Shown: one piece after another, positions 1 to 27,876 of the stretch
Layout of the letters: each line of letters starts with the position of its first letter
Numbering within the stretch: position 1 is the first letter of the stretch
Origin: Alphaproteobacteria bacterium
GTDB lineage: Bacteria; Pseudomonadota; Alphaproteobacteria; CAAHEQ01; UBA3637
Assembly: GCA_017513365.1 (NCBI GenBank)
Contig: JAFXFY010000141.1
Span: 1 to 27,876, forward strand
Direction of reading: 5' to 3'
Length of the DNA: 27,876 nucleotides
The notes under the pieces: model-generated
Told to the model about the DNA's origin: nothing
Seen by the model: the letters and a program-made list of their open reading frames with translations, nothing else
Databases searched by the model: none
Position numbers and translations under genes: made by a program

Positions 1-145
1 TCGGTTGAACCGGTTGAGAAACAGCCGTGCTTGGAGCCGGTTGAGCTGTCGGTATCGGTTGTGGTTCGGCCTTTGGTGTTGTTTCCAAAGAAACACTACC
101 GGTTTGTTGATCATTTAAATTTTGAGGCTTTTTAGAAAAAAACAT
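1..145 (-). CDS. 5' part of a gene running off the window edge; Pro/Gln-rich N-terminus, possibly bactofilin-like
   Basis: ATG at 145-143 with AAGGA Shine-Dalgarno upstream; open to the edge: MFFSKKPQNLNDQQTGSVSLETTPKAEPQPIPTAQPAPSTAVSQPVQP. An MF(F)SK start plus Pro-rich tail recalls alphaproteobacterial bactofilins, but no core domain is visible. Confidence 0.6.
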   Translation of the reverse strand, partial: MFFSKKPQNLNDQQTGSVSLETTPKAEPQPIPTAQPAPSTAVSQPVQP

Positions 146-173
146 AGGTATCCTTTCTGCTAAATTTTTATTC

Positions 174-202
174 ATTGTGCCATATTTTAAAACGGATTGC
201 AA
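174..202 (-). promoter_or_regulatory. sigma70-type promoter for the leftward partial gene
   Basis: Minus strand TTGCAA (202-197) - 17 nt - CACAAT (179-174). Confidence 0.5.
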
Positions 203-206
203 GGAT

Positions 207-250
207 ATTTTATCACCCAAAAAAACGGTCGTTTTTGTGGGTGATAAAAT
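207..250. repeat. 44-bp near-perfect palindrome; left copy of an inverted repeat pair
   Basis: ATTTTATCACCCA-AAAAAACGGTCGTTTTTG-TGGGTGATAAAAT; the 13-bp outer arms are perfectly complementary. Confidence 0.9.
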
Positions 251-368
251 CCACTAAAAATCAAAAGGTTGTAAATTTTTAAACTTTTTCAGACAATTTC
301 TTGATTTATTATTAAAAAATTAACTTTTTTATGGCATTTTTTTATTATTAAAACACAAAAACATCGTC

Positions 369-401
369 TATCACAAAAACGACCGTTTTTTGGGTGATAA
401 A
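369..401. repeat. Right copy of the inverted repeat pair
   Basis: 372-401 CACAAAAACGACCGTTTTTTGGGTGATAAA is the reverse complement of 209-239 except for a T-run of 6 versus 7. Confidence 0.9.
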
Positions 402-423
402 TTAATAAAAAAAAGGAGAAAAT

Positions 424-1608
424 ATGCAATTAAAATTTGAAACTGGCCGTTCTATGGTTGAAATCATTGGTGTTTTAGCGGTTGCTGGCGTATTAAGCAT
501 TGGTGGTATTATGGGGTATTCCTATGGTATGAATAAATATCATGCCAATGAAGCCATTTATGATGTAAATATGCGTATGATTGATGTGGCCACTCATGTG
601 ATGCGAGGTGTACAAATTGACCAATTAGATTCGTCTTGGGGCGAGGCAAAAAGTGGATATGATATTGAATTATTCCACGATTCCGATTCCGAACCATCTA
701 TTATTGTTAAACAAGTACCGACAGGTGTTTGTAAAGAAATTTTAAAGTCTACACCGGATATACAAGATATTTTTGTTGGTTCCGAAAATGCAGACGGAAT
801 GGATGGCAGTTGGTATTTAGGCGACAATGAACACATTTGTGATGGCTCAGATAAAGATATGTTATTTGCTTTATCTCCGGAAATTTTAGCCGGATTTAAT
901 CCGGACGATGAAGCGTATGTTGAACCCGAAGGAACGGCAACAATACCTCCTCAATTAGAATGCTATTCTAATGCCGATTGCCGACCGGATAAACCGATTT
1001 GTGATAATGGTACGTGTGTAGAATGTACCAAAGACAGTCATTGTCCCAGTGACGAACCAAATTGTAATCCAAATACTAAATTGTGTACGGCTTGTTATGG
1101 TGAACCCAATGGGGCTCCTTGTGTGTTAGCCGGCAAAGATTACGAAGGTATGTGTTATGGAGATTCAAATTATGCATGTCTTAATTGGTGTGGTGAAACA
1201 CCATTGGTTGGCAGTTGTTCGTATATGAACAATTACTGTAAAAATCAAGGCGGTCGAGCCACAATTTATCAGTTAATGTTGATTTCGGATAATCCGCTCT
1301 ATTGTCAAACGCAAAAAGCGGCTGGGAATGAAGTTGTAGCTAAGTATGGTAGTAGTGTCGTATATACCTATACTGGAAAATGTCCGGATACCGAACGATA
1401 TAAAGGATTATGGAGTAAATTGAGAAATGGGTGTCCAGATAGAACCGGGAGATATATCAGTAATGTTGACAGGGTTGAAGTCAATAGAAGTGGATCATTA
1501 ACGGGATCTGAATGCGGTTCTGGAAACTGGTGGAGTTCTGGCGCTTGTTATGATGATGTTCAAGCCATCATTGATGCCTATGATGCAGCGAATCCAATAA
1601 CGGAGTAA
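424..1608 (+). CDS. Type IV prepilin-like protein with Cys-rich C-terminal repeats (putative minor pilin/adhesin)
   Basis: SD AAGGAG. N-terminus ETG|RSMVEIIGVLAVAGVLSIGG is a class III signal-like segment with E5 and a hydrophobic helix. Tandem C-x4-DC-x4-P-x-C repeats (ECYSNADCRPDKPIC; ECTKDSHCPSDEPNC). Confidence 0.8.
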   Translation: MQLKFETGRSMVEIIGVLAVAGVLSIGGIMGYSYGMNKYHANEAIYDVNMRMIDVATHVMRGVQIDQLDSSWGEAKSGYDIELFHDSDSEPSIIVKQVPTGVCKEILKSTPDIQDIFVGSENADGMDGSWYLGDNEHICDGSDKDMLFALSPEILAGFNPDDEAYVEPEGTATIPPQLECYSNADCRPDKPICDNGTCVECTKDSHCPSDEPNCNPNTKLCTACYGEPNGAPCVLAGKDYEGMCYGDSNYACLNWCGETPLVGSCSYMNNYCKNQGGRATIYQLMLISDNPLYCQTQKAAGNEVVAKYGSSVVYTYTGKCPDTERYKGLWSKLRNGCPDRTGRYISNVDRVEVNRSGSLTGSECGSGNWWSSGACYDDVQAIIDAYDAANPITE

Positions 1609-1623
1609 AGAGCCTTGACACAC

Positions 1624-1655
1624 AAAAACCCAGAGCTAAAAACTCTGGGTTTTTT
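1624..1655. terminator. Bidirectional intrinsic terminator
   Basis: AAAAACCCAGAG-ctaaaaa-CTCTGGGTTTTT between convergent genes. Confidence 0.85.
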
Positions 1656-1683
1656 CAGGAGGTTTCACTGAACAAAAAAAAGA

Positions 1684-2055
1684 TTAGTAGCCACAACGAC
1701 CTGTTGTTGCCCAATCTTCAACATCACCACCGTCTAACACAAAAACTGTTTGACAAGTGGCGGAACCGGTTGTAGAAACTGTCGTTTTGTTGCAAGCAGA
1801 AGTCGGGGCGACATAACCACAGTCAGACACTGTATAAATGCCATGTCCCATACCTAACCAACGAGTGGACACGTTTGTTTGAGACAAATCGTAAACCATA
1901 TATTTTTTGTCATGGGATTTATAAGCTCTGACTGGCAAACCCAAACGGGCGATAACTTCATCTTCACTACGTCCAATCCATGGATCCAAGTTTGTAGAAG
2001 TGGAACAAGCACCAAGCATAGCTAAAGCGGCAACTGTTAAAACGATTTTTTTCAT
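1684..2055 (-). CDS. Small lipoprotein, SmpA/OsmE-like motif
   Basis: True start is likely ATG 2055 (SD AAGGAG), not 2103. MKKIVLTVAALAMLGA-C lipobox; GRSEDEVIARLGLP resembles the SmpA/BamE/OsmE-type G-x-S-x-x-EV-x3-LG-x-P motif. Confidence 0.75.
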   Translation of the reverse strand: MKKIVLTVAALAMLGACSTSTNLDPWIGRSEDEVIARLGLPVRAYKSHDKKYMVYDLSQTNVSTRWLGMGHGIYTVSDCGYVAPTSACNKTTVSTTGSATCQTVFVLDGGDVEDWATTGRCGY

Positions 2056-2074
2056 AGTATCTCCTTTTATAAAA

Positions 2075-2090
2075 GTTAACAGATGGTTAA
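2075..2090 (-). promoter_or_regulatory. CtrA-type binding box
   Basis: Minus strand TTAA-CCATCTG-TTAAC matches the TTAA-N7-TTAAC consensus, 20 nt upstream of the lipoprotein ATG. The AT-rich background allows chance matches. Confidence 0.5.
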
Positions 2091-2167
2091 TTTGTATCAT
2101 CATTTTAACCGAAAGTCAATATTTTTTTTCAACTTTTTTATTTGTTGGACTGAAAAATGGTGAAAAA

Positions 2168-2190
2168 ATGTTGCAAAATATATGCAACAT
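2168..2190. promoter_or_regulatory. Inverted repeat, operator-like
   Basis: ATGTTGCA-aaatata-TGCAACAT, perfect 8-7-8 dyad between ccrM and the lipoprotein gene. Confidence 0.4.
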
Positions 2191-2213
2191 ATTGAAAAAA
2201 TACGATATTAATT

Positions 2214-3308
<1,095 letters not shown>

Positions 3309-3372
3309 TTAAAGTCACTTTAGCAAACAAATAGTCAAAATTAAGTTAACAAAATGATATTTTATGCACTTT

Positions 3373-3855
3373 TTAATCTATGATTTCATTTTTATACAGG
3401 CCATAAAACATATTTTTGGCCATCCACCCTTTGGCGGGTCCAAAATCTAACAGACAATAATCCGAACTTTTTGGACATTTTAAAATCCGACCGATTGTCC
3501 CTTTTTGAGCAATTGCCACGGTCTTACCATCTACCCGAGGTGCATTAGACAGAGGACCTTCCTCTAATACCAAAGCATGACGAACGCCGGAAATTTGAGT
3601 GCGATGAACCCAACCGGTTGTGCCGTCTATTTCACGAATTTGTCGCCACAATTCGTATTCATCAATGACTTCAACGGGGTATCCTTTTTCTTGATAAACC
3701 CACATAATCGGATATCGGTTGCCGGGGCCAGTGCGTAAATTGACTTGATTATGACGCAATGATACAAAACGAGGAACGGGAACACTTTCCACCGCCCATG
3801 CCGAAACGGCAAAATAAAATAATCCAAGTAAAGTACATACGATATACTTTATCAC
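3373..3855 (-). CDS. Secreted bacterial SH3-domain protein (SH3_4-type)
   Basis: Signal peptide; PVPRFVSL...VNLRTGPG.RYPI.WVY...WRQIRE.DG..GWVH. The GTG start overlaps the upstream stop (GTGA). Confidence 0.88.
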   Translation of the reverse strand: MIKYIVCTLLGLFYFAVSAWAVESVPVPRFVSLRHNQVNLRTGPGNRYPIMWVYQEKGYPVEVIDEYELWRQIREIDGTTGWVHRTQISGVRHALVLEEGPLSNAPRVDGKTVAIAQKGTIGRILKCPKSSDYCLLDFGPAKGWMAKNMFYGLYKNEIID

Positions 3856-4382
3856 TTGGCGGTCCTTTCTCGAATAGATACTTTGACCCGTTTTGGATTA
3901 TCTTGTTGAACGTTTGCTTGAGACTCTTCTTCAATGTGTTCTACATGCACTTCGGTTAAATTTTTTGGGCGTGTATTTAAATCGGTTTCAATTTCTTGCC
4001 ATGCTGTTTGAACAACCGGTACCAACAGCATTTGAGCAATTTGCATTCCACGGCGTAAAATGAAAGGTTCCCCGCTTTCGTTTCTAAGCAACACAAATAA
4101 AGGTTCTCTATCGGCCGGATGAATAATACTGGGCGCATCTACAACGATAATGCCGTTTTTTAAAGCCATATCCCGATTACTGACGATTTGTCCGCATAAT
4201 CCATCGGGTAGGGCAACGGCAAATCCGGTTGGAACACGAACTCGCTCACGTGGGCCGATTTTGACTGGCGCAGAAACAGCAGCCATTAGATTAAGACCAA
4301 CATGGTGTTTAGAAGTGTATGCCGGTAATGGAAAATCCATCCCGTCTGCCGTTCTGACAATATGAATTTTTGGTGTCATCAT
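3852..4382 (-). CDS. dUTPase-fold protein with degenerate catalytic motifs (probable pseudoenzyme)
   Basis: Recognisable trimeric dUTPase scaffold (LPAY, GPRERVRVPTGFAVALPDG, RGMQIAQMLLVPV), but motifs I, II and III are altered and motif V is absent. Start at 4382 or 4379. Confidence 0.8.
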   Translation of the reverse strand: MMTPKIHIVRTADGMDFPLPAYTSKHHVGLNLMAAVSAPVKIGPRERVRVPTGFAVALPDGLCGQIVSNRDMALKNGIIVVDAPSIIHPADREPLFVLLRNESGEPFILRRGMQIAQMLLVPVVQTAWQEIETDLNTRPKNLTEVHVEHIEEESQANVQQDNPKRVKVSIRERTAK

Positions 4383-4450
4383 GACTGATTTATGCCCTCT
4401 TTTACGTCATAGTGGCAAAAAATATGATAAAAGTCAAGGGGATTTTTTGT

Positions 4451-4479
4451 TTGACAATACCTCTTATTCATCTTATGTT
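4451..4479 (+). promoter_or_regulatory. sigma70-type promoter, probably giving a leaderless mRNA
   Basis: TTGACA-17-TATGTT; ATG lies 6 nt after the -10. Confidence 0.6.
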
Positions 4480-4485
4480 AGAAAT

Positions 4486-5043
4486 ATGAAAATAATATAT
4501 ACTTTGATGATAGGAATAGGTCTTATAATGCCGGCATTTTCCGGTTGTGCCGATACTCAGACATTTTTTTTAGCCCCTCAAAAACAAGCCATAGAAACAA
4601 AACAAAGTATTTCCTTTATGGGGGATACATATACGTTTGAGTATGGTGATGAAATTCAAAACGAATATTTTACAAATGGTGAAACGATAGATGGTTTCAG
4701 CTCGTTAATTGCCGTTCATATTTTTAAAAATCATACAGACCCATTGTTTGTTGCTCAAGGATTTTATGATAAATTGTTGGCAGATAATCAAGCTGCTCGT
4801 TTAGCTATTCACCGTTTTTCAAAAGAACCAACATTAATATTTATATTAACATCCGCCCAAGGATTTGAATTGAATTTGTGGCGTTTTTATCGCAATCCGA
4901 ACCGCGATGAAGTTATCGGTATGCAATATTTAAAAACATTTAAAACGCCACAGACCCAAGCCGAAAAAGACAGATTAAAAAGCCTCATTCAGATAATATC
5001 CGAACAATTCGCCATTTTACCTAAAATGCCCTTTATTCGTTAA
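4486..5043 (+). CDS. Hypothetical exported protein
   Basis: Start reassigned from 4381 to ATG 4486. MKIIYTLMIGIGLIMPAFSGCA is a signal-peptide-like (possibly lipoprotein) N-terminus; 4381-4485 contains promoter elements. Confidence 0.7.
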   Translation: MKIIYTLMIGIGLIMPAFSGCADTQTFFLAPQKQAIETKQSISFMGDTYTFEYGDEIQNEYFTNGETIDGFSSLIAVHIFKNHTDPLFVAQGFYDKLLADNQAARLAIHRFSKEPTLIFILTSAQGFELNLWRFYRNPNRDEVIGMQYLKTFKTPQTQAEKDRLKSLIQIISEQFAILPKMPFIR

Positions 5044-5126
5044 GATACAGGAAAAATGGCTTTTTTGTTTTATTAACCATTCGTTAGTAAAAAAGTTCTT
5101 GCAATTTACAAAAAAGTGTGTAAGAG

Positions 5127-5345
5127 TACTTTTTGAAAGTGGCAATGGTGCCATTTTCTGGGCGTCGAAACCCATTTAAAAAGCAGTCGTGTGCACACGA
5201 CTTAAAACAAAAAGCGCTGACTGAAGTCCTGCGGATAACGCATATGAAGGGGCGGATGTCGGTGAATAAGACCTCGGTGTCAAATAAGCCGAGCCATCTG
5301 CTTTTTATGGTTTTCGAACATCCGCCCACCAATGTGGGTTTTTTT
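5127..5345 (+). promoter_or_regulatory. Candidate structured 5' leader / attenuator upstream of the short pilin gene
   Basis: Hairpins at 5136-5157 and 5185-5202 (perfect 18-bp palindrome); helix 5250-5259/5318-5327; terminator CCCAC-caat-GTGGG-T7 at 5325-5345 overlapping that helix. Confidence 0.55.
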
Positions 5346-5381
5346 AATATGTTATAACAAATAAAGAAAGGATGTTTAAAC

Positions 5382-5780
5382 ATGAAAAAATTAGAATCTG
5401 GTCGTTCAATGGTTGAAATGTTGGGTGTATTGGCTATTATTGGCGTACTCTCCATCGGTGGTATCGCTGGGTACTCTATGGCCATGAACCGTTATCGTGC
5501 CAACGAAGTATTGAATGCCGCTCAAATGTTGTCTGTTGTAGCTCAATCTTCAGTGAATAAAACTGGTGATATGACTGAAACTTTGGAAAGCTTAGGTATT
5601 ACTGGTGCTGATGACAATACGATTCATAATTGTACATTGAGTGCCGATTATGGTTCTCCGGCAGTTGAAGTTACAGGTGACAATTGTGATTTAACAACAA
5701 TTGCCAATATCACAGGTAAAACGCATACGACACATATCATTAATGCGAATGGTCAATTAGGTGATCCCGCTGCAAACTAA
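5382..5780 (+). CDS. Short type IV prepilin-like protein (major-pilin-sized)
   Basis: MKKLESG|RSMVEMLGVLAIIGVLSIGGIAGY; 132 aa with a C-terminal Cys pair; SD AAGGA. Confidence 0.85.
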   Translation: MKKLESGRSMVEMLGVLAIIGVLSIGGIAGYSMAMNRYRANEVLNAAQMLSVVAQSSVNKTGDMTETLESLGITGADDNTIHNCTLSADYGSPAVEVTGDNCDLTTIANITGKTHTTHIINANGQLGDPAAN

Positions 5781-5789
5781 CCCCATAAC

Positions 5790-5930
5790 CTAAACCACAT
5801 TTTGCCTTTTTATCGGTTTTTGGCTGTGGTTTAGACGGAGCAACCCAAAAAACAAAAACCGATACCTCTTGTGCCAATGCTTAATTTTTTTTCTTGATTT
5901 AATTTTGTCGTAAGCGTTGGCACCTTTTTT
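5790..5930 (+). other. Structured 3' region: interleaved helices plus a long-loop terminator
   Basis: Helix A 5790-5799/5825-5834 (10 bp) and helix B 5811-5822/5853-5864 (12 bp) are interleaved; helix C 5871-5883/5911-5923 (13 bp, one GU) is followed by a T-run. Confidence 0.65.
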
Positions 5931-6074
5931 ATATCCAAAGAATAGTCAGCTAGTGTCATTAAAAATTAATAAAATAGAGTATAAAAAATTATTTTTCCTC
6001 TTGCATTTATTTTTGTGACGTGCTTAAATGACACCGCTAACGATATTTTTTAATACTTAATATGGAGAAAAGTT

Positions 6075-6944
6075 ATGAATTCTAAACCAGCTCATACACA
6101 TACAAAAGACGAAGCTTGCAAATGTGGTGAAAATTGCACTTGCTGTACGTCTTCTTGTTTTTCTAAATACTTAACACCGGCTGCTATCTTGGCAAGTGCT
6201 ATTTTGATTTCCGGTTCTATTTTATCCACGGTATCTAATAAACCATGTGATAAAATGGCTCATCAAATGAGAGGTCCGTCACAGGCTCAACAAGAAATAG
6301 TTATCAGAGACTACATTACAAAAAATCCGACTGTCATTATCAATGCATTGGATAAACATTATCAAGCTGAACAAGCTAAAGCTAAAAATGCTCAACCAGC
6401 TCCGCAAACTGAAGCTGATAAAGCTTTGGTTGATGAAATTTTAGCCGATAAAACGAACCATGTTTTGGGTAATCCGAACGGTAAATTTGTTATCATTGAG
6501 TTCTTTGACTATCAATGTGGTTGGTGTAAAAAAACAAACAAAGAAATTTCTGCCGTGTTAAAAGATGCTCCAAACATTCGTTGGGTATTAATGGATACGC
6601 CAATTTTTGGTGAAGCCAGTGAACAAATCGCTCGTTTTGCTATGGCTGCCGGTAAACAAGGTAAATTTAAAGAATACCATGAAGCTATCGGTAATGCAAA
6701 AGGCAAATTGGACAAAGACGCTTTGATTAAATTGGGTAAAGATTTGAAACTCAACACAAAACGTTTGGCTGCTGATGCCGAAAGTCAACAAGTAAAAGAT
6801 AAATTGGCTAACAATCAAAAATATGCTCGTCAATTGAACATCAATGGTGTTCCAATGTTGATTGTTGATGGTAAAATCAATCCGGGTGCTTTAATCGGTG
6901 ATAGATTAGCTGCCGCTGTAGAAGCTTCCAAAGCCAAAAAATAA
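6075..6944 (+). CDS. Membrane-anchored DsbA-family (ScsC/Com1-like) thioredoxin-fold protein
   Basis: EFFDYQCGWCK (CxxC) and GVP cis-Pro loop; N-terminal TM segment preceded by a Cys cluster. Confidence 0.9.
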   Translation: MNSKPAHTHTKDEACKCGENCTCCTSSCFSKYLTPAAILASAILISGSILSTVSNKPCDKMAHQMRGPSQAQQEIVIRDYITKNPTVIINALDKHYQAEQAKAKNAQPAPQTEADKALVDEILADKTNHVLGNPNGKFVIIEFFDYQCGWCKKTNKEISAVLKDAPNIRWVLMDTPIFGEASEQIARFAMAAGKQGKFKEYHEAIGNAKGKLDKDALIKLGKDLKLNTKRLAADAESQQVKDKLANNQKYARQLNINGVPMLIVDGKINPGALIGDRLAAAVEASKAKK

Positions 6945-6970
6945 TCCTTTAAACGGATAAAAAAATTAAG

Positions 6971-6997
6971 ACAGAGAGGTATTTCCTCTCTGTTTTT
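6971..6997 (+). terminator. Intrinsic terminator
   Basis: ACAGAGAGG-tattt-CCTCTCTGT-TTTT. Confidence 0.85.
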
Positions 6998-7002
6998 ATA
7001 TA

Positions 7003-7031
7003 TTGCATTTTGATTGGAAAGGCCGTACAAT
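7003..7031 (+). promoter_or_regulatory. sigma70-type promoter
   Basis: TTGCAT-17-TACAAT; ATG 9 nt downstream, no SD. Confidence 0.65.
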
Positions 7032-7040
7032 ACATTCGTT

Positions 7041-7871
7041 ATGAAAAAAACGGTTGTCATTTTATGTGGTTTAATGTTGGCTGCTTGTAATTCTTACAAA
7101 GTACCGATGGTTCCGACGTATCAACAAATTCCGGTTATACAAGTCAAAAAAGATGATACACTATATTCTTTAGCCCGTCGGTATGATACAACCGTACAAG
7201 AATTGGCCGAAAAAAATAATATTGACGATCCAACTGCTTTGAAAATTGGGCAAGATTTACGATTGCCCAAAGCGGTGCGAGTGGCCTCGTATGAATTAGA
7301 AAAACGACAAACGATTCAAAGTGAGGTAAAAAAGATATCTTCAAAAACGAAAACGGCAAATAAAAAAACGAAATTAACCACGTCTTCCAAACAATCACTA
7401 CAAAAAAATGCACAAGCATCTGTAAAAACGAAAAAAACATACCCTAAGCCAACGCAAAAAATGAAAAAATTGGATAAGCCTTTTGTGGCTACCGGAAAAG
7501 TCAATTTTGCTTGGCCGGTAAAGGGCAAGGTGATTTCTTCGTTCGGTTCTAAAGGTGGTGGCGTTAAAAATGACGGTATTAATATCGCAGCCAAAAAAGG
7601 AACGCCGATTAAATCTGCCGAAGCCGGTATTGTGGTTTATGCCGGTAATGAATTAAAGGGATATGGCAATTTATTGCTTATCCGTCATGAAAAAAACTTT
7701 ATGAGCGCTTATGCTCATGCGGATAAGTTGTTGGTAAAAACTGGTGATGTTGTGGCCAAAGGAGATAAAATTGCCACAGTTGGAACGACGGGAAATGTAA
7801 AACAACCTCAATTACATTTTGAAATTCGTAAAAAAACAAAATCCGTAGATCCAAAAAAATATTTACAATGA
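7041..7871 (+). CDS. nlpD: LysM + degenerate M23 (LytM) lipoprotein, NlpD-like
   Basis: Start reassigned to ATG 7041. Lipobox LAA-C; LysM (VKKDDTLYSLARRY...LKIGQDL); M23 with NDGINI (HxxxD lost), YAH and LHFEIR. Confidence 0.8.
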   Translation: MKKTVVILCGLMLAACNSYKVPMVPTYQQIPVIQVKKDDTLYSLARRYDTTVQELAEKNNIDDPTALKIGQDLRLPKAVRVASYELEKRQTIQSEVKKISSKTKTANKKTKLTTSSKQSLQKNAQASVKTKKTYPKPTQKMKKLDKPFVATGKVNFAWPVKGKVISSFGSKGGGVKNDGINIAAKKGTPIKSAEAGIVVYAGNELKGYGNLLLIRHEKNFMSAYAHADKLLVKTGDVVAKGDKIATVGTTGNVKQPQLHFEIRKKTKSVDPKKYLQ

Positions 7872-7926
7872 CATTATCGTGTGATACAATGCCCATATAA
7901 TTATGAATTAACCTGAAGGGGGTCAA

Positions 7927-9330
7927 ATGCCATCTAAATTTATTTTAACCATTTTGGGAACAACTTTTTTTGCCGGTTCTGTATGTGCGGGATTGCCTGA
8001 AGCTATTCGGTCGTATGAAGCCGGTCTGTATGCAGATGCCTTGTCCGAATTTACGTATTTAGCCGATGAACAAGATGCAACGGCTTTGTATTACTTAGGG
8101 CAAATGTACGAAAATGGACAAGGGGTTGAAAAAGATACCACTAAGGCTACCGAATATTATCAAAAAGCCGATGCTTTGGGTAATATGCAAGCGTCCGTTC
8201 AATTGGCTAAAACCGTTTTTTATGATGACACAATTGAAAATAATAAAGAAATTGGGTTAGAATATTTGAAAAAAACGGCCTATAACGGCAGTGCTGATGC
8301 TTTATATGAATTGGGTGAAATTTATCATACCGGGAATGGGGTGGATAAAGATTATTCTTATGCTTTTGGTTATTATTTAATGGCCTCAATGAAAGGGGAA
8401 AAACGGGCTCAACATAAATTGGCTCTTTCTTATATTAATGGGCGAGGTACACCACAAGATTTTGCCAATGGGATTAAATGGTTGGCTCGTTCGGCTAACC
8501 AAGGCTATGTTTTGGCTCAAAAAGAATTGGCCGATTATCAATCTTCGGATAGCAGATTGTTGAATTTGCCGGATGCCTATGCTTGGTATAGTATTATTGC
8601 GGCCTATAACTCTGATGATATTGGAACCGAGGCTGCTAGCCGTCGTGATGAAATTGCCCAAAAAATTTCAAAACAACAAGATGTGTTGTTAAAAAAACAA
8701 TTGGCGGCTCGTAATTGGCGTCCGATTACGCCGGAACAATCGGTATCTAAAGAGGATTTATTAAATACACCTATGCCGATTATCCCCGGTTTTAATGATT
8801 CGGTTACGGTTCAAAAAAGATTGTCCGGTGGGGCTGTATTGTATGCTGATGGGGCTAAATACGGTATTACGCCCGTTATGTTGGAAACAGCCGTTCAAAC
8901 AAAGGATATGACGCAATTAACTAAAACAATTGAAGATGCCGTTAAAAATGGTCATATCGGGGCCTATGCTTATTTGGGTGATTTGTTCCACACTCGTTTT
9001 AACGATGATACCAGTGCCTTTACATGGTATTTAAAGGGGGCAAAGCAAGGAGATGCCTATGCTAAGTATCAATTGGCGAATTTGTATTGTGAAGGGCGTG
9101 GTGTTGAAGCTCCAAATGTTGTAGAATGCTACAAGTGGTTGGTATCTGCCACCAATACAGAGGATGAAACTTTGGGGGCGACAATTGCTCAGGCTATGCG
9201 TGATGTGGAAAGTCAAGCAACTCCTGAGGAAATTGAAGCTGGTAAAACAGCTGCAGCTCAAATGGCTGAAGAGGTAAAGAAAGAAGCACCTAAGCAAAAT
9301 AAAGATAGCGGTGGATTTAATTTCTTCTAA
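7927..9330 (+). CDS. Secreted Sel1-like repeat protein
   Basis: Signal peptide; multiple ALYYLGQMYENGQGV / ALYELGEIYHTGNGV / AKYQLANLYCEGRGV-type repeats. Confidence 0.9.
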   Translation: MPSKFILTILGTTFFAGSVCAGLPEAIRSYEAGLYADALSEFTYLADEQDATALYYLGQMYENGQGVEKDTTKATEYYQKADALGNMQASVQLAKTVFYDDTIENNKEIGLEYLKKTAYNGSADALYELGEIYHTGNGVDKDYSYAFGYYLMASMKGEKRAQHKLALSYINGRGTPQDFANGIKWLARSANQGYVLAQKELADYQSSDSRLLNLPDAYAWYSIIAAYNSDDIGTEAASRRDEIAQKISKQQDVLLKKQLAARNWRPITPEQSVSKEDLLNTPMPIIPGFNDSVTVQKRLSGGAVLYADGAKYGITPVMLETAVQTKDMTQLTKTIEDAVKNGHIGAYAYLGDLFHTRFNDDTSAFTWYLKGAKQGDAYAKYQLANLYCEGRGVEAPNVVECYKWLVSATNTEDETLGATIAQAMRDVESQATPEEIEAGKTAAAQMAEEVKKEAPKQNKDSGGFNFF

Positions 9331-9351
9331 TTTAGATTAAGACATTTTAAG

Positions 9352-9386
9352 AAAATACCTTACTGATTATCGGTAAGGTATTTTTT
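9352..9386 (+). terminator. Intrinsic terminator
   Basis: AAAATACCTTAC-tgattatcg-GTAAGGTATTTT. Confidence 0.85.
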
Positions 9387-9544
9387 ATATTAATACTTTC
9401 GTATAGTTGGCTTGACTAAAGTCAATAGAATGCCAATATATAGGATGGTAATGCCCGTTGACATAATCGGGCAAGATAATCATCATATAATTGAACGCTT
9501 TTCCCTCAAACGGTCAAATATTTTTTGTATAAGAGGAGAAAAGT

Positions 9545-10501
9545 ATGCCGGCTGTATCCGTCATTATACCTGTTTATAACGTGCAGAAGTATTTAAACAG
9601 ATGTTTAGACAGTGTCTTATTCCAACGATTTCAAGATATTGAAATTATTTGTGTTAATGATGGCTCAATAGATGAGTGTGAACGTATTTTAGCCATTTAT
9701 GCTAAAGAACATAAACACATTAAAGTTATTTCCGGTGAAAATAGAGGGTTATCTGGTGCCAGAAATATCGGATTGGCACAAGCAACGGGAGAATGTATTT
9801 TTTTCTTAGATGCTGATGATGCCATTCATCCGGACTGTTTAGATATTTTATGGACTGTGTTAAATGATAGTGGGGCCGATATGGTTCATTGTCAATTTGA
9901 AAAAACAGACGGATTATCCAGACGATATCAAGATATTGAAACAGATAAAATAACATACCGTTTAATACCATCTTATTGTTTTTCCGGTAAGAAAAATATG
10001 GGATTTAATGTATGGTCTAATTTATATAAACGATCATTATTAGAGGGAATTCAATTTATTGATGGTATTCATTTTGAAGATGTCCCTTTTTTATTGACTG
10101 TATTGGCAAGACATCCAAAAATAGCCTCTGTAGATGAAAAATTATATTTTTATACCATCAATGAAAACTCCATTTCTCATAAACGAGCTAATCCACAACA
10201 AATTAGAGATTATCATACGGGATTAAATTACATTTATCATGTTTATAATCAAGCGGGGTTATTATCTGAATTAGAACGGTTAAAACGTACCTTTATTCCC
10301 GTTATTTTAAAACAACAGCTGGGACGTTGCCAAAGGGCAGACAAAACGATTCAATCAGAGATGTATCGGGCATTTGCTACAGAATTGAAAGATTTGAAAA
10401 CCAAAGGATTACTTGGGTGGAAAGGTCATAAACTACACCGGTATTTTACATATCGGTGGTTGATTATGCCTGAAGAAAGGGAAAATCATACCTCTGTATG
10501 A
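9545..10501 (+). CDS. Glycosyltransferase family 2
   Basis: VSVIIPVYNV, CVNDGS, NRGLSGARNIG, FLDADD, FEDV motifs; SD GAGGAG. Confidence 0.92.
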   Translation: MPAVSVIIPVYNVQKYLNRCLDSVLFQRFQDIEIICVNDGSIDECERILAIYAKEHKHIKVISGENRGLSGARNIGLAQATGECIFFLDADDAIHPDCLDILWTVLNDSGADMVHCQFEKTDGLSRRYQDIETDKITYRLIPSYCFSGKKNMGFNVWSNLYKRSLLEGIQFIDGIHFEDVPFLLTVLARHPKIASVDEKLYFYTINENSISHKRANPQQIRDYHTGLNYIYHVYNQAGLLSELERLKRTFIPVILKQQLGRCQRADKTIQSEMYRAFATELKDLKTKGLLGWKGHKLHRYFTYRWLIMPEERENHTSV

Positions 10502-10780
10502 TTTTTCCATGACAGAGTTATCTAAATATAATATGCTTTGTAAAAAATATTTTGATAGTTCTTTTAAGCAAACAGCCATTTAATTTTCTGGGTATTTAAA
10601 CGGTTGTTTGATTGTATACTGGTGTATAAGCTTGTCTTTTCTTCTAAAACACATATTTTGTTTTATTGGGTTAGGATATGGAGATATTGTACTGTTATTG
10701 AATTTTTTTAACAATTTAAAAAACGTATTCAATCGGAACGTGTGATTTGTGTCTAAGACAGAAGGCAAATTAAAATTGTC

Positions 10781-10809
10781 TTGACAAAAATGGTGAAAAA
10801 AGATAACAT
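10781..10809 (+). promoter_or_regulatory. sigma70-type promoter, probably giving a leaderless mRNA
   Basis: TTGACA-17-TAACAT; ATG 6 nt after the -10, no SD. Confidence 0.65.
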
Positions 10810-10815
10810 AACTAT

Positions 10816-12573
10816 ATGCAAATATTTAAAAGTTTTAAAAATACCTATCTGTTTCAAAATTATTCTAAAATTTATCCGTATGTTCGCCCATACTTAGGGC
10901 GTGCTATTTTGGCAATTTTGGTGACGTTGCCTTTGGGGGCAATGGATGCCGTCATTGCATGGGTTTTAAAACCCTATATGGATATTGTTATGATTGAAAA
11001 AAGTGCTAAAGCGACTTCTTTTTTGCCCCTATTGATTATTATTTTCAGTTTGGCACAAAGTTCGTTAAATTATGCGGCGACCTATTTAAATACGTGGGTT
11101 GGTAATAAAATTACCATGGATTTAAAAAAGGATTTGTTTAAAAAAATGATGCGGTGTGATGCTTCATTTTTTGATAAAACAACTTCTGGTGATGTGATGT
11201 TCCGTTTTAACCAAGATGCTGATATGGCTTGTAGCGGATTATTGAGTAATTTAAAATTATTTACGACTCGTTTATTTTCATCAATTTCATTAATTTTTGT
11301 GTTGATTTATAATTCGTGGCAATTATCCATTATCGCTATTACAGTTTTGTTTGGGGCATTGTATCCATTAACAAAGGTACGTAAAAAAATTAAAGGGATT
11401 ATGGATAAAACGGTGTTTTCCGGCGCTCGTGTGATGACACATTATAATGAAGCGTTTAGTGGCAATCGGGTTGTGTCCTCTTTTAATTTGTATGAATATC
11501 AATCTAATCGTTTTAATGAAACGTTACGAGCCGTTTTCAAATTAGGTATGAACATGACCAAAAAAACGGGCATGTTGACACCAATGATGCATTTTGTTGT
11601 GTCTATCGGGATTGCGGGTGTGATTTGGCTGGGTAGTTATTTAATTACAACCAATCAATTAACGCCTGGTGGGTTTGTATCGTTTATTACGGCTTTGTTA
11701 ATGTTATATCATCCGATTAAATCCATTGGGACAAATTATACCAGTGTGCAAATGTCATTTTTGGCCATTGAACGTGTTTTTGAACGATTGAATGCTGTTC
11801 CTGATATTTGTAGTAAACACAATGCTGTTAAAATCAACGGCATTAAATCGGGGGTAGAATTTGACAATGTTTGTTTTGAATATGAAAAAGGTCGTCCGGT
11901 TTTACAAGATGTTTCATTAACGGTTAAAAAAGGTCAAACAGTTGCTTTCGTCGGTAATTCCGGTGGCGGAAAAAGTACGTTGGTGAATTTGTTGCCTCGT
12001 TTTTATGATGTGAAATCCGGTGCCGTTAAAATAGACGGGCAAGATGTGCGGGATATTGATATAGATTCCTTAAGAGATCAAATTGCCATTGTGTTTCAAG
12101 ATAATGTTTTGTTTGCCGGTACCATTCGTGACAATATTATGTTGGGTAAAGCAACGGCAACTCAACAAGAAATTGACCGAGCCGTTCATAATGCCTGTTT
12201 AGATGAATTTATCGCATCGTTACCAAATGGGTTAGATACCGAAATTGGTGAACGAGGGACTAAATTGTCCGGTGGGCAAAAGCAACGTGTAGCAATTGCT
12301 CGGGCTTTTCTAAAAAATGCGCCGATGGTCATTTTAGATGAAGCCACTTCGGCATTGGATAATAAATCGGAAGAAATTGTTCAGCAAGCTATTTATAATT
12401 TGATGGAAGACAGGACAGTTTTTGTGATTGCACACCGATTGTCTACGGTCAAAAATGCAGATAAAATCGTTGTGATAGATCATGGTGTCGTGCAAGAAAC
12501 CGGAACCCATGAAGAGTTGTTGAATAAACAAAATTCTTTATATGCTTCGTTGTATAATACTCAAATAAAATAG
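10816..12573 (+). CDS. msbA: ABC exporter TMD-NBD fusion, MsbA-like
   Basis: N-terminal multi-TM domain; Walker A GNSGGGKST, LSGGQKQR, ILDEATSALD, AHRLST. Substrate assignment is by resemblance only. Confidence 0.8.
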   Translation: MQIFKSFKNTYLFQNYSKIYPYVRPYLGRAILAILVTLPLGAMDAVIAWVLKPYMDIVMIEKSAKATSFLPLLIIIFSLAQSSLNYAATYLNTWVGNKITMDLKKDLFKKMMRCDASFFDKTTSGDVMFRFNQDADMACSGLLSNLKLFTTRLFSSISLIFVLIYNSWQLSIIAITVLFGALYPLTKVRKKIKGIMDKTVFSGARVMTHYNEAFSGNRVVSSFNLYEYQSNRFNETLRAVFKLGMNMTKKTGMLTPMMHFVVSIGIAGVIWLGSYLITTNQLTPGGFVSFITALLMLYHPIKSIGTNYTSVQMSFLAIERVFERLNAVPDICSKHNAVKINGIKSGVEFDNVCFEYEKGRPVLQDVSLTVKKGQTVAFVGNSGGGKSTLVNLLPRFYDVKSGAVKIDGQDVRDIDIDSLRDQIAIVFQDNVLFAGTIRDNIMLGKATATQQEIDRAVHNACLDEFIASLPNGLDTEIGERGTKLSGGQKQRVAIARAFLKNAPMVILDEATSALDNKSEEIVQQAIYNLMEDRTVFVIAHRLSTVKNADKIVVIDHGVVQETGTHEELLNKQNSLYASLYNTQIK

Positions 12574-12594
12574 TGGGATAAAAGGAGAGATAAA

Positions 12595-13479
12595 ATGAAA
12601 AAAATGTTAAATTATATTGCTAACGGCAAAGGAATTGGTCTGAAATATTTTACGTTATTTTCAATTTTAGTTTGTATTTTATGTTGGTTTATTTTTTCTT
12701 CCGTTGTTATGAAAAATACACAAACGAATGAACATCTGAATCAGTTTTTCAGTAAAGTGCCAACCTTGGAAATTGCTGATGGTCGTTTGATTGAACCGAA
12801 AAATACCTATTTATCTATCCCGATTGTAGAAGGGTATAGTGATGAATTAATCATTAATACGGTTCCCGAAATACCGGTTAATTTAAATTTTGCGTCGGGT
12901 ATTTATTTATCGTCTGATGCGGTGTATTTTAAGGTACCGGCTTTAGCTAATGATATTCAAGTTATTCAGTGGTCCGAAGTTGGTAATCGCGTCATTGATC
13001 GTGCCGCTTTAGAAAATGGATTGCAGGGGATTATCGGTATTTTTTCTACTTTATTAGCACTGATTTTCTGTTGTATTTTATGGGCCGGATATGTGTTGAT
13101 ACAAATTACGACAAAGTTGTTCTTTTGGGTTTTGGGATATCATACGGGTAAAGGGCAAACGGGTCGTGCTGCAACAGTGTCTTGGATAGGGGTTTTAAGT
13201 GTCAACTTCTTATTGTTATTTGCTTCTTTGCAGCTCAGTATCCCTGTGATATTTATCATGGCAATTGTATTAGCGTTGGCTTTAGTCTTTAAGTCCCCGA
13301 AACAAGAGCAACAATCAGTATCCGGTCATTCATTCTTTGATACAGTACCGGTATCAGAAAAAGAGGTAGAAACACCGGTACAAACACCGGATAAGCCTGT
13401 AAAAGTGGCGAGTAAAAAGAAAAATTTAAAGTTGGCGGAAAAACCACGCAGAGAGCCGACTAAAAAAGTTAAAAAATAA
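12595..13479 (+). CDS. Hypothetical integral membrane protein
   Basis: SD AAGGAG; one N-terminal TM, a periplasmic segment, several further TMs and a Lys-rich tail. Confidence 0.8.
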   Translation: MKKMLNYIANGKGIGLKYFTLFSILVCILCWFIFSSVVMKNTQTNEHLNQFFSKVPTLEIADGRLIEPKNTYLSIPIVEGYSDELIINTVPEIPVNLNFASGIYLSSDAVYFKVPALANDIQVIQWSEVGNRVIDRAALENGLQGIIGIFSTLLALIFCCILWAGYVLIQITTKLFFWVLGYHTGKGQTGRAATVSWIGVLSVNFLLLFASLQLSIPVIFIMAIVLALALVFKSPKQEQQSVSGHSFFDTVPVSEKEVETPVQTPDKPVKVASKKKNLKLAEKPRREPTKKVKK

Positions 13480-13482
13480 CAT

Positions 13483-13514
13483 AAATGCCCATCATTTCGG
13501 TGGGCATTTTTTTT
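13483..13514. terminator. Bidirectional intrinsic terminator
   Basis: AAATGCCCATC-atttc-GGTGGGCATTT-TTTTT between convergent genes. Confidence 0.8.
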
Positions 13515-13529
13515 AACTTGCAAAATAAT

Positions 13530-14480
13530 CTAATTGCCACGACAAACGGCAATATACGCATGATGATTATGTCTTCTTGTTTTTGCTTCTTTAGACAAAC
13601 CACTGGTAATATCGACCATATATGCCGTTGTGCTGTTGACTTGTGTTGCTGTCCAAACGCCTCTTGGATTAGACGCATTAATAAAACCTTTATTTTTTAA
13701 TTCATTCATCAAGTTTGAGGGACCATTTGCGGTTGAATCCCATAGTTCATCTGTTGTTGGTAATCTTTTGCCTAACAGACCGCAAATTTTGTTTGCTTGA
13801 TACCAATTGGGAGTATGTTGCATATTAAACATCCATGCCCAAATAGAACACCACTCTTCCCCATCAATTTCGGCACATTTACGAATACCATACTTTAAAC
13901 ACTCCTCTTTGTTACTTTCTGAACTATATAAGCACGATGTTTCAAAATCACATTCTGTATCACCACATGTTTCAGGTATTCCATAATAAAAAGTCATATC
14001 ATTATCATCATTACATGCCGTGCTATCTCCAACAGCGACAGAATTAATGCTGATTTGGGTAATAGATGTATCCGCCCCTTCTATAATCATTTCGCATACA
14101 TACTTAGGTACACCTAACAGGCTCATGTCTACAGCATCATGTCCGGCAACATATCCGTAATCTCCCCATTCATACCCAACCGTGGAATGGGTTCCCCATT
14201 GGTCTAAATTTAACTCTTGTCCGTTTTCTTTTTGTGTAAGTAAATCAATACTGCGCAAATTGATGTCATTTATGGTGGTATTCGCTCGGTATTTATCCAT
14301 GCCGTAGGAATATCCGGCAATTCCACCGATACTTAACACACCGATAATAGCGAGTGTTCCCAGCATTTCAACCATAGAACGACCGGATTCAGACATTCTG
14401 CTGTCATTCTTGTGCGTAGCGTTAGCGAAGACACGAGAATCCAGTATATTGATTTCTTCTTGTTTAATATTCATAGCCAT
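13530..14480 (-). CDS. Type IV prepilin-like protein with C-terminal C-type-lectin-like (Lcl/DUF1566-type) domain
   Basis: SESG|RSMVEMLGTLAIIGVLSIGG after a long leader; C-terminal NWYQANKICGLLGKRLPTTDEL ... VWTAT ... AYMV ... YIAVC. Confidence 0.8.
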   Translation of the reverse strand: MAMNIKQEEINILDSRVFANATHKNDSRMSESGRSMVEMLGTLAIIGVLSIGGIAGYSYGMDKYRANTTINDINLRSIDLLTQKENGQELNLDQWGTHSTVGYEWGDYGYVAGHDAVDMSLLGVPKYVCEMIIEGADTSITQISINSVAVGDSTACNDDNDMTFYYGIPETCGDTECDFETSCLYSSESNKEECLKYGIRKCAEIDGEEWCSIWAWMFNMQHTPNWYQANKICGLLGKRLPTTDELWDSTANGPSNLMNELKNKGFINASNPRGVWTATQVNSTTAYMVDITSGLSKEAKTRRHNHHAYIAVCRGN

Positions 14481-14700
14481 ATGCTTCCCTTCCTTTGTTA
14501 TTAATAACTAAAACGAAAACCACGCTTTTATAAAAAGTGTGGCTGGAAGTTGAAGACTATTGAAGAGAATAGTGTGGCATATTCGGCATTTCTGCCTATT
14601 TTGCCGCCCTCCAGCCAACGCTGGAAAGCGTATATTTTTCGTCCGCTATCGGACGCTCTTCAAAGAGGTCTTCATACCTCAGGGCAGAATAACTGCCCTG
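14481..14700 (-). promoter_or_regulatory. Candidate structured 5' leader / attenuator
   Basis: Hairpins at 14680-14700, 14665-14680, 14640-14655 and 14610-14625; alternative helix 14610-14617/14540-14547; terminator 14520-14542 with U-tract 14510-14519. Confidence 0.6.
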
Positions 14701-14705
14701 CATAT

Positions 14706-14734
14706 AACATATCAAATATTACACTGTAATGCAA
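14706..14734 (-). promoter_or_regulatory. sigma70-type promoter with a dyad in the spacer
   Basis: Minus strand TTGCAT-17-TATGTT; ATTACA-c-TGTAAT palindrome at 14718-14730. Confidence 0.6.
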
Positions 14735-14778
14735 TACTTTTGTGATGCAAAAAAATGATGTTATTTATAAAAAAAGTT

Positions 14779-15825
14779 CTAAGCTCGTTCAATCAAGCAC
14801 GCATCGCCGTATGAAAAGAATCTGTAATTATGTTGTATGGCATAGGCATAGGCCGTTTTCATCGCTTCAATACCGGCAAAGGCACAGACCAACATAAATA
14901 ACGTAGAACCGGATAAATGAAAATTGGTGAACATGACATCAATAAATTTAAACCGGTATCCTGGGGTAATAAAAATAGAAGTTTCACCCGCAAACGGATG
15001 TAAAATACCCTTTTCATCAGCAGCCGATTCCAATAATCTGAGGGATGTCGTGCCAACGGATATAATACGACGCCCTTCACGTTTTGCCTGATTTAAACGC
15101 TCAGCCACATCTGGGGTGATAACCCCAAATTCAGCGTGCATTTTATGGTCATCCGTATCATCCACTTTAACGGGTAAAAAAGTACCACCGCCAACGTGCA
15201 GAGTAATAAATTCTCTGGAAACACCCTTTTTATCCAATCTGTCAAATAACTGTGGTGTAAAATGCAATCCGGCTGTCGGAGCCGCTACAGCCCCCTCATG
15301 GCACGCATAAATGGTTTGATAGTCGGCCTTGTCCGATTCTTTTCCGCCACGTAAGCGTTTAATATAAGGGGGCAAAGGCATTGTCCCGACTTCATGTAAA
15401 GCCGTCATTAAATCAGCCCCACTTTTGTTAAAATGCAATACCACTGGTCCTGTATCCATTTTGTGCATAACGGTGGCATTAAAATCATCGGCCAAAAAAG
15501 TAATGATATCACCTTGTTTGAGGCGACGCGAATTTTTAATCAGTGTTTCCCAATCGGATAAGTTTAATTGTTTAAACAGCGTGATTTCAATGTTGGCTTC
15601 GCCTCGTTTGCCGTATAATCTGGCAGGAATGACTTTGGTATCATTAAAAACCAACACATCTGTCGGGCGTAAGATTTTATCCAAATCGGCAACGGTTAAA
15701 TCCGTTAAAGTCGGTTGATTATCGCATACCCGAATATGTAATAATTTAGACGAATCTCTGGGATTTGCCGGCGCATTTGCAATATGACTTTCGGGTAAAT
15801 CAAATGTAAAAATATCTGTTTTCAT
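14779..15825 (-). CDS. queA: S-adenosylmethionine:tRNA ribosyltransferase-isomerase
   Basis: VFNDTKVIPARL, MPLPPYIKR, YQTIYA, AVAAPTAGLHFT, VGTTSLR, TNFHL, YRFFSYGDA. Confidence 0.97.
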   Translation of the reverse strand: MKTDIFTFDLPESHIANAPANPRDSSKLLHIRVCDNQPTLTDLTVADLDKILRPTDVLVFNDTKVIPARLYGKRGEANIEITLFKQLNLSDWETLIKNSRRLKQGDIITFLADDFNATVMHKMDTGPVVLHFNKSGADLMTALHEVGTMPLPPYIKRLRGGKESDKADYQTIYACHEGAVAAPTAGLHFTPQLFDRLDKKGVSREFITLHVGGGTFLPVKVDDTDDHKMHAEFGVITPDVAERLNQAKREGRRIISVGTTSLRLLESAADEKGILHPFAGETSIFITPGYRFKFIDVMFTNFHLSGSTLFMLVCAFAGIEAMKTAYAYAIQHNYRFFSYGDACLIERA

Positions 15826-15837
15826 ACGGTCTCCCCA

Positions 15838-16521
15838 CTATGCCGGACGACATACGATAAGGCCGGATACATTTTTCATTTTTTGGCAATAATCGGCAAT
15901 GGTGCCTTCGTGCATAACCACTTTCCCAAGCAGTGAGGAGGCATGAATAAACGTCATCCCAGCTTTTGTTTTATGAGCAATCCCGACATGTGCTGTATCT
16001 AATCCAATAGCATTAGTGGTAAAAAACACAATATCACCGTCTTTAATTTTTTTGATAGCTCGGTCAAAACGATAAGGCGGAATCATGAAAAACGGATGAG
16101 CTGACAAGATTTTTTCCGTATGTGCCATTTTCTTAATATGACCCCCAACCAATCTGGGATACAACATCGTATGAGTTGTCATAAAGTTAATTTCTTTAGT
16201 GGTTTCAATTCCTTTTAAATCGGCGGTAATGTTTTTTAAGATTCCCTTTTGTTCATTATCGTGAATCCAATCCAAGGCATAGTGTAATCTGGATGAAAAA
16301 CCGTCTTTTTTGCCACCCCGATAGCGAATGTATTCCAATGTTTCGGCAACGCTTTTACGTTTCTTTTTGGCATAAACCATAGCCAGACACATTTCAACCA
16401 ATGTCATACAATCAAACACATCTGTGCGAAAGACAAGACGTTCCACGGCTCCGGTATCCAACGTACCGCCTTGATAGGGGGTATCAATAAAAGTCATAGC
16501 GGTTTGATCTAAAGCACTCAT
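15838..16521 (-). CDS. DUF1460 / AmiA-like NlpC/P60-superfamily amidase
   Basis: TPYQGGTL, FDCMTLVE (catalytic Cys), LRY..G...FSSRLHY-type segment, DTAHVGI (His), FIHASS; ATG overlaps the lepA stop. Confidence 0.8.
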   Translation of the reverse strand: MSALDQTAMTFIDTPYQGGTLDTGAVERLVFRTDVFDCMTLVEMCLAMVYAKKKRKSVAETLEYIRYRGGKKDGFSSRLHYALDWIHDNEQKGILKNITADLKGIETTKEINFMTTHTMLYPRLVGGHIKKMAHTEKILSAHPFFMIPPYRFDRAIKKIKDGDIVFFTTNAIGLDTAHVGIAHKTKAGMTFIHASSLLGKVVMHEGTIADYCQKMKNVSGLIVCRPA

Positions 16522-18326
16522 TATTTATCATCTCCGATTTTTAAAGCATTAATAAAGGCTGTTTGTGGAATTTCTACATTACCGAATTGACGCATACGGC
16601 GTTTCCCTTCTTTTTGTTTTTCCAACAATTTGCGTTTACGAGTAATATCACCGCCATAACATTTAGCCGTCACATCCTTACGGAAAGCGGAAATATCTTC
16701 ACGGGCAATAATTTTACCGCCGATACTGGCTTGAATTGGGATTTTAAATTGATGTCTGGGGATGAGGTCTTTTAATCGTTCACAAATTTGACGGCCTCGG
16801 CGTTCGGCTTGACTGCGGTGTGCCAAGAATGCCAAAGCATCAACCGGTTCTCCGTGTACCATAATGGTAACACGAACTAAGTCACTGGCTTCATATCCGA
16901 CGACATCATAATCAAAGCTGGCATATCCACGAGAAATGGATTTTAATCGGTCATAAAAATCGAATACAATTTCATTAAGCGGTAAATGGTACACAACCAT
17001 AGCCCGATTGCCGACATAAGTTAATTCTTTTTGAACACCACGGCGTTCTGTACATAACTGTAAAATACCGCCTAAATACTCATCCGGTATCATGATGGTC
17101 GCCTTAACCCAAGGTTCTTCAATCGTTTTGATACTGGTAACATCCGGCATATCGGCAGGGTTATGCAATTCCACCATTGTCCCGTTCGTTAAATGCATTT
17201 TATAGGCCACAGACGGTGCCGTTGTAATCAAATCCAAATTAAATTCTCGGGACAGTCGTTCTTGGATAATTTCCATGTGAAGTAATCCCAAAAATCCGCA
17301 ACGGAAACCCTGTCCAAGCGCCATGGACTTATCGGGTGTAAACACGAAGCTGGCATCATTGAGTTGCAATTTGGCGAGTGCCTCTTTTAATGCTTCATAA
17401 TCACTGGCATCAACCGGGAATAACGAACAAAACACCACAGGTAAACTCGGTTTAAAGCCTGGTAATGGTTCGGCTGTCGGTTTTTTTGCGTCTGTTAAGG
17501 TATCTCCAACTTTTGTTTCGCCAATGGATTTAATGTTGGCGATAATAAAGCCCAGTTCGCCGGCTTTTAATTCATTTGTATCCACCATTTTAGGGGTAAA
17601 ATAACCGACACGGTCAATTTTGTGTGTTGTGCCGGCACGCATCATACGCATTTCCATACCTTTTTTCAAAACGCCGTCCATAATGCGAACTAAAACGATA
17701 ATGCCTAAATATGGATCAAACCAAGAATCCACCAACATGGCTTTCAGCGGAGCATTGACATCACCGGTTGGTGCTGGCAAGCGATTAACGATTGTTTCCA
17801 GTACCTCATCAATACCGATACCGGTTTTAGCGGAAATAAGTGGAGAATCCGACGCATCAATACCAATCACATCTTCAATTTGAGCCTTAACTCTGTCCGG
17901 TTCTGCGGCAGGTAAATCAATTTTGTTGATGACAGGGACAATTTCATGATCGGCTTCTAGAGCTTTATACACATTCGCCAATGTTTGAGCCTCAACCCCT
18001 TGTGAGGCATCTACAACCAATAATGACCCTTCACAAGCGGCTAAAGATCGGCTGACTTCGTATCCAAAGTCCACATGCCCCGGCGTGTCAATTAAATTGA
18101 GAATATAATCTTGTCCATCTTTTGCATGGTAATTCAACCGAACGGTTTGGGCTTTAATCGTAATGCCTCGTTCCCGTTCAATATCCATATTATCAAGCAG
18201 TTGTTCTTTCATTTCACGATCTGTAATGGCACCACACAGTTGAATTAAGCGGTCTGCGAGTGTGGATTTACCGTGGTCAATATGTGCCACGATTGAAAAA
18301 TTACGAATGTGGTTTAAATCTGTCAT
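16521..18326 (-). CDS. lepA: Elongation factor 4
   Basis: [59 protein letters not shown]. Confidence 0.98.
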
Positions 18327-18356
18327 GCTTATTCCTTATGCTTTATTTTTGGGCGT

Positions 18357-18385
18357 ATCATACATGAAATATATAAAAAAATCAA
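18357..18385 (-). promoter_or_regulatory. lepA operon promoter
   Basis: Minus strand TTGATT-17-TATGAT. Confidence 0.6.
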
Positions 18386-18422
18386 GTGTTGATTAAAAAA
18401 TGCTTGTAAGGCATAAAAAAGA

Positions 18423-18451
18423 TTGCAAAAGACAAAAAAAATAGGTATGAT
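18423..18451 (+). promoter_or_regulatory. ybaB promoter
   Basis: TTGCAA-17-TATGAT. Confidence 0.6.
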
Positions 18452-18485
18452 ACCGCTATCTTCAATCAAACATAAGGAGTATATA

Positions 18486-18809
18486 ATGAAGAATATTGGT
18501 GAATTAATGAAAAAAGCACAACAAGTGCAAACTCAAATGGCCGCTTTGCAAACAAAAATGGAACATTTGGAATTTACAGGCGAATCTGCTTCCGGTGCCG
18601 TTAAAATTACAATGACCGGTAAAGGTGTTGCCACATCTGTTAAATTAAATCCGTCCGTTGTGGATAAAGATGATGTTGAAACATTGGAAGATTTATTGTT
18701 GGTCGCTATTAATGATTCTAAAGGTAAATCCGAAGACTTTTTAAATTCTGAAATGGAAAAAATGCAAGCGTCCTTGGGCCTTCCAAAAGATTTCAAAATG
18801 CCCTTTTAA
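18486..18809 (+). CDS. ybaB: YbaB/EbfC nucleoid-associated protein
   Basis: Start reassigned to ATG 18486 (SD TAAGGAG). LMKKAQQVQ...GESASGAVKITMTG...DDVETLEDLL; upstream of recR. Confidence 0.92.
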   Translation: MKNIGELMKKAQQVQTQMAALQTKMEHLEFTGESASGAVKITMTGKGVATSVKLNPSVVDKDDVETLEDLLLVAINDSKGKSEDFLNSEMEKMQASLGLPKDFKMPF

Positions 18810-18822
18810 AAATCCGTTTTAA

Positions 18823-19056
18823 AGGGTAATTAACGGCGGGGATAACTCGCTTATGTATGTTAAAATACATGTCGCTTGTTATTCCCTTGTTTCTTTCCTC
18901 TTTAAAACGAATTTTTTCCTCTTTTTTTAGGAAAAGTACATAGGGTAATTAACGGCGGGGATAACTCGCTTATGTATGTCAATACATGTCGCTTGTTATT
19001 CCCTTGTTTCTTTCCTCTTTAAAACGAATTTTTGCTTTTTTTGAGAAAGAGTATAT
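18823..19056 (+). repeat. Tandem duplication (119 + 115 bp) of a hairpin-containing unit
   Basis: 18823-18916 and 18942-19033 are identical except for one substitution and a 2-nt indel in the hairpin loop; the tails are partly similar. Confidence 0.92.
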
Positions 19057-19089
19057 AGGGCAAAAAAGCCCTTTTTTTTAAGGATAACA

Positions 19090-19683
19090 ATGTCATCATC
19101 AGAAATTGAACAAGCTATTGCTTTATTATCTAAGTTGCCAACTTTGGGACCTCGGTCAGCCAGACGGGCGATTTTATTTTTGCTGACAAAAAAACAGACG
19201 CATTTTGCACCATTGATTGATGCACTTAAAAATGTACACGATAACATCAAAACGTGTCCGGAATGTGGCAATATGGATACGGCTCAGCCTTGTGCAATTT
19301 GTTCTGATACTTCGCGTCAAAAATCGCTGGTGTGCGTGGTGCAAGATGTGGCTGATTTATGGGCATTGGAACGGGCAGGTGCTTTTAAAGGCGTTTATCA
19401 TGTTTTAGGCGGTGTTTTGTCTGCTTTAGATGGTATTGGTCCGGATGAGTTAGAGATTGATTCGTTGGTTCGCAAAGTTGAAACCGGAGCTGTATCCGAA
19501 GTGATTTTGGCTTTGCCTGCAACGGTTGAAGGTCAAACGACAGCCCATTACATTTCTGACAGATTGGCTGATAGTGATGTCAAAATTTCGGCATTATCCC
19601 GTGGCGTGCCGGTCGGAGGTGAGTTGGATTATCTGGATGATGGTACATTACAAATGGCCTTTAAGGCTCGCCGAGAAGTTTAA
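19090..19683 (+). CDS. recR: Recombination mediator RecR
   Basis: LPTLGPRSARR, C4 zinc finger CPEC...CAIC, YHVLGGVLS.LDG, EGQTTAHY, GGELDYLD. Confidence 0.96.
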   Translation: MSSSEIEQAIALLSKLPTLGPRSARRAILFLLTKKQTHFAPLIDALKNVHDNIKTCPECGNMDTAQPCAICSDTSRQKSLVCVVQDVADLWALERAGAFKGVYHVLGGVLSALDGIGPDELEIDSLVRKVETGAVSEVILALPATVEGQTTAHYISDRLADSDVKISALSRGVPVGGELDYLDDGTLQMAFKARREV

Positions 19684-19767
19684 AACTTTTTATAAATGAT
19701 TTTGTTTTTTTCTTGCACTTTAATCAAAAATATGTTAATCTTTTGAAAGAATAATTCAGGAGTCTTT

Positions 19768-19956
19768 ATGGAACGGTTGAAAAGTGCGTTAAATGCTTTG
19801 GAAGGTTCTGTCATTAAGTTGGAGGCGGCCATTCATCAAGCAAAGAAAAAACAAATAAATGCCGATGAAAAAATAGCAGAGCTGAAAACTGTGATAAAAA
19901 CGACTTATGAACGTTTGGATAAGGCGGTGTCCGATTATAAAAAAGGGGGCGTGTAA
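19768..19956 (+). CDS. Small coiled-coil protein upstream of zapA (ZauP/DUF4164/ZapB-like)
   Basis: 62-aa heptad coiled coil; SD AGGAG; stop overlaps the zapA start, the typical alphaproteobacterial arrangement. Confidence 0.7.
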   Translation: MERLKSALNALEGSVIKLEAAIHQAKKKQINADEKIAELKTVIKTTYERLDKAVSDYKKGGV

Positions 19957-20273
19957 TGGCTATTGTTTCCTTAAAAATCGGTGGTCGTTTTTATAAATTT
20001 TCCTGTAATGATGGGCAAGAAGCTCATATGCGAGAACTGGCCGATGGGTTGGATAAAAAGGCTGAACAACTTTTGAAAAGTATCGGTTTTATGCAAGAGG
20101 GGCAATTGCTGGCGATGATATGCTTGTTGCTTGCCGAAGAAAAGGCTCAATTGCAAAAGAATGTTGAAAATGTCAATGGTATTTCGACTGAAACGCAAGA
20201 TGAATTGGTCAGAGCAATAACGAATTTGGCCGTCAAAATTGATGTGTTGGCCGATGGCTTAGAACAAAAATAG
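19956..20273 (+). CDS. zapA: Cell division protein ZapA
   Basis: VSLKIGGRFYKFSCNDGQEAHMRELA..LD...LLAMICLLLAEE plus a coiled-coil tail. Confidence 0.9.
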   Translation: MAIVSLKIGGRFYKFSCNDGQEAHMRELADGLDKKAEQLLKSIGFMQEGQLLAMICLLLAEEKAQLQKNVENVNGISTETQDELVRAITNLAVKIDVLADGLEQK

Positions 20274-20280
20274 GTTTTTT

Positions 20281-21087
20281 ATGAAAATATTGTTTTGTGG
20301 TGATGTGGTGGGTAAATCCGGCCGAAAAATGGTTTTAAACTTAGTACCGGCTTTGCGAGAAAAAATGAATTTAGATGCCGTTATTGTGAATGGTGAAAAT
20401 GCCGCTCATGGATTTGGATTAACGCCGAAAATGTATGACGAGTTTTTGGCTCATGGGGCTGATGTGATTACACTTGGCAATCATTCGTTTGATAAAAAGG
20501 AAATTTTTACCATTTTGGATTCGGCCGATTCGTTGGTTAGACCACTCAATTATCCGGATGGAACAGCGGGTTTCGGATATTGCATTAAACGTTTGGTAAA
20601 CGGAAAACGTTTGGCTGTAGTACAGTTGGTTGGCAAATTGTTTATGCGTCAATATAATGATCCGTTTGAAACAATGGATAAATGGATAGAGGCTCATCGG
20701 GGTGAATACGATATTTTGGTGGTTGATTATCATGCCGAAGCCACGGCCGAAAAAGTCGCATTCGGATGGAAAATGAATGGGATTGCCACATTGGTGGTTG
20801 GGACACATACCCACATCCCGACGGCGGACGCTCATGTACTGGATGGGGGCACAGCCTATATGACGGATGTCGGTATGTGTGGCGATTATGCCTCGGTGAT
20901 TGGTCAACAGATTGATTGTTCGCTCAGCCGTTTTAAAGTGGGGGAAAAAATGAAGCGCTTAGAGCCAGCTGAAAAAGAGGGGACTTTTTGTGGTGTCGTG
21001 GTTGAAATTGATGATCAAACGCATAAAGCCACGAAAGTTTTTCCCGTTCGTATTGGTGCCCATCTTGAAAATACACACGAAATATGA
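20281..21087 (+). CDS. ymdB: YmdB/TIGR00282 metallophosphoesterase
   Basis: GDVVG, NGEN, TLGNH, DYHAEATAEK, GTHTH, TDVGMCG. Confidence 0.93.
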   Translation: MKILFCGDVVGKSGRKMVLNLVPALREKMNLDAVIVNGENAAHGFGLTPKMYDEFLAHGADVITLGNHSFDKKEIFTILDSADSLVRPLNYPDGTAGFGYCIKRLVNGKRLAVVQLVGKLFMRQYNDPFETMDKWIEAHRGEYDILVVDYHAEATAEKVAFGWKMNGIATLVVGTHTHIPTADAHVLDGGTAYMTDVGMCGDYASVIGQQIDCSLSRFKVGEKMKRLEPAEKEGTFCGVVVEIDDQTHKATKVFPVRIGAHLENTHEI

Positions 21088-21129
21088 TATAAGGTAAAAT
21101 TATTTTAAGTTAAAGAAAGGAAAATTATT

Positions 21130-21885
21130 ATGGCAGGACATTCACAGTTTAAAAACATTATGTATCGTAAAGGGGCTCAAGATAAGCTCCGTGCAAAGGT
21201 ATTTTCAAAATTGGCCCGGGAAATTACGGTGGCTGTTAAAACAGGGGGCGGACCAGATATGTCTTCTAACCCTCGTTTGCGCTTAGCCATTCAAAATGCT
21301 CGCAGTGAAAATATGCCGAAAGACAATATTGAACGGGCGATTGCTAAGGGGTCTCAAGCCAATGATACCAGCAACTATGAAGAAGTGCGCTATGAAGGAT
21401 TTGGCCCCGGTAAAGTATCCGTGATTGTGGAGGCTTTAACGGATAATCGTGCCAGAACGGCGCCGGCGGTACGCTCGGCTTTTTCTAAAAACGGTGGCAA
21501 TATGGGTGAAACAGGATCCGTTACATTTAACTTTGAAAAAATCGGATATATTGAATATCCTTTGGCTGTTGCCACGGCTGATGCTATGTTTGAAACGGCA
21601 TTGGAGGCTGGTGCCAATGATGTGGAAACAACCGAAGACAAACACTTAATCACTTGCATTCCGGAAGATTTGGCAGCCGTTCGTGAGGCATTGGAAGCCA
21701 AACTCGGCACTCCAAATGTGGCCAGATTTGATTGGAAACCGCTTGTTGAAACGGATATTACGGATTTGGAAACAGCACAAAAACTCATGAAATTCATTGA
21801 TGTATTAAATGAAGATGATGACGTGCAGCGTGTGATTACCAATGCCAATATTTCTGATGAGATTTTGGCTCAATTGGAAGGCTAA
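21130..21885 (+). CDS. yebC: YebC/PmpR family protein
   Basis: MAGHSQFKNIMYRKGAQD, NPRLRLA, YEGFGPG, EALTDN, DDVQRV. Confidence 0.96.
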   Translation: MAGHSQFKNIMYRKGAQDKLRAKVFSKLAREITVAVKTGGGPDMSSNPRLRLAIQNARSENMPKDNIERAIAKGSQANDTSNYEEVRYEGFGPGKVSVIVEALTDNRARTAPAVRSAFSKNGGNMGETGSVTFNFEKIGYIEYPLAVATADAMFETALEAGANDVETTEDKHLITCIPEDLAAVREALEAKLGTPNVARFDWKPLVETDITDLETAQKLMKFIDVLNEDDDVQRVITNANISDEILAQLEG

Positions 21886-21888
21886 CAC

Positions 21889-22377
21889 ATGCCCGTCCGT
21901 ATTTTAGGATTAGACCCCGGCCTGCGTCATACAGGCTGGGGTATTATTGATAAAGAGGGCAGTAAACTTAAATTCGTGGCGGCCGGTGTTGTGAATCCCG
22001 ATACGACATTGGATTTAGCCGACAGATTAGCTGAACTACACGGATGTTTGCGTAAAATTATTACGCAGTGGTGTCCGGATGAGGCTGCTGTGGAAGAAAC
22101 ATTCGTGAATAAAAATCCGACTTCTACCTTGAAATTGGGCCAAGCCAGAGGCGTTGTCCTGTTGGCACCGGCGATACATGGCATAAAAGTGGCCGAATAC
22201 ACGCCAAACCAAATTAAAAAAATGGTCGTAGGAGCGGGTCATGCCGAAAAATCTCAGGTGGATTTAATGGTGCATACACTGCTGAAAGATGTACCGGATA
22301 AAATGCCCCCCGATGCCTCGGATGCTTTAGCAATCGCGCTGTGTCATTCCTTTATGCGTCCGATTATTAAAATATAA
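21889..22377 (+). CDS. ruvC: Holliday junction resolvase RuvC
   Basis: ILGLDPG, EETF, LGQARG, DASDALAIA. Confidence 0.96.
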   Translation: MPVRILGLDPGLRHTGWGIIDKEGSKLKFVAAGVVNPDTTLDLADRLAELHGCLRKIITQWCPDEAAVEETFVNKNPTSTLKLGQARGVVLLAPAIHGIKVAEYTPNQIKKMVVGAGHAEKSQVDLMVHTLLKDVPDKMPPDASDALAIALCHSFMRPIIKI

Positions 22378-22423
22378 GAAGGGGTGTTTTGTTTCTTTTA
22401 TTACGTAAATATATTAAAAAGTA

Positions 22424-22452
22424 TTGACAAAATTTTAAAAAAAGAATATAAT
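22424..22452 (+). promoter_or_regulatory. Perfect-consensus sigma70 promoter
   Basis: TTGACA-17-TATAAT. Confidence 0.8.
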
Positions 22453-22482
22453 GCCTATTATTTATCAAAAAAGGAGTATTTA

Positions 22483-23358
22483 ATGTTTGTATCAAAAGAG
22501 GTTTCTGACGCCCATAAAAAATTTCTTATGCAACGGGGAGATGAATTTGATTCAAAAAATCCGTTTTCTAAAATTTTAAGAGGTGAACTGGAAACGGAAA
22601 TTGTTGATGAAAATCCATATGCTGTTGTTATTAAAAACAACGTTCCTCGTACGAGTACGTATAATTTGGTCTTGCCGGTGTATCCGGCGAAAGATGTCAT
22701 TGATTTTGCATCAAATGCTCCCAAAGAGTACGTGTTGGGGTATCAAATGGCAATCGAAAAAGCGGTACAGGAAATTTATGCTGAATATCATTCAAAAAAA
22801 AGCCATTTGTACTCTTCTTGTGCCAGAGTTATTTTTAATATTGGACCGTATTCTCAAAATTCAGTGCCATATTTGCATGCTCATGTTATGGGAGATAAGG
22901 ATTTGGTCGGAGCACGTCAATTGACGTTGTCGCAAAAACGTTCGGATGAACTAAAGGCGCGGTGTTGTGATCAATCAATTGATAAGGTTGAAGAAAAAGT
23001 GTTATTGGATGAGATTGAAAAAACACGAGAAGTCCAAAATCGGGATGCGGAAAAGATTAGACTGTTGAAAGATGGTCAAGTTTTGGGATGGAAGGAAAGT
23101 TCTTATCTGGATAAATACTCTCAACGGGGGCGGAAAGGATATTGGGCAGATTTTGTTTGCTTTTTATATGCATGTGGAATTGTTGGCAGAAAGGCGGAAT
23201 ATGAACAAGGAAAATGGGGCGGCCGTGCTGTTATAGATGTATATTCTGATGGCTATATTATTGCGCATGCGGCAGGAGGGTGTGTATTGCAAAAACTGCC
23301 GTTGATTCCGTTGACAAGAAAACAGTTGGCAGAACACTATCAAAATAACCGTTCATAA
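22483..23358 (+). CDS. Divergent HIT-fold protein, extended
   Basis: Start reassigned to ATG 22483 (SD AAGGAG). [10 protein letters not shown]...NLVLP...RVIFNIG...[13 protein letters not shown] resembles HinT-type proteins; the HxHxH triad reads YLHAH. Confidence 0.65.
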
Positions 23359-23388
23359 ATAAAAAAAGGTTAGGTTTATTAAAAAAAA

Positions 23389-23414
23389 GGGGAAACAGCG
23401 TGTTTCTCCTTTTT
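23389..23414 (+). terminator. Intrinsic terminator
   Basis: GGGGAAACA-gcg-TGTTTCTCC-TTTTT. Confidence 0.7.
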
Positions 23415-23570
23415 GTATTTTTATGTAATGGGAAAACAGAGTTTGTTTTTTGTAAAAAAGTACTTGCATTTTTTGAAAAAATTGTGTATAAGATAGTCCT
23501 TAATATTAAAAAAGGGATGCTCGGGGTATGGGCAGACCGGTTATCATTTAAAAAGAAAAGAGAGTTTAAA

Positions 23571-23756
23571 ATGGCAGTACCTAAGAAAAAAACATCTAAA
23601 TCTAAAAAGAACATGCGTCGTTCTCATCACGCTTTGGCCGCTAATACAGCCGGTCAATGTCCGAAATGTGGCGAATTGGTTCGTCCGCACCATGTATGTG
23701 AATCTTGCGGTCACTACAATTCTAAAGAAGTGATTGTAAAAGCTGACGCCGAATAA
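23571..23756 (+). CDS. rpmF: 50S ribosomal protein L32 (Zn-binding form)
   Basis: Start reassigned to ATG 23571. [19 protein letters not shown]...CPKC...HHVCESCG. Confidence 0.95.
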
Positions 23757-23770
23757 GAAAGGGTGGTCTT

Positions 23771-24814
23771 TTGAGCGATACGTTAGTGATATCTGTTGAT
23801 GCGATGGGTGGCGATAATGCTCCTGACGCTATCATTGAAGGGGTGGCAATTGCCGCAAAAAAACATTCAAACGTCTTCTTCTTTTTATACGGAGATGAAG
23901 AACAAATTAAGCCTTTAATTGAAAAGTACGGATTGGCTGACGATCGTTATAAAATTCACCATACAACAGCTGTGGTTAAGGCCGATGATAAGCCGTCTGT
24001 GGCTATTCGTTCCGGCCGTGAAAGCAGCATGTGGAAAGCCATTATGTCCGTGCGTAACGGATATGCTAAGGCGGTTGTTTCTGCTGGCAATACGGGCGCA
24101 TTAATGGCTATGAGTAAGATTTGTCTTGGCACGCTGGCCGGTATTGATCGGCCGGCGATTGCCGCGATTTTGCCGACCCTAAAGGGGCAATGTGTCGCCT
24201 TGGATTTGGGGGCAAATGCTGAGTGTAATTCCCAAAATTTGGTGGAATTTGCCGTGATGGGGCATGTGTTTTACTCCATTATGTTTGGCGCCGAAAAACC
24301 AAGTGTTGGTTTGCTTAATATCGGGTCAGAGGAAACAAAAGGTCGTGAAGAAATTCGTGAGGCTGCATCCGTATTAAAAGGATTCGGCGACAAAATGAAC
24401 TTCCATGGTTTTGTGGAAGGAAACGATATTTGTATCGGTACGACCGAAGTTGTTGTTTCTGATGGTTTTTCCGGTAATGTTGCACTTAAAACCATTGAAG
24501 GAACCGCAAAATTTATTACAACGTCTTTGAAAGATATGATTAAAAAATCCGTTGTGTCTAAATTCGGATTTATGTTGGCCTTGCCGGCACTTAGAAAACT
24601 CAAGAAAAAAATGGATCCTCGTATGTACAATGGAGCTATGTTCTTGGGACTTAATGGCGTGTCGGTTAAAAGTCATGGTGGGGCAGACGCTTTTGCCTTT
24701 TCTCATGCCGTGTCAACAGCTATTAGTTTGGCTCAAAACGATTTGTGCCAGCGTATAAAAAAAGAGTTGGAACATGTGTTGGAATATGCTCCGGCTGATG
24801 AGAGTTCTCGTTAA
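23771..24814 (+). CDS. plsX: Phosphate acyltransferase PlsX
   Basis: DAMGGD, SAGNTGA, DRPAIA, DLGAN, LLNIGSEE.KG, DGFSGN, KSHG; TTG start. Confidence 0.96.
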   Translation: MSDTLVISVDAMGGDNAPDAIIEGVAIAAKKHSNVFFFLYGDEEQIKPLIEKYGLADDRYKIHHTTAVVKADDKPSVAIRSGRESSMWKAIMSVRNGYAKAVVSAGNTGALMAMSKICLGTLAGIDRPAIAAILPTLKGQCVALDLGANAECNSQNLVEFAVMGHVFYSIMFGAEKPSVGLLNIGSEETKGREEIREAASVLKGFGDKMNFHGFVEGNDICIGTTEVVVSDGFSGNVALKTIEGTAKFITTSLKDMIKKSVVSKFGFMLALPALRKLKKKMDPRMYNGAMFLGLNGVSVKSHGGADAFAFSHAVSTAISLAQNDLCQRIKKELEHVLEYAPADESSR

Positions 24815-24841
24815 TAAACCCTAACAAATGCGAGGTGTAAA

Positions 24842-25810
24842 ATGATTAGAGCCGTTATATCGGGAATGGGTGGATATTTACCCGAAAAAGTTTTAACAAA
24901 CTTTGATTTGGAAAAAATGGTTGAAACGACGGATGCTTGGATTCGTGAAAGAACCGGTATTGAGTCTCGTCATATTGCCGGCAGTGGGGAAACAACGGGG
25001 GATTTAGCATTGAAAGCAGCTACTGAGGCTTTGGAAAGTGCCGGTATCACAGGGGCAGATGTGGATATGATTGTGTTTGCTACAACGACTCCAGATGAAA
25101 CATTTCCGGCAACGGCTACGAAATTGCAAGCGGCTATCGGGGCTAAGGGATTTGCTTTTGATATTCAAGCGGCTTGTTCCGGATTTATGTATGCCTTATC
25201 TGTTGCCAATCATTTTATTACAGCCGGAACGGTTAAAAATGCTTTGGTGATTGGTGCGGAAACTTTATCCAGAATTGTGGATTGGTCTGACAGAAATACG
25301 TGTGTGTTATTCGGTGATGGAGCAGGGGCAGTTTTGTTGACGGCTGAAGAAGCTCAAGGTACGATAGCAGATAGTGGTGTATTGAATGTGATTTTACACT
25401 CTGATGGAAATGTGCGTGATATGTTGAAATCTTCTGGAGGTGTCTCTGCAACTAAAACAGTTGGAACGATTATGATGGAAGGGCGTGAAGTATTCCGTCA
25501 TGCCGTAACAAATTTGGCTGATGTCGCCAGTGAAGTATTGAATACAGCTGGTTTAACGAATGCCGATATTGATTATTTGGTACCACACCAAGCCAATATT
25601 CGTATTATTGAAGGAACGGCTAAAAAATTGAATTTACCTATGGATAGAGTGATTGTAACGTTGCCCGAACATGGGAATACGTCATCGGCTTCTATTCCGC
25701 TTGCTTTATATGCCGGTGTGAAAAGTGGGAAACTTAAAAAAGGTGATTTATTATTGTTGGAATCTATGGGCGCAGGGTTAACTTGGGCCGGTGGTTTAAT
25801 CCGTTTGTAA
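24842..25810 (+). CDS. fabH: 3-oxoacyl-ACP synthase III
   Basis: AACSGF (Cys), FGDGAGA, PHQAN (His), GNTSSAS (Asn), GAGLTW. Confidence 0.97.
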   Translation: MIRAVISGMGGYLPEKVLTNFDLEKMVETTDAWIRERTGIESRHIAGSGETTGDLALKAATEALESAGITGADVDMIVFATTTPDETFPATATKLQAAIGAKGFAFDIQAACSGFMYALSVANHFITAGTVKNALVIGAETLSRIVDWSDRNTCVLFGDGAGAVLLTAEEAQGTIADSGVLNVILHSDGNVRDMLKSSGGVSATKTVGTIMMEGREVFRHAVTNLADVASEVLNTAGLTNADIDYLVPHQANIRIIEGTAKKLNLPMDRVIVTLPEHGNTSSASIPLALYAGVKSGKLKKGDLLLLESMGAGLTWAGGLIRL

Positions 25811-25911
25811 AATAAAAATGCTTAAAATAAAAAAAAGACTTGCAACTTTTTTTGTTTTATGGCAAAGTGATAAATATAAAATAACTAATTATAAAAAAAG
25901 AGGAAAATAAA

Positions 25912-26202
25912 ATGACAGCTAAAACAATTACCCGTGCAGACATTGCCGAAGCTATCTATCGTGATTTGGGCTTTTCTCATTCCGAATCATTTAAGTTCAT
26001 TGAACAAATCATTCAACATACCATTACGGCTTTGGCAAATGGTGAAGAGGTGAAAATTGCTAAATTTGCTACATTTACACCACATGCAAAGCACCAACGT
26101 ATCGGTCGTAATCCGAAAACAGGTGAAACACATCCGATTTGTTCCAGAACAGTTGTGTCTTTTAAGGCCTCTAATTCCTTGAAAGGTGTTTTAGCCGACT
26201 AA
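25912..26202 (+). CDS. ihfA: Integration host factor alpha
   Basis: TITRADIAEA, RIGRNPKTGE, RTVVSFKAS; fabH-ihfA-merR synteny. Confidence 0.9.
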   Translation: MTAKTITRADIAEAIYRDLGFSHSESFKFIEQIIQHTITALANGEEVKIAKFATFTPHAKHQRIGRNPKTGETHPICSRTVVSFKASNSLKGVLAD

Positions 26203-26217
26203 ATTTAGGAGAGACCC

Positions 26218-26562
26218 ATGATGAAAGCCGACAGTGCGTATCGTACGATAACGGAAGTGGCGGATTTATTACAAGTTCAAGCTTCGGTGCTGCGGTTTTG
26301 GGAAACTCAATTTTATCAAATAAAGCCAATAAAACGCATGGGCGGTCGCCGTTATTATCGGGCCGAAGATGTTGTTTTGTTGGCTCAAATTCGTGATTAT
26401 CTGTATAAAGAGGGGCTGACGATTAAGGGGGTTCAAAAACGCTTAAAGCAAGATGGCTCTCAAGATATGGATACACCTATGTTGGGCAAAGATATGCAAT
26501 CTGAAGATGCCTTTGTTCAAGAAGTTATAGATATTAAAAGTTATTTATCGGATTATCTTTAG
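26218..26562 (+). CDS. MerR-family HTH regulator (conserved downstream of ihfA)
   Basis: AYRTITEVA...[23 protein letters not shown]...GLTIKGVQ. Confidence 0.92.
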
Positions 26563-26589
26563 TATCCCCTAAATAGAGATGGAGGATAT

Positions 26590-27357
26590 ATGGAAAAGTT
26601 ATCAGTTTACATTCTAACATTAAATGAACAAGCTCGGTTGCCTCGTACTTTAGAAGCAGCGGTAAAGGTGGCGGATGAGCTTATTGTGGTTGATTCCGGA
26701 TCAACGGATAAAACATGTGAAATTGCTCAAAGTTATGGAGCAAAGGTTATTTTTCATAAGTGGAAAAATATCTCTTCTCAAAAAAAATATGCAGAAGAAC
26801 AATGTTGTTATGATTTGGTTTTATCTTTGGATGCCGATGAAGTGTTGTCCGATAAATTAATTCAGGAAATTTTATCTGTTAAAGAAAATCGATTGGCCGA
26901 TGCCTATAAAATTAAAATTGCCGATATGATGCCGGGGGATAAAAAGCCATCTAGATTTGCTAAAACCTATAATCTTGAGCGATTATATGATAAAACAAAA
27001 AGCTCTATGCCCGATGATTTAACCCACGACAGAATTGTGTTGGGACAAGGGGTAAAAGTGGCTCAGCTGAAACATTTAGTGTACCATTATTCGTATCTGA
27101 GTTTAACTAAAACATGGGAAAAATATAATGTGTATACGGATGAACTATTGAAAACGGCAATTGCAACAGGTAAAAAATATTCTTTATTCCGATTAATTAT
27201 TGAATTTCCGTATCAGTTTTTGCGATATTATTTTTTAAAAAGAATGTTTTTGCGTGGTCGTTTTGGGTTTATTAATGCCGTTACGATTTCTTATTTTCGT
27301 TTTTTAAAAATTGCTAAATGGCAAGAATATTATCTGATAAATAAGGATAAAAAATGA
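26590..27357 (+). CDS. Glycosyltransferase family 2 (WaaE/KdtX-like)
   Basis: LSVYILTLNE, VVDSGSTDKT, LSLDADE, HYSY; SD GGAGG. Confidence 0.9.
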   Translation: MEKLSVYILTLNEQARLPRTLEAAVKVADELIVVDSGSTDKTCEIAQSYGAKVIFHKWKNISSQKKYAEEQCCYDLVLSLDADEVLSDKLIQEILSVKENRLADAYKIKIADMMPGDKKPSRFAKTYNLERLYDKTKSSMPDDLTHDRIVLGQGVKVAQLKHLVYHYSYLSLTKTWEKYNVYTDELLKTAIATGKKYSLFRLIIEFPYQFLRYYFLKRMFLRGRFGFINAVTISYFRFLKIAKWQEYYLINKDKK

Positions 27358-27876
27358 CCTGTCGTCCTGTATCATTATTCTATTGTAAGGGACAAAACTT
27401 TGGTGATGCTGTTAATCCGATATTGCTTGAGCGTGTTTTTGGATGCCCTTGTGTTCAAGGAACAAAAGCAAAATCTACTTTAATTGCTATTGGGTCTATT
27501 TTTCAGCGTTTTGCAACAAATAATCCGTTTGAAAATTTGATAAAACCGATATATCCAAAATTACATGTCTTTAGTACCGGATTTATTTCAGATAAGCAGT
27601 ATCGTTATTTTAAACGCCAGATGGAAATTTATGCCGTCAGAGGGTATTATACAAAGGGTCAATGTGAAAAAATATTAGGTAAACAGTTAGATATACCCGT
27701 TGGAGATGCTGGGCTGTTATTATCTCATTTATTGGAAAAAAGACCGAAGAAAAAATATGCTCTTGGTATTATTCCGCATGTAAGTGATTGGGATAATCCA
27801 ATATTTGAAGAACTTTCAAAAACGCCATATACGACACGAATTAATTTACGAGAAGATCCTTTATCTGTTTTAAACA
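27354..27876 (+). CDS. Polysaccharide pyruvyl transferase family protein (partial, runs off the window)
   Basis: Not in the ORF track. ATGA overlap with the previous gene; manual translation MTCRPVSLFYCKGQNFGDAVNP...IGSI...AVRG...GDAGLLL...GIIPH. Confidence 0.85.
   Translation, partial: MTCRPVSLFYCKGQNFGDAVNPILLERVFGCPCVQGTKAKSTLIAIGSIFQRFATNNPFENLIKPIYPKLHVFSTGFISDKQYRYFKRQMEIYAVRGYYTKGQCEKILGKQLDIPVGDAGLLLSHLLEKRPKKKYALGIIPHVSDWDNPIFEELSKTPYTTRINLREDPLSVLN

Follow-up and report, generated by a model that had tools for sequence, protein, structure and literature searches.

In the Hin/Gin family of serine invertases, dyad-symmetric sites carry an asymmetric 2-bp centre that sets their orientation. 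The recombinase gene of these systems is found inside or beside the one segment that is inverted, and recombination depends on an enhancer bound by Fis. Gin belongs to the G segment of phage Mu, and the Hin switch of the Salmonella flagella also carries a promoter. The fimS switch of type 1 fimbriae in E. coli spans a few hundred bp, has 9-bp repeats and is served by dedicated tyrosine recombinases, FimB and FimE, encoded beside it. In Mycoplasma penetrans, each of the mpl (P35) lipoprotein genes is switched by inversion of an adjacent short promoter (PMC2268961, citing Horino et al. 2003). The mpl loci, scattered along the chromosome of an organism with a reduced genome, form a large multigene family of surface proteins, and two ORFs near mpl genes are the candidate recombinases (PMC2268961). 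Closest to the locus described here is the Mpi (multiple promoter invertase) system, known from Bacteroides fragilis and further gut Bacteroides, in which one small serine recombinase switches dispersed surface-structure loci ON and OFF in varying combinations, by way of invertible promoters with related inverted repeats. This conserved enzyme inverts the promoters of 7-13 capsule loci, and when it is deleted the promoters are locked (PMC10403206).

The window analysed here is the entire contig C125 (27,876 nucleotides, 27.9 kb) of an alphaproteobacterial assembly, G000, which has 1.27 Mb in 252 contigs and 39% GC. An earlier note, made from the sequence of the window, had described a pair of inverted repeats in front of a gene for a Cys-rich pilin and had offered three explanations for them: a phase-variable inverton, a MITE-like element or paired operators for DNA looping. 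We give the first of these a probability of roughly 0.87, in the form that positions 207-403 are an invertible promoter of the Mpi type, acting as an ON/OFF switch of a pilus subunit. Four lines of evidence speak for it, namely, the occurrence of both orientations at the locus, an exact inversion of a sibling element, matched centres in 10 of 12 complete elements and the presence of a gene for an invertase of the Mpi family.

An inverted-repeat search of the window returned two 23-nt arms, 217-239 and 372-394, which are 96% complementary and lie 132 nt apart. The longer arms of the earlier note (209-239 and 372-401) are reached from these by extension with one indel in a T/A run. Its statement that each copy is itself palindromic also holds, since the left arms 207-227 and 230-250 are 95% complementary and the right copy is an imperfect palindrome. 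As single-stranded DNA, the left site (205-252) folds with -16.3 kcal/mol (z = -7.4), and the right site with -5.5 kcal/mol (z = -1.75). The pattern TATCAC-N(0,30)-GTGATA occurs twice in the window, with 0.01 occurrences expected. The left site has the core CGGTCG (226-231) with the central dinucleotide GT (228-229), and the right site, in which the inner arm is degenerate, has the core CGACCG (380-385) with the central dinucleotide AC (382-383); the two centres are reverse complements of each other. Since the sites are palindromes in themselves, they form direct repeats just as they form inverted ones, and only the asymmetric centres define how they are oriented relative to each other. Judging from the sequence, the left outer arm (207-227) would be fixed with the ATPase flank and the right outer arm (384-403) with the pilin flank, and the left inner arm (230-250) would travel with the segment. 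The core of the left site coincides with the junction position in inverted forms of the locus. The right copy does end close to the pilin gene, at 401-403 with the ATG at 424, and the element ends, read from the sequence, have no direct repeat, in agreement with the reported absence of a target-site duplication. Two other roles of the palindromes were considered and dropped: as terminators, because a T-run is absent after both and the terminator scan of the window was empty, and as an RNA family, because Rfam gave generic hairpin noise and nothing near gathering scores. Coordinates of the features are collected in Table 1.

Table 1. Features of the putative promoter switch and its surroundings (positions in the window)
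Feature	Position	Strand	Description and basis
T2SSE-family pilus/secretion ATPase gene, 5' part	1-146	-	start codon 146-144; rest on contig C69
Putative fixed ATPase promoter, TTGCAA-17-CACAAT	174-202	-	outside the segment; predicted by reading the sequence
Left recombination site (putative)	207-250		44-bp near-perfect palindrome TTTTATCACCCAAAAAAACG-GT-CGTTTTTGTGGGTGATAAAA
Predicted invertible segment	230-381		between the central dinucleotides; inner arms and ~120 bp of AT-rich promoter DNA
Candidate promoter, TTAACT-17-TATTAT	320-348	+	-10 at 343-348; points toward the pilin gene; promoter scan and conservation
Right recombination site (putative)	367-403		imperfect palindrome TCTATCACAAAAACG-AC-CGTTTTTTGGGTGATAAAT
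Ribosome-binding site of the pilin gene, GGAG	415-418	+	sequence
Putatively controlled gene, pilin-like, 394 aa	424-1608	+	ORF; class-III-type leader ETG/RSMVEIIGVLAVAGVLS; Cys-rich C-terminal part

More copies of the locus were obtained by looking up the neighbouring proteins in public assemblies, and the evidence on orientation is a comparison between assemblies, not within one population. The earlier note had proposed to compare orthologous loci in relatives, and this comparison revealed both orientations. The orientation of the window is present in nine other assemblies (L042, L043, L083, L107, L108, L116, L117, L118 and L119). The first five of these share at least 98% identity with the window, and all five are in what we read as the ON state; L116 and L117 are ~95% identical and have another pilin gene downstream. 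An inverted segment beside the same ATPase-side flank was found in at least three cases, namely, G004:C108 (the sister species), L115 and L114. G004:C108 follows the plus strand of the window from 2 to 239 with 96% identity and then the minus strand from 404 to 265 with 94% identity, so that, at the core CGGTCG, the outer arm continues into the distal end of the segment. L115 has a junction of the same type, and two more places are similar to it. Both contigs end inside the segment, and their second junction lies beyond these ends. L114 is inverted and has the centre AC instead of GT; with the distal part and the second site missing, its switch is probably locked. The flanks of L114 and L116 are 96% identical, and their segments have opposite orientations. 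Wherever the segment is inverted at this locus, the assembly belongs to a relative ~95-96% identical to the window. Since the assemblies with at least 98% identity are all ON, inversion of the window copy could be a rare, evolutionary event and not a high-frequency one; switching within one population is a prediction. A fold-back or chimeric assembly as the cause of the inverted contigs was rejected, because what follows the site is the opposite end of the segment and not the reverse-complemented flank. An assembly artefact is also unlikely because the inverted junctions recur in independent assemblies and because the perfect repeats, of ~19-23 bp, are shorter than the final k-mers (k = 141 according to contig names).

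An exact inversion was observed at the rpsA-pilin locus, the site of a sibling element on contig C239 of G000, for which ten assemblies with an identical RpsA protein were compared. Between L095 and L096/L100 the flanks and outer arms are identical, and the 150-bp stretch enclosed by GGAACG and CGTTCC in L095 is the perfect reverse complement (0 mismatches) of that in L096/L100; otherwise, these loci are collinear, with 97% identity over 7.7 kb. The L096 orientation is also found in L098, L101, L102, G000 and G004. In L099 a solo site replaces the element, and in L097 and L103 the entire site-pilin module is missing. One further copy (L104:3634-3823) is a mosaic in which the rpsA-side flank and the left part of the segment are of the C239 type, and the right end and right site are of the C156 type. 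It may be a recombinant of sibling invertons or an assembly chimera.

BLAST and nhmmer searches revealed further copies in G000 at C94:903-1097, C239:2358-2554, C156:11081-11278 and C130:1-92, the last on a contig that begins inside the segment, as well as a degenerate copy at C122. Their common architecture is a site, a ~125-bp AT-rich segment and a second site. A variant, type B, with arms TGTGTCAAAAAAACG-TC-CCTTTTTTTGA, is present at C56 and C92, so that G000 has five type A elements, four of them complete and one truncated, and two of type B. Copies also occur in the same genus in G004 (a MAG from roe-deer caecum), G005 (a human-gut MAG) and G001. There are ~5-7 copies per genome, and the dispersed copies are ~73-95% alike. 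When one genome of each of 185,579 species was scanned with a degenerate site pattern, matches were confined to this genus and three isolated cases. The elements of G000 share an A-tract / CG-NN-CG / T-tract core. The distance between centres is 153-156 bp in type A (141 bp in one) and 129 bp in type B. In 10 of the 12 complete elements the centres are reverse complementary (GT/AC, AA/TT, TC/GA and the palindromic AT/AT); those of C94 and C156 in G000 do not match. Every complete element adjoins a gene start, mostly that of a pilin-like gene (leader G/RSMVE-hydrophobic), in other cases that of genes for some Cys-rich secreted proteins, one ankyrin-like protein and one uncharacterised protein (G004:C113). 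Beside the partial copies C130, G005:C46 and G005:C71 no gene was identified. The genome-wide repeat search suggested in the earlier note, in which many dispersed copies were to indicate a REP/MITE family, did find dispersed copies, but these constitute a family of invertons. The MITE/REP reading does not fit elements that number only ~5-7, stand beside surface-protein genes and lack target-site duplications.

Several other observations concern the distribution of sites. Solo sites are located at L099:4850-4895, at two positions of G004:C149 (L026/L068; 202-246 and 3043-3090) and in G005:C6 (L066:3676-3719; L072:398-440), in each case immediately 5' of the ribosome-binding site of a promoter-less gene. 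In G004, alaS is bracketed by two solo sites, and the genes flanking those sites bracket a single element (C94) in G000. A type A element of G004 (L074:3580-4449) lies in the OFF orientation before a 219-aa ankyrin-like gene; in G000 (C33:468-502), 34 bp replace this element and most of the ankyrin-like gene. A search of JGI metagenomes with an exact 41-mer of the left flank gave no match, and a scan with the degenerate site pattern gave a few related contigs, none of which represents this locus. Upstream of the ATPase orthologs in G001, G005 and G002 the inverton is absent, which leaves these loci outside the comparison of orientations.

As to the promoter, the earlier note had pointed to a weak TTGTAA-17-GACAAT at 269-297. 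This sequence is present, but it is probably not the pilin promoter, its -35 being not conserved in relatives and lost in G004:C118. The better candidate is probably the hexamer pair within the block that is conserved in the alignment of all segments and corresponds to window 300-348, TTGATTTATTATTAAAAAATTAACTTTTTTATGGCATTTTTTTATTAT. On contigs C13 and C19 of G001 this block is found without sites, immediately 5' of pilin genes, and its last hexamer is a perfect TATAAT, ~22 nt away from the ribosome-binding site. The promoter scan of the window region found 2 promoters where 1.8 were expected, which in such AT-rich DNA is by itself not above chance, and therefore the call at 320-348 rests on conservation and on homology to the fixed G001 promoter. 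Type B segments have a perfect TTGACA-17-TATTAT at the equivalent position relative to the right site. In the two type B elements of G000 (C56:2025-2177 and C92:1071-1225; L092, L093), with centres 129 bp apart, this promoter points away from the pilin gene, which would accordingly be OFF; contig C56 ends 2 nt past its element. In the window, a promoter outside the switch has no room, because only ~21 nt separate the right site from the pilin ATG. The candidate promoter, of the sigma-70 type, probably fires rightward through the right site, and the window copy would then be ON for the pilin. In G004:C108, L115 and L114 the pilin would be OFF and transcription would be directed toward the T2SSE ATPase gene. 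The putative promoter of the ATPase gene itself (Table 1) is identical in the other assemblies shown; it is absent from the output of the promoter scan because it matches the consensus at only 8 of 12 positions. Across loci, the conserved promoter block faces the adjacent gene in about half of the cases and the terminator of a convergent gene in the other half, an arrangement that is sensible for invertible DNA alone.

The ATPase ortholog of the sister species (G004) matches Pfam family PF00437 (T2SSE) with 104.8 bits. One sequence, L002, joins contigs C69 and C125 and thereby links the two halves of the ATPase gene, and the complete 452-aa gene is present in L083 and L107, with the exact L083 protein found in one contig only. 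Gene callers give the ORF one of three lengths among the variants (452, 477 and 497 aa). An inverted segment accompanies the longest of these, in L115, and one of the two 477-aa calls, in L114; the other 477-aa call (L116, L117) goes with the window orientation; as 477-aa calls occur with both orientations, ORF length is no marker of orientation. The contig begins (window 1-60) within a short tandem-like repeat, GAACCGGTTGAG / GAGCCGGTTGAG, which corresponds to the Pro/Ala-rich N-terminal region of the ATPase. On the other side, the pilin-like protein has no match in Pfam. Its gene is among the 30 of G000 with a strict pilin leader motif, five of which have an element within 400 nt. In strains 94-95% identical to the window (L106:5152-5436, L109:2624-2744) homology to the pilin starts at window 427, just past the ATG, and a GC-rich structured leader and ffh are found upstream in place of the inverton and the ATPase gene; the regulatory module has been exchanged at the pilin start codon. 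In L118 and L119 (~2100-2230, equivalent to window 424-1608) the pilin is reduced to a 37-aa ORF by an internal deletion of the equivalent of window 506-1568, and the inverton is intact and in the predicted ON orientation.

The earlier note had found no recombinase in the window, and none is present among its ORFs; one is encoded elsewhere in the genome. The sole PF00239 recombinase of G000 is a protein of 198 aa, P0001 (C239:7551-8144), encoded 5 kb from the C239 sibling element and a short distance 5' of another pilin gene. It consists of Resolvase (PF00239) and HTH_7 domains with an intact YIRVSTDKQ serine motif, and scores 293.5 bits over residues 1-197 against the NCBIfam model NF009949 ('master DNA invertase Mpi family'), the equivalog cut-off of which is 272. 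Its best relative of known structure is Gin invertase. There are only two tyrosine recombinases (PF00589) in G000; their best scores are with XerD and XerC, and models of tyrosine invertases give them 31-55 bits against cut-offs of 221-222. Based on family membership and on this exclusion, we infer that P0001 is the enzyme acting at the sites. In G004 and G005, both with well-conserved sites, its orthologs reach 99% and 78% identity, respectively; in G001-G003, which have degenerate or rare sites, the values are 53-63%. The 99% identical ortholog in G004 (L055, G004:C144:6246-6839) is interrupted by a premature TGA at the Cys87 codon, which could reflect a sequencing error, a variant within the population or a pseudogene; further recombinase paralogs, of 52-57% identity, are encoded in G004. 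Of 24 genomes from this family, 16 encode homologs of the serine recombinase, in up to 11 copies; of 16 genomes sampled from other families of the class, only one does, and the match there is weak. The Mpi-like recombinases have expanded in the family, as many as 11 matches being found in a genome of 1-2 Mb (e.g. G006, G008, G009 and G023), and neither sites nor elements adjoin the recombinase genes of relatives. Such a family-limited expansion would fit acquisition by horizontal transfer in the gut, and the Mpi-like system may have been transferred to this alphaproteobacterial family from gut Bacteroidales.

Taken together, these data suggest a scenario in which the Mpi-family recombinase would bind each site as a dimer, pair the two sites, cut at the central dinucleotide and rejoin the ends after a 180-degree rotation. 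In the orientation of the window, the promoter would drive transcription across the right site and on into the pilin gene (ON), and in the flipped orientation, the pilin gene would be without a promoter and transcription would be directed toward the divergent pilus ATPase gene. One enzyme probably serves the 5-7 switches of a genome, which are placed before a subset of the ~30 pilin-like genes and before other surface-protein genes, and several switches under one enzyme would create combinatorial variation of the surface.

Part of the data may also be viewed as the traces of a mobile promoter cassette, MITE- or integron-cassette-like, in which a unit of ~200 bp, or a site together with its promoter, changes its locus. 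It would do so either through large rearrangements between sites or by being excised and integrated at solo sites, inversion being a side reaction. Such mobility would account for dispersed copies that are ~73-95% alike, for solo sites 5' of promoter-less genes (two in G004:C149, others in G005:C6 and L078), for the full, solo (L099) or empty (L097, L103) state of the rpsA locus, for sites whose halves have arms of different types and for the coincidence of sites with rearrangement breakpoints between G000 and G004 around alaS. At the 3' end of thrS, too, there is a full element in G004:C7 and a solo site in G005:C6, beside pilin genes that may be orthologous. However, neither target-site duplications, as judged from the element ends, nor a transposase accompany the elements, and the sites are inverted, not direct, so that a serine recombinase would invert and not excise. 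Moreover, presence and absence involve the entire pilin module, not the 200-bp unit alone, and the exact inversions are more simply explained by an inverton, which makes the mobile cassette a very unlikely account of the locus. Even less credible, to the point of being extremely improbable, is that the DNA is static, with the palindromes serving as paired operators of a dimeric transcription factor, possibly with looping, for the divergent pilin and ATPase promoters, and the orientation differences being old fixed rearrangements. Each site is a dyad-symmetric 40-mer, as dimer operators typically are; the sites are promoter-proximal, solo sites are found just 5' of ribosome-binding sites, and all five conspecific assemblies have one orientation at this locus. 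On the other hand, an exact reverse complement of 150 bp between assemblies 97% identical elsewhere would not be expected of operators, nor do operators need constant spacing or reverse-complement centres, yet 10 of 12 elements have such centres; at about half of the loci the conserved promoter faces away from the sole adjacent gene, and an invertase of the Mpi family is present. Binding of the recombinase could itself repress or loop, giving the sites a dual role.

A different question is which activity inverts the segment. Inversion by XerC/XerD-like tyrosine recombinases, or by RecA between short repeats, instead of by the Mpi-like enzyme appears distinctly unlikely. In its favour, the link between the serine recombinase and the sites is a predicted one, the recombinase gene is not adjacent to the switch in the window, an inverted copy occurs in G004 despite the premature stop in the recombinase ortholog, and palindromic arms with a short spacer generally resemble the core sites of tyrosine recombinases. 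Against this, the two tyrosine recombinases are best matched by XerD and XerC, the housekeeping resolvases of chromosome dimers, and perfect repeats of ~19-23 bp are a poor substrate for RecA. The serine recombinase exceeds the Mpi equivalog cut-off and is encoded beside a pilin gene 5 kb from a sibling element, its divergence parallels that of the sites across the genus, and G004 has the further paralogs of 52-57% identity. The Mpi-type inverton might also be part of something larger, although we consider this rather unlikely: a genome-wide network of promoter allocation, in which a few cassettes are shared among many promoter-less surface-protein genes with solo sites, and one Mpi-like invertase would redistribute the cassettes via inter-site inversions or via excision and integration. 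If true, such a network would explain the solo (L099), full (L095) and empty (L097) states of the rpsA locus, the sites with mixed arms, the mismatched centres of C94 and C156, the mosaic L104 and the rearrangements bounded by sites between the sister species.

The inverton also explains contig breaks and variable ORF calls at these loci, such as those of the ATPase at 452, 477 and 497 aa. The site consensus, the centre, the spacing and the orientation-specific junctions could serve as markers of phase variation in metagenomes.

Compared with known systems, the mechanism is not new; new are the host and the gene context. Like fimS, the switch is a probable invertible promoter directly 5' of a pilus-subunit gene, with a predicted ON/OFF phase variation, but the tyrosine recombinases of this genome are XerC/D-like only, and the sites are long palindromes common to several loci. 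With the mpl genes of M. penetrans, the candidate recombinases of which are reportedly tyrosine recombinases, it shares individually switched surface-protein genes, in an unrelated organism and with a different candidate recombinase. The resemblance to Hin, Gin, Cin and Pin lies in a small serine recombinase with a C-terminal HTH, for which Gin is the best match among solved structures, and in dyad-symmetric sites with asymmetric 2-bp centres (GT, AC) in inverted orientation. Unlike in Hin/Gin, the recombinase gene is remote (contig C239) and probably serves many sites, the sites are ~40 bp instead of 26 bp long, with arms of ~19 bp compared to 12 bp in hix/gix, and NCBIfam places the protein with Mpi. 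With Mpi itself the system has in common a single small serine recombinase, the role of which is here predicted, and several dispersed invertible regions per genome with related inverted repeats and candidate promoters, located at surface-structure loci of a gut organism, as well as a recombinase above the NF009949 cut-off. The Bacteroides Mpi repeats presumably share a core close to ARACGTWCGT, which would resemble the AAACG-NN-CGT core found here. The present system differs from that of Bacteroides in that the host is a genome-reduced uncultured alphaproteobacterium and not a member of Bacteroidales, that the controlled genes would be those of pilin-like and Cys-rich surface proteins and not capsule operons, and that the sites are ~40-bp near-palindromes, accompanied by solo sites and type B elements. 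The strategy of 'one master invertase, many invertible promoters' of gut Bacteroides would thus extend to an uncultured, genome-reduced gut alphaproteobacterium, in which the switches would gate members of a pilin-like family of ~30 genes.

Follow-up and report, generated by a model that had tools for sequence, protein, structure and literature searches.

Pilin-like genes with a shared G|RSMVE signature and two kinds of upstream switch in an uncultured gut alphaproteobacterium

The window analysed here, a stretch of 27,876 nucleotides from an uncultured gut alphaproteobacterium, contains three dispersed genes, P0001, P0002 and P0003, whose translations all show SG|RSMVE, then a hydrophobic stretch, then SIGGI.GY, and each gene stands behind an unusual upstream element. 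These are two palindromes (206-250 and 368-400) before P0001, a leader RNA (14512-14705) before P0003 and a divergent copy of this leader (5135-5347) before P0002. The locus raises the question of what such proteins are and how their expression is set. The first-pass annotation had read them as a short structural pilin and individually regulated tip adhesins, and had placed the signature in uncultured gut Alphaproteobacteria, where the hosts indeed belong; its observation was confirmed, its interpretation partly supported. The signature shared by the three genes is not due to chance. We consider it probable that a radiation of type IVb-like pilins, an R64-like assembly machine and two cis-acting switches, taken jointly, account for the locus. 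One gene lies behind a probably flippable promoter segment and two behind a leader RNA without a match in Rfam.

A leader RNA before P0003 and P0002

The leader before P0003 (14512-14705, minus strand) is about 190 nt long, was delineated with alignment A3 and RNAalifold, and scores 161.9 bits with model R1. Immediately upstream the sequence reads as a promoter-like TTGCAT-17-TATGTT (14706-14734, minus strand), a position kept in the 19 aligned paralogue leaders with the consensus TTGnnn, about 17 nt, TAnanT. The fold includes the helices P0 (14699-14681), P1 (14680-14668 with 14557-14546) and P3 (14628-14620 with 14615-14608), together with a terminator (14542-14519, with a U-run to 14509) and a competing antiterminator (14616-14608 with 14549-14541), all on the minus strand. 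According to this model the multi-helix fold (P1-P5) would permit the terminator to form, and pairing of the P3 3' arm with the junction between the 3' arm of P1 and the 5' arm of the terminator would create the alternative helix by which termination is prevented.

Both alternative helices covary. Compensatory changes were found at 20 of 33 pairs among 19 leader copies, and in a set of 39 copies, drawn from over 20 genomes, 96.8% of the cells are paired, with the antiterminator helix paired in 305 of 305 cells, CG/UA swaps included; these pairing percentages are inflated, since alignment A4 was fitted to the leader model. The covariation score was 0.544 in the 39 copies versus 0.249 in shuffled and 0.06-0.12 in slid alignments. 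Against 4227 Rfam families no match in sequence or structure appeared, with the limit relaxed to E<=10.

Upstream of P0002, where a tRNA-like element had been suspected, the tRNA search found none, and the element is instead the divergent leader copy (5135-5347, plus strand; R1 27.8 bits, E 1.3e-6 within the window). It aligns end to end and retains P1, P2, P4, P5 and the terminator, with a 42-nt insert in the place of P3, and it would serve as the gate of P0002. This upstream region is 88% identical to that of the short pilin-like gene on contig C157.

Model R1 has 35 matches in the genome, 31 of them strong, and 12 of the strong copies precede other genes, mostly for secreted lectin-like proteins, lipoproteins and surface proteins. 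As one common element that also precedes non-pilin genes, the leader points to a shared regulon and to regulation that is not purely individual; the individual control proposed earlier therefore holds for the invertible-promoter class only. The leader is present in 22 of the 24 genomes from this taxonomic family, at 31-46 copies per genome within the genus, and absent from all 16 genomes outside the family.

The leader may respond to a small molecule, to an RNA or to a protein. There is somewhat less than an even chance that it is no metabolite riboswitch but an attenuator that responds to temperature, to a small RNA or to a protein, and this alternative concerns the effector only. It draws on the fact that a ligand is not inferable, on the number of copies per genome, which resembles that of a regulon operator, and on the P0 loop, whose covarying complementarity to the terminator loop suggests a self-contained fold. 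A metabolite riboswitch, on the other hand, is favoured by the multi-helix junction, whose invariant unpaired stretches CAAAAUA and GAAUAU are typical of ligand pockets, and by the two GGDEF proteins and RelA/SpoT encoded in the genome, so that nucleotide second messengers are available. In Clostridioides difficile a c-di-GMP riboswitch lies upstream of pilA1. Like such riboswitches and attenuators of pilus genes, the present leader places mutually exclusive terminator and antiterminator pairings before pilin and other surface-protein genes; unlike them, its P1 encloses four helices, the loop of its 5' hairpin matches the terminator loop, and it is present in very many copies (31 strong ones in a genome of 1.27 Mb).

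The pilin-like family and its putative assembly machine

A genome-wide ORF scan (1.27 Mb, uncultured gut alphaproteobacterium) for G-x4-E followed by at least 14 hydrophobic residues revealed 44 ORFs, with Arg at +1 in 43 and Tyr in one, a paralogue count that might be slightly off because contig ends truncate many paralogues and contamination of the bin amounts to 6%. The Gly at -1 and the Arg at +1 are invariant in two alignments of homologues (105 and 119 sequences), and so is the Glu at +5, in exact register with the Gly. Arg at +1 contravenes the hydrophobic-start rule. The leader peptides are mostly of 7-13 aa, while those of classical type IVb pilins are longer. No canonical G|F prepilin was found in the genome; N_methyl exceeds the Pfam cut-off in the G|Y member only, the remaining matches being the Arg family at 12-18 bits, and all scores of this family on the Pfam and NCBIfam prepilin models are sub-threshold. 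All 24 genomes of the same taxonomic family contain such genes (5-71 copies each), as does one of the 16 genomes taken from elsewhere in the class. Judged by these sequences, the 44-gene set is best explained as type IVb-like pilins that radiated within the lineage and bear a putative class III signal peptide, SG|RSMVE; cleavage at G|R is predicted to yield mature proteins that begin with Arg.

P0002 (5382-5780, plus strand; 132 aa, 7-aa leader MKKLESG) is one of three short pilin-like genes in the genome, the others being paralogues on contigs C157 and C239, and has 5433 homologues. Its AlphaFold model (pLDDT 82.6) consists of a helix at 5-56 and a small beta head; pilins predominate among its structural matches, which are all weak (E 0.21 with Foldseek; Z 5.7 at best, and 4.3-4.8 for the pilins). 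P0002 and the other proteins of about 130 aa are candidate major subunits, which would form the filament.

In P0001 (424-1608, plus strand; 394 aa by translation) an 8-aa leader, MQLKFETG, precedes the predicted mature start RSMVE, a pilin module of about 140 aa and a Cys-rich C-terminal head. No Pfam family matched the protein, and an Atlas search with the head found no match. P0003 (13530-14480, minus strand; 316 aa) has a 33-aa leader if 14480 is the start, then a pilin module, a linker and a head at residues of about 188-316. The two long proteins, as had been noticed, share an N-terminal segment and then diverge: their 40% identity (E 2e-21) is confined to residues 6-133, within about the first 140, and the C-terminal parts are unrelated. 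The P0003 model (AlphaFold, pLDDT 79.5) shows a helix at 35-85, a beta domain and a second domain after it, and Foldseek matched the Bd2740 C-terminal domain, the Lcl C-terminal domain, the CofA pilus, TcpA and PilS. Both modelled proteins have a long N-terminal helix and a beta head, and P0003 resembles, as far as the model goes, a type IVb pilin with a grafted C-type-lectin-like (Lcl/DUF1566-like) head. The long proteins would be modular pilins with a constant pilin module and diverse grafted heads, lectin-like in P0003 and Cys-rich in P0001, and might act as tip adhesins on a structural pilin.

The genome also holds the peptidase and assembly genes that had been looked for: peptidase, extension ATPase, platform protein and PilN-type secretin. 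The single A24 prepilin peptidase (Peptidase_A24, E 4e-16; motifs DQQYFLLPD and GAGDVK) shows neither a methylase domain nor a Cys-rich N-domain, and its gene is unlinked to the pilus cluster. This cluster, on another contig, follows the R64 thin-pilus order: PilN secretin (TIGR02520, E 1.5e-83), PilO (PF06864, E 2.7e-29), a PilP-like protein (E 1.5e-6), ATPase and platform protein, the last two matched by T2SSE and T2SSF. The earlier statement that the window lacks assembly genes is not quite right, since bases 2-220 (minus strand, divergent from P0001) carry the beginning of a gene for a PilT-family (T2SSE) ATPase. This assignment follows from the 96%-identical orthologous locus L017, where the gene (100-1575) has Walker A, Asp box, Walker B and His box, and from contig C69, where the remainder lies (11540-12706; PF00437 E 3.6e-30; TIGR01420 pilT_fam E 8e-34, under the TIGR01420 cut-off). 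We suggest that the peptidase would cut after the Gly, leaving an unmethylated Arg start with Glu kept at +5, and that the R64-like machine, with the PilT-family ATPase, would assemble the subunits.

It is unlikely that these proteins are something other than pilus subunits, their N-terminus being an uncleaved membrane anchor or another export signal for diverse periplasmic or surface domains, and the pilus machine serving few of the 44 proteins or none. The sub-threshold scores on prepilin models speak for such an anchor, 44 substrates would be unusual for one small machine, and a charged +1 residue is, to our knowledge, unreported for processed pilins. However, the invariant Gly and Glu are in exact register; the modelled 50-residue N-terminal helix and beta head match type IVb pilins; and the genome has retained the peptidase and a full machine, yet offers no other candidate substrate.

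The R64 thin pilus (IncI1), the Salmonella Typhi pil system and the PAPI-1 type IVb pili have a PilN-O-P-Q-R machine, PilS as major pilin and PilV adhesins, and the R64 shufflon exchanges the PilV C-termini through the tyrosine recombinase Rci. The gene order is the same here, a short pilin likewise accompanies long ones with constant N-terminal and variable C-terminal parts, and as in R64 DNA inversion would vary the adhesin repertoire. Unlike in R64, forty-odd separate genes are scattered over the chromosome in place of segments of one gene, a promoter segment is inverted, probably by a serine Mpi-type invertase, and the Arg at +1, the mostly short leader peptides and the unlinked peptidase gene also set the present system apart. 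Adhesive domains grafted on a pilin module are known from PilB and PilC of Streptococcus sanguinis (PMC8179133, PMC9934059, review PMC10191384). P0003 likewise has, after its pilin module, a distinct domain whose fold is known from binding proteins elsewhere; S. sanguinis has two modular pilins of type IVa in a monoderm, whereas here dozens of putatively adhesive ones belong to a diderm whose machine is type IVb-like.

The invertible segment before P0001

The left recombination site (206-250) is a palindrome of two half-sites (210-227 and 230-247) around a central GT (228-229); the right site (368-400) consists of an inner half (368-381), a central AC (382-383) and an outer half (384-400), and ends 23 nt before the P0001 ATG. 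Between the two cores lies a segment of about 154 bp (230-381). It has weak sigma-70-like matches, at 320-348 on the plus and at 337-308 on the minus strand, but the promoter scan gave scores no better than those of shuffles, and no match was convincing. In the orthologous locus L017 the segment has the opposite orientation, at 94% identity, next to a left flank that is 96% collinear. In the sister genome (G004) the outer half and GT are followed by the right site's inner half in reverse complement; the inner half-sites are swapped exactly at the central GT, the expected product of a serine recombinase. The sister contig breaks within the segment. Paralogues on C156, C239, G004:C118 and G004:C7 are also preceded by this segment, in one orientation or the other.

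The only serine recombinase of the genome passes the Mpi-family model NF009949 (293.5 bits, cut-off 272) and is Gin-like in comparison with the PDB, and Mpi-type invertases adjoin pilin-like genes in several genera. Most likely this enzyme flips the P0001 segment, by a crossover at the GT/AC dinucleotide that would result in phase variation, one orientation presumably being ON. Upstream of 5 of 43 family genes, versus 1 of 271 control genes, there are inverted repeats whose arms reach 23 nt or more, in agreement with the suggestion that upstream switches are enriched at the family.

It is very improbable that the palindromes are mobile (MITE/REP-type) or terminator-like repeats inserted either way, with no programmed inversion. 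Each site could fold into a hairpin, the copies are dispersed, one of them preceding a non-pilin gene on C94, and the comparison within one population, which covered assembled contigs, showed no inversion joint; at the orthologous locus, however, only the DNA between the cores is reversed, with half-sites exchanged at GT, and both the break inside the segment and the Mpi-family invertase, with its relatives beside pilin-like genes, favour programmed inversion.

Near-identical 5' coding regions are common to the paralogues, and the 5' parts of P0001 and P0003 are joined in contigs from other samples. It is hardly credible that the upstream similarity has no regulatory role and reflects only flanks copied together with the genes in recent duplication or gene conversion, as these two observations might suggest, since compensatory changes preserve five helices and the alternative helix in more than 20 genomes of 15 genera, and unrelated genes are also preceded by the leader.

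In Bacteroides fragilis the master serine invertase Mpi acts on dispersed invertible promoters (PMC10403206, PMC4747536). The gut habitat, the Mpi-family recombinase and several dispersed promoter-size segments, with inverted sites, ahead of surface-structure genes are common to both organisms; the phylum is different, the targets are pilin-like proteins here and capsule loci there, and the present sites are long palindromes with half-sites of about 18 nt and a 2-nt core.

Predicted arginine at +1 in a large family of pilin-like genes

The three pilin-like genes of the window, P0001 (424-1608, plus strand, 394 aa), P0002 (5382-5780, plus strand, 132 aa) and P0003 (13530-14480, minus strand, 316 aa), all encode SG-RSMVE, then a hydrophobic stretch and then SIGGI.GY. 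The two long proteins share their N-terminal segment and diverge after it: P0001 and P0003 are 40% identical over the first ~140 residues (E 2e-21), and the rest is unrelated. These features had been noticed in the first-pass annotation and were confirmed as a whole. The interpretation offered there, a pilus or secretion system with a short structural pilin and a repertoire of individually regulated tip adhesins, proved largely right and has to be amended at two points: the regulation is partly shared, and one assembly-type gene touches the window.

The first-pass annotation had proposed to count the paralogues genome-wide. The genome bin, in which the window is contig C125, is 1.27 Mb long (39% GC, 252 contigs, 96.9% complete, 6% contamination). 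A scan of all six frames for G-x4-E with 14 or more hydrophobic residues behind it returned 45 matches in total, 43 with Arg at +1, one with Tyr at +1 and one spurious, which gives 44 family genes; the same scan found no G|F or G|M prepilin in the genome. Gly stands at -1 in all 44 members and Glu at +5 is invariant, RSMVE being followed by at least 14 hydrophobic residues, and in alignments of 105 and 119 public homologues both the Gly and the Arg are invariant. The leader peptides are mostly 7-13 aa long with E/Q-S/T-G preceding the predicted cut, and that of P0003 may reach 33 aa. At 19 of the 44 genes the contig ends within the gene; the family thus fragments the assembly, and the figure of 44 is approximate. 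The C-terminal parts fall into at least 15 groups that are mutually unrelated by BLAST, with the heads of P0001 and P0003 each a singleton within the genome, and short genes (~130 aa) are three: P0002, one on contig C157 and one on contig C239.

Type IV pilins have about 20-25 mainly hydrophobic residues past the cut, often with Glu at +5, and their +1 residue is usually hydrophobic (Phe, Met, Leu and similar); here, however, this position is occupied by Arg in 43/44 members. Such a charged residue, invariant in a family of thousands of sequences, challenges the usual view of prepilin recognition and of the contact between Glu5 and the N-terminus in the filament core. A hydrophilic leader peptide with terminal Gly or Ala is a further criterion for type IV pilins (PMC10191384).

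When the whole genome was searched with the Pfam model N_methyl (PF07963), only the single G|Y member scored above the cut-off, whereas the Arg members reached 12-18 bits against a cut-off of 21.2; overall, the PF07963 scores of Arg-type proteins lie at 11-18 bits. For P0001, P0002 and P0003, Pfam and NCBIfam gave sub-threshold prepilin matches only, with TIGR02532 under its cut-off. Since all Arg-type members remain under the Pfam cut-off, standard models under-annotate the family. Its public protein relatives (1292 for P0003 and 5433 for P0002) are unnamed, hypothetical or labelled 'type II secretion system protein', PulG, PilE or FimT/FimU, and their organism, where given, is nearly always 'Alphaproteobacteria bacterium'. 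The attribution of this signature to uncultured gut Alphaproteobacteria was borne out by the carriers, which are MAGs of that name from roe deer, goat, buffalo, rabbit and human guts. Each of 24 genomes from its own taxonomic family, which cover 16 genera, had between 5 and 71 matches, and 1/16 genomes from other families of the class had the family. A literature search for the motif GRSMVE gave no match, and one for RF32, Alphaproteobacteria and pilin found no paper linking them.

The 'lollipop' fold of type IV pilins combines a long helix at the N-terminus with the beta-sheet head on which it packs, and the predicted structures of P0003 and P0002 have this pilin fold, a long helix with a beta head, as the first-pass reading would lead one to expect. 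In the P0003 model (105-sequence alignment, pLDDT 79.5) the helix spans 35-85 and the beta domain after it reaches to ~166; beyond a low-confidence linker, residues 188-316 form a second domain. Foldseek matched the N-terminal module to the CofA pilus (9iuf), TcpA (8uhf) and S. Typhi PilS (3fhu) in the PDB, and the head to the C-terminal domains of Bd2740 from Bdellovibrio (E 1.8e-3, TM 0.62-0.66 on target) and of Lcl from Legionella (E 5e-3), to CD94/NKG2A and to Link modules, all with modest E-values (1.8e-3 to 1e-1); Pfam gave no Lcl or DUF1566 match for this head at E<=1. The P0002 model (pLDDT 82.6) is helical over 5-56 and has a small beta head; its weak structural matches were mostly pilins (gonococcal pilin, CofA, PilV, PilE, FimA and PilM of R64-type systems), where both the best Foldseek E against the PDB, 0.21, and the wide VIA search, with Z at most 5.7, are suggestive only. 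An Atlas search gave no usable match for the head of P0001. On the predicted structures and their fold matches in the PDB, the family is filed as type IVb-like pilins, despite a +1 residue that fails the usual rule.

The leader RNA upstream of P0003 and its regulon

P0003 is preceded by a structured leader RNA (14512-14705, minus strand). The upstream regions of 19 paralogues align across ~190 nt, past a conserved promoter-like TTGnnn-17-TAnanT. On this alignment RNAalifold placed the long-range helix P1 (GAGGUnUGAAGAC with GUCUUCAACUUC in P0003), the helix P3 (CUUUCCAG/CUGGAAGG), a variable hairpin P2 and a helix P4 enclosing an inner hairpin; two further hairpins belong to the fold, P5, which is invariant (ACUAU/AUAGU), and P0 at the 5' end. 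An intrinsic terminator with a U-run lies directly 3' of P1. The sequence CUUCCAGyC, which covers the last bases of P1 and the first of the terminator, is a repeat of the 5' arm of P3 and can pair with the 3' arm of P3 instead.

In the 19-copy alignment compensatory changes were found at 20/33 pairs. A covariance model built from these copies was evaluated on 39 copies taken from over 20 genomes, in which 96.8% of cells were paired (shuffled 82%, slid 37-47%), a percentage that leans high as the alignment was fitted to the model. Both sides had changed at 23/33 pairs, and the covariation score was 0.544 against 0.249 for shuffled alignments (0/500 as high) and 0.06-0.12 for slid ones. The alternative, antiterminator helix was paired in 305/305 cells, with CG/UA exchanges, and base exchanges were plain in an independent MAFFT alignment too. 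The leader is a conserved structured element with mutually exclusive P3 and antiterminator pairings, supported by covariation.

The folded state with P1 and P3 would let the terminator form, while the alternative helix would take up the 3' strand of P1 together with the first terminator bases and lead to read-through; anything that stabilises the leader fold would be expected to turn the genes down. The loop of P0 is complementary to the terminator loop and co-varies with it (GUGAUG:CAUCAC, UGGUGU:ACACCA, GGCGC:GCGCC), the mean complementarity being 3.08 against 2.36 for permuted pairs (0/2000 as high), a difference inflated by sequence relatedness. This suggests a kissing-loop contact between the two loops, by which the terminator would be part of the fold. 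In the window the P0 loop lies at ~14693-14688 and the terminator loop at ~14532-14529, and in other copies (loci L064-L093 of other genomes) the two change together across genera.

Against Rfam 15 the window was empty at gathering score, and the stretch 14400-14800 stayed without a match even at E<=10. The region upstream of P0002 (5135-5347) aligns end to end with the leader model at 27.8 bits, keeping P1, P2, P4, P5 and the terminator, with P3 replaced by a 42-nt insert. A 'tRNA-like cloverleaf' considered at 5250-5331 was dropped, as the tRNA scan was empty and the region is this divergent leader copy. As to the effector, the genome encodes two GGDEF proteins and one RelA/SpoT protein, which shows only what nucleotide signals are possible; c-di-AMP is unlikely, since no DAC domain was found in the genome.

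The leader model matches 35 copies in the genome, 31 of them strong. Twelve strong copies precede non-pilin genes, most of which encode lipoproteins, other exported proteins and five Sec-signal proteins of ~140 aa with the lectin-like motif of the P0003 head. The regulation, which had been taken to act on each pilin-like gene individually, is therefore partly shared, by pilin and non-pilin genes alike. Within the taxonomic family the leader was found in 22/24 genomes (1-46 copies), and in 0/16 outside it; in other genera lipoproteins, outer-membrane-like proteins, glycosyltransferase-like and pilin-like genes stand behind it. The leader can be regarded as an abundant, strongly covarying two-state orphan switch with a regulon of surface proteins, and is directly testable.

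The ~140-aa Sec-signal proteins (…ETCANG…WWNAYAWCDA…) are encoded on contigs C224 (gene from ~2100), C223, C82, C57 and C208 and at loci L064 and L090 of other genomes. By their sequence they look as if the lectin-like P0003 head occurred as a protein of its own, and each of their genes is preceded by the same leader RNA as P0003.

Probable invertible DNA upstream of P0001 and other family genes

The sites at 206-250 and 368-400, which flank the candidate invertible segment upstream of P0001 (230-381, ~154 bp), are two copies of one palindromic site in opposite orientation, each with ~18-nt half-sites flanking two core bases, GT in the left copy and AC in the right. The whole module of ~200 bp recurs upstream of paralogues on contig C156, oriented to the gene as at P0001, and on C239, inverted, before the gene of a non-pilin secreted protein on C94, at the contig end of C130, and in 4/5 other genomes of the genus. 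At the orthologous locus of the sister genome G004 the left flank corresponds to window 2-239 (96% identity), and the 142 bases that follow run in reverse along window 404 to 265 (94%), where the contig ends. The left site of G004 consists of the left outer half-site of the window, GT, and the reverse complement of the right inner half-site of the window; judged by its sequence, this hybrid site is the product of a crossover at the core. Opposite orientations of one locus, with the crossover inside the inverted repeats, are seen between two genomes of one genus.

The search of contigs assembled from public runs (Logan) with window 1-15000 found no inversion joint at 230-381, a result uninformative for inversion within the population and for expression. 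Contigs from three such runs (X2, X3 and X19) join window ~547-556 to ~14280-14359, the conserved 5' parts of P0001 and P0003 on opposite strands, with sides of 32-33 nt. These joints may have arisen as assembly chimeras over the N-terminal coding sequence that both genes share, or may reflect mosaic paralogues of other strains. A promoter scan of 1-460 gave two 9/12 matches, no more than shuffles give, and hence no convincing promoter in the segment.

The sole Resolvase-family gene of the genome lies on contig C239 (7551-8144), adjoining a short pilin gene, and encodes a serine recombinase of 198 aa that starts …YIRVST…. Its PDB matches were Gin-like (E 5e-17), but the Hin/Gin-like label was set aside, as NCBIfam assigns it to the 'master DNA invertase Mpi family', with 293.5 bits on NF009949 (cut-off 272). 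Genes of this kind occur, 1-7 each, in 48/61 genomes of the taxonomic family, and several abut pilin-like genes.

Upstream elements no more frequent at these genes than elsewhere had been named as evidence against the first-pass reading. Inverted repeats that enclose 50-320 bp and have arms of 23 nt or more were found at 5/43 family genes with enough upstream sequence on the contig, against 1/271 other genes having a long upstream region. Among these five are two loci with a second site type (C56 and C92) and one with 61-nt arms (C88).

The second site type, …TGTCAAAAAAACG-TC-CCTTTTTTTGAC…, stands upstream of the pilin-like genes of C56 and C92 with arms of up to 44 nt and a ~104-bp spacer, and these two loci are 94% identical. 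On C88 inverted repeats with 61-nt arms around 145 bp (~72-339) lie upstream of and extend into the gene at 327-1934, the right arm holding the start codon and first codons of this pilin-like gene; the arrangement represents a different type of inversion, possibly one that swaps coding sequence. The P0001-type module on C94 (903-1097) is flanked on one side by the gene of a Cys-rich Sec-signal protein (301 aa, minus strand) and on the other by a short remnant resembling the start of the C156 pilin-like gene. One of the two tyrosine recombinases of the genome (350 aa, PF00589) is encoded on C5 (~1000-2050, minus strand), directly upstream of the pilin-like gene at 3-905 and its leader, and may be XerC/D or a further switch enzyme.

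Assembly machinery and relation to known systems

The absence of a prepilin peptidase and of T4P/T2SS machinery from the genome had been named as evidence against a pilus; the genome has both. A Peptidase_A24 protein of 235 aa encoded on contig C60 (2090-2797) has both Asp motifs (…VDQQYFLLPD… and …GAGDVK…), and no Cys-rich methylase domain was found in it. Complex prediction of this peptidase with the first 50 residues of P0002 scored 0.01, which says nothing about binding either way. Contig C143 has five genes on one strand, which encode a secretin (TIGR02520, PilN family, 281.1 bits, E 1.5e-83, cut-off 287.65, from an ORF truncated at the contig end), PilO (PF06864, 102.7 bits, E 2.7e-29, above cut-off), a PilP-like protein (29.2 bits, below the cut-off of 34.65), a GspE/PilB-type ATPase of 743 aa (T2SSE above cut-off) and a platform protein (T2SSF above cut-off).

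The statement that the window holds no assembly genes has to be withdrawn, since a second T2SSE ATPase, nearest the PilT family, has its first codons at window 2-220 (minus strand). Its gene ends contig C69 (11540-12706), which probably joins the window at the left edge; the link is based on the orthologous locus L017 of the sister genome G004, 96% identical. This ATPase has a long Pro/Ala/Thr-rich N-terminal region, and its gene diverges from P0001 across the invertible segment. A third T2SSE match, on contig C200, was rejected as a pilus ATPase, as it adjoins a TrbI/VirB10 gene of a conjugation-type system. There an ORF of 1839 aa (6121-11640, minus strand, open at the contig end), with five beta-flower repeats fused to the TrbI/VirB10 domain, neighbours a VirB11-like ATPase gene and represents an unusual component of conjugation-type secretion.

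The thin pilus of R64 has the gene order pilN-O-P-Q-R, and that of C143 is the same; both the machine and the layout of short and long pilins are closest to the R64-type type IVb pilus. Long leader peptides are a classical but non-discriminating criterion for type IVb pilins (PMC10191384), unlike which the leaders of this family are mostly short. The long proteins fit the concept of modular pilins (PMC8179133, PMC9934059). The DNA switch of P0001 fits the Mpi invertase system with invertible promoters of Bacteroides (PMC10403206; PMC4747536), although the host phylum differs, and Mpi-family invertons, known from Bacteroides, would appear to operate in Alphaproteobacteria too. The leader would act like a terminator/antiterminator riboswitch or attenuator, apparently outside every described family. 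Known systems lack four features seen here: an invariant Arg at +1 combined with a peptidase predicted to be methylase-less, the scale, with some 3-4% of all genes in a reduced genome, the phylum that hosts the Mpi-type switches, and the leader RNA, which is new. If the predictions hold, this share of the genes would serve modular pilin-like proteins, lectin-tipped and Cys-rich, under phase variation, which points to attachment to a host or partner as the central trait in the lifestyle of an uncultured, widespread animal-gut lineage.

A reading that joins all of this, in which the leader is a new riboswitch class, the unmethylated Arg(+1) pilins represent a new chemistry of the filament core and the Mpi-type invertons add stochastic choice, is tentative and, taken as a whole, rather doubtful. 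Should it be true, one intracellular signal would gate most of the surface repertoire (30-46 genes per genome), the Arg side chain would replace the methylated hydrophobic N-terminus as the partner of Glu5, and a gut symbiont of 1.3 Mb would run a three-layer programme of surface variation.

A gene for a DsbA-like oxidoreductase lies in the window ~300 bp downstream of P0002 (6075-6944, plus strand); its product might act on the Cys-rich heads, of which the family has many.

Follow-up and report, generated by a model that had tools for sequence, protein, structure and literature searches.

A multi-copy, terminator-capped leader RNA of probable c4/sRNA-Xcc1 build upstream of surface-protein genes in an alphaproteobacterium

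Positions 5135-5345 of the window, which is the whole stretch of 27,876 nucleotides that was analysed, probably represent one copy of a multi-copy structured leader RNA that is built like the c4 RNA of phages P1 and P7 and like sRNA-Xcc1, and that carries a read-through switch. The whole functional leader covers approximately 5135-5345 (about 210 bases) and not just the junction at 5250-5327. Its parts follow the order promoter, H1, H2 (carrying a1), b1, H3, S, junction, and terminator, and those from the promoter to S recur in this order upstream of every copy of the family. Of this explanation, the fold and its covariation are demonstrated, and so are the copy-specific complementarity of the a/b sites, the helices that compete with each other, and the terminator. 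In terms of build, the element is a C4/sRNA-Xcc1-type RNA converted into a self-pairing, terminator-capped, and highly amplified leader. The family is absent from Rfam 15, and no description of it was found in the searchable literature.

Promoter, three-way junction, and terminator of the window copy

The features of the window copy, all on the plus strand, are as follows.

5099-5127, plus strand: probable sigma-70 promoter (TTGCAA, 16-nt spacer, TG-extended -10 TGTAAGAGT)
5135-5158, plus strand: H1, 5'-terminal hairpin with a 10-bp stem, GAAAGUGGCA/UGCCAUUUUC, from minimum free energy (MFE) folds; a hairpin of variable sequence stands there in all copies
5160-5173, plus strand: H2, hairpin (GGG/CCC) whose loop carries a1 (UCGAAA, 5165-5170)
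5178-5186, plus strand: b1, AAAAAGCAG, perfect complement of the P3 loop b', CUGCUUUUU
5185-5202, plus strand: H3, hairpin formed by an 18-nt palindrome (7-bp stem, 4-nt loop); all copies have a hairpin at this place, with variable sequence
5217-5232, plus strand: S, switch strand (CUGAC...UCC(U)GC)
5231-5241, plus strand: small extra hairpin, GCG-GAUAA-CGC, between S and P1
5250-5327, plus strand: three-way junction resembling C4/sRNA-Xcc1
5250-5258 with 5319-5327, plus strand: P1, 9 bp, GGGCGGAUG with CAUCCGCCC
5259-5263 with 5288-5292, plus strand: P2, 5 bp, UCGGU/GCCGA
5264-5269 and 5282-5287, plus strand: symmetric internal loop of P2, GAAUAA opposite AAAUAA
5270-5281, plus strand: P2b
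5293-5311, plus strand: P3, with the b' loop at 5298-5306
5311-5318, plus strand: J3/1 (a')
5324-5345, plus strand: intrinsic terminator (stem GCCCAC/GUGGGU, loop CAAU, U7)
5367-5384, plus strand: Shine-Dalgarno sequence AAAGGA (5367-5372) and start codon (5382)
5382-5780, plus strand: 132-aa GRSMVE pilin-like gene, starting 36 nt past the terminator

The three-way junction was assigned by alignment to RF02221 (sRNA-Xcc1), by covariation, and by a covariance model of our own (R1). A permissive Rfam scan of 4900-5500 matched RF02221 to 5250-5335 over model positions 1-87 with a score of 38.2 bits (E value, 3.8e-5), which places the window copy below the gathering score of 53 bits. R1, which was built from the 13 paralogues detected with RF02221 in the source genome, scored the window junction at 96.9 bits. 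These 13 paralogues share their architecture and differ by compensatory changes; their junctions were 91% paired, with 10 doubly changed pairs. When the junction was followed in related genomes that represent 17 other genera (28 copies), 93.8% pairing was observed and 15 of the 22 pairs had changed on both sides, while none of 500 shuffles matched this result and slid controls were only 28-45% paired. G-U pairs are frequent in P1 and P3; therefore, it is the RNA strand that is under selection. Conservation is highest in the internal loop of P2, in which A17, A20, A34, A35, and U36 are invariant and AAUA is kept on both strands across the family, and the G at the start of P1 is also invariant. 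P2 encloses a small GAC/GUC hairpin (P2b), and J3/1 has a length of 6-7 nt in the conserved family fold. Features of RF02221 present in the family are the 9-bp P1, the AAUA motifs flanking the P2 hairpin, the P3 hairpin, and the U-rich J3/1.

Transcription is predicted to start near 5134-5136. The promoter at 5099-5127 was missed by a consensus scan because its -10 hexamer is weak; in the other copies, a promoter-like TTGCA box accompanied by a -10 box is found at the corresponding position, and the TTG of the -35 box never varies. At the other end of the leader, the 5' arm of the terminator shares CCC with the 3' end of P1, giving a 3-nt overlap in the window copy, and an overlap of 2-3 nt was seen in 34 of the 39 copies in which the terminator could be placed. 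No promoter-like site was found between the terminator and the start codon in the window copy; the pilin-like gene, having no promoter of its own, would therefore be expressed only by read-through. A Pfam search with its 132-aa product gave no match, and NCBIfam gave only sub-threshold prepilin matches.

A preliminary description of this DNA had presented the region as a structured leader of about 255 nt that contains a tRNA-like cloverleaf ending in ACCA, interpreted as an attenuator built on a tRNA mimic, a decayed tRNA, or an independent small RNA. Many of its structural elements were recovered. It is indeed the leader of the pilin-like gene, running from the promoter at 5099-5127 to the terminator at 5345 ahead of the start codon at 5382, with the length corrected to about 210 nt. 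The closing stem, described as 7 bp, exists and is actually 9 bp (5250-5258 with 5319-5327); the terminator, with its hairpin and U-tract at 5324-5345, shares 3 nt with the 3' strand of this stem, as had been noticed; the CCAU/AUGG arm is P3, and the palindrome at 5185-5202 is hairpin H3. Folding was also better than that of shuffled controls, with z = -2.9 for 5250-5345 and z = -4.9 for 5127-5345 (0 of 200 shuffles as good for the latter). As for a confident Rfam assignment, the sole match was sRNA-Xcc1 and it was sub-threshold. Several other proposals had to be abandoned. The CUCGG/CCGAG arm is an alternative confined to the window copy and its near-identical paralogue C157 and is not the conserved pairing of the family. 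Pairing of GGCGGAUG (on the 5251-5258 side) with 5295-5302, which was thought to free the terminator, is absent from the other subfamily-A paralogues, with C157 keeping part of it; instead, the proposed partner stretch belongs to b', with 5298-5306 pairing with b1 at 5178-5186, and the strand that competes with P1 throughout the family is found further upstream (5217-5232). What persists of the attenuator proposal is a structured leader in which a closing helix is set against a terminator and a third partner covaries, but without the tRNA mimic.

The cloverleaf reading did not hold. ARAGORN detected no tRNA or tmRNA gene in the window, no Rfam family including tRNA reached its gathering score there, the scan of 4900-5500 contained no tRNA at E <= 10, and covariation defined a fold of three helices rather than four, which also speaks against a decayed tRNA. 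Among the 42 copies, just the window copy and C157 have ACCA after P1, and this tail is attributed to chance; what is constant after P1 is only R-C, the bases of the terminator stem. A tRNA-derived origin, either as a decayed gene or as a true mimic with an acceptor-like end, is therefore extremely improbable, because D- and T-loop signatures are lacking as well, even though the window copy has a G-C-rich closing stem that starts with G and precedes ACCA, and the related C4 precursor is an RNase P substrate (PMC5320573). While tRNA identity was refuted, the narrower possibility of RNase P substrate mimicry remains as a candidate, and the earlier guess of RNase P-type ends would fit published C4 processing.

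Two observations concern the region around the ribosome-binding site. Sequestration of this site by the leader was considered and rejected for the window copy: pairing of the Shine-Dalgarno sequence with the 5' domain was predicted in several paralogues, and the probability for the window sequence was only 0.16. A palindrome, GTTTAAAC, is located at 5374-5381 between the Shine-Dalgarno sequence and ATG and is also present in C157. Of its 8 positions, 6 agree with a1 (GUCGAAAC), and judged from this similarity it may be a degenerate a2 site.

Long-range pairings and two conformers of the leader

The recognition segments a' and b' of the junction pair with the 5' domain of the same leader. In the window copy, the a1:a' pairing joins 5165-5170 with 5312-5317 and the b1:b' pairing joins 5178-5186 with 5298-5306. 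Among 32 paralogues, all six a1:a' pairs were changed on both sides and 99.5% of the cells were paired; about 20 sequence variants occur, and the duplex energy was -9.2 kcal/mol for own partners versus -5.9 kcal/mol for non-own partners. The b1:b' duplex gave family-wide means of -9.2 (own) versus -2.1 kcal/mol (non-own), the own partner ranked within the top 5% in 29 of the 32 copies, and 0 of 10,000 permutations were as good. The third pairing involves S, for which the 5' strand of P1 and P2, GCGGA-U-GUCGG (5252-5263), is a possible partner; S thereby competes with the 3' strand of P1 for the P1 5' strand. Column-wise covariation of this duplex is weak (83% paired) since indels shift the alignment, and duplex energies were used instead. 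Family-wide, the own mean was -15.4 kcal/mol versus -10.8 kcal/mol for non-own partners, and S covaries with both strands of P1; the window copy itself forms a weak duplex (-9.8 kcal/mol), which 27% of non-own partners equal. All three pairings were again own-specific in sampled copies from related genomes, where 0 of 5,000 permutations were as good.

H3 shows compensatory changes relative to C157, an A-rich linker separates H3 from S in family copies, where S stands immediately ahead of P1, and the extra hairpin at 5231-5241 is confined to the window copy and C157 within the source genome.

The a/b pairings vary from copy to copy. Between the window copy and C157, P1, P2, the P3 stem, a', the P1 3' strand, and the terminator are 100% identical, and the differences lie in b1 (62% identity) and b' (70%), where the changes are compensatory. 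Relatives that share an a site likewise carry differing b pairs. In phages, the immunities of P1 and P7 are distinguished by divergence concentrated in the recognition helices (PMC5320573). Such divergence of the recognition helices suggests, from sequence comparison, that discrimination between copies matters, and the RNA would therefore be able to act between molecules. When the genome was searched with the a1+b1 address of each copy, any address of sufficient length to be specific found only its own leader, together with the trivial antisense match of a'b'. Thus, the address of the junction RNA points to its own 5' domain.

Folding of the window copy gave two states. In the unconstrained MFE structure (-79.3 kcal/mol), S is paired to the 5' strand of P1/P2, the terminator GCCCAC/GUGGGU is fully formed, and b', a', and some of the P1 3' strand are taken up in an extended duplex with the 5' domain. 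In the junction state, in which H2, P1, P2, and P3 were enforced, the nested energy is -69.2 kcal/mol, and the terminator is unformed because its CCC sits in P1. To this state the pseudoknot helices, which are unscored by the folding program, add about -5.4 and -9.0 kcal/mol (about -14.4 kcal/mol together). The two conformers are thus predicted to be of similar stability and to differ in the terminator, which would correspond to attenuator-type logic. As the a1b1:a'b' pairings are present in both conformers, those pairings alone explain no switch. Furthermore, because the terminator and P1 overlap by only 2-3 nt, a frayed P1 and the terminator could coexist.

According to the switch that we propose, completion of P1 would deprive the weak terminator (6 bp here) of its G-C base and raise read-through, while S holding the 5' strand of P1 would allow the terminator to form. 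By analogy with C4, the junction RNA would perhaps be released by an RNase P cut at G5250 and by termination at 5345, and, each copy having its own a/b sites, a released RNA would be restricted to transcripts from the locus that produced it. The genome encodes a type-A RNase P RNA, and RNase P may process the transcript at the 5' end of P1. There is no preference for U immediately ahead of P1, and the 3' tail reads R-C-N, not RCCA; RNase P cleavage is therefore put forward purely by analogy. A further extension, in which each of the approximately 40 leaders is a self-addressed RNA switch and the released C4-like RNA binds only nascent leaders of its own locus and feeds back on the terminator decision there, so that each pilin-like or surface-protein gene has a heritable ON/OFF state and an RNA-based surface variation results, seems to us rather doubtful.

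Copies of the leader and their relation to C4 and sRNA-Xcc1

RF02221 gave 13 sub-threshold matches (21-41 bits) in the 1.27-Mb genome of the uncultured source bacterium, in which R1 found 42 copies. Of 24 genomes sampled from the same family, 23 were likewise matched by R1, the copy number per genome ranging from 1 to about 50; among 16 other families of the class, 2 gave matches. About 38 of the 42 copies are located 10-45 nt upstream of a co-oriented start codon. The preliminary description had proposed a search for the element upstream of other GRSMVE genes, and it was found there: 24 of the 42 copies precede pilin-like GRSMVE genes at this distance. About 42 genes in the genome encode a prepilin-like N-terminus of the G|RSMVE type, so that about half of these genes have the leader in front of them; it is lacking from the first such gene in the window (424-1608), where R1 gave no match. 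The window contains a second full copy as follows.

14481-14734, minus strand: second full leader copy, with junction and terminator at 14510-14616 (R1, 64 bits; E value, 1.4e-11)

This copy lies upstream of a lectin-like pilin gene ending at 14480 and has its own a1/b1 address, in which AUGAAGAC pairs with GUCUUCA and UUGAAGAG with CUCUUCAA.

About eight copies precede members of a Cys-rich protein family with a Sec signal (approximately 135-185 aa). Most other copies precede lipoproteins or small secreted proteins, and at least one (C196) has no co-oriented gene behind it. The Sec/Cys family shows the motifs ETCANGAG ... KYC ... MNWWNA.AWCDAQG, and examples of its leaders are found at C212:1-253 and C82:5666-6072 and on C223, C224, C57, C208, and C105. 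The type-A RNase P RNA gene (C216:6038-6411, minus strand) is situated approximately 180 nt from, and divergent to, a leader copy at C216:6595-6695 (plus strand).

The closest parallel is the C4 antisense RNA. Published C4 has three stems, uses the recognition segments a' and b', and occludes a ribosome-binding site (PMC5320573); that study, citing Hartmann 1995 and Citron & Schuster, describes C4 as an RNA of approximately 77 nt that RNase P releases from a longer transcript at a GGW located at the 5' end of P1 (PMC5320573). An upstream a1/b1 motif was listed by Weinberg et al. (PMC2864571). The leader resembles C4 in being a three-stem RNA with GG at the 5' start of P1, in residing in the leader of the gene that it precedes, in having a'/b' complementary to a1/b1 upstream on the same transcript, and in the variation of the recognition sequences between otherwise similar copies. 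At the level of Rfam models, the C4 model RF01695 did not match the window copy; it matched four paralogues at 22-27 bits, against a gathering score of 45, and these were its only matches in the genome, all on family elements. The c4-a1b1 model RF03163 had no match at E <= 1 in the whole genome, and sites with a1/b1-like function are nevertheless present. Matches of isrK (RF01394) were at chance level, none on the junctions of the elements.

The leader family differs from C4 in several respects. It is mostly without a2/b2 sites, has an intrinsic terminator directly after P1 and the extra competing strand S, and occurs in approximately 42 chromosomal copies before surface-protein genes, whereas C4 occurs once, in the immunity operon of a phage. 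The source genome gave no support for general a2/b2 sites close to the ribosome-binding site, own and non-own energies showing no difference (-5.9 versus -5.5 kcal/mol for a'; -9.5 versus -9.5 kcal/mol for b'). In related genomes, a' gave a weak signal (permutation p = 0.012) and b' gave none (p = 0.51), and the window copy has none or at best a degenerate version. Part of subfamily A has an a2 site, UUAGAAAA, between the Shine-Dalgarno sequence and AUG, which covaries with a' in one relative (L029).

Similarity to sRNA-Xcc1, known from Xanthomonas integron cassettes, plasmids, and prophages, extends over the whole 87-position model and includes the AAUA motifs and the U-rich J3/1. sRNA-Xcc1 has been detected as a discrete 88-nt RNA in Northern blots (PMC2996969). 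Reports place it immediately before symE and before an ORF6N gene, and a position directly upstream of a co-oriented gene is thus common to both families. In Xylella, annotations of C4, isrK, and sRNA-Xcc1 lie within about 400 nt of one another. Above-threshold RF02221 matches occurred in 24 of 150 other sampled genomes of the phylum (Pseudomonadota), often several per genome. At canonical loci of this kind (L043-L062), the loop of a promoter-proximal a1 hairpin was complementary to J3/1, the P3 loop had a complementary b1 site, and most loci had the arrangement a2-GGAG-b2-AUG, a second site pair bracketing the downstream Shine-Dalgarno sequence. This is the layout of phage P1 c4, and the Rfam model RF02221 is confined to the three-way junction, which makes up the 3' third of a larger regulatory module. 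Canonical loci also have a hairpin at the place of 5231-5241 in the window, and many of them show a conserved hairpin with CCCGUCAG and a U-run. They differ from the leader family in that the canonical loci examined have no terminator after P1, while the leader family has the terminator and is mostly without a2/b2.

The Group 1 C4-like small RNAs of Acinetobacter baumannii (PMC5320573) are comparable in that a large set occurs per genome, with members differing mainly in the recognition loops. These RNAs, which are processed from longer transcripts (PMC5320573), belong to another host class, reach the C4 model, and are not described as terminator-capped leaders of surface genes; pairing with their own 5' part is not reported.

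Alternative explanations and biological meaning

Three further explanations deserve consideration. The element might be the gene of a free-standing, trans-acting small RNA that has its own promoter and intrinsic terminator and regulates other mRNAs. Both of these signals are present, at least one copy lacks a co-oriented gene downstream, and sRNA-Xcc1 itself was described as an 88-nt RNA detected by Northern analysis (PMC2996969). However, this explanation is unlikely given that approximately 38 of the 42 copies stand 10-45 nt before a co-oriented start codon, with no promoter in between in the window copy, and that the specific a1+b1 addresses match only their own leader genome-wide. An explanation as a riboswitch or a protein-binding attenuator would assume that binding to the AAUA/AAUA loop or to the junction stabilizes P1 and causes antitermination of a surface-gene regulon. 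It would account for the internal-loop nucleotides being the most conserved part and for a leader common to approximately 40 functionally related genes. The arrangement of P1, S, and the terminator is, moreover, that of expression platforms: as in riboswitch platforms, T-box leaders, and trp-type attenuators, three helices that would be mutually exclusive (S:P1-5', P1, and the terminator) precede a gene. Yet the Rfam scans revealed no match to a known riboswitch or aptamer family, and the leader differs from those attenuators in having no match to a known sensor domain, no leader peptide, and no tRNA-binding specifier, and in an overlap of only 2-3 nt. The hypervariable, copy-specific a/b helices and the kinship with C4/sRNA-Xcc1 are not riboswitch traits either, and we consider such a mechanism quite improbable, slightly more so than a trans-acting RNA.

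That the element is merely a repeat at the DNA level, such as a mobile element of the MITE or REP type or a recombination site without RNA function, could be imagined from its high copy number (42 in 1.27 Mb) and from the occurrence of sRNA-Xcc1 relatives in integron cassettes and prophages. This appears very improbable, as pairing is maintained through G-U pairs and is thus strand-specific, the orientation to the downstream gene is constant with a tight spacing of 10-45 nt, and promoter and terminator are conserved within the unit; terminal inverted repeats or target duplications were not noticed in passing around the copies.

We therefore favor the c4/sRNA-Xcc1-type leader with a read-through switch. 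The C4/sRNA-Xcc1 design is known as an immunity device of phages and mobile elements that blocks a ribosome-binding site. Here, the design appears to have been rebuilt into a self-pairing, terminator-capped leader, present at roughly one copy per 30 kb, which precedes approximately 40 genes, most of which encode pilin-like proteins or further secreted or surface proteins. RF02221 matches would be better annotated as cis-linked c4-type switches than as free-standing "virulence sRNAs." If the switch works as proposed, surface genes in this little-known lineage with small genomes would be under a major level of control that has gone unstudied.

Follow-up and report, generated by a model that had tools for sequence, protein, structure and literature searches.

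A conserved two-state RNA leader, probably a transcription attenuator, before pilin and other surface-protein genes of uncultured gut Alphaproteobacteria

The leader of a pilin-like gene in an uncultured alphaproteobacterium is, we think it likely, a cis-acting bistable transcription-attenuation element and one member of a large multicopy family in gut and rumen Alphaproteobacteria. Comparison of 99 copies shows, at the level of sequence, that two mutually exclusive folds are conserved, one of which would leave an intrinsic terminator free to form while the other would take away its base. The effector that tips the balance is most likely a small molecule or second messenger, the identity of which is unknown. 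There being no transcript, 3'-end or binding data, transcription and termination are inferred here, as are the direction of the switch and the very existence of a ligand.

The window, by which we mean the whole 27,876-nt stretch of DNA that was analysed, comes from a 1.27-Mb assembly of 252 contigs and 39% G+C. On its minus strand, from 14734 down to 14481, a promoter, a structured leader of ~190 nt, an intrinsic terminator and a Shine-Dalgarno sequence are laid out in that order before the ATG of the pilin gene. The promoter (14734-14706) consists of a -35 element TTGCAT (14734-14729), a 17-nt spacer and an extended -10 element TGaTATGTT (14714-14706), in which a TG at 14714-13 precedes TATGTT (14711-14706), and we infer a transcription start near 14699 without transcript data to support it. 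A simple consensus promoter scan did not list this promoter because its -35 element is weak; the TTGCAT-17-TATGTT arrangement, which an earlier first-pass annotation made from the letters alone had put forward, is present where it was placed, and its TTG (26-31 of 32) and TGnTA (28-32 of 32) are conserved in register in 32 paralogous copies. The Shine-Dalgarno sequence (GGAAGGGAAG, 14493-84) is followed by an ATG at 14480 that opens a prepilin-like reading frame of 316 amino acids (14480-13530, minus strand; G/RSMVEML). Pfam returns no family for this 316-aa protein; we take the gene to encode a putative type IVb-like pilin, and proteins behind other copies of the leader match the type IVb pilin families Bundlin and PilS_N. 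Upstream of the leader-pilin unit lie queA, an AmiA-like amidase gene and lepA.

Dinucleotide shuffles of the 223-nt leader fold at -52.7 +/- 4.8 kcal/mol, against -90 kcal/mol for the leader itself (z = -7.7). Read 5' to 3' on the minus strand, it begins with the hairpin P0 (AGGGCAG-UUAUU-CUGCCCU, 14699-14681), in which all five modelled pairs show compensatory changes among the 99 copies, and continues with the hairpin a:a' (14680-14665), formed by GAGG (14680-77) and CCUC (14668-65), for which compensatory variants are found at all four pairs (AAGG:CCUU, GGAA:UUCC, GGAAG:CUUCC and UGGG:CCCA). Strand b (14674-14668) sits inside the a:a' loop, strand c (UUGAAGAG, 14663-14656) follows it, and hairpin d (CGUCCG-AUAG-CGGACG, 14655-14640; 97% of cells paired, compensatory changes at 5/5 pairs) leads into an A-rich linker. 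The next element, hairpin e (14628-14607), is the putative anti-antiterminator, CUUUCCAGC-guug-GCUGGAGGG, with 94.9% of cells paired and four of its eight pairs compensatory; its arms are A (CUUUCCAGC, 14628-20) and B (GGCUGGAGGG, 14616-07). Hairpin f (14605-14576), common to both folds, is capped at its tip by GAAA and has an internal loop, AAAAUA / GAAUAU, that is conserved; each of its six outer pairs is supported by compensatory change. Downstream of it, the hairpin g:g' (14573-14556; ACUAU at 14573-69 with AUAGU at 14560-56) encloses strand c' (14567-14560) and belongs to only one of the folds; strand b' (GUCUUCA, 14557-14551) and segment C (ACUUCCAGCCA, 14550-14540) follow. The leader ends in a terminator (14542-14510) made of a stem-loop (14542-14520; compensatory changes at 8/8 pairs over the 99 copies) and the U-tract UUUUCGUUUU (14519-10), which lies about 30 nt from the ATG. 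A G+C-containing stem-loop with an immediate U-tract satisfies the definition of an intrinsic terminator; the evidence is computational, and termination itself is inferred.

We propose that the nascent RNA, starting at about 14699, would take one of two folds. In the OFF fold, the pairing A:B (hairpin e), together with the long-range helices b:b' and c:c', would close a four-way junction and leave segment C free, such that the terminator (14542-14520) and its U-tract could form and the pilin gene would remain untranscribed. In the ON fold, B together with bases of the hairpin loop would pair with C (14617-14608 with 14549-14540, 10 bp including one G-U) to form an antiterminator that serves as the P1 helix of a three-way junction with hairpin f and g:g', and b' and c' would be unpaired. 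This helix overlaps the terminator stem by 3 nt, so that the three basal terminator pairs would be removed and RNA polymerase would read into the gene. Read-through is predicted to require an effector that stabilises the junction or traps it during transcription. The hairpin, its alternative pairing, and the terminator with its U-tract are all found at the positions that the first-pass annotation had given them. Its proposal of terminator, antiterminator and anti-antiterminator logic now has comparative support from 99 copies, beyond the geometry of a single one, and the covariation analysis of homologous leaders that it had called for yields a conserved structure with covariation among A, B and C. 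Its geometry was right and its extent too small, as the switch also includes two long-range helices, an inferred H-type pseudoknot and an ON fold built on a three-way junction.

The comparative evidence rests on an alignment (A3) of the 99 copies to R1, a covariance model built from the 32 copies of the window's own genome, in which six helices of the OFF fold were tested (P0, b:b', d, e, outer f and the terminator). Across these six, 95.6% of cells are paired, compared with 77.4% in shuffled controls and 37-50% when partners are slid, and compensatory changes occur at 34 of 39 pairs; for b:b' alone, 99.4% of cells are paired and six of seven pairs are compensatory. The c:c' helix aligns badly by column and was examined instead by mix-and-match duplex energies, in which cognate strands average -7.3 kcal/mol and non-cognate strands -0.6 kcal/mol. 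The corresponding values for b:b' are -7.7 and -1.8 kcal/mol, A:B and B:C also form better duplexes with cognate than with non-cognate strands, and none of 2000 permutations was as good as the true assignment for any of these helices. Segment B covaries over the 99 copies both with A, its hairpin partner, and with C, which abuts the terminator. In the B:C helix, 99.9% of cells are paired and four of eight pairs show compensatory changes. Covariation is strong at three positions (GC/AU/GU 41/35/14, CG/UA/UG 62/19/10 and UA/CG/AU 70/18/3) and is seen at columns 189:311, 190:310 and 191:309; the cognate partner ranks first or second among the 99. The helix persists in lineages where two hairpins have taken the place of hairpin e, and likewise in two other families, with UUCC/GGAA changed to UCCC/GGGA. 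These figures carry several caveats: the alignment was fitted to the OFF structure, which inflates the percentage paired; all of the sequences are paralogues or relatives, and the shuffle controls consequently overstate significance; and the expression platform is identical in kind in all 99 copies, which were found with a model that includes it. The usual hallmark of a riboswitch, one aptamer joined to varied platforms, is therefore seen only in the distant sRNA-Xcc1 loci described below.

Less variable elements were assessed from individual changes. The g:g' hairpin is nearly invariant, with joint changes in one copy (L104, ACUGG:UCAGU) and in the two other families (GCCGU:ACGGU). We infer from pseudoknot geometry that g:g' cannot coexist with the full c:c' helix, because c' is enclosed without a linker, and we therefore treat the two as alternatives; an outer g:g' pair at columns 273:296 was rejected, because it is with b that column 296 covaries. 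From their topology and loop lengths, we infer that a:a' and b:b' together make an H-type pseudoknot. A distal GAGG:CUUC pairing suggested by RNAalifold was likewise rejected, since the local CCUC compensates in at least 7 variants while CUUC is invariant and is mispaired (A-C) against a-strand variants in three copies. A complementarity of 5-7 bp between the loops of P0 (UGAU) and of the terminator (AUCA) is seen in roughly 40% of copies (A3 columns 16-34 and 317-348; for example L039, L047, L106, L074 and L099). The two motifs co-occur strongly (38/2/1/58, Fisher 8e-24), and independent compensations such as AAGGAGC:GCUCCUU are found. A kissing interaction of this kind would likely tie the 5' end to the expression platform, with an unclear effect on termination; the complementarity is absent from the window copy.

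Calculated energies place termination as the default. A:B and B:C are equally strong in the window copy (-19.1 kcal/mol for either helix), and the terminator hairpin, worth -6.9 kcal/mol when complete, falls to 0.0 once its three basal pairs are lost to B:C. When the choice is made, with the terminator's 3' arm not yet transcribed, even the best structure that enforces B:C is 6.8 kcal/mol less stable than the OFF fold, and the A:B state wins in 82% of the 99 copies by a median of 7.5 kcal/mol. The greater stability of the OFF fold implies that an effector is needed to favour the junction, making the leader an ON switch, with the caveat that nearest-neighbour energies omit the pseudoknot and tertiary contacts.

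The leader is highly repeated. BLAST and iterated nhmmer searches found 32 full copies in the window's own genome, plus a few fragments, and all 32 terminate 5-25 nt ahead of the start of a reading frame. R1 matches 34 places in this genome; of 24 genomes sampled from the same family, 22 contain matches, between 1 and 46 apiece; outside the family, weaker matches occur in two of 16 other families of the class. Scanning named assemblies for the pattern places the leader in uncultured Alphaproteobacteria represented by metagenome-assembled genomes (MAGs) from rumen and from rabbit and human gut. A sister group, subfamily 2, has eight copies in the window's own genome with the same architecture as the main subfamily and a P1 helix of GGGCGGAUGU:ACAUCCGCCC. 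One of these is a second, divergent leader in the window (5127-5351, plus strand; R1 48.7 bits, E 3.5e-12), which precedes a short pilin gene (5382-5780, plus strand). What the first-pass annotation took for a tRNA-like cloverleaf ending in ACCA, at 5250-5331, is really the three-way junction of this leader. The other seven copies, on contigs C212, C78, C157, C82, C229, C67 and C27, precede genes for pilins, Cys-rich secreted proteins and lipoproteins.

Several further observations concern the distribution of the leaders. The third pilin-like gene of the window (424-1608, plus strand) has no upstream leader of either subfamily by R1 or nhmmer, and thus not every pilin paralogue is under leader control. 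Many copies lie 100-900 nt from contig ends (C67, C45, C1, C208, C47, C48, C195, C105 and others); the repeated leader and the conserved N-terminal coding region of the pilins probably break the assembly, and copy number is therefore perhaps undercounted. In a lineage of rabbit-gut MAGs (L055, L076, L098, L111, L127, L083 and L095), two hairpins, UUUCCCUUAU..AUAAGGGAAA and GGUCG-AAC-GACC, replace hairpin e, with A sequestered by a new partner and B:C fully retained; the ORF finder often gives no convincing gene immediately downstream of these copies. Tandem leaders ~120 nt apart occur in two relatives (G004, contig C22, 1588-1791 and 1914-2127; G005, contig C43, 4371-4573 and 4695-4908), and could represent a tandem switch or enclose a very small gene.

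The genes behind the leaders encode mostly surface and secreted proteins. Downstream of the 32 copies in the window's own genome, ~20 reading frames are pilin-like and ~7 encode small Cys-rich proteins with Sec signals. A crude N-terminal classification of 51 downstream proteins from many genomes sorted them into 16 that are pilin-like, 27 with signal-peptide-like N-termini (five with a lipobox-like cysteine) and eight others, which include glycosyltransferases and one HTH protein. Pfam matches on downstream proteins comprise OMP_b-brl (7), Opacity (7), Bundlin (5) and PilS_N (4), as well as LRR_5 and several glycosyltransferase families, and the Bundlin and PilS_N matches indicate that the pilins are of the type IVb kind. 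In these uncultured gut bacteria the leader probably turns pili and other surface proteins on and off in response to an unknown signal.

No Rfam family reaches its threshold with the leader, and the closest one resembles it only below threshold. Searched with Rfam, the entire window yields nothing at gathering score, and relaxing the cut-off to E<=10 for 14300-14950 gives only a chance snoRNA match, in keeping with the earlier remark that the upstream part matched no recognised riboswitch class. The family sRNA-Xcc1 (RF02221) does not match the window copy at E<=10, scores 30.2-38.6 bits against five of 20 paralogues, and gives 12 matches in the window's own genome, the best at 40.6 bits (29-40.6 bits over the paralogues), the gathering threshold of 53 bits being met nowhere in that genome. 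Subfamily 2 is nearer to RF02221 than the main subfamily is, its leader in the window matching at 38.2 bits over 5250-5335. In the cmscan alignments of the paralogues, the RF02221 consensus coincides with the ON junction, and the three-way junction that characterises the family is therefore present: its P1 corresponds to B:C, hairpin f to its hairpin 2, the internal loop of which is AAUA/GAAUA, and g:g' to its hairpin 3, and its 3' tail runs into a terminator.

RF02221 exceeds its threshold in 24 of 151 sampled Pseudomonadota genomes, with 1-6 matches per genome, and we inspected eight of these true loci (L180-L187), all in other Pseudomonadota. All eight have an upstream hairpin of the form GRGG-loop-CCYC; a regular expression located it in five, 77-107 nt upstream, and visual inspection in the remaining three. 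Its loop is complementary to J3/1 and the segment that follows the hairpin to the loop of hairpin 3, and in the five loci for which it could be computed, the c duplex is stronger with cognate than with non-cognate strands (-12.8 vs -7.5 kcal/mol). At some loci a terminator-like hairpin further downstream overlaps the 3' strand of P1; at one, a Shine-Dalgarno-sequestering arrangement takes its place. As the invading module and the downstream hairpins are shared with the true loci, we take the whole switch logic to be common to both. The R1 model of the full leader finds no match at E<=1 in the eight loci, so the kinship is distant and rests on the RF02221 alignments and the architecture. The two groups differ in their conserved P1 sequence (GGAAG/CUUCC), in that an A-rich linker comes after hairpin d in the alphaproteobacterial leader where the true loci have a U-run, and in number and setting, with about 40 chromosomal copies before surface-protein genes in one and 1-6 matches per genome in the other. 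Two of the eight true loci precede Bro-N/antirepressor genes and six precede unknown genes. sRNA-Xcc1 was described from Xanthomonas integron cassettes, is annotated also in Xylella, APSE phages and others, and has been reported upstream of symE and of an ORF6N gene; no integron, phage or mobile-element context is seen at the window leader, the neighbours of which are queA, the amidase gene and lepA and the target of which is the pilin. We conclude from these sequence comparisons that the leader appears to form a distant and divergent branch within a superfamily that is represented in Rfam by no more than its 87-nt core, sRNA-Xcc1. They further suggest that sRNA-Xcc1, which the literature calls a trans-acting sRNA under HrpG/HrpX control, may be the 3' core of a longer cis-acting switch rather than, or besides, a trans-acting sRNA. 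As far as we found, a cis-switch reading is absent from the literature: searches on RF32, CAG-239, pilins and RNA motifs gave no description of the leader, and the main text of a human-microbiome catalogue of structured RNAs, its supplements lying outside our scope, does not mention pilins or Proteobacteria.

A covarying, conserved, structured domain in a 5' leader and mutually exclusive terminator and antiterminator helices, with B:C overlapping the base of the terminator, are both expected of a riboswitch and both found, the second computationally only. A point against our reading is that the surface-protein gene set does not suggest a metabolite. The same regulon, in which more than 40 surface-protein operons share the leader, would suit a dedicated regulator, and a protein or trans-acting RNA could set the attenuator as in PyrR-, ANTAR- or LicT-type antitermination by binding conserved bases of the junction or internal loop (AAAAUA/GAAUAU, CACUAU, GGAAGG); purine-rich single strands that are conserved could be protein sites. 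We regard this as unlikely but not negligible: no candidate regulator gene adjoins the leaders, the spread of junction relatives over very different bacteria and mobile elements favours a universal effector over a lineage-specific protein, and the complexity of the fold and its invariant unpaired bases are typical of ligand pockets. Those unpaired positions, many of which neither helix set needs, also weigh against a ligand-free switch governed by polymerase speed or pausing, NTP, temperature or Mg2+, comparable to pH- and pause-dependent leaders. The equal energies of A:B and B:C, and a folding order (a:a', e and g:g' first) from which we infer that the outcome is sensitive to timing, would suit such a switch, but the OFF fold as a whole is favoured by about 7 kcal/mol, and we give the idea little credence. 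The known c-di-GMP classes, GEMM-I and c-di-GMP-II, come to mind because pilin and adhesin genes are typical c-di-GMP targets and the window's own genome keeps two GGDEF genes and one EAL gene, alongside a RelA/SpoT gene. Their architecture is different, however, no GGDEF hit accompanies the 4-5 leaders of one relative (G012, 97% complete), and membership in RF01051 or RF01786 is excluded by the lack of any Rfam hit to them in the window at gathering score or, at E<=10, in 14300-14950, leaving these classes practically no standing. Nearly all of 40 relatives have GGDEF genes, and two genomes without leaders have five each, a distribution that neither supports nor excludes c-di-GMP itself as the effector.

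The terminated ~190-nt leader might also be the product in its own right, a trans-acting sRNA, with read-through into the pilin gene incidental or governed elsewhere. In Rfam, the nearest family is classed as an sRNA gene, and the literature has treated it as trans-acting; the leader has its own promoter and terminator, and kissing between the P0 and terminator loops, where it occurs, would give a compact, stable RNA. Yet the gap between terminator and reading frame is only about 20-30 nt in every copy and holds just a Shine-Dalgarno sequence, which leaves no room for a separate promoter, and the gene must therefore be read through from the leader. Covariation among A, B and C and the overlap of C with the terminator base would have no purpose in a free sRNA, and b, c, b' and c' vary among copies yet stay internally matched, as expected for folding in cis; we accordingly grant this explanation very little credence. 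Leader-peptide attenuation through a 9-codon uORF encoding MKTSLKSVR, which the first-pass annotation had noted, can for practical purposes be set aside. The uORF is present in the window copy as described, but its ATG is kept in only two of 32 copies, other copies have in-frame stops, it has no Shine-Dalgarno sequence, and it lies inside covarying helices. A cis-acting attenuator whose junction responds to a small molecule or second messenger remains the reading that we prefer.

A wider interpretation, which we offer only tentatively, is that the leader and the sRNA-Xcc1 RNAs together form a new, widespread riboswitch class that gates about 40 surface operons. If this were true, the three-way junction would bind a second messenger or a small molecule derived from the host or gut, and in gut Alphaproteobacteria with tiny genomes one sensor would directly gate most pilins, outer-membrane proteins and secreted proteins as an RNA-based master switch of the cell surface. 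Provided that the switch works as we infer, a single RNA element would control much of the surface and secreted repertoire of a widespread, uncultured group of gut and rumen bacteria, including type IVb-like pilins, outer-membrane barrels, lipoproteins and Cys-rich lectin-like proteins, and sRNA-Xcc1, known only as an sRNA, would be recast as the ON-state core of a cis-acting bistable leader. With 30-46 copies per ~1.2-Mb genome, few riboswitch classes would rival it in number. Identification of the effector would show what these hosts sense in the gut, and would also add to the orphan riboswitches or attenuators a class whose genetic read-out is clear.

Among characterised systems, close parallels in logic are transcriptional ON riboswitches in which the closing helix of a junction aptamer competes with a terminator, for example the adenine/ydhL-type purine riboswitches, in which the P1 helix of a three-way junction likewise shares bases with the 5' arm of a terminator, a stabilised junction blocks termination, and bases of the junction and internal loops are conserved while helices covary. 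Unlike these riboswitches, the leader has no known ligand and no sequence or Rfam similarity to them, and its regulon consists of surface proteins rather than a metabolic pathway. The leader also carries a large 5' invading domain (A, b and c) that would actively unfold the junction through three helices, a kind of strand exchange that those riboswitches do not use. PyrR-controlled pyr leaders and trp-type attenuators, with their 1:2, 2:3 and 3:4 pairings, offer a second parallel. The leader has no conserved leader peptide, and no PyrR-type binding loop was identified in it; like them, it appears to pass through three successive exclusive pairings (A:B, B:C and C with the terminator), to which it adds long-range helices and a pseudoknot without counterpart in those systems.
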